64,000 nucleotides of DNA from Gammaproteobacteria bacterium (GTDB lineage: Bacteria > Pseudomonadota > Gammaproteobacteria > UBA4575). Below are positions 1 through 64,000 of the stretch, piece after piece. Location: positions 608,001 through 672,000 of the forward strand of contig CBDCUI010000008.1 of NCBI GenBank assembly GCA_965222615.1, read 5' to 3'. Both the position numbers and the translations under genes were made by a program. Under the pieces are notes generated by a model that was not told the DNA's origin, did not search any database, and saw nothing but the letters and a program-made list of their open reading frames with translations. How positions within the stretch are numbered: position 1 is the first letter of the stretch; each line of letters opens with the position of its first letter.

Positions 1-2
1 AA

Positions 3-524
3 GCATATAAACAGTATCAAGAACATCAACCCCATGTGGTGGTTATGGATTTATCGCTTCCGGGAATGAGTGGGCTTACTTGTATTCGTAAAATTATTTC
101 ACGTGATGCTACAGCAAAAATTTTAGTTTTTAGTATCCACGATGAGTCTGTATATGTAACGCGCGCTTTAGAGGCCGGTGCAATTGGATATATTACCAAA
201 AGTAGTGCATCAGAAACATTAGTGGAGGCAGTTAGTAAAGTTGCCCAAGGTGAAACATTTATCGAACCTGAAATTTCAAAGCGTATGCAAGCACACAAAT
301 TTACTGACGTAGACTCTACGGTATTATCTGAGCTCTCGGCGCGAGAATTTGAAGTGTTTAGGCTTATTGCCAAGGGTTACACTGCACAAGATGTTGCAGA
401 AACTTTGTTTTTAAGTGCGAAAACTGTTGCAAATTACAATACACAAATCAAATCTAAATTGAAGGTCAAAACAAATTCTGAATTGACTCGTTTAGCTTAT
501 CGGCATGGTGTAATTGAAAAATAA
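3..524 (+). CDS. NarL/LuxR-family response regulator (MxaB-like), 5' truncated by window edge
   Basis: Receiver motif VVVMDLSLPG..GA.GYITKS plus LuxR HTH LSAREFEVFRLIAKG..LSAKTV; frame is open to the window start. Confidence 0.9.
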   Translation, partial: AYKQYQEHQPHVVVMDLSLPGMSGLTCIRKIISRDATAKILVFSIHDESVYVTRALEAGAIGYITKSSASETLVEAVSKVAQGETFIEPEISKRMQAHKFTDVDSTVLSELSAREFEVFRLIAKGYTAQDVAETLFLSAKTVANYNTQIKSKLKVKTNSELTRLAYRHGVIEK

Positions 525-580
525 TCTTACAATACTGATGTGCAATCACAATAAGATTAGACTTAGTATAAAAAACAAGT

Positions 581-624
581 CAGGAATTTTTCCTATTGTC
601 TGACAATATGTAATCAAGCAAGCT
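581..624 (+). promoter_or_regulatory. Candidate promoter with AGGAA-N3-TTCCT inverted repeat next to the -35 box
   Basis: AGGAATTTTTCCT at 582-594, TTGTCT at 596-601, CAAGCT 17 bp later; similar motif precedes pqqA and xoxF. Confidence 0.4.
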
Positions 625-726
625 TATAGCGAAATAAAAATACTTAGCAGAGTAACAGCCGATCGATTTCGATCAGTAAGGCTTGTTCATAATAATAATA
701 TAAATAAGTGAAACAGGGAGTTGATG

Positions 727-3015
727 ATGGCTAAGACAAGTCTCGTTACATATGTCGCTTGTGTTTTATTTTCCATCACGTATACAACGGCGTCTGCTGA
801 GAATCGTAAAGACACACTAGATGCGATTAACATCATCAGTACGACACCAGTCCCTGCAACCGGCATCCCGGAAAACCAAGTGCCTAATCGCGTTCAGGCA
901 ATCGAAAGTGACGAAATTGAACAAGGAAATGTTCTGGGTATCACGGATTTTTTAAATTCAAATCTTGGTAGTGTCAACATCAATGCGGCACAAAATAATC
1001 CATTGCAACCAGATGTGCAGTTTCGTGGATTTACTGCCTCACCGTTACTGGGTTTACCTATTGGTTTAGCAGTGTATCAAAATGGGGTACGCATTAATGA
1101 ACCGTTGGGGGACACAGTCAATTGGGATTTAGTACCTAAAGATGCCATCGCAGATGTGCAGTTAATTGGTGGTGCAAACCCCTTGTTTGGTCTAAATGCG
1201 TTGGGTGGCGCATTAACATTACAAATGAAAAACGGATTCACACACCCTGGTCATCTTGCAGAAATTAATAGCGGCGAATTCTCTCGAACCACAGTGTCGT
1301 TACAAAGTGGCGGTAATAATGGTTCGCTTGCATATTATCTTAATTTCCATCGCTTTGAAGAGTCAGGTTGGCGAGACTTGTCTAGTTCTGATGCCAATAA
1401 TTATTTTGGAAGTTTTGGATATCGAAGTAAAAATATAAAGCTGAACTTAAATGTGCAACATGGCGATACAGATTTAACTGGTAATGGCGCTGCACCTATC
1501 GAATTACTAAAAGGAGAATATGATGCCATTTTCACCGCTCCTGATATTACTGAAAATGACATGACCATGGTGTCATTAGATGGTAACTATTGGCTTAATG
1601 ATGACATGTTGATATCTGGAACTACTTACTGGCGTGATAACGACACTGATTCCTTCAATGGAGATTTAGCAGAAGAAGATGACCCACCACCCGCACCGTT
1701 TGATGCGATTAATAACATCAGTGACCGAAGCCAAGAAACACGTGGTGCCACATTACAAGCGACACATTTTGGTACACTTTTTGATAAAGAGAATCAGTTT
1801 ACAGTGGGCACTGGTGTTCATCATGGAAGATCAGAATTTGAAGCTCAAGTACAATTTGCAACACTTGATCCTGCAACTCGTTCCACAACCACTTCCGGTG
1901 CAACAACAGGACCTTTTGATGATGATGAAACCGATGTAAATACACGCACGGTCAGTACTAGTATATATGCGACTGATACGCTTTCGATGAGTGATAAATT
2001 AACACTGACGTTATCAGCTCGTTATGATAAAACACGCATACGATTGCGTGATCGTTCTGGGGAGCAACCTGAGCTAGATGGCAATCATACTTTCAGTCGC
2101 GTCAATCCTGCAGTTGGGCTTACCTACCAACTAAATCCTGCAATTAATCTTTACGGGAGTTATAGTGAATCTTCACGAGCACCCACTCCAATTGAATTGT
2201 CTTGTAGTGAGGAGGTTTTGGATTTAGCCGATGATCCTGATGATGTGGAGTGCCGATTACCGAATGCGTTTTTGGCTGATCCACCACTTGATGATGTAGT
2301 TGCGAAAAATTTTGAATTAGGATTGCGTGGTTTTAGTACTGATCAAAAGTGGAATTGGCATGTGGGCGCGTTTCATACCGATAATGAAGACGATATTATT
2401 TTTCAATCTACAGGTCGTGCCACGGGTCTGTTCAAAAATGTAGATGAAACTCGGCGTTTAGGGGTAGAAGCGTATTTAGGGAATCGTGGTGATAGATATC
2501 AGTGGGCAATTAACTATAGCTATTTGAAAGCCACTTTCGAGGATGACTTTTTAGTATTAAGTCCAAATCATCCCGCAGCAGCTGATTTGGATGGCGATGG
2601 AGAGGATGAAGAATTGCAAGTGAAATCGGGAGATTCAATACCGGGTTTCCCAGAACATTCTTTAAAAGTCACGGGATCCTACGAAATTTTTCAAAAATTT
2701 TCTTTTGGTGCTGAATGGTTGGTCAATGATGGTCAATATTTGCGAGGTGACGAATCTAATCAACTTAGTCGAACACCCGGGTATGGTATTTTAAATTTAA
2801 CCGCCAGCTATCAACCACATCCTCAAGTAGAAATATTTGCTCGCGTGGATAATGTATTTGATAAAGAATTTTTCACATTTGGATTGTTGGGTGAAGAACC
2901 TGATGAAGCTCCAGGCTTGGATGATTTCGAAGACCCACGGTTTTTCGGTGCTGGATCGGAACGTGGGGCCTGGGTAGGACTACGCGTAAAGTTTGGTAAA
3001 GAAGAGAAAAATTAG
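727..3015 (+). CDS. TonB-dependent receptor, probable lanthanide uptake (LutH-like)
   Basis: Signal peptide, plug motifs (GLAVYQNGVRIN, GLNALGGAL), C-terminal RVDNVFDKEF barrel motif; adjacent to exbBD-tonB and xoxF. Confidence 0.88.
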   Translation: MAKTSLVTYVACVLFSITYTTASAENRKDTLDAINIISTTPVPATGIPENQVPNRVQAIESDEIEQGNVLGITDFLNSNLGSVNINAAQNNPLQPDVQFRGFTASPLLGLPIGLAVYQNGVRINEPLGDTVNWDLVPKDAIADVQLIGGANPLFGLNALGGALTLQMKNGFTHPGHLAEINSGEFSRTTVSLQSGGNNGSLAYYLNFHRFEESGWRDLSSSDANNYFGSFGYRSKNIKLNLNVQHGDTDLTGNGAAPIELLKGEYDAIFTAPDITENDMTMVSLDGNYWLNDDMLISGTTYWRDNDTDSFNGDLAEEDDPPPAPFDAINNISDRSQETRGATLQATHFGTLFDKENQFTVGTGVHHGRSEFEAQVQFATLDPATRSTTTSGATTGPFDDDETDVNTRTVSTSIYATDTLSMSDKLTLTLSARYDKTRIRLRDRSGEQPELDGNHTFSRVNPAVGLTYQLNPAINLYGSYSESSRAPTPIELSCSEEVLDLADDPDDVECRLPNAFLADPPLDDVVAKNFELGLRGFSTDQKWNWHVGAFHTDNEDDIIFQSTGRATGLFKNVDETRRLGVEAYLGNRGDRYQWAINYSYLKATFEDDFLVLSPNHPAAADLDGDGEDEELQVKSGDSIPGFPEHSLKVTGSYEIFQKFSFGAEWLVNDGQYLRGDESNQLSRTPGYGILNLTASYQPHPQVEIFARVDNVFDKEFFTFGLLGEEPDEAPGLDDFEDPRFFGAGSERGAWVGLRVKFGKEEKN

Positions 3016-3478
3016 TAATTATTTCATCACATAAATTTAAACATCAATTTATCGTTGTATTCTGTCAAGTCTAGAGAATATAAAGAGAATTCTCATTTTT
3101 TTTACACCTAATTCTGTCCGAGAACAAATATCTTAAATGAGCATCTAAAAATTTAGTTTTTAACCAGTCCGTAATAAAGGTATTTATAATTTTATTAATA
3201 TTCCTAATTTTATTAATTAGAGGGTTTGTTAAAAAACTGGTTGAAATGGAAACCAGTTGAGAATTAATCTCTGAAAAGTTATGAAAGCCCTTCTTATTTT
3301 ATCTGGCTTTGATAAATTAACATATTTAGAACAGTTGCTTGGCTTAATATGTTTATTTCTCGATCTGGTTAACATTAGAATGCGCTCTTGAAGACTTAAT
3401 TTATAAACTAAATGATGGTCTTCTGAGAGAACTAGGGCTTACGTGTTAGTCAGTTAACAACGTTATAAAGAGAGCGAT

Positions 3479-4210
3479 ATGGAAGAAGATGTAGGGAAAT
3501 TAGAAACTTTTGATGGTGTTGAAAATTCTTTACAACCGTTAGAGGCTGGTACGCAAAATCTAACATCCACAATAAGCAATAACAGTTGGTCGATAGAAAG
3601 ATTGATTGAATTTTTTGAAATAGGTGGCCCTGTATCGGTAATACTGCTAGTTCTTTCTATTGTGGCGTTGACAGTGACATTAATGAAATTATGGCAATTT
3701 TGCTTTGTTCAGTTAAATGCACGGAAATTTATTGAACCTGCTTTATCTAAATGGAAAGACGGAGATTACAAGTCAGCGGAAAAGATATTAACTGAATCAA
3801 GAAGCCCTATAGCACGTGTCATGCAAACAGCTATGTATGTAATAAATAACAAATATAACGCTGAGCTTGGGCGTGAAGAGGTCTTACGTGTTGCGACGAA
3901 TGAAATGGTTTCGGCGCGGCGCTATTTAAAAGTACTAGATTTAATTGCCACCCTTAGCCCGTTACTTGGGTTGCTTGGAACAGTATTTGGCATGATCGAA
4001 GCATTTAAGCGTTTAGAAGAGGCCGGTAGCACTGTTGACCCATCTATATTGTCTGGTGGCATTTGGGAGGCTTTGTTAACTACTGCTATGGGATTGAGTG
4101 TTGCAATTCCAGTAGTGTTTGTGCTGGGTTGGTTTGAGCAGCGGATTGCACAATTTCAAGTTACGATGGAAGATGCTATGACGCGAGTATTTACCTTGCA
4201 CACTGAATAA
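3479..4210 (+). CDS. exbB: MotA/TolQ/ExbB proton channel protein
   Basis: SPLLGLLGTVFGMI and GGIWEALLTTAMGLSVAIP motifs. Confidence 0.92.
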   Translation: MEEDVGKLETFDGVENSLQPLEAGTQNLTSTISNNSWSIERLIEFFEIGGPVSVILLVLSIVALTVTLMKLWQFCFVQLNARKFIEPALSKWKDGDYKSAEKILTESRSPIARVMQTAMYVINNKYNAELGREEVLRVATNEMVSARRYLKVLDLIATLSPLLGLLGTVFGMIEAFKRLEEAGSTVDPSILSGGIWEALLTTAMGLSVAIPVVFVLGWFEQRIAQFQVTMEDAMTRVFTLHTE

Positions 4211-4275
4211 AAGAATTTTTGTTTATGACTTGCTGCATAACAAAGCTTCGTAAAACGCTGTAAATCTATATTTCA

Positions 4276-4674
4276 ATGCAACTATCCAACACACAAGCCA
4301 AACCATCGTTTATTAGTTTGACGCCTCTAATTGATGTTGTTTTTATTTTGCTAGTCTTTTTCATGCTTGCTTCAAGCTTTGTAGATTGGCAGTTTATTGA
4401 GCTCGGAATTGGAAGTGCAGAAGAAGTACGTGCTGATAGTCGTAGTATCAGTACTATTACATTGAAACCTGAAGGCGTCTACGAATTGAATGGAGTCAAC
4501 ATGGATGTATCTGAGATTATAAAAACCGTTCAAGAACGTAGTCAAAAGAATTTTGATCACCCTATTTTGATCCAGCCGTTGGAAGGTGTTCCATTACAGG
4601 TTTTGGTATCGTTGCTTAATGAGATTCATAGTTTTGCAGCCGACAATGTTTCATTAATCAAAGAAGAGTTATAA
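4276..4674 (+). CDS. exbD: ExbD/TolR protein
   Basis: LTPLIDVVFILLVFFML motif. Confidence 0.92.
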   Translation: MQLSNTQAKPSFISLTPLIDVVFILLVFFMLASSFVDWQFIELGIGSAEEVRADSRSISTITLKPEGVYELNGVNMDVSEIIKTVQERSQKNFDHPILIQPLEGVPLQVLVSLLNEIHSFAADNVSLIKEEL

Positions 4675-4677
4675 ATT

Positions 4678-5082
4678 TTGCAACTTAAACCTCAACCAAA
4701 AACCCAACCACGGGAAAATATTTTACCACTAATAAATGTGGTTTTCCTGCTGCTTATCTTTTTTATGTTAGCTGGCGCATTTACTGATCCTGAATTATTT
4801 AAGATAAATATACCAACCGCCACAAATGATAATAACGCCGACAAAAAAACTTTAATGTTACTCATGAACTCAGACGGGGAGCTGGCTTTTAATAATTCCC
4901 AAGTCAGCCAAGAAGAGTTGAGAGCAATCATTATCAATAAAGTAGCAAATAGTTCTCTCTTTCAAATTCAATTGAAAGCTGATGCTGATGTCGATGCAAT
5001 TCGATTAGTAGAACTGATGGAGATGTTAAGTGATACAGGTTTGAAATCTTTGCATTTGTTAACAGTCTCGCCTGAATCTTAA
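4678..5082 (+). CDS. exbD: ExbD/TolR protein (second copy; Asn in place of the usual TM Asp)
   Basis: ILPLINVVFLLLIFFML and LKADADV motifs. Confidence 0.88.
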   Translation: MQLKPQPKTQPRENILPLINVVFLLLIFFMLAGAFTDPELFKINIPTATNDNNADKKTLMLLMNSDGELAFNNSQVSQEELRAIIINKVANSSLFQIQLKADADVDAIRLVELMEMLSDTGLKSLHLLTVSPES

Positions 5083-5093
5083 CTTTAAATTTT

Positions 5094-5822
5094 ATGGTGC
5101 TATCACAGGAACTATTTCAATTTGATTTTAAACAATGGCTGTTAGCATTTTTGCTTGCAATTTTTGCGCACGCTCTTTTCTTTTTATCAATCGTGCAAGA
5201 TAAGCAATCCGCTACAGAACCCTTGCAGCAAAAAAGATTTGTTATTCAATTAAAAAATATTACTCGTCCACCTAAAGTGGCACCTGCTCCTATTGTTCAA
5301 CCAAGAGTCGAACCGTTACCTTTAGAGGAACCGATTGCAAAACCACAACCGCAAGTTAAACCAAAACCAAAACCAAAACCAAAACCAAAACCAATTCAAG
5401 AGTCCGCAGAACACCTTAAGGTTGCACCAGAAGAAAGTAATCCGCCAACCATTGATCCCGTGCCTGTAAATGTGCAAAAGGATATTACTGAGCCGGTTAT
5501 ACCAACACTTGCTAAAGTCGATACGGTGTTAAAAGACAAATATGAGTCTCAATTGCTCGCGTGGTTGGAAAGACATAAAAAATATCCAAATGCAGCTCGT
5601 CGTCGAGGTCTACAAGGAACCGTGACCTTGGAATTTTCTATAAACGCAAAAGGCGAGGTATTAACTTATAAAATAGTGCAGCCATCTGAACATACATCAT
5701 TAAATGATGCAGTGGTAAAATTGATCAAACGAGCTTCTCCTTTACCTCCAATACCCCGAGAGCTGCTCCAAGATAAAGCACAGTTGTCATACACGATACC
5801 AATCCATTACAAATTAAAGTGA
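5094..5822 (+). CDS. tonB: Energy transducer TonB
   Basis: N-terminal TM, Pro/Lys-rich linker, C-terminal YPNAARRRGLQGTVTLEFSI domain. Confidence 0.93.
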   Translation: MVLSQELFQFDFKQWLLAFLLAIFAHALFFLSIVQDKQSATEPLQQKRFVIQLKNITRPPKVAPAPIVQPRVEPLPLEEPIAKPQPQVKPKPKPKPKPKPIQESAEHLKVAPEESNPPTIDPVPVNVQKDITEPVIPTLAKVDTVLKDKYESQLLAWLERHKKYPNAARRRGLQGTVTLEFSINAKGEVLTYKIVQPSEHTSLNDAVVKLIKRASPLPPIPRELLQDKAQLSYTIPIHYKLK

Positions 5823-5974
5823 TCAATACTAAATGTAGTGTAAGTTGTGTATATATGCGAAGTGTTTGTTGAGATTTGTTATTGGTTTGGTAAATTTAGT
5901 ATGAACTTTGTTATAGACTACATCGTCAAATTAAATAGGCTATAGAAAGCAGAAACACGTTATTCCATATAGTT

Positions 5975-6580
5975 ATGAAATCACAATATTTACTAATTAC
6001 ATTAGGCATCCTATTTTTTTTGCAGTGCTATACATATGCTGAAGATGCGCCGGATAATTGGCCATGTATACAGCGGTTCGTGCCAGAGCTGTCTGCCGCG
6101 ACAATTTGGCCAGAACAATTGGCAGATACTGAGTCATCACAAACCAACGATGCGGTAACTTCTGAGCTTATCAATAAGCTTGCAGATCGGCATGAAAAAC
6201 TTGATGAAGTTCAAGTGCAAGTTGACAAAATTTTAAAGCAGCAAAGTGACGATAAGGCAGATAAAGCAAATAAATTGTTTGCCGGGGTTTTTACACAAAT
6301 ACAAAATGAACGTAAGCGTATAATAAAAGGGATATTTCGTTACACTGATCGCCAACGCAAGCTAGGCGAGCGCATCGAAAACCAACGTAAAATACTTAAA
6401 TCTAATGAAGATAGTCCGGAACTAGATACAAAAGCGCTTGAAGATTTACAGGTTCGGCAGGCGTGGGATATTCGTGTATTTCGCGACCGAGAGCGTCAGC
6501 TTAATTATTTATGTGAACAACCGGTTAAAATGGAACAGCGCTTATTCTCCATTGCTAGATTGTTGCAAGGCTATTTGTAG
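5975..6580 (+). CDS. Exported protein of the WPCxQR family seen in lanthanide-utilisation clusters
   Basis: Signal peptide, DNWPCIQRFVP N-terminus, LCEQPV..EQRL C-terminus. Confidence 0.65.
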   Translation: MKSQYLLITLGILFFLQCYTYAEDAPDNWPCIQRFVPELSAATIWPEQLADTESSQTNDAVTSELINKLADRHEKLDEVQVQVDKILKQQSDDKADKANKLFAGVFTQIQNERKRIIKGIFRYTDRQRKLGERIENQRKILKSNEDSPELDTKALEDLQVRQAWDIRVFRDRERQLNYLCEQPVKMEQRLFSIARLLQGYL

Positions 6581-6606
6581 AACAACTAGCAATACAAAAC
6601 AATAAT

Positions 6607-7095
6607 TCAAAAATTACTAGCGCTTGCCTGACGCTTATCTTCTGGTGGACATTGTAAGCGATGAAAATTTCGCATAGCCATGATGAATCTTAGGTTGTTG
6701 TGCTGTACTTTATTGTGTTTTAACCAAAGAGATTGTAGCTCATAGGCTTGAGCTTCACGTGTCTTCCAGGTCAAGCAGTCTGTCTGCTTTACAGAGAGTT
6801 GATATTTATACTGTACGTAGTGAACAAGCTCGTGTAGGACAATGCTACGGTCGAACATGTTATGCGTAAAATTTAAATCCTGACTTAAATATACGTTATC
6901 TCCAGGCGGAGGCACCCAGCCTTTAATACCTTTTATGCTATTGTAATTTGCACATGGTTGTTCGCAGACGAATTCAGCAATCTCGTCTTCAGCCATGAAT
7001 ACAATATGTGGAGGACTAATATCATTAAATAGACCCAATTCCGTTTGGATAAAGAGTAAAAGTCCAATCAACAGTTCAGATGTGGGTTCACTCAT
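6607..7095 (-). CDS. Hypothetical protein with HExxH motif (DUF6647-like)
   Basis: SIVLHELVHYVQ..E.QAY.LQ pattern. Confidence 0.6.
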   Translation of the reverse strand: MSEPTSELLIGLLLFIQTELGLFNDISPPHIVFMAEDEIAEFVCEQPCANYNSIKGIKGWVPPPGDNVYLSQDLNFTHNMFDRSIVLHELVHYVQYKYQLSVKQTDCLTWKTREAQAYELQSLWLKHNKVQHNNLRFIMAMRNFHRLQCPPEDKRQASASNF

Positions 7096-7570
7096 GGGTC
7101 AATCTCGCTAAGATTCTGTGATGCCGTTTGTCTGACAGTAATATACAATTTACAGGTATTAAACAATGGAATATCTATATAGGCGGTCTCAATTTGCTGA
7201 AATAAAGTCAAATTTATGTTTATTGAATTTAGTGAAGTAATAATCGTTGACTATAGCGTATATGTATATTTGTCTTTAGGAATAGAACAAATCTAATTTA
7301 GTCTAATTAATTCAATAATATATGTAAATTCTAAGTTGCTTATAAGTAATTATCGTTGACCGAACTATTATAACCCATAGAAATAATAAGGTCTCTTTAA
7401 AGAAAAAATCCTAGACATAAAATTTTTTTCTATTAGTATTAGCGGTCTAGACAGCTGGTCTTGTTAAACCTAATAAAGCCTAAAAGCTTTGTAAAAAAAT
7501 ATGGCAGGGCTGGCAGAGAGTCTTGAAAACGAAAAATTATACTAAATCAATATCTAGGAGTCCTCTGAAG

Positions 7571-9391
7571 ATGAAAATCTATAAAGTTGGTTTAAGCTTA
7601 TGCATTGCCGTGTTGTTATCAATTACCTCCACGGTAACTGCAAACGAAGAGCTTATGAAAATGTCTCAAGACCCTAATCAGTGGGTCATGCCTGCAGGTG
7701 ATTTTTTTAACCAACGTTATTCTAAGCTTGATCAGATCAATGCAAAAAATGTTGGTGACTTAAAAGTTGCTTGGAGTTTTTCAACGGGTGTTTTACGTGG
7801 ACATGAAGGCGGTCCACTCATCATCGGTAATACGATGTATGTGCATACACCATTCCCTAATAAAGTTTTTGCGTTAGATCTGTCTAACGAACAACAAGTT
7901 CTTTGGGAATATGAACCAAAACAAGATCCTGAGATCATCCCGGTTATGTGCTGTGACACCGTCAACCGTGGTTTGGCATATGGAGATGGAAAAATTTTCC
8001 TCTACCAAGCGGATGCCAAGTTGGTTGCGCTTGATGCGAAGTCCGGCAAGTTGGTATGGAGTGCAAACAATCGTACCGTTGCTGGTCAACCCGGTGTAAA
8101 AGGTGATGTAGACCATCCTGGTGCAACGGGAACTTCTGCACCACACGTGTTCAAAGACAAAGTATTTGTTGGAATTTCCGGTGGTGAGTTTGGCGTTCGT
8201 GGCTCAATGACGGCGTATGACATCAAAACCGGTAAGCGAGTATGGCGCGGTTATTCGATGGGTCCCGATGCCGATACCTTAATGGATCCGAAGAAAACCA
8301 CTCATCTTGGTAAGCCGGTAGGTAAAGATTCTGGAATCAACACATGGGAAGGCGATCAATGGAAGATTGGTGGCGGTGCCACCTGGGGCTGGTTTTCATA
8401 TGATCCGGACTTGAATCTTATGTATTACGGCTCTGGAAATCCAAGTACTTGGAACCCAGTTCAACGCCCTGGCGACAACCGCTGGTCTATGACAATTTGG
8501 GCACGCGATGTAGATACGGGTATGGCCAAGTGGGTCTATCAAATGACTCCTCATGATGAGTGGGACTATGACGGCATAAACGAGATGATCCTGGCTGATA
8601 TCAAAGTCAAAGGTAAAGATCGTAAGACGCTGGTTCACTTCGATCGTAACGGCTTTGGCTATACAATGGATCGTGTAACAGGTGAACTGTTAACAGCTGA
8701 GAAGTTTGATCCTGCAGTAAACTGGGCTACCCATGTAGACATGAAAACGGGACGTCCCCAAGTAGTTAGCAAGTACAGCACTGAGCAAAATGGCGAAGAT
8801 GTAAACTCAACAGGTATTTGCCCAGCAGCACTGGGCTCTAAAGACCAACAACCCGCTGCATTCTCACCGAGAACGGGGTTGTTCTATGTTCCTACCAATC
8901 ACGTATGCATGGACTATGAACCATTCCGTGTTAGCTATACAGCTGGCCAACCTTATGTAGGTGCAACCCTAGCGATGTATCCTGCACCGGGTGGTGATCA
9001 TATGGGTAACTTCATTGCTTGGGATGCAGACAAAGGTGAAATTGTCTGGTCCATCGATGAACGTTTTTCTGTATGGAGTGGTGCTTTAGTAACTGCAGGT
9101 GATATTGCTTTTTACGGTACTCTTGAAGGGTATCTAAAAGCAGTTGATATCAAAACCGGTAAAGAACTTTATAAGTTCAAAACCCCTTCAGGCATCATTG
9201 GCAATGTGACTACCTACATGCATGATGGTAAGCAATACATAGCTATACTATCTGGCATTGGTGGCTGGGCCGGTATCGGCATGGCTGCTGGCCTTACTGA
9301 GGACTCTGATGGACTTGGTGCTGTAGGCGGCTATCGTCACTTGCAAAACTACACCCGCCTGGGTGGAGTGTTGACGGTTTTTTCTCTTTAA
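7571..9391 (+). CDS. xoxF: Lanthanide-dependent PQQ methanol dehydrogenase XoxF (probably XoxF5)
   Basis: Vicinal CC ([10 protein letters not shown]) and [10 protein letters not shown] with the extra Ln-ligand Asp (MxaF has DYAG); RBS AGGAG before ATG 7571. Confidence 0.97.
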
Positions 9392-9458
9392 TCTAGTTAC
9401 TTAATTGAGGTAAAAAAGTAACTTTTAAAATAGAGTCATAGAAGACTACATTTAAATT

Positions 9459-9504
9459 AAGTCCGGTATCTCGATGTATTATTCATCGGATGCCGGGCTT
9501 TTTT
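9459..9504 (+). terminator. Intrinsic terminator between xoxF and xoxG
   Basis: Stem AAGTCCGGTATC/GATGCCGGGCTT followed by a T run. Confidence 0.75.
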
Positions 9505-9566
9505 GCGTTTAAAAAAATTAAAGCCTAATTGGTGATTATTTCCACACGGTTTTAAGAGGTAGACAA

Positions 9567-10247
9567 ATGGATATTTCTAATAATAAATTTTTTCAGACAA
9601 ATCATATTTTATTGTTTGTATTGCTGGTGTTTTCGTTAGCAATATTTGTTTCTTGTAGTGAAGAGGTGAAACAAGAGGCCAAAGAAACGGTATCTGAAGT
9701 AAAAGAATCTGTTGAAGAGGTTGCTCTGGAAACAACTGAAGCCGTGTCTGAGATGACAGAAACTGTCGAAGAAAAGGCACAAGAAATCATGAAAAGCGAA
9801 CCGGAAACTGTTGCTGAAGCAAGTAGCAGTGAAGCAGAAACTTCAAATATGGAAGAATCTACCGATGGTGATAAACCCTATACAGTTAGTGCTGATGGAA
9901 AAGTCGATTGGTACACTTTTAATGGTTATCGCCGCTATCATTCCGAGTGTCATGTGTGTCATGGCCCTGCTGGACTAGGAAGCTCCTTTGCTCCGGATTT
10001 AACAAAATCCGTAGTGACTATGGGTTATGAAGGCTATCTGGAAACTGTAGTAAATGGTAGACAGGTTGTAAGCAACACTGCCACCCAGAATATGCCTTCG
10101 TTTGCAACCAATAAGAACGTCATGTGTTACGTCGATGATATTTATGCTTACTTGGTGGCGCGTGCTGATGGTGTGGTGGGTAGAGAACGGCCCGACAAGG
10201 AAGCTAAGCCACAAGAAGCAATGGAAAGAGATGAAACTTGTATGTAA
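9567..10247 (+). CDS. xoxG: XoxG cytochrome c with lipoprotein-like signal and acidic linker
   Basis: VDWYTFNGYRRYHSECHVCHG heme motif, YVDDIYAYL.ARADG; directly after xoxF. Confidence 0.9.
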   Translation: MDISNNKFFQTNHILLFVLLVFSLAIFVSCSEEVKQEAKETVSEVKESVEEVALETTEAVSEMTETVEEKAQEIMKSEPETVAEASSSEAETSNMEESTDGDKPYTVSADGKVDWYTFNGYRRYHSECHVCHGPAGLGSSFAPDLTKSVVTMGYEGYLETVVNGRQVVSNTATQNMPSFATNKNVMCYVDDIYAYLVARADGVVGRERPDKEAKPQEAMERDETCM

Positions 10248-10292
10248 TTACATAGATCAAATTAGGAATCATTGCGTTTTTACTAAATAAAA

Positions 10293-11141
10293 ATGGCAGC
10301 TGAAATCCAATTTAATCGCATTTTTTGTGCATCCAAAGTAGCCAAGATAGCTTTAGGGTTTGCGCTGGTATTCGTGCATCTTTACTTGCCTTTGTATGCG
10401 GCAAATACAGCTGAAATTGTAGACCGCACGAGTTTGAGGGTATGTGGTGATCCAAATAATTTACCATTCTCAAATGATAAAGGTGAAGGCTTTGAAAATA
10501 AAATTGCAGAATTACTGGCTGAGTATTTAGGTACTCCCATCGACTATACGTGGTTTCCACAAAGTCAGGGTTTTATTCGAGCAACCTTGAAAGATTACAA
10601 ATGCGATATTGTAATGGGGATATCAGCTGCACATGGTTTAGTGCTGAACACTAACCCATATTATAGTTCAGTTTTTGTGCTTATCTATCGTAAAGATCAA
10701 AAAAACAAAATAAGCACCTTGGCGGACCCTGAACTTAAGAAATTTAAAAAGATAGGGTTAGTAGCAGGAACTTCTCCCACGGAATTGATGCTAAAGCATG
10801 GATTGATAACACAAATGGCACCTTATCATTTGTATGTAGATACGCGAGTAAATACAGTTGGTAGTCAGATGATTCAAGATATTTTAGATAAAAAACTAGA
10901 TGCTGGTATTTTATGGGGCCCCATCGCAGGATTTTATGCGAGTCAACATGCTGCACAGCTGGAAATTGTTCCCTTGACTGCTGATGATACAGAGGAGCTT
11001 AGAGTGGTCTATAGAATTACCATGGGTGTTAGACCAGGTGAAGTGGAGTGGAAGAGATTGTTGAATACATTTATGAAAGAAAAAAAGTTGGAGATCGAGC
11101 AAATTCTTGAAGGCTATGGTGTTCCATTAGTAGATAAATAA
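10293..11141 (+). CDS. xoxJ: XoxJ/MxaJ periplasmic binding-protein family
   Basis: LRVCGDPNNLPFSN..GEGFENKIAE and WGPIAG motifs. Confidence 0.93.
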   Translation: MAAEIQFNRIFCASKVAKIALGFALVFVHLYLPLYAANTAEIVDRTSLRVCGDPNNLPFSNDKGEGFENKIAELLAEYLGTPIDYTWFPQSQGFIRATLKDYKCDIVMGISAAHGLVLNTNPYYSSVFVLIYRKDQKNKISTLADPELKKFKKIGLVAGTSPTELMLKHGLITQMAPYHLYVDTRVNTVGSQMIQDILDKKLDAGILWGPIAGFYASQHAAQLEIVPLTADDTEELRVVYRITMGVRPGEVEWKRLLNTFMKEKKLEIEQILEGYGVPLVDK

Positions 11142-11417
11142 CGAGAACTAAGCCCCCATTTTATTTATGGGGTAATAAATATGGGATAGCTACTTCCCTG
11201 TAATGATGTACAAACCTAGTTGATGCACTAGTGATAGTTGCATGCTTGTTATTAATCTAAATAATTGTGATCAGACTAGATTTGTCTCATAGTATTTAAT
11301 TCACTTATTGCAAGATTTACTAAATTGAAAATCTAGTGAACTAGTTTTAAGAAAATGTGCCAAATAATAAATAGTTTGCAAATTGATTGTGAGAGAAGGA
11401 TGCCTATAGAGTTCAAT

Positions 11418-12104
11418 ATGCAACTTCATTTAATAATTACCTTAATATGTATGGTTTTGTTACCGATGTCATCTATTGCATCTGATGAAGAAAACGCAGA
11501 TGAAATACCATATTCTGAAGCCCAGTTGCTTATATTTAAACAAGCGCATTTATCTAATGTAGATAAACCTTCAATTTTAGAGTATGGATTTACCCAAACT
11601 GGCGACCAAAAATTTAAAGATGTCGTGAAAGCTAATATCACGCATGTTTATGAAGATGGAAAACGTGATTTAAGCTTTAACTTCTTATCAGGGACTAGAC
11701 AGAAAAATTTCCCTAAAATAACAGGATTTCGTGGCAATCCTTTGATTATGCTTTTTTTAGAATGGGATGTAGGCAAAATGGAAGATGTGCCAGGTATTTC
11801 AGCATCACAACATTATTTTAGAAATAAGTTAAGAATAGGGTTCTGGAAATACTGTAAAGTAGACGATGTTGAGATCTTGCATAATAAGCAAAGCTTTAAA
11901 GGCAAGCGTGTCAGTATGAGACCTTTTGCAAATAACGAAAAAGATAGGAGAATGGCGGCTGTCTTTGCGGATAAAGAATATGAAATTATTTTAGTTGATG
12001 ATATCCCAGGGCAGCTATATCAAATCAGTACAATTTTAACTTCTGATGAGAATGTAGCTATTGAGTCTACACAAATGACTTTTAATCAACTTGAATCTTT
12101 ATAG
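11418..12104 (+). CDS. Exported hypothetical protein
   Basis: Long ORF with signal peptide and GNPLIMLFLEWDV motif; start uncertain. Confidence 0.7.
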   Translation: MQLHLIITLICMVLLPMSSIASDEENADEIPYSEAQLLIFKQAHLSNVDKPSILEYGFTQTGDQKFKDVVKANITHVYEDGKRDLSFNFLSGTRQKNFPKITGFRGNPLIMLFLEWDVGKMEDVPGISASQHYFRNKLRIGFWKYCKVDDVEILHNKQSFKGKRVSMRPFANNEKDRRMAAVFADKEYEIILVDDIPGQLYQISTILTSDENVAIESTQMTFNQLESL

Positions 12105-12109
12105 AATTA

Positions 12110-12487
12110 ATGAGTACGTACAGCCAGCCCGTGAAAGTAAAAAAGACTATTTCCATTTACAAAACTCTATCCTTGTTAAGTGGTTTGTTTTTACTTTCTA
12201 GTTCTATTATGGCGAATGATTTTCCTACTCAAGCCCGAGCGGAATATGTATTTGCTTGCATGGCAGCTAATGGCCAGGACCAGATAATGCTGGCGAAATG
12301 CTCTTGTGCGATTGACGCCATCGCTAAACATATGAGTTATGATGAATATGTTGAAGCTGAAACGGTTATATCGATGAGGATGCTTGCCGGAGAACGTACG
12401 GCAATGTTTAAAGAATCTGCCTGGGCAGCGGATATCATTTCGCGCTTTAATGAAATACAGGTAGAAGCTGAAGTGGAATGTTTCTAG
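12110..12487 (+). CDS. Small exported Cys-containing protein typical of quinoprotein clusters
   Basis: Signal peptide followed by ANDFPTQARAEYVFACM..KCSCAID..ECF. Confidence 0.75.
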   Translation: MSTYSQPVKVKKTISIYKTLSLLSGLFLLSSSIMANDFPTQARAEYVFACMAANGQDQIMLAKCSCAIDAIAKHMSYDEYVEAETVISMRMLAGERTAMFKESAWAADIISRFNEIQVEAEVECF

Positions 12488-12619
12488 GCTTTTGATAATA
12501 ATTAGACTTATTCTTAGACTAGTTCTAAATCAAACAGTAAAGTTATAATATTATAAAATATTAATATTCTTTATTAATCAATCATATCAATGAGTTATAA
12601 ATTCAAAATTCATAAAATT

Positions 12620-12663
12620 CAGGAAAAATTCACATTGACGCTAAACTTGTTTTTATAGATACT
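12620..12663 (+). promoter_or_regulatory. pqqA sigma70-like promoter with upstream AGGAA-N3-TTC motif
   Basis: TTGACG 12635-12640, 17-bp spacer, GATACT 12658-12663; CAGGAAAAATTCAC immediately upstream. Confidence 0.5.
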
Positions 12664-12748
12664 GCAACTGTTATATAGCTATATTAAAAAGATATATAAC
12701 CGTATATACGAAGAACGTCATTAATACTTTACTCGAGGAGACGCAAAA

Positions 12749-12832
12749 ATGAAGAAATGGAAAAAGCCTTTAGTAGTTGAAAAATCTGTTGGGATGGAGA
12801 TCAATTGCTACGCTTGTGCAGATATCTCTTAA
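12749..12832 (+). CDS. pqqA: PQQ precursor peptide PqqA (MKKWKKPLVVEKSVGMEINCYACADIS)
   Basis: 27-codon ORF not in the ORF track; ExxxY motif (EINCY), W..P N-terminus, RBS GAGGAG. Confidence 0.95.
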   Translation: MKKWKKPLVVEKSVGMEINCYACADIS

Positions 12833-12889
12833 ATATATAGACATATATATATACTAAAACTCTCCCTGCGCTATTTGTGAGCGAAAACA

Positions 12890-13078
12890 GTGTTAATACT
12901 AGTACTGGGCTCTGCAGCAGGGGGAGAATTCCCACAGCGGAATTGCAATACTAAACTTTATCGTAGCGCTCGCTACAACAAACCTTCAGCAAAACTTTTA
13001 ACACGATTTTCCATTGCAATGTCTTTAAGTATTGAAGACTTTGCATGGCTTCATGCATTTTCGGATTTACGCCTGTAA
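12890..13078 (+). pseudogene. pqqB: Degenerate N-terminal remnant of pqqB
   Basis: VLGSAAGGEFPQRNCN..TRFSIAMS..LHAFSDLR resembles PqqB LGSAAGGGFPQWNCNC..RTQSSIAVS..NASPDLR but is eroded and stops after 62 codons. Confidence 0.85.
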
Positions 13079-13132
13079 ACTCATGCTTTGAGTGCCTTAC
13101 GTTGACTGCAATAATTGCTTACTCAAAATTCA

Positions 13133-13435
13133 ATGACAACAGCCGAATCAAAGCAAAGACCACTAATCGATGAGGAATCTATTCCACGTTTAGCTGATCA
13201 TATTAGACTTCATCATGACAAAGTTCGCGAACAATGGGTGCTGTTGGCGCCGGAACGTATATTAGAGTTAAGTGGTCCTGCAGTGGAGATCATTCAACGA
13301 TGCGATGGTATTAACTCAGTTTCGAATATTGTACTGCAATTGTGTTCTGAATATGACGCACCTCAAGAAGAAATACAGCCAGATGTTGTAGAAATGCTGC
13401 AGTCCTTGTTGGATAAACGTTTTCTACAAATATGA
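13133..13435 (+). CDS. pqqD: PqqA peptide chaperone PqqD
   Basis: DKVREQWVLLAPERIL..A.EI..RCDG motif. Confidence 0.93.
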   Translation: MTTAESKQRPLIDEESIPRLADHIRLHHDKVREQWVLLAPERILELSGPAVEIIQRCDGINSVSNIVLQLCSEYDAPQEEIQPDVVEMLQSLLDKRFLQI

Positions 13436-13463
13436 CGCTTAATTAAAGTATGAGTCCTGAAAT

Positions 13464-14600
13464 ATGAGCAATGTAGATAAAAGTATTGGATTACCACTAT
13501 CAATATTGGCGGAGTTAACGCATCGATGCCCATTACAGTGCCCTTATTGTTCTAATCCCCTGCAACTTGAAAAAGCTGATACAGAATTATCCACTGAACA
13601 GTGGATTGACATTATGCAGCAAGCGAGTGAAATGGGTATTTTGCAAATTCATTTTTCCGGTGGCGAGCCTACGTTGCGTAAAGATTTAGAAGAATTGGTT
13701 TCTGCTGCCACGAATATTGGTTTGTATGCTAATTTAATTACTTCTGGTGTAAATTTAAACGAGGAACGCATAAGTAAACTTGCAGATGCAGGTTTAGCGC
13801 ATGTGCAAGTTAGCATACAAGATAGTGAAGAAGCCTTATCTAATAAAATTGGTGGTCATCGTAACGGTCATCAACTGAAATTGGAGGCTATGCGAGCAGT
13901 TCGCAAAGTTGGTCTACCGTTAACACTGAACGCGCCATTTCATCGCCTGAATATAGAGCATCTTGAAAAAATTATTGACATGGCAGTTGAATATGATGCC
14001 TCACGCTTAGAGGTTGCACATGTGCAATATTATGGATGGGCATATCACAACCGTGCTGCATTAATGCCAACACGTTCGCAATTAGAATGGGCTACGAAAA
14101 TTGTCGAAAAGGCAATTGAAGATTTACAAGGTGTATTAGTATTCGATTATGTAGTTCCCGATTACTACGCCAAGAAACCGAAATCGTGTATGGGGGGTTG
14201 GGCTAGACAGTTTTTAAATATTACGCCTTCTGGAAAGGTGCTGCCTTGTCATGCCGCAGAAAGTATCACTGATTTAAAATTTGATCGTGTACCAGAAAAA
14301 ACACTGCGAGAAATTTGGGAACATTCTGAAGCATTTGAAAAATACCGTGGTATTGATTGGATGCCTGAAACATGTAAAACATGTGAACGCCGTGATATTG
14401 ATTGGGGGGGTTGTCGCTGCCAGGCTTTTGCTATCACCGGTAATGCGGCCAATATGGATCCGGCGTGTGAGTATTCGGATCATCATGAGTATTTGGTTAG
14501 CCTTGCAGAACTGGATTCATCAAAAAATGATACAACATTTGATTACCGTCGAATTGGTGCTTTTGATAATATTTCTATAAAAGTTATCCAAAACGCTTAA
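13464..14600 (+). CDS. pqqE: Radical SAM peptide cyclase PqqE
   Basis: LAELTHRCPLQCPYCSNP and SPASM motifs KSCMGGW, DWGGCRCQAFA. Confidence 0.97.
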   Translation: MSNVDKSIGLPLSILAELTHRCPLQCPYCSNPLQLEKADTELSTEQWIDIMQQASEMGILQIHFSGGEPTLRKDLEELVSAATNIGLYANLITSGVNLNEERISKLADAGLAHVQVSIQDSEEALSNKIGGHRNGHQLKLEAMRAVRKVGLPLTLNAPFHRLNIEHLEKIIDMAVEYDASRLEVAHVQYYGWAYHNRAALMPTRSQLEWATKIVEKAIEDLQGVLVFDYVVPDYYAKKPKSCMGGWARQFLNITPSGKVLPCHAAESITDLKFDRVPEKTLREIWEHSEAFEKYRGIDWMPETCKTCERRDIDWGGCRCQAFAITGNAANMDPACEYSDHHEYLVSLAELDSSKNDTTFDYRRIGAFDNISIKVIQNA

Positions 14601-14605
14601 TCATT

Positions 14606-15601
14606 ATGGATGATGTGACTCAGCCGTTTGCACAACAATATCTACAAGTAGACGTTAAACACACTCTATATCTAGAACAATCCGGCAATCCAACAGGTAC
14701 CCCAGTTGTATTTTTGCATGGTGGTCCCGGCAGTGGCTGTCAGCCAGGGCACCGTCATCTATTTGATCTACAACATTTTCATGTGATTGCAGTGGATCAA
14801 CGTGGTGCAGGGAAAAGTACACCTCACAGCTCACTTGTAAATAATACTACATGGGACCTGGTAGCAGATCTTGAGAAAATACGTCAGTATTTAGATATTG
14901 AAAAGTGGATGATAGTAGGTGGGTCTTGGGGAGCAACGCTTGCTTTTGCTTATGCGCAACGTCATCCCTCATTTGTCAGTGCGATTGTAGTGCGTTCATT
15001 GTTTTTAGGCACGCAAGCCGAGTTAAAACGCGCATTTATTGAAATTCCATCAATATTTTATCCAGAGCTGTATGGGAAATTTCAATCTTACATACCAAAA
15101 AATGAGCAACATGATTTATTAGCTGCTTACTACCGGCGCTTGTTACACCCAGATAAGGAGATTTCATTACCTACGATGCATATCTGGCATGACTATGAGC
15201 GTGCACTATCCCAATTAGTTTCTACATCTCCTTTCTTAGAAACCATACAACAAATTAAGGACTCCACATTTAATTATACTTTGCATTCTAAACCGAACAC
15301 ACCTTGTATAGAGGCACATTACTTTTCTCAAGACTGTTTCTTAAAGCCAAACCAGTTGTTAGATGACATGCGCATAATTTCACACATTCCTGGAGGAATT
15401 GTGCAGTCACGTTTTGATTTGTTATGCCCGCCACAAACTTCCTTCGAATTAATGCAGCATTGGAAAGAGGCTGAAATACTTTTCGTTGAAGCAGCTGGGC
15501 ACACCCAAAATGAAATGGGAGTTTTTGAGGCATTGCGTAGTCTAATAAAAAAGACTGCCGATAAAATAGAGAGTACAAGCAATATTTATTATGCTACATA
15601 A
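14606..15601 (+). CDS. pip: Prolyl aminopeptidase (S33, proline iminopeptidase)
   Basis: HGGPGSG, DQRGAGKSTP, GGSWG nucleophile elbow, RFDLLCP, AGH. Confidence 0.9.
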   Translation: MDDVTQPFAQQYLQVDVKHTLYLEQSGNPTGTPVVFLHGGPGSGCQPGHRHLFDLQHFHVIAVDQRGAGKSTPHSSLVNNTTWDLVADLEKIRQYLDIEKWMIVGGSWGATLAFAYAQRHPSFVSAIVVRSLFLGTQAELKRAFIEIPSIFYPELYGKFQSYIPKNEQHDLLAAYYRRLLHPDKEISLPTMHIWHDYERALSQLVSTSPFLETIQQIKDSTFNYTLHSKPNTPCIEAHYFSQDCFLKPNQLLDDMRIISHIPGGIVQSRFDLLCPPQTSFELMQHWKEAEILFVEAAGHTQNEMGVFEALRSLIKKTADKIESTSNIYYAT

Positions 15602-16802
15602 CACTCAACAGTTTCGTTTTATTATTTGGTCCTTTTTGTTATTTATATTATCTTTAAGTAGCTTCACTACTAGTAATGCTAAAAGTACAACGATTGAGCT
15701 TACTCAGCAAACACTGCAATATGATGGTAATACCTTTCAAGTAAACGTACCACGTGAATATAAATTAGAGTTGCTTGCAACGAACATGCAGCAGCCGCGT
15801 ATGATGCATTTCACGCGAGAGCATGAATTGCTCATTGGTTCGGGTTCAGGAAAAGTATATCGTCTACAAAGACCTTATAAAAATGCCAAACTGTTGGCAG
15901 ATGTTGGTGGTTACCCACACAGCGTGGCGGTACGTGATGGGCAAATATATATCGCCAAGACAGATGGTGTTTACCATACGAAATATTCATCAAAAAATAT
16001 TCCTATAGATAAAAAGAAATTGAAAAAACTTATTTCTTTACCAGGTGGTAGTGGTCATTCCAGTCGTACAATTAAAATTGGCCCGGATCAACGTATATAT
16101 CTCAGTCTTGGAATAAGTGGCAATTGCAGTAACCAATACATTGATCAGACATATAAAGAAAATCAGCGACGTGGTGGTGTAATGGTGTTAAATGAGTCTA
16201 GTAAATCACTACGCTGGGATCCTTATGCGACGGGTTTACGAAATCCTGTTGGTTTTGCATGGCAACCGTCTACTAATATGATGTATGTAACAAATAATGG
16301 TCCAGATCATTGGGGATACGAGTTACCACCTGAATACTTTAGCCGCGCACCTGCAGGCTCATTTCATGGTATGCCCTGGTTCCAATTTGATAACAATGAA
16401 TTGAAACGCGATAAATGTATTAAGATTGAACCTCCTCGTATGGATATTACGCTACCGGAAGTACTATTCCCGGCCCGCAGCGCACCCATGGGGTTTGCAT
16501 TTGTGTCGACTGGCGAATTAAAAAACAGTGCTCTTGTCGCTTTACATGGCTCTTGGGCTACATTACCACATGGTAAGTATATTGGTGATCCTGCTACACG
16601 CAGACCGCCAAAGCTAGTGAGAGTACGTTTCAACAACGATCACCGCGCTAAAAGTGTAGAAGATTTTATAACTGGATTTCAGCATGAGGATGGTGAGCGT
16701 TGGGCACGTCCAATAGACGTTGCCTTTGGTCCTGATGATTCGATTTATTTTACCAGTGATGCAGGCATTAATGGTTTGTTTTGCTTGCGCCCGACAAGCT
16801 AG
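15591..16802 (+). CDS. PQQ-dependent sugar/sorbosone dehydrogenase family beta-propeller
   Basis: ATGLRNPVGFAW, VALHGSW, RPIDVAFGPDDSIYFTSD. Confidence 0.85.
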   Translation: MLHNTQQFRFIIWSFLLFILSLSSFTTSNAKSTTIELTQQTLQYDGNTFQVNVPREYKLELLATNMQQPRMMHFTREHELLIGSGSGKVYRLQRPYKNAKLLADVGGYPHSVAVRDGQIYIAKTDGVYHTKYSSKNIPIDKKKLKKLISLPGGSGHSSRTIKIGPDQRIYLSLGISGNCSNQYIDQTYKENQRRGGVMVLNESSKSLRWDPYATGLRNPVGFAWQPSTNMMYVTNNGPDHWGYELPPEYFSRAPAGSFHGMPWFQFDNNELKRDKCIKIEPPRMDITLPEVLFPARSAPMGFAFVSTGELKNSALVALHGSWATLPHGKYIGDPATRRPPKLVRVRFNNDHRAKSVEDFITGFQHEDGERWARPIDVAFGPDDSIYFTSDAGINGLFCLRPTS

Positions 16803-16837
16803 GAAGTAAAAAATTAAATAATGAAGGAGTAATGTTG

Positions 16838-17368
16838 ATGATAAAAAAACTCAGTGTATTGGTAGTAATTTTCATGTGTGCAAATTTATTGTTTGCACAT
16901 GGACCGACTCGCCAAAAGGTCTCGGAAAAAATCATTATCGAGTCTTCTCCTGAAGAAGTTTGGAATGTGGTTAAGAATTTTCATGATATGAGTTGGCATC
17001 CAGCTATCGCAGAAACGACTGGTGAAGGTGGTAATGAACCCGGCGCAGCACGCACATTAACATTAGGAAATGGTGCAAAAATATTCGAAGTGTTAGAGAA
17101 ATATAATAAGGATGAAATGAAATTTTTCTATCGTATTGCAGATGTTGATGTGAGTGTGTTGCCAGTAACGAATTACTCGTCGTGGTTAATAGTGCGTGAA
17201 GCTGAAAATGATGCTACTGAAGTTGAATGGAAAGGCGCTTTTTATCGTGGTTTTCCAAATAATGATCCACCTCCTGAATTGAGTGATGAGGCTGCAGTGG
17301 AAGCGATTACAGGTGTTTATAAATCTGGTTTAGAACATCTAAAGAAATTATGTGAAGGTGATGCATAA
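16838..17368 (+). CDS. mxaD: MxaD-like SRPBCC protein
   Basis: AHGPTRQKV..WHPA..WKGAFYRG.PNNDPP motifs. Confidence 0.8.
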   Translation: MIKKLSVLVVIFMCANLLFAHGPTRQKVSEKIIIESSPEEVWNVVKNFHDMSWHPAIAETTGEGGNEPGAARTLTLGNGAKIFEVLEKYNKDEMKFFYRIADVDVSVLPVTNYSSWLIVREAENDATEVEWKGAFYRGFPNNDPPPELSDEAAVEAITGVYKSGLEHLKKLCEGDA

Positions 17369-18320
17369 AGTATTGCTTAATGTTTTAAGCTGTTTACTGG
17401 TTTTCTATGCATCGACAGTACAGGCTGTACCCTATGCATTTATTACAAATCAAGGTGCGGATTCAGTATCCGTTATTGATACACGCAGTAATACAGTAAT
17501 CAAAACATTAAAGGTAGGTAGTAAACCTGCAGGTGTAGCGGTTACTTCAAATGGTAAACGTTGTTTCATCAGTAATCCGGAAAGCAAGAGCATTTCAGTG
17601 ATTGATGGAGAATCATTGGAAGTGGTCTCCAACTTTGTTGCTGGTGCGGGACCTTTAGGAATTGCAGTAAGTCATACGGATGAATATTTGTATGTTGCTG
17701 ATTGGTATGAAGATCTTGTGCGCGTCTACACAGTACAGAACTATCAGCTTGTTGCTGAAATTAAAGTAGGGAAATCTCCTTCTGGGGTCGTCGTACATCC
17801 GAATGGTAAATTAGTGTTTACGGCAGATCGGGATAGTAATGCAGTCTCAGTTATCGATAGCGAATCATTTACACGCATAAGCCAAATACAAGTTGGTGGG
17901 CGACCATTTGGACTTGCTCTTAATAACTCCGGTGATTATCTTTTTACAGCAAATGTAGCTGACGACAGTGTCACAGTCGTTGATGTTAAGAGCATGCAAA
18001 TAATTACAACAATTCCGGTTGGCGACACACCGTATGCAATTGCAGTATCAAAAGATGACAGCCGGATTTACGTCAGTAATCAGCATGATGACACACTTAG
18101 TGTTATTGCAACAGATAACTGGCAAGAGATTGAGCGTTTAGAAATAGGTGGATTTCCTGAAGGCATACTTGTGCACCCTGATGGCAAACGAATCTACATC
18201 GCAAACTGGTTCGATAATGAAGTAGCAGTTTTGGATGTTCAATCTCTTAATATTTTGACACGTATTCGTACACAAGATGGAAGTCGTGCTTTCGGAATTT
18301 TTATTCCTGGTGGTTCTTAA
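17361..18320 (+). CDS. YVTN beta-propeller repeat protein (MxaE-like)
   Basis: Repeated VSVID..VG..P.G.A units; ends SRAFGIFI. Confidence 0.85.
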   Translation: MHKVLLNVLSCLLVFYASTVQAVPYAFITNQGADSVSVIDTRSNTVIKTLKVGSKPAGVAVTSNGKRCFISNPESKSISVIDGESLEVVSNFVAGAGPLGIAVSHTDEYLYVADWYEDLVRVYTVQNYQLVAEIKVGKSPSGVVVHPNGKLVFTADRDSNAVSVIDSESFTRISQIQVGGRPFGLALNNSGDYLFTANVADDSVTVVDVKSMQIITTIPVGDTPYAIAVSKDDSRIYVSNQHDDTLSVIATDNWQEIERLEIGGFPEGILVHPDGKRIYIANWFDNEVAVLDVQSLNILTRIRTQDGSRAFGIFIPGGS

Positions 18321-18382
18321 GTGACTAAAATTTAATTTGAGTAGTGTAGCTGCAGCAAAAAAAATAAAACAGGAAATAAAAC

Positions 18383-19297
18383 ATGCATGTACATTTGTTA
18401 GGCACAGGTGCAGGTGGTGGTTTTCCGCAATGGAACTGCAACTGTGATAATTGTAAACGTCTGCGTGCAGGCACAATTAAAAGTTCAGCGCGTACGCAAT
18501 CCTCGATTACTATTAGTGGAAATGGAGAAGATTGGGTTTTATTTAATGCTTCACCTGATATTCGGGCACAGATTGAATCTTTCCCACCACTACAGCCAGC
18601 TCGCCAGGTACGTGATACTGGAATATGTTCAATAGTATTATGTGATGCGCAAATTGATCATACAACCGGTTTAATTATCATGAGGGAACATAATAAACCC
18701 TGGGATGTTTATTGCACTGCTGCTGTTTACGAGGATATGACCACTGGTTATCCTATCTTTAATATACTAGGGCATTTTCGTGGCGTTAATTGGCATGAGA
18801 TTAAAACCGACCAATCCAGTTTTACCATCCCAAAGGCTGATGATCTTGTCTTTACTGCCGTTCCATTAAAAAGTGAAGCCCCTCCTTTTTCTCCACACAG
18901 ACACAATACTGTTCCCGGTGATAACGTCGGCTTTAAAGTTAAAGACAATAAAACAGGTAAAAATCTTTTTTACGCACCAGGCCTTGGGGTGATGGAAGAT
19001 CACGTTTTTGAATATATGCGAGATGCTGATTGCATACTCGTAGACGGAACAGTCTGGACTGATAATGAACTAGCTAAGAAAGGTATCAGTGATAAACGCG
19101 CAAAGGAAATGGGTCATCTGGATCAGTCTGGTAAAGGCGGTATTATGGAAATCTTAAGCACTCTTGAGAAGCCACGTAAGATTTTAATACATATTAACAA
19201 TACCAACCCGATACTGGATGAGGAGTCTTTAGAACATGCGCAATTGAAAGAAGCCGGGATAGAAGTATCTTACGATGGCATGGATATTATCCTTTGA
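18383..19297 (+). CDS. pqqB: PQQ biosynthesis protein PqqB (intact)
   Basis: GGGFPQWNCNC, RTQSSI, QIDHTTGL, HINNTNPILD. Confidence 0.97.
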   Translation: MHVHLLGTGAGGGFPQWNCNCDNCKRLRAGTIKSSARTQSSITISGNGEDWVLFNASPDIRAQIESFPPLQPARQVRDTGICSIVLCDAQIDHTTGLIIMREHNKPWDVYCTAAVYEDMTTGYPIFNILGHFRGVNWHEIKTDQSSFTIPKADDLVFTAVPLKSEAPPFSPHRHNTVPGDNVGFKVKDNKTGKNLFYAPGLGVMEDHVFEYMRDADCILVDGTVWTDNELAKKGISDKRAKEMGHLDQSGKGGIMEILSTLEKPRKILIHINNTNPILDEESLEHAQLKEAGIEVSYDGMDIIL

Positions 19298-19316
19298 TTA
19301 ATGAGAGGTTTTAATA

Positions 19317-20048
19317 ATGAGCGGTAATAACAATATTCCCTGGTCGAAAGAAGAATTCGAAGAAAAGCTGCGGGCGAAGTCTAAATTTTATCATCGGAAT
19401 CATGAATTCCATATCATGATGAATAATGGAGAACTCGAAAAAGAAGCAGTTCAAGGCTGGGTTGCCAATCGTTTTTATTATCAAGTTGCTATTCCTGTCA
19501 AGGATGCTGCAATCATGTCTAATTGCTGGGACCGCGATGTCCGTCGTCATTGGATACAACGCATTATTGATCATGATGGCAGCGAAGAAGATTCAGGTGG
19601 TATTGAGGCCTGGTTGGAATTAGGCGATTCTGTTGACTTGCCTCGTGAAGATTTAATAACTCATAAACATTTATTACCGGGCGTTAAATTTGCCATTGAT
19701 GCTTATGTCAATTTTGCTAGACAACAACCTTGGCAAGTTGCAGCCAGTTCATCACTAACAGAATTATTTGCACCGACGATACATAAAGATCGTATCGATA
19801 ATTGGCCAGATAAATATCCTTGGATCGACCAATCAAAAGGCTTTCGTTATTTTAAAAAACGCCTGACCGAAGCGCGTCGTGATGTTGAACGGGGTCTGGA
19901 AATTACACTAAACTATTATAAAACAAGAGAACAACAGGAAATGATGCTTAATGTTCTGCAATTCAAACTCGATGTTTTGTGGACCATGTGCGATTGTATG
20001 TGGATGGCCTATATTGAAAAGAAACCTCCTTATCATAATTGTCTGTAG
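19317..20048 (+). CDS. pqqC: PQQ synthase PqqC
   Basis: [32 protein letters not shown]. Confidence 0.97.
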
Positions 20049-20249
20049 AATAGATTAATTATGCTAAATAATGATAAAGAAGAAGTCTAAGGTCTGAGTT
20101 AGTGTAAATTGAGTGTTTGGATTAGAAGTAAGCATTTCCTGAAAGTATATTTATATGTAAAAGCATAGATTTAATCAACCAGGCACAGTAAGACACGAAC
20201 CCAAGCAGGCAAATATTCAAGAGCGTTTTTCCTCATCAGCACATCTTAT

Positions 20250-20590
20250 CTGCGCTTTACATCACGCTGAGAAGCGCAAGATATTTTCAGAGTAAGGCGA
20301 GCGGTGTTTGAGCGTAGCGAGTTTGCGATGCCGCTGGGATCATCAACGCAAGAGTAAGTGATGTTCTGCGCAATGGTTTTGGCAAGAATCGGCTATTTTA
20401 TTGGAACGCAACTTCCATGATGCGAACTCTCTCTCGTACTTCCTTGTACTCGCTATTGCCATAACAAAAGCACCTTGCTCTCGAGTGAACCTGTTGAGGA
20501 AGAGAACTGTAGTGGTGAGAGAGCGAAAACCGTATATCGCTATCTCTTACGAGCACGAATTGGCTTCTCTTTATTTGCCATGAATTGTAC
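20250..20590. repeat. Degenerate palindromic non-coding element(s), MITE/REP-like
   Basis: ACATCAC (20259) and GTGATGT (20364) inverted ends around GTTTGAGCGTAGCGAGTTT; more GC-rich than its flanks; no credible ORF. Confidence 0.35.
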
Positions 20591-20708
20591 TCGTCTCGAT
20601 TGAATCGGTCGCTGTTTGTTGGATTGAATTCATGCTGATACAATTTATACTTGGTGGTACTTGAGTATTAGATATATTTTTTAATACACATTAGCTGATA
20701 AAATTTAT

Positions 20709-21239
20709 TCAATGTTTTTCTGATTCCTCTATTCCTATCTCCCATTTCTCGGTATATGTTTCAATAATTTTTCCTGTTGTCGCGTCTACTTCTACCTTGG
20801 TTTCAATTCCATTTTTCCCAATAATATCAATCTCATAGCTGGCAGCTCCATCTGCTTCAATCTCATATTCTAATTCTTCGATGGTGCCTGGGTGAGATGC
20901 AAGCGCAGTTTTAATAGCATCTTCCTCAGTAACTTTTGCATGCTTTTTGAATGCTTGTGAGTGTGGTGATTCGACCTCTGATTCTCTTTCAAAGATTTTA
21001 CTATTTGCATCGCACATAAATTCGTACTCGAAACCGTTTGCATCTCTTAATTCAAACTCGTAGATTAATTTTCCATTTTTATCTAAAGCTTCTAGTTTGA
21101 TCAGATCACCTTCTTTTTCATTCAATATATTTTCTATACAGCCTTCAATTGCCTGATCCGAAGCAAAAGCTCCCGAAGCAAAAGTTAGAACAGGAAGTAG
21201 TGACCAAAGTACCAAAGATTTTGCTAAAGCTATTTTCAT
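20709..21239 (-). CDS. lanP: Two-PepSY-domain acidic periplasmic protein, lanpepsy (LanP)-like lanthanide binder
   Basis: Signal peptide, two PepSY repeats (YEFEL..EFMCDA; EYEIEADGAASYEIDI..KVEVDATTGKII), C-terminal EIG; xox context. Confidence 0.72.
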   Translation of the reverse strand: MKIALAKSLVLWSLLPVLTFASGAFASDQAIEGCIENILNEKEGDLIKLEALDKNGKLIYEFELRDANGFEYEFMCDANSKIFERESEVESPHSQAFKKHAKVTEEDAIKTALASHPGTIEELEYEIEADGAASYEIDIIGKNGIETKVEVDATTGKIIETYTEKWEIGIEESEKH

Positions 21240-21400
21240 GTTTTTGTCCTTCTGATAAAAAGCAATTATCTAGAATTAAAGTTTTTACTATTTTTCTTGT
21301 GTGAATTGTTTAACTTCACTAGGCTCACATATGTATAATTTTCTCAATATATGATGATTTTATGAAATTTGTTCATAAATTGTAAGATTATTTTCGTTCT

Positions 21401-22399
21401 ATGAAACATGATATAATTACTGATACTCAATATAAGTTAATGCCCATAATTATCCTCATGATTTTTAAACACATACTGCTTGGTGTTTGTTTTTTATTTT
21501 TCTCGTTAATAAGTGTTGCGCTGCAGAGCGCAGAACAAAATGATTGTGACAAAATTGCAAAAGTTGTTGAAATTGATAAAGGCATATATGTTCGACCTGG
21601 TCAGCATGCCATGGCATTTGAACAAAATAATATTGCAAATATTGGTTTTATTATCGGCGAGAAATGTGTTGCGGTTATTGATACGGGTGGCAGTTATACA
21701 GAAGGTAAAGAATTTGCGTGTGCAATAAAAAAAGTTACTGAAAAACCGATTTGCTATGTGATTAATACTCATGTGCACCCAGATCACATGCTTGGTAATT
21801 TAGCCTTTAAAGATACTAAAACCGAATTTGTGGGACACCATAAATTACCTCGAGCGATGGCAATTTTAGGTCCGACATATTTACAACGTGCTTCTGAACA
21901 CTCTGGGCAAAATTTATCTGAAGATCATATAGTGTTACCTACAACAACAGTGAAAGATACTCTACAACTAGATCTCGGTGGACGTATACTTTTAGTAACT
22001 GCACATCCAACTGCCCATACGGAAACTGACTTGAGTATTTATGATCAGGCGACCAATACTTTATGGCTAGCCGATTTGCTATTCATGGAACATATTCCTG
22101 TAATTGCGGGTAGCTTAAGTGGTTGGTTGAATTTAATTGAGATGTTAAAAACCTCGCCGGCTGAATGTGTCGTACCTGGACATGGTCCAACCAAGGCACC
22201 TTGGCCAGAATCTGCCAGTAATTTGCGACGTTATTTATCTAACTTACAAGTGGAGACACGTGAGTGGATTGCTGAAGGGGGCGATATACAAGGTGCGCAA
22301 AAAAACATAGGGTTAAGTGAAGCAGAACATTGGCAGCTTTTCCAAAACCACCATAAACGTAATGTTATATCTGCATTTACTGAAATTGAGTGGGAATAA
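21401..22399 (+). CDS. Quinoprotein relay system zinc metallohydrolase (SoxH-related MBL fold)
   Basis: THVHPDHMLGN, AHTETDL, VPGHGP, ends EIEWE; start uncertain. Confidence 0.85.
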   Translation: MKHDIITDTQYKLMPIIILMIFKHILLGVCFLFFSLISVALQSAEQNDCDKIAKVVEIDKGIYVRPGQHAMAFEQNNIANIGFIIGEKCVAVIDTGGSYTEGKEFACAIKKVTEKPICYVINTHVHPDHMLGNLAFKDTKTEFVGHHKLPRAMAILGPTYLQRASEHSGQNLSEDHIVLPTTTVKDTLQLDLGGRILLVTAHPTAHTETDLSIYDQATNTLWLADLLFMEHIPVIAGSLSGWLNLIEMLKTSPAECVVPGHGPTKAPWPESASNLRRYLSNLQVETREWIAEGGDIQGAQKNIGLSEAEHWQLFQNHHKRNVISAFTEIEWE

Positions 22400-22452
22400 G
22401 CTAGATGAGTAAAATTTTGCGATTGAACGGATTTATAGTATAGAAGTCTTAT

Positions 22453-22597
22453 TAGAACCTATCTCAAAATTGAAGATTTTATGTTTAGGCGAGGCCCGAG
22501 TTTTTCGAAAAGCACAGTGTACACGTCAGTACATGAGCATTTGAGAAAAACGAGAACAAAGCATAAGCGGAAAAGATTAATTTTGAGATAGGTTCTA
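22453..22597. mobile_element. 145-bp MITE with perfect 19-bp terminal inverted repeats (RPE-like core)
   Basis: TAGAACCTATCTCAAAATT ... AATTTTGAGATAGGTTCTA; core AGTGTACACGTCAGTACATGAGCAT is related to a copy near 40510. Confidence 0.8.
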
Positions 22598-22648
22598 GTT
22601 ATAATGTTGGCCTTGAGTGTTACATTTGTTCTCAATTTTGGAGTCACT

Positions 22649-23536
22649 ATGATACCAGGCAAGAATAATCCAGGACGAAAAAGTCTTTTTTGGATCCTGT
22701 TATTAACGGTTTTCACCCTATTTCCTGTATTTTCGACTGCAGCAGATGATCCCAATGCTACTTGGGATGCAGGTCTACGCCAACATTATTTTAGTGATAA
22801 AACCATTTTTGAAACAGGTGAGGTGGTTGAATTAGATGCGCCTGTGCGAGCTGAAAATGGTGCAATAGTCCCCATCAAGATTTTCTCTAAATTTCCTCAA
22901 TCTGAGGAGCGATTTATTAAAACTATTACTTTGTTAATTGATGAAAATCCCGTGCCCTGGGCAGGTACATTTCACTTCACCCCACGTAGTGGACGTGCAG
23001 ATTTGGATTTACGTATTCGTGTTAATTCTTACAGTAATGTGCGCGCTATTGCAGAAACCAATGATGGCGAATTACATATGGCAACGCGTTTTGTTAAAGC
23101 CAGTGGCGGCTGTTCCGCGCCGGTGGGTACTGATTTAGAAGCGGCTATGGCACGTTTAGGTAAGATGAAATTTCGCACAAAATCAGAACAAGGTTTAAGT
23201 GAACCTTTGCAAGCTCAATTGGCTATAAGTCATCCTAATGTTACCGGTATGCAAATGGACCAAGTAACCAGAATGTATGCGCCAGCTCATTTTGTTAAGG
23301 AAGTTAAAATAAGTTTCAAAGGAGAGCTTATATTTTCTGCTGAGACTGATATATCCATAAGTGAAAACCCTAACTTTAAGTTTTTCTTCATTCCTCAGGA
23401 AGAAGGAGAGCTAATTGCTGAAGTTACAGATTCAAATGGACTTCAGTTTTCTCAAGTGTATGAAGTAAATGATAGATCTGTTCTAGAAAAAATTACCGAT
23501 CAGGTATCTGAGGATACTAATCAGGAAAAGATATAA
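22649..23536 (+). CDS. Quinoprotein dehydrogenase-associated fused SoxYZ-like carrier
   Basis: AP.RAENGAIVP, RIRVNSYS.VRA, FVKASGGCSAP, HPN.TGMQMDQ, ISISENP. Confidence 0.88.
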   Translation: MIPGKNNPGRKSLFWILLLTVFTLFPVFSTAADDPNATWDAGLRQHYFSDKTIFETGEVVELDAPVRAENGAIVPIKIFSKFPQSEERFIKTITLLIDENPVPWAGTFHFTPRSGRADLDLRIRVNSYSNVRAIAETNDGELHMATRFVKASGGCSAPVGTDLEAAMARLGKMKFRTKSEQGLSEPLQAQLAISHPNVTGMQMDQVTRMYAPAHFVKEVKISFKGELIFSAETDISISENPNFKFFFIPQEEGELIAEVTDSNGLQFSQVYEVNDRSVLEKITDQVSEDTNQEKI

Positions 23537-23572
23537 TCTTTACTAAAGTAAGTTTTCGTCAATCCTTGTAAC

Positions 23573-24076
23573 TCATTCTTCTGCTGCATTATCAACTACT
23601 CGCTTAAGTAGTGCATTAGTTTCCATGCAAATTTCCACACACCTGGAGTCATTTTCAGGCACGAGTTGAGCATCGACTTGTACTTTTCCGTTTTGTTCCC
23701 ATACGGCAATTCTGCAGGGCATAATAGTCACATATTCGGGATCGATTTCGAGAAACTTTTTTGCCGATTCTAAATTGCATGAATTTACAATGGCATAATT
23801 CGGAAAGTCAATTTCATGACGTTTGGCAATTACTTTGCCAACACTGTTAATTGAAGTGATGTTGTAATTTTCGTTACCTATAGCCGTTTCAAGATCAAGC
23901 ATAACATCATCGAAACTTTTATTTGTAGTAACACGATAACGATTCGCAGATTCTTTTACGCAATTGGTTTGCAAAAAATTTTCGGGTTGTTCACTTTTTT
24001 GTGGCGTAAGAAAAATAAATGTACTAAGCAGAGTAATCCCAAGCAGAATGACAACTAGAAGTAAAATTCGGTGCAT
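23573..24076 (-). CDS. DUF302 family protein
   Basis: CNLESA..IMPCRIAVWE..GKV motif; N-terminal TM. Confidence 0.75.
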   Translation of the reverse strand: MHRILLLVVILLGITLLSTFIFLTPQKSEQPENFLQTNCVKESANRYRVTTNKSFDDVMLDLETAIGNENYNITSINSVGKVIAKRHEIDFPNYAIVNSCNLESAKKFLEIDPEYVTIMPCRIAVWEQNGKVQVDAQLVPENDSRCVEICMETNALLKRVVDNAAEE

Positions 24077-24085
24077 GTAGAAAAA

Positions 24086-25126
24086 TTAACTTGCTAATAA
24101 ATCGCTTAAAATATTGTTAATCTCTGTAAAGTCGCGTTCATTCAATCCCAGCATAGCGAAATGACCCCATAGGGTATCAATTACATGGAGTTCACTGTTT
24201 TTTATCATCTCTTGCTCATATTTGCAGTCACGTACTGGGAAAAACATATCTTCAGAAAATGCTACCACTGCAGTTTTTGCCGTAATTTGGGCAAGTGCTT
24301 TTTTCAAATCGCCCTCATAAAGTTGGCTGGAATCGCCATGTTTCCATTTGTCGGCCATAGTGAGTAGGGCATTTGGATCCATAGGCGCAAACCAGCCCTG
24401 CCAAAATCCAGTTAAAAATTCATCTTTAGATTTGAAGTCAAGTTTTTTCCATTCTTCCTGTTTATAAAATTCAGTACAGACGCCCATTAACGCAAATACA
24501 TTCGCTAGTCTACGTAGTCCCGCATCTACTGCATTTGCTTTTGTATACTCTCCATTATTCCAGGCAAGATCAGAGCGTAGGGCGTCACAGAATACATCTA
24601 CGTATAGTGCATCATGAGGAGTGCATTTTGCCGTTCCGGCAATTGGTGCGGCACGTTTTACCATATCAGGGTAACGAATGGCCCATTCGTAAGTTTGCTG
24701 TGCTCCCATGGACCAGCCTGTTACTAATTCGACACTTTTAATGCCTAAATGCTCACATAATTGATGCTGTGCTCGCACATCATCGGAAATACTTAGTTTA
24801 GGAAACTTGGACATGGAACGTGGATCAGGGGTGTTATGCGGTGAGCTGGATAAACCATTACCAAGTTGATTTGGAATGACCACAAAATATTTGTCTGGGT
24901 CCATGGCTAAACCAGGTGCCACATAGTGTTTTAAACTACCACTCGTGCCTGAAAACATTACTGGGAAAAGAATAGCGTTATCGCCATTAGAGTTTAACTT
25001 TCCATGTGTAGCATAGGCTAGTTTCGTATCAGGTAATTTCCCACCGCGATCTAATTCAAATTCACCAAGATTGAATATCTCAAAATCACCATGATTTTCT
25101 TTTGAGTAAAAGTCGTTTGTTATCAT
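24086..25126 (-). CDS. Homoserine-acetyltransferase-fold esterase (MekB/CgHle-like)
   Basis: NQLGNGLSSS, GWSMGAQQTYEW, DMFFP..D, WGH. Confidence 0.8.
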   Translation of the reverse strand: MITNDFYSKENHGDFEIFNLGEFELDRGGKLPDTKLAYATHGKLNSNGDNAILFPVMFSGTSGSLKHYVAPGLAMDPDKYFVVIPNQLGNGLSSSPHNTPDPRSMSKFPKLSISDDVRAQHQLCEHLGIKSVELVTGWSMGAQQTYEWAIRYPDMVKRAAPIAGTAKCTPHDALYVDVFCDALRSDLAWNNGEYTKANAVDAGLRRLANVFALMGVCTEFYKQEEWKKLDFKSKDEFLTGFWQGWFAPMDPNALLTMADKWKHGDSSQLYEGDLKKALAQITAKTAVVAFSEDMFFPVRDCKYEQEMIKNSELHVIDTLWGHFAMLGLNERDFTEINNILSDLLAS

Positions 25127-25170
25127 GACTATTTCTCCATTGTTATTTTTTATTGATAGTAAGTCATTAC

Positions 25171-25980
25171 TTAATAAGCTTCGTCAAGTAGCTCTCGCAC
25201 TTCCTTTTGATAATTTTTCTCCGAAATCAAACCTTTTTGTTTCATATATTTGAGTTTAGCAAGCTCTTCCTTCATCGTGCTCAGTCTATCGGAATCAACA
25301 TTTTCATCATCTGTTGTATGAAGTGGTTCTATTGTGTATCCAAGTATTAGATTTGTATCAATACTTATCCAGTCTGATCGTTTAACACCATTTATATCTT
25401 TTTCTTTTGTCACAATATTATTAGCAATCAAATTGAAATCAATTTTATTTGAGGGCACTGAGCGTGAACCAAATTGCGAAGAATCATTAATCAGAAGTTG
25501 TCTATCATTTGCAGTATTAGAGTTTTTTGGATCTTGGATTTCAGCAAATAGTAGATGTAGTTTACCATCACGCCAGAAAGCTCGGCCATGCTTAACAGCA
25601 AGATTCGCTGAATTTCCGTTGTCAGATTGAGTTTTAAACATGATATCTTGCTCAGGACTTGCTTTTGCAAGTGCACTGGATAATGTTTGGCTAAGTATAA
25701 GAATTTCGCTGTCGCCAAATAGACGGTTATTACTCCTATTTTTTTTTGGTATTTTAACCAAAACTGATGAGAGTATTTTAGAAAGAGAAAAAACAGAAAC
25801 TATTACTGGTTGGTGATTGGAAATTGCATCTTTGTTGTCTTGTGGTACAAGAGCGACAAATTGATTGTCAAACATAAAAATCAGCTTATCTTCAAATTCG
25901 CTTGACACACTTGTGGGTGTGACAATTAACACGCATAAAGTCACCACAATAATTCGGTATATTAGATGTAGTTTGTACAC
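25171..25980 (-). CDS. Exported protein with C-terminal SHOCT-like helix
   Basis: Signal peptide; ends ELAKLKYMKQKGLISEKNYQ; paralog of 26141-27022. Confidence 0.7.
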   Translation of the reverse strand: MYKLHLIYRIIVVTLCVLIVTPTSVSSEFEDKLIFMFDNQFVALVPQDNKDAISNHQPVIVSVFSLSKILSSVLVKIPKKNRSNNRLFGDSEILILSQTLSSALAKASPEQDIMFKTQSDNGNSANLAVKHGRAFWRDGKLHLLFAEIQDPKNSNTANDRQLLINDSSQFGSRSVPSNKIDFNLIANNIVTKEKDINGVKRSDWISIDTNLILGYTIEPLHTTDDENVDSDRLSTMKEELAKLKYMKQKGLISEKNYQKEVRELLDEAY

Positions 25981-26140
25981 AATAGCGATGTTTAAAAAGT
26001 TACCTTAAATGTAAAATAGTATTCGTTAGATGGGTTAATTGCATCTGAAGATGCGCAGTTACAGTGGACAGTAGGCGGCAAATTAAAATTCTAAGTATTT
26101 AAAATTTTTACAGTGCTTATATCTATGTCAATTACAAAGG

Positions 26141-27022
26141 TTAATATGTCTCGTCAACCAGTTCTTTAACTTTTTGTTGGTAAATTTCTTCAGAAATTAA
26201 ACCTTCTTCACGTAATTCTTTCAATTCAGAGAGGCGTTGTTTTAAAGGCAGGTGTTGATTTGCGCTTGCAGGGACAGCAATATTTACATTATTAGCGGTA
26301 GGCAGCGAATTTGTAACTGTTTGTTCTGATTCAGTTGTCTTGCCTAAAACAACGTTAGGGTCGATGGTTATCCAATCTAATCGCACTTTATTATTGTTAT
26401 CTTTATACTGAACAATACCTGGTACAGGAGCGAATACTATATCTACTCTATCTGATTCTGAAGTGCGAGAACCAAACTTGCGTATATACTTATCTTCTTG
26501 TTTTTGCCCATACACCCATTTGGTTTTATCACCACTATGCACTTCGCCAAAGATGATATGCAATTGATTGTCAAGCCAAAAAGCACGCCCAGTGTTAATG
26601 GTTTTACGTTTTGTAATTCCTCCAAGTTGTTCTCTGCCACCATGGATGCGAAATAAAATATCTTCACGAGGAGAAGCAGTTTTTAATGCCTCGACAAAAA
26701 TTCTACTTAACACTTCAATTTCATATTCTGAAAATAATGGAATACCAAGATCAGCTTTCTTGCCTCCAAATGAGAATCTGCTTCTTTTTTCGCCTACAGA
26801 TATTGCGTACAATATTTCTGCAATCGTATCTTCAGGTACTTCAGCGGGATGATCATTTGCAGAGGCAGTAGAACTATCTTGGGGTACGACAGATACAAAT
26901 TGTTCTTCTATTTGCCAAATAATTTTACCAGGTGGATTAGTCGCAGCTACACTTGAGTCATGTGCAATAAATAAAAAAATGATGACTGTTATGCTGGCTA
27001 AGGCCCTTAAAGTAGTAGTCAA
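26141..27022 (-). CDS. Exported protein with C-terminal SHOCT domain
   Basis: RLSELKELREEGLISEEIYQQKV; shares QFV..VPQD, ASP..DI.F and GRAFW with its neighbour. Confidence 0.75.
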   Translation of the reverse strand: MTTTLRALASITVIIFLFIAHDSSVAATNPPGKIIWQIEEQFVSVVPQDSSTASANDHPAEVPEDTIAEILYAISVGEKRSRFSFGGKKADLGIPLFSEYEIEVLSRIFVEALKTASPREDILFRIHGGREQLGGITKRKTINTGRAFWLDNQLHIIFGEVHSGDKTKWVYGQKQEDKYIRKFGSRTSESDRVDIVFAPVPGIVQYKDNNNKVRLDWITIDPNVVLGKTTESEQTVTNSLPTANNVNIAVPASANQHLPLKQRLSELKELREEGLISEEIYQQKVKELVDETY

Positions 27023-27121
27023 AGTTGAGTCCTTCTTAAGTTCTTATCTTATTTAAGAATACCTGGAAAGTGCATTGCTGCAAAATTATTTTCTTATTGG
27101 AAAGAGATGTAAAGCGGCAAT

Positions 27122-27152
27122 AAAAAAGGCGCGAATTATTCGCGCCTTTTTT
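27122..27152. terminator. Intrinsic terminator downstream of porin (bidirectional form)
   Basis: AAAAAAGGCGCGAATTATTCGCGCCTTTTTT. Confidence 0.85.
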
Positions 27153-27182
27153 ATAGGGCTAAAAAGCCATGTTTTACGAAAA

Positions 27183-28433
27183 TTAGAAGAACAATATTGC
27201 ACCTAGTGCCAGTAGATCTTCTTCAGCTTCATTACCATTATGCGCTTCTGCCTCAGTTTGAGTGTACTCAGCAACGAGATTAAGTGCATTGGTTACAGGG
27301 TGATAAATACCAAAGATTAACGACTCATTGGTTTCAACTAGGTTTGTACCTGCATCTGCAGCATTGTCATCGAGGTTACTTTCTCCGAAGCTGATTCCTA
27401 TCTTTGTTCCAGAACCAGGTACTGTAAACATACCTTGGATATAGCCACCATCTGATTCACGTTCATCGCCAGTCGCATCAAAACCATCTAGCAAGAAGCC
27501 GGTAGTGCCAATGCCATCGCCATCATAGTAGTAACCCACTAAACTTACAGGACCAATATCAAACTTGGCGCCTACATCAAAGCCATCTGCATCCCCAGTT
27601 CCGACAGTTTGAAAATCAACATCTTGTTGAATATAGCTAGCCCATACTTTACCACTAGAAAATGTATAGCCAACCTTCGCTTCAATGCCATAGGTATCAC
27701 CATCTTGGCCTGCGCCAGCTGCGGTTGCACTTAATCCAGATAGACTTCCAGCACCCCATGGATCAACAAGAGCTGCTGAAAATGAAAATCCATTCCAATT
27801 TGGTGAATTATATTGCAGCTGTGCTTTCCAATCGGCATACATATAACCCACACCAATTCGGCCTAACGTAGTATTACCACCGTTAGCAGTAAGGTCTGAG
27901 GCTGTGCCCACACCAAGTAGGGTCATATCATTTAAAATGGCATCTGAAGCAAATAAGCCGAGGTCTCGTCCGATTTTGAAGGTACCCCACCTTTCTTTAT
28001 TGCCAAATTCTATGAAAACTTGTCGAAAGTTCGATGAGTTGAGACCGAGAGCACCGTCAAGCGGACCTCCCAGAGCGCTGTTCGTGTCTACGCCAGGTTG
28101 AAAACCGAGAGTGACACCGGTGTAAAATCCAGCACTATTAGTAGTTTCAGCATGAAATCCTAACCAAGAAGGCAGTAAGCCTGTTTGAACATTATTTTCA
28201 TCTGAATCAATTCCATCCGACCCGCAAGCCAAACCTCCAGCTACACCCCCGATATCTTTAGAATCACACTCTATATCGGTAACAAAGGCATTTACATTGC
28301 CACTGAATTGAATATCCACGTCACCCATTTTCATCTTCAGACCATCAAAACCATCTGCATAACTCATTATGGGTGTAGCTGCCAGTAAGGCGAGCACACA
28401 TGTACACACAAAAGAGTTTTGAAACATTTTCAT
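27183..28433 (-). CDS. Outer-membrane porin
   Basis: Signal peptide, beta-strand pattern, WGTFKIGRDLGLF, C-terminal aromatic (LFF). Confidence 0.88.
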   Translation of the reverse strand: MKMFQNSFVCTCVLALLAATPIMSYADGFDGLKMKMGDVDIQFSGNVNAFVTDIECDSKDIGGVAGGLACGSDGIDSDENNVQTGLLPSWLGFHAETTNSAGFYTGVTLGFQPGVDTNSALGGPLDGALGLNSSNFRQVFIEFGNKERWGTFKIGRDLGLFASDAILNDMTLLGVGTASDLTANGGNTTLGRIGVGYMYADWKAQLQYNSPNWNGFSFSAALVDPWGAGSLSGLSATAAGAGQDGDTYGIEAKVGYTFSSGKVWASYIQQDVDFQTVGTGDADGFDVGAKFDIGPVSLVGYYYDGDGIGTTGFLLDGFDATGDERESDGGYIQGMFTVPGSGTKIGISFGESNLDDNAADAGTNLVETNESLIFGIYHPVTNALNLVAEYTQTEAEAHNGNEAEEDLLALGAILFF

Positions 28434-28715
28434 CTTAATTTCTCCCTCAATCGAAGTAGTTAGTCGTTTAAAAGTCAGCCTAGTAATTTTAGGAATAAAA
28501 ACTCCTAAGCCATTGAAAGAACATAAGTATTTTTCTAATCAGCTTTTATTATCTATATTTATGTGCCGGTTTATATTATTAATACTGTGACAATGATAAC
28601 AATTTGTGGTTCATTTTCCACAAAAATATCAAATTTTTTTTTATTAGTATAAAATTTGTTGTGAAAATACAACAAATCGAGGTCAATTAATAAGTTCCGG
28701 GGGTCTTTTTAAGGA

Positions 28716-29471
28716 CTACCTCAATAGCTCGGGGTGCTTGCCGATAATCTCTTTCCTCAGATGTTCGATGGTGCTGTGGTCACGACCACGAGCATAAGAT
28801 TGCAAGGAAATTTCTTCGATAATGGTGGCAGGCTCCTGACTTAATACCACTAATCGATCTGCTAGAAATAGAGCTTCACGTAAATTATGTGTAACAAACA
28901 ACACAGCCAGTTCTTGTTTAGCGAGTTGGTTTAGCAATAAATCGCGCAAGCGTTCAGCAGTGGGTTCATCTAGGGACACAAAAGGTTCGTCCATTAATAA
29001 CAGTGGTGCCTTTACGGCGAACGCACGTGCGAGGGATACTCGTCTTGCCATACCCAATGAAATTTGGCGAGGATATTTATCTTTTACTTCAGCCAATCCC
29101 ATGCTTTGTAAAAGTGAATCCAATTCGGCAGTATGTTCATCAGGCGAATCTATCGACAGCGCCAAATTTTCACCTACAGTTCGCCAAGGCAATAACAGAG
29201 GATTTTGAAATACATACGATACTGGAATATGTCCATTTTGTATTTTCGGTAGTTGCACTGTGCCTTCATAATCTTGGTCAATATTGGCAACGATATTGAG
29301 CAGAGTTGTTTTGCCGCAACCAGATGGCCCAGTAATTACTACTAGTTCATTGCTTGCTATTTGTAAACTTATATTTTCAAGTACAGTTTTAGGTGCATGT
29401 TTTGCCGCAGCAAAACACTTCTTTCGAATTGATACGTCAAGTTGAACTTGTTTAACGCCAGCGCGTTGCAT
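28716..29471 (-). CDS. NitT/TauT-type ABC ATP-binding protein
   Basis: GPSGCGKTT, ISLGMARR, LMDEPF, VTH. Confidence 0.9.
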   Translation of the reverse strand: MQRAGVKQVQLDVSIRKKCFAAAKHAPKTVLENISLQIASNELVVITGPSGCGKTTLLNIVANIDQDYEGTVQLPKIQNGHIPVSYVFQNPLLLPWRTVGENLALSIDSPDEHTAELDSLLQSMGLAEVKDKYPRQISLGMARRVSLARAFAVKAPLLLMDEPFVSLDEPTAERLRDLLLNQLAKQELAVLFVTHNLREALFLADRLVVLSQEPATIIEEISLQSYARGRDHSTIEHLRKEIIGKHPELLR

Positions 29472-30225
29472 GGTTTTCTAAAGGTTGCAGAATAAAAAAT
29501 TCGACTGCTTGCATGATGACTATAAAAGTAAGTGCCCATGCCAAAATGGCTGAGATGTCGAATAGCTGAAAATAAAGGTGCAATTGAAAACCAACTCCAT
29601 TGCTCCTGCCTAGAAGTTCCACGACTAGTACAATTTTCCAAATTAATGCAATACCAGAACGTGCCGCTGCAACAATATATGGTTCTAGTTGAGGCAATAC
29701 CACGTGACGAAGAGTCTTCCAGCGGCCAAATTTAAAAACCTCTGCCATATTTTGTAATTGGGGATCTAATGCCTTAACGCCTTCGCGCACTGTAACGACC
29801 ACATTGGGAATTTTATTTACTGCGACCGCAGTGATAGCAGCAACTTCCGTTAGACCGGCCCAGATATATGCAAGGATTATGATTACTAAAGCAGGTATAT
29901 TTAAGAAAAATATTAGCCAAGGATCAAAAAGTTTATTGATGATTGTTATTCTGCCCATTGCTAAGCCCACACTTACCCCTACTACCATGGCGATAATAAA
30001 GCTTAGTGCTACACGTCCAAGAGTAATGCCGGTGTGATAAAACAGTGATTGTGACCGTGCTTCTTCAAGTAAGCGTTGTACGACAGTTATCGGGGTAGGT
30101 AAAAGTTTATGGCTTAATAAATGTGATGCGATTAGCCACAATAAGATGAACGCAACTATTGATACGAGTGTAATGATAAATGAAGACTGTTTTGACAACG
30201 GACTGTAATCGGAGTCTAGGCGCAC
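29452..30225 (-). CDS. NitT/TauT-type ABC permease
   Basis: SsuC/TauC-like TM pattern, VVLPQL, VELLGRSNGVG. Confidence 0.88.
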   Translation of the reverse strand: MRLDSDYSPLSKQSSFIITLVSIVAFILLWLIASHLLSHKLLPTPITVVQRLLEEARSQSLFYHTGITLGRVALSFIIAMVVGVSVGLAMGRITIINKLFDPWLIFFLNIPALVIIILAYIWAGLTEVAAITAVAVNKIPNVVVTVREGVKALDPQLQNMAEVFKFGRWKTLRHVVLPQLEPYIVAAARSGIALIWKIVLVVELLGRSNGVGFQLHLYFQLFDISAILAWALTFIVIMQAVEFFILQPLENHATRWR

Positions 30226-30271
30226 AGTACATTTACCAAAATTTAATTTTTATTCTATTAGATGCAGAGAT

Positions 30272-31261
30272 TTAAAATTCAAGCTTATTCCAAAAAGTGC
30301 CGGGAGACAGTTGTTTGTTGTCTCCAACGAGTTTTGTTCCACCTTCTCCCGCTAGTATGCTCATCATGATAACTGCAGCTGCGCGTTCTTGTTCAGTCCA
30401 TTTTTGTGGGATTCCCTCACGATATCGTTTACGTAATGCGCTAAAGGTTTCATTATTTTCCACTCTCATTATTTCACGCAATTGATCCCATTCCTTATCA
30501 TCGGTTTCCATTAGTCCGCGTGCTTTTATGGTCGCTGCAGAAAATGCTAACACAGTGGCTTCATTTTCATTTGCCCAATTTTCGTCAAATACATACCCCA
30601 GCATTGGAAGCTGAACATTGAATCCTAATAAATCAGACACGACCTCTTGCATGGAAATCAGGCGCCTGTATCCTTGGGTTTCCAAGCGTGTGCAGTAGTG
30701 CCAATAATTCAATACGGCATCGAGTTGGTTATTTTGGATCTGGCCATTTAGCAATGGAGGAGCAGCAAACTTAGGTGAAACATCGTGCTCCAGGTCTATA
30801 TCATAACGTTGCTTGGAATAGAGTTTTAACATCAACCAACTTTTATCTAAAGCCCCACCCGCGACACCTAAATCTTTTGCTTGTAAATCTTTTAATTCCA
30901 ATATCGTGGAATCATCAGGCACCATTACAGCACCTAACGCAGCCGAATAAGGAATAAAAGTAAAGGGTTTGTCATTGCCACGCTGTCTGGATACCCAAAT
31001 CCAATCAGATACTACGATGTCTACATCATTGCTTTGTAGTGCTACAAGGGTTGCTTGTGTACTTGCAAAGGGGATGACTTCTATATTAATACCTTCTGCA
31101 GTATCAAGTTTATTGCGTTTGATGACATCAAGCTCCCAGCTTACGGTTCCATACTTTAGCACTCCGACTTTGACGATTTCGGTCGCTGACACTGATCCAC
31201 TCAAGAAAAACAGTATGTAAATTGTGGATAAGACTAGGGAAATTGACTTTAACTTGCCCAT
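30272..31261 (-). CDS. NitT/TauT-type ABC substrate-binding protein
   Basis: Signal peptide; GVLKYGTVSWEL, DWIWVSRQR, GVAGGALDKSW. Confidence 0.85.
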   Translation of the reverse strand: MGKLKSISLVLSTIYILFFLSGSVSATEIVKVGVLKYGTVSWELDVIKRNKLDTAEGINIEVIPFASTQATLVALQSNDVDIVVSDWIWVSRQRGNDKPFTFIPYSAALGAVMVPDDSTILELKDLQAKDLGVAGGALDKSWLMLKLYSKQRYDIDLEHDVSPKFAAPPLLNGQIQNNQLDAVLNYWHYCTRLETQGYRRLISMQEVVSDLLGFNVQLPMLGYVFDENWANENEATVLAFSAATIKARGLMETDDKEWDQLREIMRVENNETFSALRKRYREGIPQKWTEQERAAAVIMMSILAGEGGTKLVGDNKQLSPGTFWNKLEF

Positions 31262-31390
31262 GATGTTGGTGCCTATTTGTAAAATTTTGAAATTTTTTAT
31301 GATAATAATCTATTCTATATAAAATTTATGACATGTTAAGCTGTCTATGTAGTGCTTCTGGGTAGTAATTAGTAATCAAGGAGAAATTAA

Positions 31391-31801
31391 ATGTTTAATA
31401 GCGGAGTTAATGATAAACGGTTGGGTATATTGTCGGTTGGTCTATTATTTTGCTTATTTTCAGCACCTAGCTTTGCTGGAGATGCGGCATCAGGAGAAAA
31501 AGTCTTTGTAAAATGTAAAGCATGTCATGCAGTAGAGCCAGACGTATCTAAAATTGGTCCCAGTCTTTATGGAGTGATGGGGCGTAAAGCAGGTAGTTTA
31601 GAAAGTTTTCCTGGGTTTTCTGATGCTATGAAGTCTTCAGGGATAACTTGGGATGAAGAAGCCTTGAAAGAATTTCTCAAGAGCCCACTGTCCAATATGA
31701 AGGGTACTAAAATGGCGTTTATGGGACTGAAGAGTGAAGAAGAACTTGAGGATGTCATAGCTTATCTTGCGCAGTTTTCTGATGAGGGCGCATCTGAATA
31801 A
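31391..31801 (+). CDS. Class I cytochrome c (c2/c550-like)
   Basis: CKACH, KIGPSLYGV.GRKAG, GTKMAF. Confidence 0.93.
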   Translation: MFNSGVNDKRLGILSVGLLFCLFSAPSFAGDAASGEKVFVKCKACHAVEPDVSKIGPSLYGVMGRKAGSLESFPGFSDAMKSSGITWDEEALKEFLKSPLSNMKGTKMAFMGLKSEEELEDVIAYLAQFSDEGASE

Positions 31802-31898
31802 AAAATTAATATTTACAAGTAAGAATTTTTATATTTATTTAAGGCTCTTCATGTAAAGGGCATGTTATATACATGTGCTTTTTCAAAACACACCTCAA

Positions 31899-32708
31899 TT
31901 AAGCTAGTTTACCTCCTGCACGCCGGACTATTACTCTGCGTGCAGGGTCGTAACCATAAATGGCGAGTCCTAAGAAAATAATTGTGGTAGTACTTACCCA
32001 AATTAGTGCCGTCACATTTAATTGACCATAAAGGGCAAAGCGTATGAGTTCTACCGCATGCGTGAAAGGATTGAAGTAAGCAATATTGTGCAACATCACG
32101 CTGGCTTCTTTTACACGCCAGAGAGGGTAAAGGGCTGATGATGTGAAAAACATCGGAAAGATTACAAAATTCATAATTCCAGCAAAATTTTCAAGCTGAC
32201 GAATCATGGAAGATAAAAATAATCCAAGTGAGCCCAACATCAGTCCAGTGAGAAGCAGAGCGGGTAATAATGTTAGATAACCAATGGTGGGAGGTCTAAC
32301 GTCCCAAAACCATGCGATTAACAAGAAGGCGTATACCTGAAAGATAGAAATCATAGCGCCAGCCAGTAGTTTACTTACCAGCAAAAACCATCGAGGTAAT
32401 GGACTCATTAACAAAATACGCATGCTTCCCATTTCACGGTCGTACACCATAGATAATGATGTTTGCATGCCACTAAATAATTGCACCATGCCTACCAGTC
32501 CAGGTGTAATGTATTCTTCATACAGCACATAGGTTTCATAGGGTGGGATGATTGAAACTCCCAGTACGGAACGAAAACCTGCGGCAAAAATAAATAACCA
32601 CACTAATGGGCGGACTAGCGCTGCAATAAAACGCTCACGTTGTTGTAGGAATCGTAAGGTTTCGCGCCAGACAATGCCTTTAAAACAATTTAAATATTCC
32701 ATTAACAT
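31899..32708 (-). CDS. ABC-2 permease of PQQ/lanthanide system (PedC/LutF-like)
   Basis: SLSMVYDREMGSMRILL, QLENFAGIMNFVIFPMFF. Confidence 0.88.
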   Translation of the reverse strand: MLMEYLNCFKGIVWRETLRFLQQRERFIAALVRPLVWLFIFAAGFRSVLGVSIIPPYETYVLYEEYITPGLVGMVQLFSGMQTSLSMVYDREMGSMRILLMSPLPRWFLLVSKLLAGAMISIFQVYAFLLIAWFWDVRPPTIGYLTLLPALLLTGLMLGSLGLFLSSMIRQLENFAGIMNFVIFPMFFTSSALYPLWRVKEASVMLHNIAYFNPFTHAVELIRFALYGQLNVTALIWVSTTTIIFLGLAIYGYDPARRVIVRRAGGKLA

Positions 32709-32713
32709 AGCTT

Positions 32714-33451
32714 TTATGAAAGCAAAGATTGAAAAGTATTTTTCATGGTTTCAAAATCACTTGCCCCTGCAATTTTGCTTGCACGATTTTGTTGAATGAT
32801 GTTGCCTTTTTTTAATATAACTACAGTGTCATCTGCATCTACTTCGTCAATCAAATGTGTGGTCCAGAGAACAGCTAAATTGTTTTGTCTGCATAAATTG
32901 CGCACATGTTGTAAAATTTGCTCTCTACTGTTGATATCTAAACCAACTGTAGGCTCATCAAGAATAAGTAGAGTGGGCTTTGACATCAATGCGCGCGCAA
33001 TTTCAACACGACGAGTTTGTCCACCGCTTAGCTTACGAATTTTATAATCATTATATTCCAGCATATTAAGGCGTTTTAACTCTTGATGCGATCGCTCTTT
33101 AATTAATTTTTTAGAAAACCCATGCAGCGTTGCAGAGTATTTAAGATTTTGTTCCACAGTAAGATCCACATCCAACGCGCGCTGTTGAAATACAACGCCT
33201 AAATGTCGTAAAGCTTTGGATGGTTGCTTTCTTAATTCGAAACCATTTATGCGTATGGAACCATGGCGATTGTTATAGAGTCTCGTAACCAAAGAAAACA
33301 AAGTTGTTTTCCCAGCACCGTTAGGCCCAAGCAAAACAACGAATTGCCCTTGTTGAATTGTGAGCTCTATATTATTTAATGCTTGAAATTTCCCATAAAA
33401 ATGACTCAGCTCATGAATTTCAAGTGCTGGATTTGAATCTTGAATTTGCAC
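32714..33451 (-). CDS. ABC ATP-binding protein (PedB/LutE-like)
   Basis: GPNGAGKTTLFSL, LSGGQTRR, LDEPTVGLD, LWTTHL. Confidence 0.9.
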   Translation of the reverse strand: MQIQDSNPALEIHELSHFYGKFQALNNIELTIQQGQFVVLLGPNGAGKTTLFSLVTRLYNNRHGSIRINGFELRKQPSKALRHLGVVFQQRALDVDLTVEQNLKYSATLHGFSKKLIKERSHQELKRLNMLEYNDYKIRKLSGGQTRRVEIARALMSKPTLLILDEPTVGLDINSREQILQHVRNLCRQNNLAVLWTTHLIDEVDADDTVVILKKGNIIQQNRASKIAGASDFETMKNTFQSLLS

Positions 33452-33597
33452 AATTTTATAAAGCTATAAAGGGCTCTGATTTAATAATGACATGCCTGAA
33501 ACGAGGCAAAAAATACCGAAAAAGCGGAGTGTATAGGCAAATACATAAGCATTTTGAGATATTTTTTAACGAAGTGTCAGGTTAAATCAGAGTTCCC

Positions 33598-34560
33598 TTA
33601 ATTGCGGACGGTTACGCCCCATGGATATCTCCCAACTGCAATCGATTTAAGTACTTTGAGTTTTTTGGTATCGATTACGGATACATCATTACTGACACCG
33701 TTTGTAGTATATAACTTGGATTGATCTGCATTAAATGCAAGTTGCCATACACGCTGGCCCACTAATAAATATTTTTCTACATCATAGGTTTTTGTGTTGA
33801 TTACTGCGACACGATTAGAAGGGCCAAGTGCTATAAATGCCCATTTTTCATCATCGGTTATCGCGATGCCCACGGGTTGAATGGATTCTGCACGAATGCC
33901 TTGTATCTCAAAGGTAATTTTTTTAATAATTTCATGAGTGGTTGTATCAATTACACTTACTGTGCCACCGACCTCTGAGGAAACCCAGACCTTATCCCCA
34001 GATTTTGTGAATTCCGCAAAACGAGGGCGAGAGTCCACTAATACATTAGCAATTACTTCGTACGTTTCTGTATCAATAAAATGAGCCATGTTAGTTGTTT
34101 CAGAAGTATTTACTAAAGTCTTTCCATCTGGGCTGATACCCATACCTTCTGGTTCAACACCCACGGGTATTTCTGTTTTAATTAATTTCTTTTCAAGGTT
34201 TACCACAGTTACCGTATTGTCGTCTTCGTTTGAAACAAAAAGTAGATCTCCATTAGGATTGATTATCATTAGTTCTGGATCGGGTCCAGAAGGGAGAATG
34301 CCAACTTTTTTGTTGGTATCCATATCAAAGACTTCGATATGATCATCGTCACTTGTGCAGATATACAGTAGCTTGTTATTTTTACCAATCGCAATTCCTC
34401 GTGGTCGTTGGCCTATTTTGATTGTTTCGGTCACTTCGAGTGAGTCGCCATCAACGATGCTGAGAGTATTATCTTTTTCATTCGTTATATAAATTGTTTC
34501 TGCTTGAGAGCAATGCATGACAACAAAAAATACTAATATGATGTTGTTAAAAAATTTCAT
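33598..34560 (-). CDS. PQQ-catabolism-associated YVTN beta-propeller (LutB/PedA-like)
   Basis: ITNEKDN, GQRPRG, LPSGPDPE, GVEPEGM, TSETTNMAHFID, GRYPWGV. Confidence 0.88.
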   Translation of the reverse strand: MKFFNNIILVFFVVMHCSQAETIYITNEKDNTLSIVDGDSLEVTETIKIGQRPRGIAIGKNNKLLYICTSDDDHIEVFDMDTNKKVGILPSGPDPELMIINPNGDLLFVSNEDDNTVTVVNLEKKLIKTEIPVGVEPEGMGISPDGKTLVNTSETTNMAHFIDTETYEVIANVLVDSRPRFAEFTKSGDKVWVSSEVGGTVSVIDTTTHEIIKKITFEIQGIRAESIQPVGIAITDDEKWAFIALGPSNRVAVINTKTYDVEKYLLVGQRVWQLAFNADQSKLYTTNGVSNDVSVIDTKKLKVLKSIAVGRYPWGVTVRN

Positions 34561-34580
34561 AAATAAAACCCAAGATTAAA

Positions 34581-35789
34581 TTAAGGTTGCAATGTGCACT
34601 TAGTTTCAGATTTATCATAACCTAACGTATCTAATTGTGAACGTTGATGTAGAAATTGTGTTTGTGGGGAAACCGTAACCATCGAATTTGCCCAGGCAAG
34701 CAGTATGGGTTGACGCAATTGACCATTCCAAGAACGAAAAGTCATCTTTTGTCCTTTGTATCCTGCGAGCTCAAATTTATCGCTTTTCAAATATTCGCCC
34801 ATCGTTTTAGCGTCTACTGATTGCGTGCGTGTAGCGGCTTCACCGACAGCACGTACAGCAGACCATACGTTGAATTCCATTTCTGAAGGATAATGGTTGT
34901 AGTTTTTTGTAAATCGACTTTGTAATTGAGCGGCACCCCATCTTTCATGTGTACGGTGCCAAGAAACTGGTATAAGTCCTTGGGTTCCTGCGACAATTTT
35001 GGGTTCCCAAGTTCGATACAATAAATACTCTCCGAATTCTCCAATAACGTCGGCTACAATAAGCACATCGTAATCAATTTTTTGAGTAAACACAGGAACA
35101 TCAGCTTGGGCTGTTCGTCGAGCATCTGGGCCATAATCCCAAACTTTCTCTTTAACGACTTTTCCTCCAAATTTTTTTGCAGAATAGTGAACTGCATCAG
35201 CAAATCCCCGATCTGATTGGCGACGCCCTACAATTAGAAACCATTTTTTCCAATTTTTGGTAACTAAATATTGTGCGAGTGCATCGGCTTTCATAGCATA
35301 GCTTGGTACAAGGTGAAAAATATTGGGGCGACAGTCTTGTGTTCGTAATGAGTTATCACTAGCACCGACATTATAAAACCATGCTTGTTTTCCATTGGTA
35401 CTGTCAGCAAGCATTAACAGAGTTTGAGGTGTAAGGTCAGTTATGAAGTGTCGAACGCCTTGTGAGTATAGTTCTTCAAATGCAGTGGTAGGGTTTTGTT
35501 CGATATCAAGGATGGTTGGATGAAATGTAAAGTGTTGATTTAAAAATTTACCAGTACCATTAACATCCATAACACCCTGCTCACCACCTAAAACTCCGTC
35601 ATCATCAGGAAGTATTTCTAGATTAGATAACTTAGGCAATTTTTCTTGTATTTGCTTTATGAAACCAATTTTCACAGTCGCTATCTGATCTTCTGCTGTT
35701 GTAGACGAAGTATAGGAAAGAAAGGTTAATGCCAATACTCCAACTAGCATAATTTGTACTGAGAATTTTCGTGGCTGATTGATTAACAT
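34581..35789 (-). CDS. ABC substrate-binding protein of PQQ/lanthanide system (LutA-like)
   Basis: MKADALAQYL..K.W, WHRTHERWGAAQLQSRF, FRSWNGQLRQPI, LDTLGYD; start uncertain. Confidence 0.85.
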   Translation of the reverse strand: MLINQPRKFSVQIMLVGVLALTFLSYTSSTTAEDQIATVKIGFIKQIQEKLPKLSNLEILPDDDGVLGGEQGVMDVNGTGKFLNQHFTFHPTILDIEQNPTTAFEELYSQGVRHFITDLTPQTLLMLADSTNGKQAWFYNVGASDNSLRTQDCRPNIFHLVPSYAMKADALAQYLVTKNWKKWFLIVGRRQSDRGFADAVHYSAKKFGGKVVKEKVWDYGPDARRTAQADVPVFTQKIDYDVLIVADVIGEFGEYLLYRTWEPKIVAGTQGLIPVSWHRTHERWGAAQLQSRFTKNYNHYPSEMEFNVWSAVRAVGEAATRTQSVDAKTMGEYLKSDKFELAGYKGQKMTFRSWNGQLRQPILLAWANSMVTVSPQTQFLHQRSQLDTLGYDKSETKCTLQP

Positions 35790-35820
35790 GGTAACTAGAG
35801 TGTTGGTATTGAAATAGGAA

Positions 35821-36426
35821 TTACACCTTATACGTATCTTTAAACCAAATGTCATGCAATGGTTTTCGTGGTGATGGAATTTCTTTATTTTTAAAATCGT
35901 CAGCAAGTTTTTCCGGACTATCTATAGCACCTATTACAAACCCACATTGAATAGTGGACTCATTTTCATCTATATCAAGCACTGTATAACAGGCACTGCG
36001 ATCAATTCCGGCCATAGCATGAGTGTACAAACCAAATTTTCGTGTCTGTAAAGTCATTGCCATCCAGGCTGCTCCACTATCAAATGCTGCCATGTTGTTT
36101 TTACGCGCAGCATGATCGAATTCATTTTTGCTAAATATAAAACCAATCAAACTTGCGTTTTTTGCCCACAATTGATTTTTTTCCGAGAGAAGCAACAAAA
36201 ATCTCGAAAAAAAAGGCTCATTGGTTGCAGTAATGAATCGCCATGGCTGTGCATTAAAACATGATGGAGACCAACGAGCTGCATCAAAAATGGATTCATA
36301 TATATGTTCTGCAATTTCTACTTTTTTAAATGATCTGGGTGACCATCTTGTATAAAATATTTCATCTACATTGGCGTGTGGATTGCGCTGGCTGAAATCG
36401 ACCGAACAATCAGAATCATGCTCCAC
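35821..36426 (-). CDS. Nitroreductase family protein
   Basis: RWSPRSF, AARWSPSCFNAQPWRF, THAMAG. Confidence 0.9.
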   Translation of the reverse strand: MEHDSDCSVDFSQRNPHANVDEIFYTRWSPRSFKKVEIAEHIYESIFDAARWSPSCFNAQPWRFITATNEPFFSRFLLLLSEKNQLWAKNASLIGFIFSKNEFDHAARKNNMAAFDSGAAWMAMTLQTRKFGLYTHAMAGIDRSACYTVLDIDENESTIQCGFVIGAIDSPEKLADDFKNKEIPSPRKPLHDIWFKDTYKV

Positions 36427-36594
36427 GTTAATTACCTTTATAAAATTGTTGAAATTGTTGACCGCTTATTTAACTTTTATTAAAAATTTTGTATTAATAT
36501 TAGATGTATTATTTTATTAATTAGTTCTTCTTGTAGGAACAGAAATTATAAAATCTTACTCAATAATTATCATAATAAATAATCAATTCATATT

Positions 36595-37371
36595 GTGCGT
36601 CGATTAGATACATATCCAGTTCATTACCTACTGTTGCAATGGATATTATTTACAACAGCGTTGCTATTTGTTTTGTATCTTGCATGGAGTTACGATTTTT
36701 TTAAATTAGTGTTTGAAAGTGACCCAACACGAATTTCTATCGTCATTAGTTTGATTTTTTTAGGTGGCACGATCCATTGTGCATTACGTGCTTGGTTTTT
36801 ATCGGGTCAGCTGAACGAAATTTTGCACATTGCTCAAGTAGGAGAAAATGTAAAAATATCAGTTGTGCAGGATCAATTATCTGTGAATGATAAAACTATA
36901 AATGATTCATTGGTTGCAAAATTTTTACTGGATTCCTTGAAGAATGGTCAGATGTCGCAGTCGAGTGGGGAACAAAAAATTTCTTCAGAGTTGGTTGATA
37001 TTCTTAGTGAACAAGCAAGTGGTCCACACGAAACAGGCTGGTTTTTTGTGCATTTACTGATCAAGCTCGGACTGCTTGGCACAGTGGTTGGATTTGTGCT
37101 AATGCTAACTTCATTCTCAGATATTAACTCGATTGAATATTCAGATCTTCAGGACATGATAAGCAATATGGCAACAGGAATGGGTGTTGCCTTGACTACA
37201 ACATTAGTAGGGCTTGTTACAAGTATGTTGCTGGGTTTTCAATATTTAATGTTAGATCGTGGGGCAGATCGATTAGTCAGTATGGCGGTGCGTTTTGCCA
37301 ACATTAGTTTGCGTAATAATACTAGGGAGGAAGTCATAAATGGCGATTCGACGACCTCGAAGGAGTGTTGA
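36595..37371 (+). CDS. MotA/TolQ/ExbB-family membrane protein (atypical)
   Basis: KLGLLGTVVGFVLML and GMGVALTTTLVGL; four TM segments. Confidence 0.8.
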   Translation: MRRLDTYPVHYLLLQWILFTTALLFVLYLAWSYDFFKLVFESDPTRISIVISLIFLGGTIHCALRAWFLSGQLNEILHIAQVGENVKISVVQDQLSVNDKTINDSLVAKFLLDSLKNGQMSQSSGEQKISSELVDILSEQASGPHETGWFFVHLLIKLGLLGTVVGFVLMLTSFSDINSIEYSDLQDMISNMATGMGVALTTTLVGLVTSMLLGFQYLMLDRGADRLVSMAVRFANISLRNNTREEVINGDSTTSKEC

Positions 37372-37948
37372 GCAAGACCCTTTTACTGATTTGCTATTTA
37401 ATGTGTTAATAGCATTTACTTTGCTTTTCTTTGTGGTGGTTATATTTATTCATCCACCAGCAAAAGAAGGGATCATTGATCCCAAGGCTGAATTTATAAT
37501 TACAACAAAATGGCCAGACTTTAGCCCAGATGATGTCGATACTTGGGTAGAGGATCCTGCCGGTAGTTTGATTTGGTTCCGTAACCCTGAGGCTGGTTTC
37601 ATGCACTTGGATCGTGATGATCGGGGTATGTCTAATGACACAATATTAGTCAACGGAAGCGAGGTTGTTAATCCATTAAATCAAGAAGTGGTGACTATAC
37701 GCAGCTTTGTGCCAGGGGAGTATATTGTGAATTTACATTACTACAAGTCTGGAAGTGATAAACCCATTAATGCTGAGGTTAGAGTAGTAAAAGTTAATCC
37801 AAAGCTTGAGGTTGTTTATTATGGTACGTTGGTACTAAATAAAGTGGGTGCCGAGAAAACAGCGGTGAGGTTTTATGTAACCAGACAAGGTACAGTAAAA
37901 AATGTTAGTACATTGCAAAAAAGTATTGTTACGTTGCAAACGAAATGA
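37340..37948 (+). CDS. Single-TM partner with TM Asp (MotB/ExbD-like) and periplasmic domain
   Basis: DPFTDLLFN TM; DDVDTWVEDP..HLDRDDRG..GEYIVNLHYY. Confidence 0.7.
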   Translation: MAIRRPRRSVEQDPFTDLLFNVLIAFTLLFFVVVIFIHPPAKEGIIDPKAEFIITTKWPDFSPDDVDTWVEDPAGSLIWFRNPEAGFMHLDRDDRGMSNDTILVNGSEVVNPLNQEVVTIRSFVPGEYIVNLHYYKSGSDKPINAEVRVVKVNPKLEVVYYGTLVLNKVGAEKTAVRFYVTRQGTVKNVSTLQKSIVTLQTK

Positions 37949-38457
37949 ATGAATCAATTTTATTTTTAGCTATAACTTACGCGGCTCTAGCAATTTTATT
38001 ATTAGGATTGTTTATTTATTCGACGGCGCCTTTTTGGGTGAAAGCTGCGAGTATTTTATTAGTTGGTAGTTTTTTCTTTGTTACACATCACTCTTTAAAC
38101 GGTATGTTAGGTTGGCCAACAAAAAGGGAACTGCCAGAAAAATTTTTAATGATTGCGTCTAGAGTAATTGAACCTGATAAAAAAAGTAAGGCAATGGGGG
38201 ATATTTATATCTGGGCAGCTGCAATTAATGCAGGTGAACCAAATGAAGAGCCGCGAGCATACCACTTGACCTATACTCCTGAGTTGCACGAAGAATTGGA
38301 AAAAGCAGGGTGGCGTATGCGTAGAGGTGTAGTCCAAGTAGGGCATATTGAAAAAATAGAAACACCGAATGAAGTAAGAGATGATCAGCGTACTATTCAG
38401 CAGGTTGACAAGATCGTAATTTACGATTTACCGGATCCGCAGTTACCAGAAAAGTAA
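37945..38457 (+). CDS. Membrane hypothetical protein
   Basis: Two TM segments then LGWP..EP..IYIW..PRAY; ATGA overlap with upstream gene. Confidence 0.7.
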   Translation: MNESILFLAITYAALAILLLGLFIYSTAPFWVKAASILLVGSFFFVTHHSLNGMLGWPTKRELPEKFLMIASRVIEPDKKSKAMGDIYIWAAAINAGEPNEEPRAYHLTYTPELHEELEKAGWRMRRGVVQVGHIEKIETPNEVRDDQRTIQQVDKIVIYDLPDPQLPEK

Positions 38458-38462
38458 AATTA

Positions 38463-39170
38463 ATGCTTCCAAATTGTATAGCTCGTTTAATTCTTGTAGT
38501 TTTAAGCGCTGTTTTCATTAGTTCTTGTGATGAGAGCTCAGATGTTTATTTCCCTTTAAAGAAAGGACTGAAATGGCATTATGAAATTACAAAAGACACA
38601 CCGCATTACAATAAAACTGAATATCTGGCGATTGAAAATATTGGTAAAAAATACATAGACGGAAAAGATATCTTTATCCGTCGAACCAGCTTGGGCACGG
38701 ATTACTATCTTTTAGAGCAGGAGGGAAATGTGGTACGAGTTGCAAAACGTACAGCTGTTGAACTTCGTCCAAGGTTTGATGAAGAAGTACGTTATGTATT
38801 AAAGAGCCCACATTTGCCGGGTACTAGCTGGACTTATGCCGGACGCCCCTATCTACTGGATCGACCATTTCCGACGGATTATGAATTGCAACGAATAGTC
38901 AATTTTCCCATGACCTACAAAATTATTTCTACTGGTGAAGAGGTGCAGACCAAGGCAGGATTGTTTAAAAATTGTTTACATATTCAGGGTGAGGCAACCG
39001 TGGACATAGGAAGAATTTTGACTATTACTCGTGATGAGGTGAAATTTACAACAAATGAATGGTATGCTCCTGGCGTAGGGTTGGTGAAATTAACAAGAAT
39101 TGAGGATGTTGACTCCAAGCACGCTTATGGCGGCGCTATAAAGATGGATTTAGTTGAATTTACAAAATAG
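38463..39170 (+). CDS. Lipoprotein, hypothetical
   Basis: FISSC lipobox-like; YFPL..G.KW.Y, V.TKAG.F..C, WYAPGVGLVK. Confidence 0.75.
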   Translation: MLPNCIARLILVVLSAVFISSCDESSDVYFPLKKGLKWHYEITKDTPHYNKTEYLAIENIGKKYIDGKDIFIRRTSLGTDYYLLEQEGNVVRVAKRTAVELRPRFDEEVRYVLKSPHLPGTSWTYAGRPYLLDRPFPTDYELQRIVNFPMTYKIISTGEEVQTKAGLFKNCLHIQGEATVDIGRILTITRDEVKFTTNEWYAPGVGLVKLTRIEDVDSKHAYGGAIKMDLVEFTK

Positions 39171-39199
39171 CCTATCTAGGTGATTCATATTGGCTGAAT

Positions 39200-39241
39200 T
39201 CATATTATAATCCCGCGCGCTGACAGTATTGCTCTTTACCC
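39200..39241 (+). promoter_or_regulatory. rrn-type promoter (-10 box, GC discriminator) and boxA-like site
   Basis: TATAAT 39206-39211, CCCGCGCGC, then TTGCTCTTTACC. Confidence 0.6.
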
Positions 39242-39603
39242 GATATCAAATGTAAAATAATGGGTTCCCTGAAACGATAGTGGGCCCACTGGTTGCTTTT
39301 CGTCGAATGGATCAATACTAAAGCAGTATATAAGCAGGGAAAATCTCGAGACTGGAAGAGTTTATGGGTTAAGAGTAAGGCCTAGAAATGGCCATGGGTT
39401 TAAGGGCGCAAAATGACCTTGGCTCGATATGAGGTCGTGAAACGCCAAAAAATGGAAAAGTTGGGTGAGGTCGGAAACCGACCGAGAAGAATTTGAAAAG
39501 CAGGAGTGTTTAACTTCTGCAGAGTGATAGGCCTAATTTTTTAACATGGCCGATCGTGCTAAGCCCTAGTTGGGTGTTTAGTTTGATTAATGTGCGAAAT
39601 TTT

Positions 39604-39680
<77 letters not shown>

Positions 39681-39844
39681 ATTGTTTAGAACGAGAAATT
39701 TTTCTCGAGTCAGGTAAGTGAATACGTAGGATATTTTGTTTAGTAGTAGGCGCGGAATTTGAGAACGAGGGAGCATACTTAAGTGTATGTGACCGAAGCG
39801 AGCAAATTTTGCAACAACCTAATAAACAAAATAGACAAGTAGAA

Positions 39845-39883
39845 GGGTCTGTAGCTTGTTGGTTAAAGCGCACCCCTAAAGGT
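39845..39883 (+). pseudogene. Truncated degenerate tRNA-Ile copy
   Basis: GGGTCTGTAGCTTGTTGGTTAAAGCGCACCCCTAAAGGT lacks anticodon and T arm; followed by a copy of the downstream TTAGAACGAGA spacer. Confidence 0.8.
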
Positions 39884-40082
39884 AACTGCTTAGAACGAGA
39901 CATTTGAACTAGGCGGATGCTGAGAATATTTTGTTTGGTAAACAAAATAGGCCAGCAGAGAATCGCGCAGGAATTTTTCCGCTTAGCTAGGCGTATTTTT
40001 CGTGAACGAAGGAGCATATAAGACATATGTGACTGAAGTGAACGAAAAATACGCCTAGCTAAGCGGAAAAATAACAAGCGAC

Positions 40083-40158
40083 GGGGCCATAGCTCAGCTG
40101 GGAGAGCGCCTGCTTTGCACGCAGGAGGTCGGCGGTTCGATCCCGCCTGGCTCCACCA
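40083..40158 (+). tRNA. tRNA-Ala(TGC)
   Basis: GGGGCCATAGCTCAGCTGGGAGAGCGCCTGCTTTGCACGCAGG..GTTCGATC..ACCA. Confidence 0.98.
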
Positions 40159-40464
40159 ACTAAAGGATGGTGAAGATCGATTAGTGCTAATTGTTTTTCA
40201 GGAAGAATAATTAGCACTGATTGTTCAGTACTCTGGAATACATGTTCAGAGCGTTTTTTAAAAATTTGGAAATCAACTAGGCGATAGATAAATCACTAAA
40301 AAGTTTTATCTCAAGTTTTGTCGTTTATTCAGACATAATAAACTCGCTGTTAATTTTTTAGTTAGCCAAACACACTAATTAAGTTAACAACACTCGGTTG
40401 TAAAAATTTCTAAGCTTCACAAAAGGTGTTAGAAATTAAATCGGGAAAACTGAGACTTATTGCG

Positions 40465-40585
40465 ACGAGATTTTTCGTGAGCGTTAGGCGCAAGCTTTGT
40501 GAAAAGCGCAGTGTACCTGATGGTACATGAGCATTTGAGCAAAGGTTGTAACAAAGCGATCGCGGAAAAGATCAAGTAAGAAAAG
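40465..40585. repeat. RPE-like palindromic element in spacer (related to MITE at 22453)
   Basis: TTAGGCG..GAAAAGCGCAGTGTAC..GTACATGAGCATTTGAG..AACAAAGC..GCGGAAAAGAT shared with 22485-22577. Confidence 0.7.
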
Positions 40586-41643
40586 CAGTTTGTTTGAGGT
40601 TATATGGTCAAGTGAATAAGTGCATACGGTGGATGCCTAGGCGGTAGAAGGCGATGAAGGACGTGGTAGTCTGCGATAAGCCTCGGTTAGCTGACAAACT
40701 AGCGTTTACCCGAGGATGTCCGAATGGGGAAACCCGATCACTTCGGTGGTCATCGCTATCTGAATTCATAGGATAGTGAAGCGAACTCGGGGAACTGAAA
40801 CATCTAAGTACCCGAAGGAAAAGAAATCAACCGATATTCCCTTAGTAGCGGCGAGCGAACGGGGAGTAGCCCTTAAGCTTGTTGCTTGCTAGTAGAACAC
40901 TCTGGAAAGTGTGGCCAAAGACGGTGATAGCCCGGTATACAAAAGCACGGATCAAGTAAATTCGAGTAGGACGGGACACGTGAAATCTTGTCTGAATATG
41001 GGGGGACCATCCTCCAAGGCTAAATACTCTCTACCGACCGATAGCGAACTAGTACCGTGAGGGAAAAGTGAAAAGAACCCCGGTGAGGGGAGTGAAATAG
41101 AACCTGAAACCGTATGCATACAAGCAGTGGGAGCCTGTCTTTGGATGGGTGACTGCGTACCTTTTGTATAATGGGTCAGCGACTTACTTTCAGTGGCGAG
41201 CTTAACCGCATAGGGAAGGCGTAGGGAAACCGAGTCTTAATTGGGCGAATCAGTCGCTGGGAGTAGACCCGAAACCGGGCGATCTATCCATGGTCAGGGT
41301 GAAGGTAGGGTAACACCTGCTGGAGGCCCGAACCGGGTAATGTTGAAAAATTATCGGATGAACTGTGGATAGGAGTGAAAGGCTAATCAAGCTCGGAGAT
41401 AGCTGGTTCTCCTCGAAAGCTATTTAGGTAGCGCCTCGTGTCTAACTCTAGGGGGTAGAGCACTGTTATGGCTAGGGGGTCATCCCGACTTACCAAACCA
41501 TTGCAAACTCCGAATACCTAGAAGTTCAATCACGGGAGACACACTGCGGGTGCTAACGTCCGTAGTGGAAAGGGAAACAACCCAGACCGCCAGTTAAGGT
41601 CCCCAAATCACAGCTCAGTGGGAAACGATGTGAGAAGGCTAAA

Positions 41644-41705
<62 letters not shown>

Positions 41706-41760
41706 GAGTCGGCCTGCGCGGAAGATTTACCGGGGCTAAGCTGTGTACCGAAACTGCGGG

Positions 41761-42205
41761 TTCAGAAGACAGATTACAGAGGACTGAAGACAAATGAAGA
41801 AAGTGATTAAACAAGTTGAAGACTTAGAAGTTTTTCAAAAAGCGTATAAATTGTCATTGGAATTGCATGGTGCAAGTTTGGGCTTTCCAAAACATGAACA
41901 ATATCATGGCATTGCAGATCAAATACGCAGAGCAAGTGAAGGCATTTGCGCCAATCTTGCAGAAGGTTTTGGGAAACAAAGTTATTCAAAAGTTGAATTT
42001 AAACGTTTCATAGCAATGGCAATTGGTTCGGCAGATGAAATTAGGTTATGGCTAAGTTATTGCAATGACCTTAAATATTTAACTGAATCTGAAGTTAGAA
42101 ACTATAGAAACGAATACCAAACCATTGCAAAAATGCTTTCAGGTTTGCATAAAGTTTGGAACTAATCATATTCTGAGTTCCGTTTTCTGTAATCTGTCTT
42201 CTGGA
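41761..42205 (+). mobile_element. Intervening sequence (IVS) in 23S helix 45
   Basis: Lies between ACCGAAACTGCGGG and GGTAGAGGAGCG; perfect 18-bp stem 41763-41780 / 42186-42203 encloses an ORF. Confidence 0.92.
41794..42165 (+). CDS. Four-helix-bundle 23S rRNA IVS protein (S23/IVP family)
   Basis: EDLEVFQKA..FPKHEQY..DQIRRAS..ICANLAEG..F.RFI..A.GS..E. Confidence 0.93.
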   Translation: MKKVIKQVEDLEVFQKAYKLSLELHGASLGFPKHEQYHGIADQIRRASEGICANLAEGFGKQSYSKVEFKRFIAMAIGSADEIRLWLSYCNDLKYLTESEVRNYRNEYQTIAKMLSGLHKVWN

Positions 42206-42835
42206 CGGTAGAGGAGCGTTCCGTAAGTCTGTGAAGGTAAATTGAGAAGTTTGCTGGAGATATCGGAAGTGCGAATGCTGACATGAGTAACGATAATGCA
42301 GGTGAAAAACCTGCACGCCGAAAGCCCAAGGGTTCCTGCGCAACGCTAATCGGCGCAGGGTTAGTCGGTACCTAAGGCGAGGCCGAAAGGCGTAGTCGAT
42401 GGAAAACAGGTTAATATTCCCGTACTTTGTATTACTGCGATGGGGGGACGGAGAAGGCTAGGCATACCGGACATTGGTTGTTCCGGGGAAAGTATGTAGG
42501 CAGAGAACTTTGGCAAATCCGGGTTCTTAATGTCGAGATACGAGACCATCGGTCTTTGTACCGAGAAGTTGCCGGTGCCATGCTTCCAAGAAAAGCCTCT
42601 AAGCTTCAGGTAATACGAAACCGTACCCCAAACCAACACAGGTGGGCAGGATGAGAATTCTAAGGCGCTTGAGAGAACTCGGGTGAAGGAACTAGGCAAA
42701 ATAGCACCGTAACTTCGGGAGAAGGTGCGCCCTTGTTGGTGAGTAATTTACTTTACAGGCTGATGGGGGCCGCAGTGACCAGGTGGCTGCGACTGTTTAC
42801 TAAAAACATAGCACTCTGCTAACTCGCAAGAGGAC

Positions 42836-42870
<35 letters not shown>

Positions 42871-42903
42871 TAATTGATGGGGTTAGCTTCGGCGAAGCTC
42901 TTG

Positions 42904-42950
<47 letters not shown>

Positions 42951-43604
42951 TAATATCGGTTGAAGATGTTACATTTTCAAAAAACGCTAGCCTTAGTAAA
43001 ACCGAACTATATGCGGGAAACTCCTCTAAAGCTGTTCAGTACTCGTTGATCTCTGTGATCTTCAGTAAAAATCTGACAGACATGTGGACAATCCGCAGGG
43101 AAGACTTGAATGTACCAAGAACCCTCAGAGACTTTACGTTCGGGAGGTGCCTATGAAACTAGATGCACAATGGATTACAGGTTTTGTGGATGGAGAAGGT
43201 TGTTTTCATGTGGGAATAAATCCTCATAAGGAAATGACTGTAGGATTTCAGGTGTTACCTGAATTTACCGTTGTACAACATAAACGCGATGTGCAAGTAC
43301 TTCATGCTCTGAAAAGTTATTTTGGATGTGGTGTGGTTCGAGTGAACCATGGCGACCGAATGGCCTATCGGGTAAGAAGCATCAAACATTTGTTAGAACA
43401 CATTGTTCCATTTTTCATCAAGCACCCGCTGAAAACGAAAAAGAATGTGGATTTTAGAAAATTCCGAAAAATTCTTTTAAAGATGGAAGCGGGCGATCAT
43501 TTAACATATGAGGGTGTCGAAGCAATTCGAACTATTTCAAGTGAAATGAATCGAGGTACTTCAAGATAAAGTCCGGCTTTTCTGGAAACAGATTAGATTA
43601 ACCG
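42951..43604 (+). mobile_element. Group I intron at 23S position L1931
   Basis: Exon ..CCTAAGGT | intron ending in G | AGCGAAATTCC; P1 GCCTTAG with U.G pair, P10 CGCT; core TGCGGGAA, AATCCGCAG, TCAGAGACTTTA, AAGATAAAGTCC. Confidence 0.93.
43153..43569 (+). CDS. Single-motif LAGLIDADG homing endonuclease in L1931 intron
   Basis: WITGFVDGEGCF..F.V.Q..L..LKSYFGCG..PL.TKK..DF; RBS GGAGG before ATG 43153. Confidence 0.95.
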   Translation: MKLDAQWITGFVDGEGCFHVGINPHKEMTVGFQVLPEFTVVQHKRDVQVLHALKSYFGCGVVRVNHGDRMAYRVRSIKHLLEHIVPFFIKHPLKTKKNVDFRKFRKILLKMEAGDHLTYEGVEAIRTISSEMNRGTSR

Positions 43605-43624
43605 AGCGAAATTCCTTGTCGGGT

Positions 43625-43893
43625 AAGTAAAATTGCCCCTTTTGGGAGCGATCCCAAATCGCAAACCGGCTCAAATCGGTGAAGCCTTCCTGCGTGTGCA
43701 GCGCAAAAGGTAATACCGAGGGTAAGATTATTATTAAATTGATAATCCCTGTAACGACTCAAGGGTGAGATCCTTGGATGGATGAAAATCCATAATACGC
43801 CGGCCCTGTTTATGATTGCGAATGAGGTTTCTCAACTCACGCAAACAGGTGAAGGTATAGTCTGTGCCCTTTGGAAACATTGGGAATAACATG
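43625..43893 (+). mobile_element. ORF-less group I intron at 23S position L1951
   Basis: Exon ..TGTCGGGT | intron ending in G | AAGTTCCGACC; P1 GGGU/GCCC; core GTAACGACT and AAGGTATAGTCT. Confidence 0.9.
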
Positions 43894-44182
43894 AAGTTCC
43901 GACCTGCACGAATGGCGTAACGATGGCCACACTGTCTCCACCCGAGACTCAGTGAAATTGAAATCGCTGTGAAGATGCAGTGTTCCCGCGGCTAGACGGA
44001 AAGACCCCGTGAACCTTAACTACAGCTTTACATTGAACTTTGAGCCTGCTTGTGCAGGATAGGTGGGAGGCTTCGAAGCAGTCACGTCAGTGGTTGTGGA
44101 GCCAACCTTGAGATACCACCCTGGCATGTTTGGAGTTCTAACCCAGGCCCGTTATCCGGGTCGGGAACAATGTATGGTGGGT

Positions 44183-44225
<43 letters not shown>

Positions 44226-44346
44226 ACGAAGGTACCCTAAGTACGGTCGGAAATCGTGCGGTTTGTGCAAAGGCATAAGGGTGCTTGACTGCGAGACAGA
44301 CACGTCGAGCAGGTACGAAAGTAGGTCTTAGTGATCCGGTGGTTCT

Positions 44347-44402
<56 letters not shown>

Positions 44403-44431
44403 ACTGCCCAAGAGTCCATATCGACGGCAGT

Positions 44432-44509
<78 letters not shown>

Positions 44510-44671
44510 TGGTACGCGAGCTGGGTTTAGAACGTCGTGAGACAGTTCGGTCCCTATCTACCGTGGGTGTTTGAGACTTGAAGGAAGCTGCTCCTAGTAC
44601 GAGAGGACCGGAGTGGACGTACCTCTGGTGTTCCGGTTGTCACGCCAGTGGCATTGCCGGGTAGCTATGTA

Positions 44672-44711
<40 letters not shown>

Positions 44712-44916
44712 CACCTGAAATGAGGTCTCACTGGGAACTTGATTCCCCTGAAGGGCCCTGGAAGACGACCAGGTTGATAGGCTGGGTGTGGAAGTTCAGT
44801 AATGGATGAAGCTAACCAGTACTAATTGCCCGTGCGACTTGACCATATAACACTCAAGCAAATTGAGTGTGTAGCGAATACTTCAAAACACACGCCTAGT
44901 TGGTTTTCAAAATTTT

Positions 44917-45014
44917 GTTTAATTTCATATGGGGTCAGACTCGATTGCATCTGGCCTTTGGGTGAGAAGGTGTTTGATTCAGATCAATCGAGTCTGACCC
45001 CATTGAAATTAAAC
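44917..45014. repeat. Long REP-like inverted repeat in the 23S-5S spacer
   Basis: ATGGGGTCAGACTCGATTG ... CAATCGAGTCTGACCCCAT, extendable to about 30 bp with one bulge. Confidence 0.8.
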
Positions 45015-45023
45015 ATACCAGTT

Positions 45024-45142
45024 TGCCTGGCGGCAACAGAGCGTTGGTACCACCCGATCCCATCCCGAACTCGGAAGTGAAACGGCGCATCGCCGATGGT
45101 AGTGTGGGGTCTCCCCATGTGAGAGTAGGACACTGCCAGGCA
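45024..45142 (+). rRNA. rrf: 5S rRNA
   Basis: TGCCTGGCGGC..CCGAACTCGGAAGTGAAAC..GATGGTAGTGTGGGG..GCCAGGCA. Confidence 0.97.
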
Positions 45143-45503
45143 TTAATACCTAAAGCCTCGTAATTGATTACGGGGCTTTTTTATTTTTTGGAAGTAAATT
45201 TAAGTCGCAGTGTGATTACTGGTATGCGAGCCGCATCCGTGCGGCTGACTCTCATTCCTATATCCATGTAGTCACCAGCCAGGCATTAAAATAAATAAGG
45301 CTCTAGAGTTTTACTTTAGAGCCTTATTTTTATTACGAAGATGAAATTTACAGGCAGTGTAATTTACGGGCCGGTTTGCCGAAGTCCATTTCGGCAGGCT
45401 CTCACTCGCACATCCATGCGCACGTGTGGCATTAAAATACAAAGACCCTAAAGTTTTGCTTTAGGGTCTTTTTTATTATGAAGATGAATTTATAGGTAGT
45501 GTG
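45140..45503 (+). terminator. Three tandem diverged terminator units after 5S
   Basis: GCATTAA + hairpin/T-tract at about 45152, 45296 and 45441; palindromic CATCC elements between them. Confidence 0.8.
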
Positions 45504-46004
45504 TGTGGTTTTCCGTGACAGTTTACCTCATCCATAAAGTGGTCTCTTATTTCAAAAGCTTTAATACTTTTAATGTTGAAAGTTTTAAAGATTCGTTTTT
45601 TTGAGAGATTGCGTATAAAAGGATTTATCATCCGGTTATTTTTAATAAAAATTTATAACTATTAACAGTTCAAATATATATTTTTTAACTAGCATCGAAA
45701 TTTAGTAACGAATTGATATAGAAAATAAATATTCAAGTATGGAGTATTTTAATAAAACTAGGTAAACCAACTTATTACATTATAAATTTAATTATTATAT
45801 TGAATTCGATTAATTTTAGTATAAGAGTGAAAGGATAAAAGATTAATAAACGTTACTATTATTTATTAGAGGAATTTAGCAACGATACAATTAGTTTGAT
45901 AGTATATTTCTTGAGTGAGATGTGTGTGCAAGAATTGCATTAATCTAACACCTTAAAATCTTAAGCTTAAAGTAATTTACAAAAATAACTAATAAGGGAG
46001 GGAC

Positions 46005-47255
46005 ATGAAGTTTTTTGTAAACTCAACACCAATAGTTGAAGAAGAATTTCGAGTTGGAAAGAAGACTGCAGGGGTCACAGAGCTTCCAAATCAAAATAAA
46101 GCAAAATTTTCAGCAAGCTTTACTAAATCTAAGATAAGAATCAAGACAAGTGCATCTACATCTGTTTTGCCTGAAGTAGTACGAGTTAAAAATGCTTCAT
46201 GGGCATTTAGTACTCGACGGGTGTCAATAGAAGCAGTCCAGTCTGTTTTGCCTCTTGAGGGTTCGCCTAATGCGGGGGATTTGGTTTTAGCACGTGTAGA
46301 CATGATTGGACATCATTCTGGATTGCAACAACCAAATGGAAGGCGTAAATCAATGTTCATTGGCGATGAAATTGTAGTTGCTTATGGTAACCGCTATGCA
46401 TCAAATCAATTTGAATCTTTTGTACCTGAAACACTTGGCCCTTGTCACCTTGTAGCAGGCGGCGGTATCGCATCACGCGCAAGGTCATGGCATAACCGAA
46501 TTTCAAAAGGTCCAACACATATTACGCCATTAGGTTTGTTAGGTGATCGAAATGGTAGGCGTATGAACTTAACCCAATTTGCGTTACAACCACTAAAAAA
46601 CATAAGTGATAAATTTCCAACTGCTATTGCAGTGGTGGGTACTGGAATGGATTCTGGCAAGACACAAAGTGCCGCGTATTTGGTTAAAGGATTAATTGCA
46701 GCTGGTTTGAAAGTGGCCTATGCAAAAATAACAGGAACAGGGGCAGGTGGAGATACTTGGTTGCTTAGAGATGCTGGTGCATTTCCAGTTTTGGATTTTA
46801 CCGATGCTGGTGCTCCTTCAACATATTTAATGACTAAAAAAGAAATTGAAAATATTTTAGTGACCTTAGTAGGGCATATATCTACTAAAAATGTAGACAC
46901 AATCATTTTAGAAATCGCTGATGGCGTATATCAACAAGAAACTGCTGAATTACTTCGCTCAGATATTTTTGATCAAATTGTTGGAGGAGTGCTGTTTGCA
47001 GCAAGAGATTCGATGGGGGCGAGTGCAGGTGTTCATTGGCTAAGTAATTATCCAACCCCTGTGCTCGCGTTAAGCGGTGTGTTATCTGCAGCGCCCTTGC
47101 AAGTTAAAGAGGCAACAGAGGCATTGCGTTTACCCGTATATAACCGTGAAGAGCTGGCTACTGCAAAAATTGCATTTCAGATCATGAATCGTGCGTGGCA
47201 GAAACATCATGAATTAAATTGTGAACCCCGGAAATTATATATAAATGTCGATTAA
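46005..47255 (+). CDS. DUF1611-like P-loop protein
   Basis: YGNRYA, LVAGGGIAS, GTGMDSGKT P-loop, KITGTGAGGD, DFTDAG..STY, EIADGVYQ.ET. Confidence 0.72.
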   Translation: MKFFVNSTPIVEEEFRVGKKTAGVTELPNQNKAKFSASFTKSKIRIKTSASTSVLPEVVRVKNASWAFSTRRVSIEAVQSVLPLEGSPNAGDLVLARVDMIGHHSGLQQPNGRRKSMFIGDEIVVAYGNRYASNQFESFVPETLGPCHLVAGGGIASRARSWHNRISKGPTHITPLGLLGDRNGRRMNLTQFALQPLKNISDKFPTAIAVVGTGMDSGKTQSAAYLVKGLIAAGLKVAYAKITGTGAGGDTWLLRDAGAFPVLDFTDAGAPSTYLMTKKEIENILVTLVGHISTKNVDTIILEIADGVYQQETAELLRSDIFDQIVGGVLFAARDSMGASAGVHWLSNYPTPVLALSGVLSAAPLQVKEATEALRLPVYNREELATAKIAFQIMNRAWQKHHELNCEPRKLYINVD

Positions 47256-48144
47256 TGGAAACTCTAATGATACTCGATGGATGCTGCCAAAAGGCAAAGT
47301 CCTAAGACGTACTATGCAAGGCGCGCCGAATTTTGACTATCTTATTTACTTACCAACTTCAGTTAAAAATAATGCACCTTTATTAATCGCAGTGCATGGG
47401 CTCTCACGCAATACGCATGAACAAATGCGTGTATTTTCAAAATTGAGTGAGTTATATGGAGTTATTGTAGCCGCTCCAAATTTTTCAGAAGAACAATTTA
47501 AAGACTATCAGCGTCTAGGCCGGATAGGTTTGGGTTTGCGTGCAGATTTATTCTTAAATGAGTGCATAGTGGAAATTGGGCTTTTAACAGGAGCTGAAGT
47601 TTCAAAAATATTTCTATTTGGATTTTCAGGTGGCGCACAATTTGCTCACCGTTATTTAATGGTTCACCCACATCGTGTGGCCCGGGCAGTAGTAGTAGGT
47701 GCAGGTTGGTATACATTTCCAGATGCAAAGTTAAAATTTCCGTATGGCATCCGATCTACAAAAAGGTTACCTGGGGTAATTTTTAATCCTGAAGAATTTT
47801 TGACAATACCTGTATCAGTATTAGCTGGTGAGCACGATACATCTATGACTGCGCTTCGACGAAATATCCGAGTAGATGAGCAACAAGGTAAAAACAGGGT
47901 GCAACGTGCTCGTAATTGGGTAGTCGCAATGCGAGAAGCAGCAAAAATGTTTGGCATGTTGCCGATGGTGACCTTTACAGAAGTGCCTCATATTAACCAT
48001 TCATTTACCCAATTTTATCGGCATGGCGCGTTGACTGAAAGAGTATTTAATTCACTATTCGATATTCCATTTTCTTCACTTAAACAAACAAAGTCAGCAG
48101 TGCAAGAAGGTGATAATGCTATTGCTGAAAATGTGATGAATTGA
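47245..48144 (+). CDS. Cytoplasmic alpha/beta hydrolase, PahZ1-like
   Basis: VHGLSRN, GFSGGAQFAHRY, GAGWYTFP, FPYG, QQG..R..R, catalytic His in NHSF; no signal peptide. Confidence 0.78.
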   Translation: MSINGNSNDTRWMLPKGKVLRRTMQGAPNFDYLIYLPTSVKNNAPLLIAVHGLSRNTHEQMRVFSKLSELYGVIVAAPNFSEEQFKDYQRLGRIGLGLRADLFLNECIVEIGLLTGAEVSKIFLFGFSGGAQFAHRYLMVHPHRVARAVVVGAGWYTFPDAKLKFPYGIRSTKRLPGVIFNPEEFLTIPVSVLAGEHDTSMTALRRNIRVDEQQGKNRVQRARNWVVAMREAAKMFGMLPMVTFTEVPHINHSFTQFYRHGALTERVFNSLFDIPFSSLKQTKSAVQEGDNAIAENVMN

Positions 48145-48171
48145 TTTGTTTTAATTTGTAATAACTGTTTT

Positions 48172-49410
48172 ATGACTAAAGCTAATAGCAATCGATCAAA
48201 TAACACTAATTTGACTAATCAAAAAAAATTAGTTGTTAGGCCGGTACATATTGAACGTTCGGCAAAACATGAAAATGCTATTGGTATGGCGCAGTTGCCC
48301 CCGCCAAAATTTACCAATAAAAATTATAGGAACCGAACTTTAAAATGGATGTTGGTTTGTATTCTGCTAATTCTTTTATCAATTCCATTTGTAACATGGC
48401 TTCAATATCAATCAAGCAATATTATTTCACGTAATGCTATTGTGCGTGGAAATCTCGCTGAAATTGGCACCCGTATTAATGGTGTTCTTATGGATATAGA
48501 TGTGCCAGCAGGGGAGAAAGTATGGTCAGGACAGGTTTTGGCAAAACTTGAGCATCAGCATATTAAGGCTGAGGGCGAAGAAGCAAAAGCAGAGTTGGAG
48601 GGTTTTGCTCGCGAATTAGAAGTAGAACAGATGGCGATTGAGCATGAAAAATTATTATTACAAAACAAAATTCAAGAAGCAGGTGCCAACCTAGCTGCAG
48701 CACAAGCTGAAGTTACTGCAGCTAAAACTCGTGCACGAGAAGCCGAAAATTTTTATCAAGCACGCAAAAAACTACTCAGTGAACAGCTAATTTCTCGCGA
48801 AGATGTGCGTGATGCAAATAGTAAACGTAGGACAGCGGCTGCTTTGGTCCGAGTTGCAGAGGCCAATTATTTAGCAGCTAAATCTGCACAAGAGAATGCA
48901 TCATTAGACTCAGATGGTTTGTTAATTCGTAAGCAACGAATCGGTGTATTGGAAGCAAATGTTGCACGTGCGAAGGCTCGTCTGGCAAAAGCTGATGCAG
49001 ATTTACAAGGAACACACATTCGAGCTCCAGGCGATGGCGTGGTCATTAGATGGCTGATACAGCAAGGTGGCTCTGTAGAAGTTGGGAAACCAGTACTATC
49101 CATGTGGGTAGGTGATGAGGTATGGATAGAAGCGTGGATAGATGAAGATGAAATTTCACATATACAAGTTGGTGATATTGCAACGGTCACATTGCAATCG
49201 TTTCCAGGAAAAGAATTTATGGGTGTAGTAGAAAAAATTGGTTTAACCACAGATTTTCAAACGCCTGCACCAGATATTCCTCAACCGCGCTTTACACGTA
49301 TGCGTGGCGCACCTGTAATAGGTGTATTAGTAAGACTAAATGATCCACCTGACAAGTTGCTGCCTGGTTTATCAGCCGTAGTGGCAATACAAAATAGTGT
49401 AGGGGGATAA
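48172..49410 (+). CDS. HlyD/EmrA-family membrane fusion protein
   Basis: TM anchor, lipoyl halves (V..GE.V..GQVL; IRAP.DGVV), coiled coil, LLPGLSAVV. Confidence 0.9.
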   Translation: MTKANSNRSNNTNLTNQKKLVVRPVHIERSAKHENAIGMAQLPPPKFTNKNYRNRTLKWMLVCILLILLSIPFVTWLQYQSSNIISRNAIVRGNLAEIGTRINGVLMDIDVPAGEKVWSGQVLAKLEHQHIKAEGEEAKAELEGFARELEVEQMAIEHEKLLLQNKIQEAGANLAAAQAEVTAAKTRAREAENFYQARKKLLSEQLISREDVRDANSKRRTAAALVRVAEANYLAAKSAQENASLDSDGLLIRKQRIGVLEANVARAKARLAKADADLQGTHIRAPGDGVVIRWLIQQGGSVEVGKPVLSMWVGDEVWIEAWIDEDEISHIQVGDIATVTLQSFPGKEFMGVVEKIGLTTDFQTPAPDIPQPRFTRMRGAPVIGVLVRLNDPPDKLLPGLSAVVAIQNSVGG

Positions 49411-49413
49411 AAT

Positions 49414-51303
49414 ATGCCAACTAATATAGATAGTTCAGATGCAGTAGTACCAAATCCATTCGAATTAAATTTTTGGGATAAATATATTCGACCAAAGCGA
49501 AATATTCATCCTATAGGAATTGGGTTACTTTCTCTTTTAGCGTTTATACCTCTAATAATGGTATTTTCGCGGCTCTTAGCTTATCCAGGGATGCAGCCGC
49601 AAAATATTTTTGGTTTAGATTGGTTGCACTTATTTGGGACATATTTAAATCAATCAGTTACTTTGCAATGGGTTCCACCAGATGATCAATGGACCATACT
49701 GTACTTGCTCTTATTGCCTCTAAGCGTTCTTATCATAACCATTGCGCGTTTAACTTTTGGGTTACGAATTTTAGGTTTTCGAGCGATTTTGATTGCTGTG
49801 GGATTTCAGGAAATTGGCTTTTTGCCAAGTATTCTATTAATCATATCCGTAATAGCTACTATTATTTTAGTGCGTCCTGTATTGAGGCAAATACGTCTGC
49901 CTTTATATGCGCGCGTTTCGGTGATTTTATGCATTTCTGCGATGTTTATGATTGGCGCATTATTTTTAGGATCATGGTTGCGTTCAGAAATAATTTGGAA
50001 TGTTGCCTTTTTCCCAGTAATTATTTTAGCAATGTTAGCAGAGAGTGTAGCCAGAACAATTGATAGAGAAAGTATACAGACAGGTCTTTGGCGTTTATTT
50101 TGGACAGTAGTTTTAGCAATAATCATTGCTTTAATTTGTAAATTACCCGTTATACGAGAGGCCGCTTTATTTTTCCCTGAATTAATGATTACACAGTTAG
50201 TATTTGTCGTATTTGTTTCAGAGTTTTTTGATTTACGTTTATTACAAGGCTGGCAAGAACGCATTGGGAACAAGAAGAAAAGCAAATTAGTGGCTATACC
50301 TGCTACAGCAAAGATAGCTGTTGTACGAAACCGGTGGAATTCAAATGTACTTGGACGGCTAGGAATTCCAATTTCAAACAAAGCGAGAGTTAAATCAGTT
50401 CAGCGTTTAGTAAATTCATTACGTAATTTAGGCTATTCCGTTCGAGTATTTGAAAGTGATATTTCATTGTTTCGTGAATTACGTAAGTTTATACCTACTG
50501 ATCCGTTAACCGGTCATCCGGGTGGCATGGTGTTAAATTTAGCGAGAGGTGTGCAAGGTGTTGGTAAGCTAAGTCACTTGCCTGCTATGTTAGAAATGTC
50601 AGGAGTTGCTTATACAGGTCCTGATCCAGTTAGCCATACACGAATATTAGATCGTTATATGATGCTTACTTTATTGCGAGAGTCTGATATTCCAGTCCCA
50701 AAGTTTAAATGTATTTCAAGCATATTTTCAGATATAAGTGATCTACGTTTTCCAATAGCAATACGACCACGTTGCGAATCGGATGCAAAATGGAATATTG
50801 TTAGAACTCCCGAAGATTTTACTGCGACAGCAAATGAAGTTTTACAAACTTATAGGCAAGAACTTGTTGTTGAAGAATTTCACTTCAGTCAAGAGATACG
50901 CGCTTCATTAATTGGTAATAATGTAGTCGAATGTTTTCCACTATTACAGCATAGCATGAGGGGAAGCAAAAAAATCTGTCCAGCACCTTTAGACGAAACA
51001 CTTACAAAAAAGATTGAAGAGACTGCTAAACAAGCTTACCGCGCAATTGGATGTCGAGATTATGCTCGAATTGACATCAGAATAAATGAAGAAAATGAAC
51101 CGTGCATTATCCAAATACATACTATAGGTATTTTTGCCCGCAATGGGTCATTTGCTCAATCAGCAAAACAAGCTGGATATTCATTTGAAGATTTAATGCA
51201 TCGAGTTATTCAGTTAGCTTGGTTACGTTATGGCGTGACGTCTAATATCTCATGCATGGATGTGGATGAAAATCAGACCTTATCTGAGGTTGAAGTAGCT
51301 TGA
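49414..51303 (+). CDS. 7TM_transglut-type membrane domain fused to D-Ala-D-Ala-ligase-like ATP-grasp (degenerate)
   Basis: LLLPL..GLRILG..R..FFPVIIL..E..FPEL TM block; LEMSGVAYTG, CPAPL, GCRDYARIDIR; DK, KP and ExN replaced by DR, RP and QIH. Confidence 0.78.
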   Translation: MPTNIDSSDAVVPNPFELNFWDKYIRPKRNIHPIGIGLLSLLAFIPLIMVFSRLLAYPGMQPQNIFGLDWLHLFGTYLNQSVTLQWVPPDDQWTILYLLLLPLSVLIITIARLTFGLRILGFRAILIAVGFQEIGFLPSILLIISVIATIILVRPVLRQIRLPLYARVSVILCISAMFMIGALFLGSWLRSEIIWNVAFFPVIILAMLAESVARTIDRESIQTGLWRLFWTVVLAIIIALICKLPVIREAALFFPELMITQLVFVVFVSEFFDLRLLQGWQERIGNKKKSKLVAIPATAKIAVVRNRWNSNVLGRLGIPISNKARVKSVQRLVNSLRNLGYSVRVFESDISLFRELRKFIPTDPLTGHPGGMVLNLARGVQGVGKLSHLPAMLEMSGVAYTGPDPVSHTRILDRYMMLTLLRESDIPVPKFKCISSIFSDISDLRFPIAIRPRCESDAKWNIVRTPEDFTATANEVLQTYRQELVVEEFHFSQEIRASLIGNNVVECFPLLQHSMRGSKKICPAPLDETLTKKIEETAKQAYRAIGCRDYARIDIRINEENEPCIIQIHTIGIFARNGSFAQSAKQAGYSFEDLMHRVIQLAWLRYGVTSNISCMDVDENQTLSEVEVA

Positions 51304-51304
51304 T

Positions 51305-52909
51305 ATGGTTTCTCAGTTTTGGAAGCAGTTAAAGTTCTATATGTCTCAATGCTTGGGATTGCTTTACTTATCGTTAATACTGTTTTGTGGAGGCGAAGAA
51401 AATCTGTATGCAAAAAATGATCAAGATTTGATAATAAATAAAGAAGATATTTCCAAGACTGATTTTTTATCAAAAATTTCAACTGCAAATTTACTAAATG
51501 ATGAAGGAATTCATTCTTCAGGATTTAGTGAATTCAAATTTAAAGCAAGAGATGGCCGAATATTGCGTGTATACGTATATCGTGCAACGAAGTTTGACAG
51601 CGAAAATGGGCCCATATGGTTTGTGATGCATGGTGCGAGCCGTGATGCGCAAGGTTATTTGCAAATTGCAGCGTCAATCGCTGAACGTTATCAGGCTTTA
51701 TCTATTGCAATTGAATTTTCAAAAGAAAATTACCCTAAAGGTGACCAGTATACTTTAGGGGTTACAAAGTATGGACGCGTAAACGAATATGCTTATAAGC
51801 AAGGTCGTTGGCGCAATCCTGAAGAATTTTTGTATATTGAATTAGAGAGAGTGTTTTTGGCATTAATTTCTAAGCTAAACGGACATCAACAAGGCTATTT
51901 TGTTTTTGGGCATAGTGCTGGTGCGCAATTTACCCATCGCTTAATTACATTTAATCGTTATGCAAGTGTTGTTCATGCTGTTGCAGCAAATTCTGGGTGG
52001 TATACCTTGCCATTGTTTGAATTGGGCAAACAATATGCATTGCCTTATGGTTTGCGTGGAAGCCCTCTATCTCAATCAGATGTCAAAGAAATATTTAGTA
52101 AGAATCTTACTATTTTAGTAGGCACAGAGGATACTAAATCGCATCGTGAAGATGCACTTTTGAGGCACACGAGTGAGGCGATGACACAGGGTAAAACGCG
52201 TTATGAACGTGGTTTAAATTATTTCAACATCAGCAAGCGACATGCAACATCCTTGCAATCGGATTTTGTTTGGCGATTAGCTTATGCCCCAGGGGCCGGT
52301 CATAAGGCAAGAGAGGTCATGGCATCGGCTGCATTTCTAATGTTTTCTAAGGGTCAAACAGCTTGTAAGCCTTCGGCTTTTAAAAGTAGTGATTCGTTGC
52401 AGTTTAGTGAAATTCTTATTCATCCTCCACGTGATGATTATGGTGACTCAAATGCTGACGGTGAGCGTAGTGCAATAGAAGATGAATTTATTGAAATAAA
52501 AAATATTGGTGAATTACCAGTATGTTTGACAGGTTGGAAATTGGAGGATGGTCACGGCCGAGGAGGACATTTGTTTCCAATTGGATCTGCACTTAATCCG
52601 GGTGAAATGGTTGTGGTTTTTGGTGGGGGTATTCCAACTGGTAATTTTGGAAATTCTGAAGTTTACACGGCCAGTTCTAGTAGCGGCCTAAATTTAACAA
52701 ATAAAGGTGACAAAATCACACTGAAGGATTTGAATAATACAATTGTGAATCAAGTTTCTTGGGGGAATTGTGCAGGACTACACTGTGCAGATGAACATAT
52801 TGCATTGGATAAAAATTCATTAGGTTCTGTAGTAAATAACAAAAAAGAGAATAGTAATTGGCAAACACATTCGGAAATATCAAATCTACAGTTTTCACCA
52901 GGATTTTGA
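51305..52909 (+). CDS. Exported PahZ1-like hydrolase with C-terminal lamin-tail-like domain
   Basis: FVMHGASR, FGHSAGAQFTHR, AVAANSGWYTLP, PYGL, LTILVGTEDT, EAMTQG..R.ERG, APGAGH; then SEIL..DEFIEIKN..LTGWKL..LNLTNKGD. Confidence 0.8.
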   Translation: MVSQFWKQLKFYMSQCLGLLYLSLILFCGGEENLYAKNDQDLIINKEDISKTDFLSKISTANLLNDEGIHSSGFSEFKFKARDGRILRVYVYRATKFDSENGPIWFVMHGASRDAQGYLQIAASIAERYQALSIAIEFSKENYPKGDQYTLGVTKYGRVNEYAYKQGRWRNPEEFLYIELERVFLALISKLNGHQQGYFVFGHSAGAQFTHRLITFNRYASVVHAVAANSGWYTLPLFELGKQYALPYGLRGSPLSQSDVKEIFSKNLTILVGTEDTKSHREDALLRHTSEAMTQGKTRYERGLNYFNISKRHATSLQSDFVWRLAYAPGAGHKAREVMASAAFLMFSKGQTACKPSAFKSSDSLQFSEILIHPPRDDYGDSNADGERSAIEDEFIEIKNIGELPVCLTGWKLEDGHGRGGHLFPIGSALNPGEMVVVFGGGIPTGNFGNSEVYTASSSSGLNLTNKGDKITLKDLNNTIVNQVSWGNCAGLHCADEHIALDKNSLGSVVNNKKENSNWQTHSEISNLQFSPGF

Positions 52910-52972
52910 ATAAAGTGGTCTTAATTTGAGAAAGCCGAGTTATAAATTTAATTAAGGATTTCGTGAAATAAT

Positions 52973-55186
52973 ATGTCATTAGATACATCAATTTCAGGCA
53001 ATGAAAAAATAATTCGCAATCAATCCATGCAACTAATGGGAAGCACTATTTTGTATGGTAGTAATGTATATCATGAAGATACAGTTCTTCTGCAAAAGGT
53101 GCAGATGGGTATTTTACGCGGACAGTCTACCACATTAGCTGGTAAAGAATTCGCGCAGGATTATTTAGATCGCTTTATTAGTAAATTGAATGTTGTGCCG
53201 GCTTATAAATTTAATACTAATTTTCTAAATAAGCTACATTCTTCTGAAGGCGCAACATTTGAGGAAACGTTGTTAGAAAGTATTTTGAATATTGAAGCAG
53301 CAATTGCATATGTTACTCATGATTTTATACCAATTGAATTCACGAAGATTGTCGAGAAGTTTTCTTCTGATGAGGTATCACTAATCTGGGAATCTCATAA
53401 TCCGATTATATCTCGTGAAGCAGCAAAGGTTGCTCTCCATGGTTTGCTTGGTCTCCTGTCTAAAGAGATATGTGCAGGGTTAAGTTTACATAGTGTTAAT
53501 TTCGAACATTCATTCTCCAAATTAAAAGAACGAGCAAAAAAATGGCAAATCTCAACTACTACTTCAGTAATTTTGATGGAGGCAAGGCAAAGAAAAATTC
53601 CATATGAGACATTGGGGGCACCATTATTACGTTTAGGACAGGGTAATAAACAAAAGATGATATATGCATCTATACCTGAAAATACTTCATTTATAGCTGC
53701 TCATCTATGTAGAAATAAACGTAAATCAAATCGATATTTGATGCAACAGGATCTTCCAGTGCCCAAGCAAATTAAAGTAAATACTGTGGAGAAAGCTATA
53801 GAAGCTGCCAAAAGATTGGGTTTCCCTGTAGTTTTAAAGCCGATAAGAGGTAAACAGGCAAATGGTGTGACTGTGGGTTTGAATAGTAGTCAGGAGATAG
53901 CTCGCGCATTTAATCGTGCTCAAACAAGTTCTACTAACGTGATTATGGAAAAATTTGTTCAAGGTGATGTGTATAGACTGCTTGTTATAAACGGCAAATT
54001 TATAGCTGCATTAAAACTTGAACCACCCAGTGTAATTGGTGATGGTAGAAAGTCTATTTCTAAATTAATTGGGGAACTAAATAATGATTCACGTAGAAAT
54101 GATATTTTACTTTATAAAGTAGAAATTGATGATGAATTATTAGAAGTAATTGCTCGTAACAAGTATTCGCTTCATACAATTTTAAAGGAAGGTGAAATTC
54201 TTCGTTTACGTTCTGCGGCAAATGCTGCAATAGGTGGTTTCCATACCGATGTAACTGACATTGTGCATCCTGATAATCAGGAAATGGCAATACGTGCCGC
54301 TAATCTAATGGGGTTATCTGTAGGAGGTGTTGACTTTATCAGCAAAGATATAGGTAGTTCGTATAAAGAAATTGGCGGGAGCATTATAGAGATGAATGCC
54401 CGCCCTGGTTTTTGTATGCATACATATCCGAGATATGGCAAAACACAACCTGTTGCTAAAGCTATGCTTGATATGGTTTTTCCTGGTGGTGACAACGGCC
54501 AAATTCAGAAACTTATAGTAGTAGGATCTCGCCGAACCAATGCCATTGCTCAAAAAACGGAAAAAATAATCCATATGAAAGGCGTTTCAGTAGGTTTATT
54601 AACAAAAAGTAAAATTTGCATAAATAATCATTACGAAAAAATCGGTAAATCTAAAACACGTGTCGCTCTATATAGGTTATTGCGAAATCCAGCTGTAGAA
54701 AGTGTAATCACAACAACTTCACCTAATCGTATTGTTGAGAATGGTTTGCAGCTTTCTCGAGTTAATATAGCAGCGATTCTGAATTCAGAAGACAGTATAG
54801 ATCCTGAAACTTATCAACAGTGTATAGAGGTAATTGCAAAGTCTAAACCAAATACGATTATATTGGATGCAGAAAATCAAGCTGCATTAAAATGTTTGAA
54901 TGAAAAAGAGCATGAAAATATTGTATTAATTGCTATAGATACCAATATTGCAAACGCTGTGCTTAAAAATAATAAGCCCAACTTAATCATTATGAGAGAG
55001 AAAAAAGATATTCATGGGTCGATTGTTATACGAAATCAAGAAAGAATTCTAGGCAAAATACTGTTGAGAGAAATTGATTGTAAGAACATAGAAGAAGTGC
55101 GTCATGTAAAAAACAAAATGTTTTCTATAGCGATGGCATATTCATATGGAATCTCAATTAAGAAAATAAAACAAGCTTTACTATAG
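52973..55186 (+). CDS. Cyanophycin-synthetase-like ATP-grasp ligase with degenerate Mur-ligase domain
   Basis: ST..I..EA..R.IP, LG.G.KQ, FPVVLKP, YRLLVINGK, V.GDG..I..LI..N.D.RR, DVTD.VHP.N, GVDFI, IEMNARPGF.MH; Mur P-loop reads GSRRTNA. Confidence 0.82.
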   Translation: MSLDTSISGNEKIIRNQSMQLMGSTILYGSNVYHEDTVLLQKVQMGILRGQSTTLAGKEFAQDYLDRFISKLNVVPAYKFNTNFLNKLHSSEGATFEETLLESILNIEAAIAYVTHDFIPIEFTKIVEKFSSDEVSLIWESHNPIISREAAKVALHGLLGLLSKEICAGLSLHSVNFEHSFSKLKERAKKWQISTTTSVILMEARQRKIPYETLGAPLLRLGQGNKQKMIYASIPENTSFIAAHLCRNKRKSNRYLMQQDLPVPKQIKVNTVEKAIEAAKRLGFPVVLKPIRGKQANGVTVGLNSSQEIARAFNRAQTSSTNVIMEKFVQGDVYRLLVINGKFIAALKLEPPSVIGDGRKSISKLIGELNNDSRRNDILLYKVEIDDELLEVIARNKYSLHTILKEGEILRLRSAANAAIGGFHTDVTDIVHPDNQEMAIRAANLMGLSVGGVDFISKDIGSSYKEIGGSIIEMNARPGFCMHTYPRYGKTQPVAKAMLDMVFPGGDNGQIQKLIVVGSRRTNAIAQKTEKIIHMKGVSVGLLTKSKICINNHYEKIGKSKTRVALYRLLRNPAVESVITTTSPNRIVENGLQLSRVNIAAILNSEDSIDPETYQQCIEVIAKSKPNTIILDAENQAALKCLNEKEHENIVLIAIDTNIANAVLKNNKPNLIIMREKKDIHGSIVIRNQERILGKILLREIDCKNIEEVRHVKNKMFSIAMAYSYGISIKKIKQALL

Positions 55187-55408
55187 GGATTGCTAAAGCT
55201 CTGGAATTTTTCCAAGGCTTTTAAAATAGGCAAATTAGTTCTCTAAGGTGTCAGTAATAATGTGAGAATTCACAATGTCTATGCGTACAGACTAAAGAAT
55301 GACTAACACTTCATTTTGTTCTTGCTGACCAACTTTGTGTTTGTCGCAAGCGGCTAAAGCATCGTCTACGACAGCATTAAATTCCATTTCATTAATGTCT
55401 ATGTCTTT

Positions 55409-55631
<223 letters not shown>

Positions 55632-55960
55632 GGCTTTTTATTTAGTGTAATTAGAGTAAAAAATTTAACTCAAGTATTATTTACTCCGAAAACACAAACT
55701 ATAAAGTTTGTAAGTAAACATAGGTTTACAAATAAATACGAGAAAGCAAGAAGCTAACATGATCTAACATCACAATTTATGTAATTACAAAACTGAATGA
55801 GGGATGGTGTTATAATTTGATCGAATAAGATCTATTTTTATATAAGATTGATTTTTTTCTATACTGGAAAAATAAATAGCGTAGAATAGAAGAAACGGTT
55901 TTTACAATATGAACACGCTGAGAGGGGAAAGGTTACGATCACTCTAAGCGCCAAAGGAAT

Positions 55961-56602
55961 ATGGCGATAGTCGGGAAATCTATAGGTCTGCTAGCTAGCG
56001 TTTTTGTCGCTGGGATTATTTTTTGGGGCGGATTCAATTGGTCTTTGGAATTAACCAATACAGAGTCGTTCTGCATTTCATGTCATGAGATGCAAGAATA
56101 TGTATATAAAGAATATAAGACGACTAGGCATTATTCCAATAACACAGGGGTAAGGGCTACTTGCCCTGATTGTCATGTGCCTAAAGAGTGGATTCATAAA
56201 GTAGTACGAAAGGTAAGTGCAACTAACGAGCTTTATCATAAGTTACTGGGCACTATCGATACGCCGGAAAAATTCAACAATAGACGTCCAAAGTTGGCAC
56301 AAATTGTGTGGGATAGTATGCGTGCTTCAGATTCCCGCGAATGTCGCAACTGTCATGGGCTTGAATTCATGAACCTTGAAACACAGGCTCTAGCCTCACG
56401 TACTATCCATAAACTCTCAATTGAATGGGGAAAAACCTGCATAGACTGTCACCAGGGCATAGCTCATACGCTGCCTACTGGTTTTAATAATGAAGCAGAA
56501 ATCAGCGATCAGCATGAACGAATAGAAAAACAAAATGTAGACTGTAGCCTTTGTCACGAAGGTCTGACTAAAGTCCCAGCCGACGATGGGTGGGAGGACT
56601 GA
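55961..56602 (+). CDS. napC: NapC/NirT membrane cytochrome c with a fifth CxxCH
   Basis: FWGGFN..TNTESFCISCHEM, CPDCHVP, DSRECRNCH, CIDCHQGIAH, plus CSLCH. Confidence 0.9.
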   Translation: MAIVGKSIGLLASVFVAGIIFWGGFNWSLELTNTESFCISCHEMQEYVYKEYKTTRHYSNNTGVRATCPDCHVPKEWIHKVVRKVSATNELYHKLLGTIDTPEKFNNRRPKLAQIVWDSMRASDSRECRNCHGLEFMNLETQALASRTIHKLSIEWGKTCIDCHQGIAHTLPTGFNNEAEISDQHERIEKQNVDCSLCHEGLTKVPADDGWED

Positions 56603-56655
56603 TTTGTAATGAGTTAATTCGGTTTATAGGACAGAAAAAACTGTATGCATATTGG

Positions 56656-56669
56656 TTGATTTATATCAA
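56656..56669. promoter_or_regulatory. FNR/ANR-type binding site
   Basis: Perfect TTGAT-N4-ATCAA in the spacer before the molybdoenzyme operon. Confidence 0.6.
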
Positions 56670-57096
56670 CATGAATAATGGATAATTACCACATAATTTT
56701 TAGATAAGTCTATTAAGAATGGATTGCTATAAACTTGACTACGTTGATTTATCTATATGGTTTGTTATTTGCATTATGGATAATGGTAGTGTTGCTAAGG
56801 ATGAGTGTGCATAGAACACTAATCAAATTGCTCAATATGAGAATATAGATAGGGGGGTAAAAGTATTTATCAATGTTTCTGAGTTGTGAAGGGGAGACAA
56901 GCGCATTTACAGTGCTCATTACTGTCAAAAATCCTTCCAAAATTGCGCCCATATAACATGATACTTTCTAAAATTACATCTAGGCACAAATAGATCGATA
57001 CTGATATTCAACCTAAAAAATAATACTTTGTACTTGCAAAATATGAATGTAATTAGAAACGTAACACATTAGTTTTACTTCAACTTGGAGAATAGT

Positions 57097-57753
57097 ATGG
57101 TTAGTTATCAACACACTACAATTTGGTTTATTGCTCTAGTCATGCTTGTGGTTGGTTATTTTAATGTTGCTGCAGCTGCCGATGAGGCGACTATTAAAGA
57201 AGGTGAGCTACTTTACAATCAAAACTGTGGAGTTTGTCACCAAGCTGATGCAATTGGTAAGCCTGGATTTGCACCATCACTAACCAATAAAGAATTGCTA
57301 AGTGTTGCTTCGGACAAATTTTTCGAGAGTACTATTCGCGACGGACGTCCAGGTACTGGTATGCCACCGTTTGCACATTTGGGTCGTTCTAAAGTAAAAG
57401 CCATTGTTGTGTATCTACGTTCCCATAGCAAATTACCTGAACGTTCAGCGGAAGTAGATGCACAGCCAGATGCGCATGGAGATCCGCGCTTAGGTAAGCA
57501 ATGGTATGACAATATTTGTTCGACTTGTCATGGCGTGAACGGCGATGGTTATGCAGCCGGTGCCACTGGCACAGCAATTGGCACAGAAGGTTTTTTATCC
57601 AAAGTTTCTGATGGATTCATCCGTACCACAATCAAAGAAGGTCGCTCCAATACTCGAATGCTGGGATTTTCGGGAGCAAATGGTTTGGCCAATCTAACCG
57701 ATCAAGAAATCGACGACATTATTGTATATCTACGCACCTTAGCGAAAAACTAA
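57097..57753 (+). CDS. Periplasmic diheme cytochrome c
   Basis: Signal peptide, CGVCH..GMPPF and CSTCH..RM.GF domains. Confidence 0.9.
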   Translation: MVSYQHTTIWFIALVMLVVGYFNVAAAADEATIKEGELLYNQNCGVCHQADAIGKPGFAPSLTNKELLSVASDKFFESTIRDGRPGTGMPPFAHLGRSKVKAIVVYLRSHSKLPERSAEVDAQPDAHGDPRLGKQWYDNICSTCHGVNGDGYAAGATGTAIGTEGFLSKVSDGFIRTTIKEGRSNTRMLGFSGANGLANLTDQEIDDIIVYLRTLAKN

Positions 57754-57766
57754 TGAGAGTTTAACT

Positions 57767-60496
57767 ATGAAACGTTATAAGCATACTTTTACACGACGCG
57801 AATTTTTAAAAAACAGTGCATTCATTACTGGAGCGTCAGCCAGTGCCGGTTTATTTGTCGGACAAAATCCTGAACTGGAAGCTGCTGAGCCTAGTGAGCA
57901 AGCATCTGCGAGTCGAACGACGGCTTTAGCTCAATGCCCTTATTGCGGTGTTGGTTGCGGCACCATTATACAAGTGGAAAACGGCAAGATTGTGTCTATG
58001 CGTCCGGACAAAGACCATCCTACGAACTACGGTTTGCAATGTATAAAAGGTTTAACCGCTGCCGAACCACTTTATGTCGATCGTATGGAAGGCGATTCTT
58101 ATGTACGCAAAGATGTTTGGGAAGAATGGAGCAAGCCTGGTCATGGCGATTTAGAATTTATCACCAAAAGTAAGGGTTCGTTTGACGAGGAACATTTTGT
58201 CCGTGTGCCATATCATGAGGCTTCGGAAATGGTGGCACACAAAATTGCCCATCTAGTGAAAAAATATGGTGGCAATTCTATTGCCCTGTATGGATCTGGT
58301 CAGCTCACCATGGAAGGTCAATATCTGGAAAACTTGTTCATGAAAGGTGTGCTGGGTTCTAACACCATTGAAGCCAATGCCCGTATGTGCATGACATCAG
58401 CAGTCACTGGATATTTTAAAACCCTTGGATCCGATACACCGCCATTAGCTTATGAAGATATTGAGTTGTGCGACATGATTATGCATTTTGGACACAATGC
58501 GCGCGAAGCTCACCCAATTGTTTTCTGGCGTGCTGCAGATCATAAAAAGAAAACAAACATTCCCACAGTAGTAGTCGATCCACGTCGTACTGGTACCGTG
58601 ATGGGCTACGAAGATATCAATCCCGATAACAGCGTACATGTCCCAGTTCTAAATGGTGATATTAGTTTTCTAAACTCAATTGCACATGTGTTACTGAAAG
58701 AACATGACGATGTGATTGATTGGGAATTCATTAAGGGTAATGCCACTGGCTGGGAAGAATATACACAAGGTGTGCTTAATGATTACAGTCCTGAACAGGT
58801 TCAGGATCGTATGGGCGGACCAAATCATGATGTTTCACCGGAATTAATAAGAAGAGTTGCTGCGATGTTTGCCGATGCTACACGCAAACGTCTCACACGT
58901 AGTAAAGGCAAGCAAGAACCAGACAAAGTCGGTGTCCCTGGAGGAGGAGGCTATGGTGGCGTCATCATCATGTGGGGCATCGGTTATAACCAACATATAC
59001 ATGGCCAGAATAATGTCATTTCCATTATCAATTTATTGGCCTTGACGGGTAATTTGGCCAAGCCAGGTTGTGGACCGTTTTCTATGACTGGCCAGCCCAA
59101 TGCCATGGGCGAGCGATTTACTGGCGGTTTGACTGGGAGATTACCGTTTAACATGCCATTGAAGGACGACAAGCATCGTGCACATATGGCGAAACACTGG
59201 CGTGTACCGGAGGAAAACTTAACTAATGCCATGAACTCTCAAAATCCGGGTATGGCTGTGGGCATGATGGAACGTGCATTGAGAGATGAAGTAAAAGCCA
59301 TGTTTATGGTCTACGCGACACATATAGATTTACCGGATGTTGAAAATCTAGTTCGTCCCGCGATGTCCAAGACCTTTAATGTGGTGCAGGAAATCTACCG
59401 CCACGCACCTAATAATTTATATGCAGATGTGATCTTTCCTGCCGCCACTTGGGGTGAAGTTTCTGGAATTTACATCAGTTCTGAGCGACGTCTCAACATT
59501 TGTGATCAGGCCGCGATGCCACCGAAAGGTTGTTTGCCGGATCTCGACATGGTGGTGGATAAAGGCAAGGAGATCGCTGATCTTTTAGGTATGGACGGTG
59601 AGGCAATCTTTCCTTGGAAGAAAGGCGAAAATGGATTTATCGATACCGAAGAAGTATTTCGTGATGTGATCCGTGCCTCCGCAGGCACCGATACCGACCT
59701 CACTGGAATTTTGGAAAGAGAAAAGATCGATGACATCTCTCCCTATGAGCAGATTCGGCAGTTGCGTGGTATTCAATGGCCCGCACCAACTTATGAGATT
59801 GCCAAATCCGGCGGTACCCACCGACGCTTCATGTTACAAGAGGGACAGTGGAAGAATAGGCCTTATGGTTATTTTCGTACTAAAGACGGTAAGGTTCACA
59901 TACAGTTATGCAAACAGGACTACAGTAATCGCAAAGAACTGACCGCCAAACTAATGGAATTCGGCCATAAGGAAGGTCTATATACCATCGATCATATTGC
60001 CTTATTGGAAGAAGCTCGCGATAAAGCGATCACACCCGATTTACCTGATGAAGAATTTCGAGGTAAAAATTGGCAGGAAGTTCCGGAAGATAAGTTTCCT
60101 TACTGGTTCGGTTTAGGTGTAGTGTACGAACATTTTCATACTGCCAAGTCAAACCGCAGTCCGACCACGCGACGGCTAGTACCGGAGATGTATGTAGAGA
60201 TGCATCCCGAAGATGCTAGTGATCTGGGTATAAAAGACGGTGACAAGGTACGAGTTATCACCCGACGCGGCTCATTGGAAGCGCGAGCTCAAGTAGGTAC
60301 TGATAGCTTAGTTAAGCCGTCTCGTAACGGCGTGCCGCGTGGCTATATGTTTGGTCCATGGAATCTGTCCGTGGCAGACAGTGCCGTACCAGAAAAAAAT
60401 AAGTGGCTAGCCAATCGAGTCACCAGTCGTGTGTGGGATCCAGTATCAGGTCAAGTCGATTTTAAAAAGTCGGCGGCCCGCATTGTGAAGTTGTAG
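57767..60496 (+). CDS. Tat-exported molybdopterin oxidoreductase, nitrate reductase (Nas/Nap) clade
   Basis: TRREFLK Tat motif, CPYCGVGC..C.KG 4Fe-4S, YGSGQ, NARMCM Mo-Cys, TGQPNAMG, DPVSGQ.DFK. Confidence 0.85.
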   Translation: MKRYKHTFTRREFLKNSAFITGASASAGLFVGQNPELEAAEPSEQASASRTTALAQCPYCGVGCGTIIQVENGKIVSMRPDKDHPTNYGLQCIKGLTAAEPLYVDRMEGDSYVRKDVWEEWSKPGHGDLEFITKSKGSFDEEHFVRVPYHEASEMVAHKIAHLVKKYGGNSIALYGSGQLTMEGQYLENLFMKGVLGSNTIEANARMCMTSAVTGYFKTLGSDTPPLAYEDIELCDMIMHFGHNAREAHPIVFWRAADHKKKTNIPTVVVDPRRTGTVMGYEDINPDNSVHVPVLNGDISFLNSIAHVLLKEHDDVIDWEFIKGNATGWEEYTQGVLNDYSPEQVQDRMGGPNHDVSPELIRRVAAMFADATRKRLTRSKGKQEPDKVGVPGGGGYGGVIIMWGIGYNQHIHGQNNVISIINLLALTGNLAKPGCGPFSMTGQPNAMGERFTGGLTGRLPFNMPLKDDKHRAHMAKHWRVPEENLTNAMNSQNPGMAVGMMERALRDEVKAMFMVYATHIDLPDVENLVRPAMSKTFNVVQEIYRHAPNNLYADVIFPAATWGEVSGIYISSERRLNICDQAAMPPKGCLPDLDMVVDKGKEIADLLGMDGEAIFPWKKGENGFIDTEEVFRDVIRASAGTDTDLTGILEREKIDDISPYEQIRQLRGIQWPAPTYEIAKSGGTHRRFMLQEGQWKNRPYGYFRTKDGKVHIQLCKQDYSNRKELTAKLMEFGHKEGLYTIDHIALLEEARDKAITPDLPDEEFRGKNWQEVPEDKFPYWFGLGVVYEHFHTAKSNRSPTTRRLVPEMYVEMHPEDASDLGIKDGDKVRVITRRGSLEARAQVGTDSLVKPSRNGVPRGYMFGPWNLSVADSAVPEKNKWLANRVTSRVWDPVSGQVDFKKSAARIVKL

Positions 60497-60537
60497 GTAA
60501 ACACTAGGACAAGCAAGAAGCTGTCCGCAAAGATACC

Positions 60538-61116
60538 ATGCAACGTCGGGCATTTTTAAAAACAGTTGGAACCAGCGTTGCCGCAGCGCTGCTTCCTTGT
60601 ACTTCTCATCCGACATCATCCAAAACGTCTTTACGTTATTTGCGGCCACCAGGTGCACTGCCTGAGAAAGAATTTTTAAACCATTGTATTCATTGCGGCC
60701 AATGTGGTGAAGCATGCCCGAATCGGTGTATAAATTATTTTGGACTTGAGAACGGCATCGCGTCAGTAGACACGCCCTATATCGTTCCCCGAGAGAAAGC
60801 TTGTATCTTGTGCATGAAGTGCGGCGAAGTATGTCCAAGCGGCGCGATACAAGAAATCATCCGTGAAGCCGAAGCCATTGTTGAGCAGGTCAACATGGGG
60901 CATGCCGTCGTGGATGAGAAATTGTGTTTATCGTATCAAGGCAAGACCTGCGGGGTATGCTATCGCGCTTGTCCATTGCCAGATATCGCCATACGTATAG
61001 GAATGCTCGAGCAACCACATGTGCTAGAAGGATGTGTGGGCTGTGGTTTATGTGAGCGCTCCTGTATACAAATGCCCCATGCAATAAGAATAGTTCCCAA
61101 TCGTAGCGCGGTGTGA
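60538..61116 (+). CDS. NapG/MauM-family ferredoxin
   Basis: QRRAFLK, LRPPGAL, multiple CxxCxxCxxxCP. Confidence 0.88.
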   Translation: MQRRAFLKTVGTSVAAALLPCTSHPTSSKTSLRYLRPPGALPEKEFLNHCIHCGQCGEACPNRCINYFGLENGIASVDTPYIVPREKACILCMKCGEVCPSGAIQEIIREAEAIVEQVNMGHAVVDEKLCLSYQGKTCGVCYRACPLPDIAIRIGMLEQPHVLEGCVGCGLCERSCIQMPHAIRIVPNRSAV

Positions 61117-61126
61117 GTGTTGTACG

Positions 61127-62167
61127 ATGGATATGAAAAGCTCAACGCGTAAGCCATTTTTTCTGTGGCGACATCTTAATAAATTACGTTGGTTGTCATT
61201 GAGTATTGTGTTTTTGATGTTGATTGCATTGCCGTTCCTGCATGTGTATCAAACCTACGTAGCCGCACACGCTTACGACCTACTGGCACCATCGGAGAAA
61301 CAACTGTATGACATCGTTGGAACACTGACTTCTCCTTTTGTTAGTGATCCGACTGAGGACTTGGATGCCATTAAAGGCAATACTTGGTCAGGTACTTTTT
61401 GGGGAGTGCAGTTAAGTGACCCGCTGGCAGCACTTGGGCAAATCGCAGCGGGATTGAATTTTTATACTCCGTTTTTACTTACCGCGCTTATTCCCATTGT
61501 CCTTACTATGTTATTTGGACGTTTCTTCTGTGGATGGATTTGTCCTGCAACCTTTATCTATGAACTCAATACAAACCTGGGTGTATTTCTACGCAAAGCT
61601 GGATTAAAAATTGGTAATAGGCGCTTTGATCGACGATTCAAATATTTGGTGCTTATTGTAGGGGTGTTGCTGTCTGCCATAAGTGGCTCCATTATCGTGG
61701 CAGGGATTTATCCACCAGCGATTATTGGCCGAGAAATTTACTATGCTGTGGCACTTGGTGGTTTTGGCGCTGGTGCAGTGTTTTTTCTCTTAACCCTGTT
61801 GTTCGATCTACTCGTTGCGCGACGAGGATTTTGTCGTTATCTATGTCCCGGAGGTGCGTTGTATTCATTGTTAGGACGCTATCGAGTGCTACGGATTCAA
61901 CGTAATGTTGAAACTTGTAACGATTGTGCAAAATGTTCCGCTGTGTGTGAATTTGGATTGGACCCGCTGCGCGACAGTTTTGGACAAGAATGTAATAACT
62001 GCAGTGCCTGTATCGCAATTTGTCCTACGGATGCGTTGACGTTTAAGCTCAGGTTTACAGATTTGCCTAATCAAGGCCCAGGACATTTAGGACCCAAGCA
62101 TCGGCACCAACATCAGATCAGCGAAATACAAATACCGCTAGACAGTATACCGGTGTCGGGGAAATGA
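61127..62167 (+). CDS. NapH/MauN-family membrane ferredoxin
   Basis: DPLA, GRFFCGWICP, FCRYLCPGGALY, two Fe-S motifs. Confidence 0.88.
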   Translation: MDMKSSTRKPFFLWRHLNKLRWLSLSIVFLMLIALPFLHVYQTYVAAHAYDLLAPSEKQLYDIVGTLTSPFVSDPTEDLDAIKGNTWSGTFWGVQLSDPLAALGQIAAGLNFYTPFLLTALIPIVLTMLFGRFFCGWICPATFIYELNTNLGVFLRKAGLKIGNRRFDRRFKYLVLIVGVLLSAISGSIIVAGIYPPAIIGREIYYAVALGGFGAGAVFFLLTLLFDLLVARRGFCRYLCPGGALYSLLGRYRVLRIQRNVETCNDCAKCSAVCEFGLDPLRDSFGQECNNCSACIAICPTDALTFKLRFTDLPNQGPGHLGPKHRHQHQISEIQIPLDSIPVSGK

Positions 62168-62772
62168 AAAGACGGAATTTTTTGCAACGCATCGTCTATG
62201 GCACTGCCATTTTGGGTGCTGCGTTAATGCCGTATGTCTTCTCTCGATCGACGACGCCAACGGTTTCAAAAATTCCACAACAGCATCTGCGTCCCCCCGG
62301 GGCCTTGCAAGATGATGCAGCATTTATTGCTGCATGTATTGGTTGCGGATTGTGTGGTGAGGTTTGTCCACCACGTTGTATCCAGTTTCATCGACGTGAT
62401 GGCGGTTATCAAGTCAATACACCATTTATTAATCCAGAAGTAAAAGCCTGTATCCTGTGCAATAAGTGTATGCAGGTGTGTCCAACCGAAGCGCTTACTG
62501 AAACAGCTCGAGATGAAATTGATATGGGAATTGCTCAAATCGATCGCAGCGCTTGTTATCCATGGGTCGATCAAGGAGTTTGTGGTGCCTGTGTCAATAT
62601 TTGTCCTATAGGTGAAGATGCCATCGACTTTAAATTATGGAATCAGTATAGGCCTGTCGTTGAAAGTGGATGTGTAGGCTGCGGTATATGTGTCGAAGTA
62701 TGTCCGCATCCCAGTTTGCCAATACGAATTGTTGAACGCCCAAAAAGTATTATTACAAAACATCAAGTGTGA
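62164..62772 (+). CDS. Second NapG/MauM-family ferredoxin
   Basis: KRRNFLQ, LRPPGAL, CIGCGLCGEVCP, CVGCGICVEVCP. Confidence 0.88.
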   Translation: MKRRNFLQRIVYGTAILGAALMPYVFSRSTTPTVSKIPQQHLRPPGALQDDAAFIAACIGCGLCGEVCPPRCIQFHRRDGGYQVNTPFINPEVKACILCNKCMQVCPTEALTETARDEIDMGIAQIDRSACYPWVDQGVCGACVNICPIGEDAIDFKLWNQYRPVVESGCVGCGICVEVCPHPSLPIRIVERPKSIITKHQV

Positions 62773-63392
62773 ATTGTATGTTATTGAATTTCATCAGAAG
62801 AACCCAATACACAAAAATAAAACTTGTGTTTATTATTACTATCGCTGCTGTTTCTTTTTTATCTTCTGTTAAGGCTCATCACGTCCTTGGTCGGCCTGCG
62901 TACAGTTTGAATGAAGACTCCAATACGCCGCCAAGCATGCATGTAGAAACTCAGATTGGTGAATATTTTGTCACCTATATGATCTTTCCTGCTTTTCCAC
63001 GCCCCAACGAACCCGGACGGATAAATCTTTATGCCAAACGCATTGACAATAGCCAACCCTTTGCAGGGCAGGTGACCTTCACAGTAAAAGATGATTCTTG
63101 GTTTAGCGCGAATGAAGAGCAACTCGGCACGCAATCCGCCGATGATAATGTGTTTAGGCAGGGGTTTGTATTTAAAGAAGACGGTGATTACATCATTACG
63201 GCTCAGTTTGAATCGGGTGGGGAGCCATACATTATTGATTTTCCTTTACGTATAGGTGCAAAGTCACCAGTAGGCCCGTTAGCAATCGCAGCCAGTATTA
63301 TATTGCTGACACTCATTATCGTTAAACTTACCCAACGTAAACGTTTGCTGCGCGCAACCATACGCGACGCCCATCAGGAGAAGGTCGGCTAG
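62769..63392 (+). CDS. Exported, C-terminally anchored hypothetical protein
   Basis: Signal peptide ending VKA-HH, beta-rich domain, C-terminal TM. Confidence 0.7.
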   Translation: MNCMLLNFIRRTQYTKIKLVFIITIAAVSFLSSVKAHHVLGRPAYSLNEDSNTPPSMHVETQIGEYFVTYMIFPAFPRPNEPGRINLYAKRIDNSQPFAGQVTFTVKDDSWFSANEEQLGTQSADDNVFRQGFVFKEDGDYIITAQFESGGEPYIIDFPLRIGAKSPVGPLAIAASIILLTLIIVKLTQRKRLLRATIRDAHQEKVG

Positions 63393-63394
63393 GC

Positions 63395-64000
63395 ATGACT
63401 CACCCTGGTTTACCACAAGCTTGGGCAATTGGCGTATGGCTGTTCATGATTGCGATTTCCATGTGGGCACTGTTCGTTCCTGCCAGTACACAATTTACAT
63501 CGCATCGCTATAGTGTCATACAAATTCCTATCATAGGTTCAGTCATTCGCACACTTACCAGGCAAACCTGGATCTTAACTGGCTTGAAAATTCTCCTGGT
63601 GGCATTGTTTTTATTAATCATCGTTGCCGGACTTTTTGGCACGCCCATTGCCGAGCGCAATTTGGCGACAGTGTTGACTTGGAATTTGTGGTGGACTGGA
63701 CTGATTATCTCCGTGTTTTTTTTGGGCTCTGCTTGGTGTGCAGTTTGTCCCTGGGAAGCCATCTCTGCATGGTTAGTAAGACACGGATTGGGTTTTGGTA
63801 CAGCCGCCGCTAACAACAGAATTAATCTTCGTGTCCCCAAACAACTGCGCAATGTATGGCCCGCTCTGGTACTGTTGATCGCACTTACCTGGTTAGAGCT
63901 AGGTGTTGGAATAACGGTCGATCCTTATGCGACTGCACTGCTGGCCCTTTTTATGGTGGTGTTAGTTATCGTGACACTAGCAGTATTTGAACGTCGCGCA
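63395..64000 (+). CDS. 4Fe-4S-binding polytopic membrane protein, 3' truncated
   Basis: Open frame MTHPGLPQAW..RNLATVLTWNLWW..GSAWCAVCPW..WLELG running off the window; not in ORF track. Confidence 0.8.
   Translation, partial: MTHPGLPQAWAIGVWLFMIAISMWALFVPASTQFTSHRYSVIQIPIIGSVIRTLTRQTWILTGLKILLVALFLLIIVAGLFGTPIAERNLATVLTWNLWWTGLIISVFFLGSAWCAVCPWEAISAWLVRHGLGFGTAAANNRINLRVPKQLRNVWPALVLLIALTWLELGVGITVDPYATALLALFMVVLVIVTLAVFERRA

Follow-up and report, generated by a model that had tools for sequence, protein, structure and literature searches.

The window, a 64,000-nucleotide stretch of DNA, contains an inserted island whose six genes may produce a non-ribosomal oligo- or poly-amino acid that would be acidic and probably based on aspartate, export it, and cleave it on either side of the membrane. 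We infer the product from a CphA relative whose only intact active site is the backbone-extending one, two PahZ1 relatives, and an export pair, which together argue for an acidic amino-acid polymer that would be made, exported, and trimmed. This reading is tentative; we regard it as plausible, falling just short of probable. The first-pass annotation, which had proposed a system for synthesis, export, and turnover of a poly-aspartate-like polymer, was partly supported. No description of such a system was found in print.

The inserted island and its genes

The annotation had described six co-oriented, tightly spaced genes, and open reading frames were indeed found at exactly those positions (46005-55186, all on the + strand), with intergenic gaps of -11, 27, 3, 1, and 63 bases. 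The features are as follows.

45419-55242, + strand: inserted island, 9,824 bp, 3' of the 5S rRNA gene
45441-45471, + strand: terminator-like hairpin of 14 pairs, left end of the island
46005-47255, + strand: g1, P-loop protein, 416 aa, with DTBS/DUF1611-like C-terminal domain
47245-48144, + strand: g2, PahZ1-like alpha/beta hydrolase, 299 aa, start overlapping g1 by 11 bases
48172-49410, + strand: g3, HlyD/EmrA-type periplasmic adaptor, 412 aa, one N-terminal membrane helix (59-77)
49414-51303, + strand: g4, 7TM_transglut domain (7TM 34-277) with cytoplasmic Ddl-like ATP-grasp fold (~296-609), 629 aa
51305-52909, + strand: g5, exported PahZ1-like hydrolase (~66-348) with C-terminal lamin-tail domain (379-487), 534 aa
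52973-55186, + strand: g6, CphA-like ligase, 737 aa, N domain without HxxEH, intact G (ATP-grasp) domain, truncated dead M domain
55409-55580, + strand: decayed rRNA operon remnant (3' end; Rfam LSU positions 2480-2632), just past the right flank of the island

The flanks of the island adjoin each other in three related genomes (G001, G006, and G007), which thus lack it, and in a relative's contig from public run X3, 45418 is followed immediately by 55243, with 9,824 bases missing. Since the 9,824 bp are absent from all of these, the island was acquired as one unit; it is horizontally acquired and a composite of conserved sub-modules. A single Logan contig of 10,322 bases spans 45117-55438 with zero differences. 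The remaining 55 genomes of the order yielded no g6 orthologue; a canonical CphA of 875 aa occurs in one of them. In the rRNA remnant, 55409-55521 matches 44396-44508 at 98% identity, and 55513-55580 matches 45000-45071 at 86%.

Hairpins of 12 to 14 pairs lie upstream of g1 at 45152-45179 and 45441-45471, and the latter is followed by an AT-rich stretch of approximately 530 bases, presumably the site of the promoter. Within 46005-55186, the scan revealed no terminator-like hairpins longer than 6 pairs. The pI values of g1, g2, g4, and g6 are 9.2-9.8, which may reflect genome composition only.

Candidate ligase, hydrolases, and export proteins

When compared with the NCBIfam cyanophycin synthetase model, g6 aligned only over positions 1-711 of 871 and scored 436.6 bits, under the cut-off of 877. 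It belongs to a rare clade of 17 sequences (724-763 aa) that was separated from 52 CphA1 sequences by a clean bipartition with support 1.0. Residues were counted in alignments of these 17 and 52 sequences, with roles taken from the available parts of PMC9427784 and PMC9262961. The equivalents of the catalytic residues K220, K261, R309, and N394 were kept in 16-17 of the 17 clade members. E215, the binder of the Arg side chain (acidic, E or D, in 51/52 CphA1), was Q, R, H, or K in 15 of the 17 listed members, an acidic residue never being in the majority. H267 (52/52 CphA1) was replaced by Q, K, or G and D264 by K or R throughout the clade (17/17 each), and R458 was kept in 1/17 (52/52 CphA1), with a new Arg four residues upstream in 15/17. 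K499 of the M domain and the HxxEH peptidase motif of the N domain, both present in 52/52 CphA1, occurred in 0/17. Since R323 and R458, the binders of the incoming Asp carboxylates in CphA1, are not conserved across the clade, the monomer need not be Asp.

The addition of side-chain residues, which had been brought forward from the Mur domain of CphA1, does not apply: the Mur-like domain of g6 cannot perform it, because its P-loop has lost the lysine and no C-terminal Mur domain is present. The domain and residue comparisons show that g6 is not an ordinary CphA1, as had been anticipated. We propose that g6 would be the polymerising ligase, with only its ATP-grasp (G) site intact, and that it would use ATP to activate the C-terminal carboxylate of the growing chain before adding the next unit. 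The chain would carry no arginine, since the pocket has lost the acidic holder of the Arg side chain and gained basic residues; g6 also lacks the primer-making peptidase site of CphA1.

Grouping of the hydrolases outside PahZ1 had been set beforehand as a possible refutation; both g2 (PDB 9o7u, E 4.8e-24; 6ve6, E 1.4e-15) and g5 (9o7u, E 1.2e-36; 6ve6, E 2.7e-36) group with PahZ1. The Ser-Asp-His triad and the substrate-positioning Arg, with roles as given in the available part of PMC13017698, align with PahZ1 in both. The protein g2 has a GFSGG motif at 126 and neither a hydrophobic segment nor a hydrophobic N-terminus, in line with its description as a cytoplasmic GxSxG hydrolase. A hydrophobic N-terminal segment (11-29), GHSAG at 202, and a lamin-tail match of 56 bits (cut-off 34.3) likewise bear out g5 as an exported hydrolase with a lamin-tail-like domain, which would trim, release, or depolymerise the product outside.

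The first 52 residues of g1 are disordered and are followed by a beta-rich N-terminal domain (60-200) and a Walker A motif (~212-220). Pfam gave weak MobB/AAA_26 P-loop matches (MobB 22.6 bits, under the cut-off). The P-loop domain of the AF2 model (pLDDT 89), compared by VIA-align, matched dethiobiotin synthetase and DUF1611 structures (3of5 and 2g0t, both Z 16.4; 2obn, 14.7; DgcN 7xrj, 14.3), in line with the DUF1611-like assignment. Homologues of g1 at E<=1e-30 comprise 352 representatives. Genes like g1 and g2 are fused in three clusters (P0362, P0380, and P0499), in both orders, and are adjacent to each other and to ABC exporter genes on three plasmids (Sulfitobacter, Paracoccus). The two proteins may form a cytoplasmic pair acting as one unit on the same polymer, in primer generation, editing, or recycling.

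The assignment of g3 as an HlyD adaptor was upheld by its match to PF16576 (65.5 bits, cut-off 30). In g4, hydropathy revealed seven hydrophobic segments, and both domains of the proposed 7TM/ATP-grasp fusion were recovered by Pfam (7TM_transglut 69.9 bits, cut-off 25; Dala_Dala_lig_C 69.5, cut-off 24). A ligase role for g4 is doubtful, as the canonical E-x-N metal-ligand position is Q-x-H in g4 and E-x-N is missing from 29/30 family members; it is kept in 4/4 stand-alone relatives of the domain that aligned at that position. The Ddl-like domain (AF2 model of g4, pLDDT 76) is therefore perhaps not a ligase and may be a binding module, which could serve substrate binding or gating on the cytoplasmic side. 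For export, the 7TM domain of g4 would act together with g3 and with an outer-membrane channel supplied by the host; the island itself contains no outer-membrane component and no evident energy source for export.

Recurrence of the sub-modules and alternative products

Recurrence of the gene combination in other genomes had been suggested as a check. The sub-modules recur, whereas the full six-gene set was seen only at this locus. Contig sharing was judged indirectly, from identical bp size of the longest contig and concordant source. By this test, 33/119 g4 homologues shared a contig with a listed g5 homologue among the matches listed (12/24 on contigs of at least 20 kb), and 0/103 canonical CphA1 contigs did so. 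The closest g1 homologue among the matches listed lies on an 8,297-bp Logan contig, a size shared with g4 and g5 homologues. By the same size comparison, a g6-clade member appears to be linked to a g4 homologue (contigs both 12,114) and another pairing joins a g6-clade member and a g5 homologue (both 27,860). Homologues of g4 fall into at least 261 clusters and those of g5 into at least 512, and the g6 clade has 16 other clusters. Since g4 and g5 co-occur far more widely than the g6 clade, another enzyme must make the substrate in most such loci.

On a Microvirga plasmid, a g1-like gene (39% identity) occurs with three PahZ1-like genes, ABC and HlyD genes, and a fusion of a CphA N+G domain to CapA; in 3/3 further plasmid loci inspected, PahZ1-like genes stand alone, with no ligase neighbours. 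In Bradyrhizobium, a 7TM gene and an active ATP-grasp lie beside GGT, and in NGR234 an ATP-grasp adjoins CapA. The earlier analogy with poly-gamma-glutamate systems gains from these 7TM/ATP-grasp relatives.

It is possible, if unlikely, that the product is a small peptide (a dipeptide or short oligopeptide; antibiotic-like, signalling, or metal-binding), made by g6 and/or g1 and expelled by EmrA-like efflux through g3 and g4, with g2 and g5 in self-protection or maturation. The cytoplasmic domain of g4 is closest to the dipeptide-forming Ddl/VanA (Z 27-31 against Ddl structures, other ATP-grasps <=21.7), the best family match of g3 is the EmrA/EmrK drug-efflux adaptor, the minimal g2-g1-ABC exporter plasmid modules have no obvious polymerase, and DTBS-like enzymes form single C-N bonds. 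However, the CphA-type G domain is a chain-extending site, the primer-binding surface of g6 is remodelled and not lost, and both hydrolases keep the Arg used for polyanion positioning. PahZ1 enzymes also act on polymers and need at least three occupied subsites, according to the available part of PMC4456602.

Rather less likely again is an Rlo variant whose product is never released: a polyanion in the periplasm or bound to the envelope, or else a poly-Asp/Glu tag added post-translationally, serving osmotic or envelope homeostasis. In the available part of the rlo genetics (10.1101/2025.03.18.643919), triads of this kind are linked to cell shape and to tolerance of hypo-osmotic conditions. The membrane domain of g4 is of RloB type (NF052267), with 29% identity to the RloB-like protein of the host genome, which already carries a canonical rloABC-like operon. 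Against this, an HlyD adaptor implies passage past the inner membrane toward an outer-membrane duct, lamin-tail domains are typical of extracellular proteins, and the island is a recent accessory acquisition, not housekeeping.

A cyanophycin variant, in which a CphA2-like g6 re-polymerises beta-Asp-Arg (or beta-Asp-Lys) and PahZ1-like enzymes replace cyanophycinase, is improbable. It would accord with the N-G-dead-M layout that g6 shares with CphA2 (PMC10273328, available part) and with the cleavage by PahZ1 of beta-aspartyl amide bonds, the type of the cyanophycin side-chain bond (PMC4456602, available part). Yet g6 is nearer to CphA1 (E 1.2e-87) than to CphA2 (5.5e-46), its acidic Arg-side-chain binder is replaced, and a nitrogen store kept inside the cell would have no use for export genes. 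Moreover, the host genome (99.8% complete) contained neither CphA1 nor cyanophycinase, TIGR02069 being unmatched genome-wide as well as in the window, where its absence had already been noted.

Scavenging of external polyaspartate-like or other polyanionic polymers, with g5 depolymerising outside and the rest importing and processing the fragments, is very unlikely, since HlyD adaptors serve export, not uptake, neither a binding protein nor an importer is among the six proteins, and a catabolic locus has no need of two proteins of ligase type or of an endo-type hydrolase in the cytoplasm. Its appeal lies in the origin of the known PahZ1 enzymes from bacteria degrading synthetic polyaspartate (PMC13017698, available part).

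Comparison with known systems

With an acidic, exported polymer as the favoured product, g6 is compared with CphA1 (PDB 7lgm, 7lgn, 7wac, and 7lg5), to which it is homologous over N, G, and the first part of M (E 1.2e-87), with the ATP-grasp catalytic residues kept. Unlike CphA1 (926-961 aa), the g6 clade (724-763 aa) is approximately 190 residues shorter and has the residues binding the Arg side chain and incoming Asp replaced; g6 has no Mur_ligase Pfam domains and its locus no cyanophycinase partner. CphA2 (PDB 7ta5 and 8fxh) follows the same logic, with an N domain without peptidase motif, an active G, and a truncated inactive M (available parts of PMC10273328 and PMC9262961). Since g6 is more distant from CphA2 (E ~5e-46) than from CphA1, the decay of its M domain was a separate event; ~230 aa of M remain in g6, against ~150 in CphA2. 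Unlike CphA2, g6 is linked to export and PahZ1-like genes in a host that is not a cyanobacterium, and its substrate is probably other than beta-Asp-Arg.

The nearest solved relatives of g2 and g5 are the PahZ1 enzymes of Sphingomonas KT-1 and Pedobacter KP-2 (PDB 6ve6 and 9o7u). The 2026 PahZ1 paper makes no mention of an operon, neighbor genes, a gene cluster, ATP-grasp, biosynthesis, genomic context, or lamin. In contrast with PahZ1, g2 lacks a signal sequence and is coupled to a P-loop protein, to which it is fused elsewhere; g5 has an extra lamin-tail domain, and both lie in a biosynthesis and export locus.

PgsBCA/Cap systems combine an ATP-dependent amide ligase in the cytoplasm with passage through the membrane and a depolymerase outside. 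The likeness is a working analogy only: relatives of the g4 ligase fold lie beside GGT and CapA, and the six proteins include no homologues of PgsB, PgsC, or CapA.

For the rlo operon of P. aeruginosa, the loss of the secreted polyglutamate-cleaving proteases is rescued when either the 7TM protein or the ATP-grasp is lost as well (10.1101/2025.03.18.643919, available part). Its rloABC triad (secreted retropepsin, inactive-transglutaminase 7TM protein, and ATP-grasp) resembles the island in combining a 7TM_transglut protein, a cytoplasmic ATP-grasp fold, and an exported hydrolase of polyanionic peptides. The island differs in that its 7TM protein has no transglutaminase-like domain in the periplasm and continues into a Ddl-type fold that lacks E-x-N, its hydrolase is a serine alpha/beta hydrolase, and the locus further includes an HlyD adaptor, a CphA-like ligase, and the g1-g2 pair.

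Gene order and insertion site of the island

Six co-oriented, closely packed genes had been noted at 46005-55186 in the first-pass annotation, and six plus-strand open reading frames were indeed found there. The genes and the features flanking them are as follows.

40606-44846: 23S rRNA gene, 4,241 bases long (the model has 2,925 positions)
42935-43595: group I intron in the 23S gene, carrying a LAGLIDADG endonuclease ORF at 43084-43569
46005-47255, + strand: g1, P-loop protein
47245-48144, + strand: g2, PahZ1-like hydrolase
48172-49410, + strand: g3, adaptor
49414-51303, + strand: g4, 7TM/Ddl-like fusion
51305-52909, + strand: g5, PahZ1-like hydrolase
52973-55186, + strand: g6, CphA-like ligase
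55409-55580: 3'-end remnant of an rRNA operon (decayed 23S/5S), just past the right flank of the island
55961-62167: nap-like respiratory cluster (NapC/NirT cytochrome, dihaem cytochrome c, 909-aa molybdopterin oxidoreductase and two ferredoxin-type genes)

The gaps between successive genes from g1 to g6 are -11, 27, 3, 1, and 63 bases, and within 46005-55186 a scan for terminator-like hairpins gave none longer than six pairs. Upstream there are hairpins of 12 pairs (45152-45179) and 14 pairs (45441-45471). The insertion site lies directly after an rRNA operon with two tRNAs, the 23S gene with its intron, and a 5S gene at 45026-45141. The 23S gene holds approximately 650 further extra bases beyond the Rfam matches.

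When the same site was inspected in three related genomes, one of the same genus (G001) and two from other genera (G006 and G007), the sequence past the 5S gene ran straight into the equivalent of 55232-55398, and the intervening ~9.8 kb were absent. The exact joint was seen in a relative's contig from the public sequencing run X3 (depth 29), which fuses 45418 to 55243 and skips 9,824 bases. A contig of 10,322 bases from another run, X1, spans 45117-55438 with zero differences. Since this contig runs beyond the island into host-type flank at either end, an assembly join through the rRNA repeats was ruled out. In run X3 the island-free relative is the more abundant (depth 29 vs 2.7), and strains with and without the island therefore coexist in one sample.

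Across the 55 further genomes of the order, which fall into one family and 11 genera, no orthologue of g6 was found, and one of them encodes a canonical CphA of 875 aa; genomes of the host family range from 1.2 to 2.9 Mb. We could find neither direct or inverted repeats at the island borders nor an integrase. The rRNA remnant at the right flank consists of 113 bases that are 98% identical to 23S, followed by 68 bases that are 86% identical to the 23S-5S spacer and the start of 5S; it may predate the island, because the loci of the relatives also match it. The nap-like cluster downstream is unrelated to the island.

The CphA-like ligase g6 and the PahZ1-like hydrolases g2 and g5

Over the full-length models, g6 fails the curated cut-offs for CphA1: it scored 436.6 bits against NF010623 (cut-off 877; model positions 1-711 of 871 aligned) and 395.8 bits against TIGR02068 (cut-off 850). 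A protein search returned 16 other clusters of 724-763 aa with 32-45% identity to g6, none of which has the Mur-ligase Pfam domains PF08245 or PF02875; the next matches were canonical CphA1 of about 930-960 aa and ~30% identity. The 17 clade members were placed in a tree with 52 CphA1 (every second row of the cluster representatives P0018-P0120), where the g6 clade formed one bipartition with support 1.0 on a long branch. CphA2 has the same layout as g6, with one chain-extending active site. By search score, however, g6 is closer to CphA1 (E 1.2e-87) than to the characterised CphA2 structures 8fxh (E 5.5e-46) and 7ta5 (E 6.4e-46), and the decay of the M domain therefore looks independent.

Conservation of CphA1 residues in the g6 clade. 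Columns were counted in the g6/CphA1 alignments and residues are in TeCphA1 numbering; the roles are drawn from the main text of PMC9427784 and PMC9262961. Each line gives the position; its role; the g6 clade; CphA1; the residue in g6 where assigned.
K220, K261, R309, N394; catalytic core (two Lys, Arg309, large-loop Asn); kept in 16-17 of 17; 52 of 52; K249, K289, R335, N417
K499; M-site (P-loop) lysine; 0 of 17; 52 of 52; T522
HxxEH; N-domain peptidase motif; 0 of 17 (first 200 residues); 52 of 52
E215; binds Arg side chain of primer; Q, R, H or K in 15 of 17; E or D in 51 of 52; H244
H267; G-domain P-loop; Q, K or G in 17 of 17; H in 52 of 52; Q295
D264; G-domain P-loop; K or R in 17 of 17; D, N or A in 49 of 52 listed
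R323; binds beta-carboxylate of incoming Asp; R in 5 of 17; 52 of 52; L349
R458; binds alpha-carboxylate of incoming Asp; R in 1 of 17; 52 of 52; C481
A454; no role in CphA1; new Arg in 15 of 17; A or G in 52 of 52

The C-terminus of g6 falls at about CphA1 residue 714, and both the P-loop lysine and the C-terminal Mur domain are missing, leaving no active Mur-type M domain. The primer-generating peptidase site Cx19HxxEH is present in most, not all, CphA1 according to the main text of PMC9262961. Since the core is kept and the M-site lysine and HxxEH are lost, g6 is predicted to have a single working active site, the chain-extending one. E215, H267, R323, and R458 belong to the G-domain binding of the primer Arg side chain and of the carboxylates of the incoming Asp (PMC9427784, main text), and the substitutions at these positions suggest that the pocket has been rebuilt, becoming more basic and no longer suited to an arginine-decorated chain. 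The chain extended by g6 would then be bare poly-Asp, and the loss of R323 and R458 makes a monomer other than Asp possible. g6 appears to be a new kind of CphA relative.

The proposed grouping of the two hydrolases with PahZ1 held: two PahZ1 structures were the best solved relatives of both g5 (E 1.2e-36 and 2.7e-36) and g2 (E 4.8e-24 and 1.4e-15). By family search, structure search and hydropathy, g2 has no hydrophobic N-terminus; g5 has an N-terminal hydrophobic segment and a lamin-tail domain. In KP-2 PahZ1 the triad is S126, D194, and H249, and R215 positions polyaspartate (accessible text of PMC13017698; the numbering is our own count). HMMER alignments brought all four residues into register in g2 and g5, namely the lipase-box Ser, the Asp in the D-T motif, the His, and the central Arg in R-x-R-x-x-R, and both proteins are thus predicted to be alpha/beta hydrolases with a Ser-Asp-His triad and a substrate-positioning Arg. 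KP-2 PahZ1 depends on occupancy of three subsites; it cuts beta-amide bonds and favours an L-Asp/D-Asp pair across the scissile bond (accessible text of PMC4456602). This preference hints, as a lead only, that the natural substrate may hold D-residues. Gene context is not mentioned in the accessible text of the 2026 PahZ1 paper.

The remaining genes and the recurrence of the parts

g3 is an HlyD/EmrA-type membrane-fusion adaptor, with barrel-sandwich and HlyD_3 matches and a single N-terminal membrane helix (59-77). It scored above the cut-offs of PF16576 (65.5 vs 30), PF13437 (51.8 vs 22.2), and TIGR01730 (101.1 vs 94.9).

g4 consists of 7TM_transglut (seven segments; PF14402, 69.9 bits, cut-off 25) fused to Dala_Dala_lig_C. 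In the model (pLDDT 76) the cytoplasmic domain has a Ddl fold, with a VIA-align Z of 30.9 to 3r23 (rmsd 2.2, 280 aligned); further Ddl/Van chains gave Z 27-30 and other ATP-grasp families at most 21.7. The domain was aligned with the genome's own Ddl and 29 family members. Among the Ddl motifs, we take E-x-N to be Mg-binding and regard the omega-loop Lys/Tyr and the N-terminal GGxSxE as the other functional elements. The E-x-N metal-ligand position is Q-x-H in g4 and E-x-N is kept in only one of 30 family members; moreover, the omega loop of g4 is shorter by 10 residues and GGxSxE is missing. Four of four aligned stand-alone or split relatives (Bradyrhizobium, NGR234, and the genomes G591 and G223) have E-x-N; a fifth, in genome G567, was unaligned there. 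Outside these motifs the ligase-like domain, like the membrane domain, shows strong conservation and keeps many charged residues invariant. Because E-x-N is lost in the family and the remainder conserved, the domain may be a binding or gating module and not a proven ligase. Thus, the 7TM/ATP-grasp fusion of the first-pass annotation stands as to 7TM_transglut and Ddl fold, but a ligase role is doubtful.

The P-loop protein g1 gave weak matches to MobB (22.6 bits, below the cut-off of 26.6) and AAA_26, and no Pfam match to DUF1611 at E<=0.01. It has 1,384 representative homologues at E<=0.001 and 352 at E<=1e-30; DUF1611_C matches just under the cut-off were seen in homologues, and those on plasmids are labelled 'DUF1611 domain-containing protein' or 'dethiobiotin synthase' by NCBI. 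In the model (pLDDT 89) the C-terminal P-loop domain resembles dethiobiotin synthetase 3of5 (Z 16.4, rmsd 2.8, 178 aligned), the DUF1611 structures 2g0t (Z 16.4) and 2obn (Z 14.7), and DgcN (Z 14.3); Foldseek returned generic SIMIBI P-loop matches only. The name 'DUF1611-like' is therefore fair by fold, although no family HMM reaches its cut-off.

Fusions of the g1-g2 type were found in both orders in three of 150 representatives listed (P0362, P0380, and P0499), and on Sulfitobacter and Paracoccus plasmids g2-like (37% and 34% identity) and g1-like (38%) genes adjoin an ABC exporter. g1 and g2 are thus likely to form one functional unit. Some g1 homologues (P0396, P0398, P0422, and L114:4199-5962) carry a C-terminal partial Mutator-transposase domain (profile ~18-149 of 379), a recurrent fusion and not a one-off disruption.

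Homologues of g4 with the same fusion form at least 261 clusters (43-56% identity) and those of g5 at least 512; named members come from Thiobacillus, Nitrosomonas, Gemmatimonadales, Polarisedimenticolia, and Planctomycetota MAGs. Co-occurrence was assessed indirectly, by exact size match of the longest carrying contig together with a concordant source; such matching can err for short contigs, as sizes 7,452 and 2,561 matched with discordant sources. Among the matches listed, 33 of 119 g4 homologues paired with a listed g5 homologue, all with concordant sources (12 of 24 on contigs of at least 20 kb), and none of 103 sizes of canonical CphA1 contigs matched the g4 or g5 lists. For the closest g1 homologue among the matches listed (67% identity) the Logan contig measures 8,297 bases, as do those of a g4 and a g5 homologue; this is just enough room for g1 to g5. 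Of two g6-clade members, one matches a g4 homologue in contig size (12,114, JGI) and the other a g5 homologue (27,860, Logan, each listed on four contigs). As to the expected recurrence of the gene neighbourhood, subsets (g4/g5, g1/g2, and g6 with g4 or g5) do recur, but the full six-gene set was seen only here.

A Microvirga ossetica plasmid has a g1-like gene (39% identity, E 6e-73) beside a PahZ1-like gene, two further PahZ1-like genes, an ABC transporter with an HlyD adaptor, and a 1,004-aa protein that joins the N and G domains of CphA to CapA (PGA_cap), which takes the place of the M domain. On this plasmid, in locus L114 (NZ_CP016620.1, 343000-373000), the CphA-CapA fusion lies near a TPR protein and two LPG_synthase_C genes (aminoacyl-transferase type). 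On plasmids, three PahZ1-like genes that stand alone lack a neighbouring ligase gene.

Scans of genome contigs with g6 and of metagenomes with alignment A1, both generic G-domain patterns, gave 7 and 80 loci, almost all canonical CphA1, and no g1-g5 relative was found at these 87 loci. The sole clade-like match of the metagenome scan was on contig L020, which has two tandem CphA-like genes (12-1130 and 1455-3335), the second being clade-like. A scan of viral contigs with alignment A2 found no relative. Samples of 399 other genomes of the class and 400 of the phylum contained no full-length g4 relative; in each, three genomes matched the g4 ligase half only, with none of the other island genes in the neighbourhood.

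Proposed function and comparison with known systems

The reading we favour, tentatively and with somewhat less than even confidence, is that the genes of the island together synthesise, export, and turn over an acidic oligo- or polymer that is non-ribosomal and probably built on Asp. In this composite system polymerisation would fall to g6, export to g3 and g4, and hydrolysis on the outside to g5, and the g1-g2 unit would edit the product or make primers in the cytoplasm. That the island yields a small peptide instead appears unlikely to us.

The P. aeruginosa rlo operon encodes a secreted polyglutamate-cleaving retropepsin, a 7TM inactive-transglutaminase protein, and an ATP-grasp, and deletion of the 7TM protein or the ATP-grasp rescues the protease-null phenotype (10.1101/2025.03.18.643919, accessible text). 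The window's genome has a canonical rloABC-like operon of its own (G000:C9:374496-379041; L125 4497-9042), with a Zn_protease of the retropepsin type, an inactive transglutaminase with 7TM, and ATPgrasp_ST; an AstE/AspA-like deacylase gene is next in line. The N-terminal periplasmic inactive transglutaminase domain PF14400 is present in the separate RloB-like protein of this genome and had no Pfam match in g4. An Rlo-like envelope function of the island is rather less probable than a small-peptide product.

The remark that no cyanophycinase is visible in the window was borne out and extended, as a model search found none in the whole 99.8%-complete genome, which also lacks a second CphA. We regard a cyanophycin variant as a very improbable product, and scavenging as the least credible function of all.

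A literature search found no description of this gene combination. Polyaspartate is an industrial biodegradable polymer. To our knowledge, the only known polyaspartate hydrolases were found via synthetic material, and we know of no natural polyaspartate pathway. It is conceivable, albeit doubtful, that the island represents the first natural route to free polyaspartate that carries no arginine, may contain beta links or D-residues, and is secreted by Gram-negative bacteria, with the short CphA clade, PahZ1, and 7TM_transglut with HlyD as its parts. If so, this clade would add a third type to the descendants of cyanophycin synthetase, one that makes the bare backbone; PahZ1-family proteins would be dedicated depolymerases and gain the natural substrate so far missing; 7TM_transglut with HlyD would be a general class of polyanionic-peptide exporter; and the partner hydrolase (retropepsin, GGT or PahZ1) would match the linkage made. 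The island unites PahZ1 relatives, a CphA relative predicted to extend the backbone only, and export genes in one acquired unit, and therefore the purpose of PahZ1 and a biological bare poly-Asp backbone are directly testable with six clonable genes. For the large 7TM_transglut/ATP-grasp and DUF1611-like/hydrolase families, which are unstudied, and for the rlo operon with its unexplained genetics, the island also offers a working hypothesis.

Unlike PgsBCA/Cap systems, g1-g6 have no PgsB-type Mur-like ligase or CapA (PGA_cap) among their Pfam and NCBIfam matches. In Bradyrhizobium, a gamma-glutamyltransferase (GGT), a 7TM protein, and an active ATP-grasp adjoin, and in NGR234 an ATP-grasp lies beside CapA; the loci concerned, on the symbiosis plasmids pB323S2b of Bradyrhizobium barranii (L112) and pNGR234a (L113), resemble a gamma-glutamyl-type peptide system of rhizobia that is as yet uncharacterised. 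The ESM Atlas holds a cluster of 78 mostly archaeal (Methanobacteriota) proteins in which 7TM_transglut is fused to ATPgrasp_ST/RimK, and a fusion of 7TM and ATP-grasp therefore arose in archaea too. By analogy, the common theme of these systems would be a cytoplasmic ligase, 7TM_transglut, and an exported hydrolase of acidic peptides, with the type of hydrolase varying from system to system.
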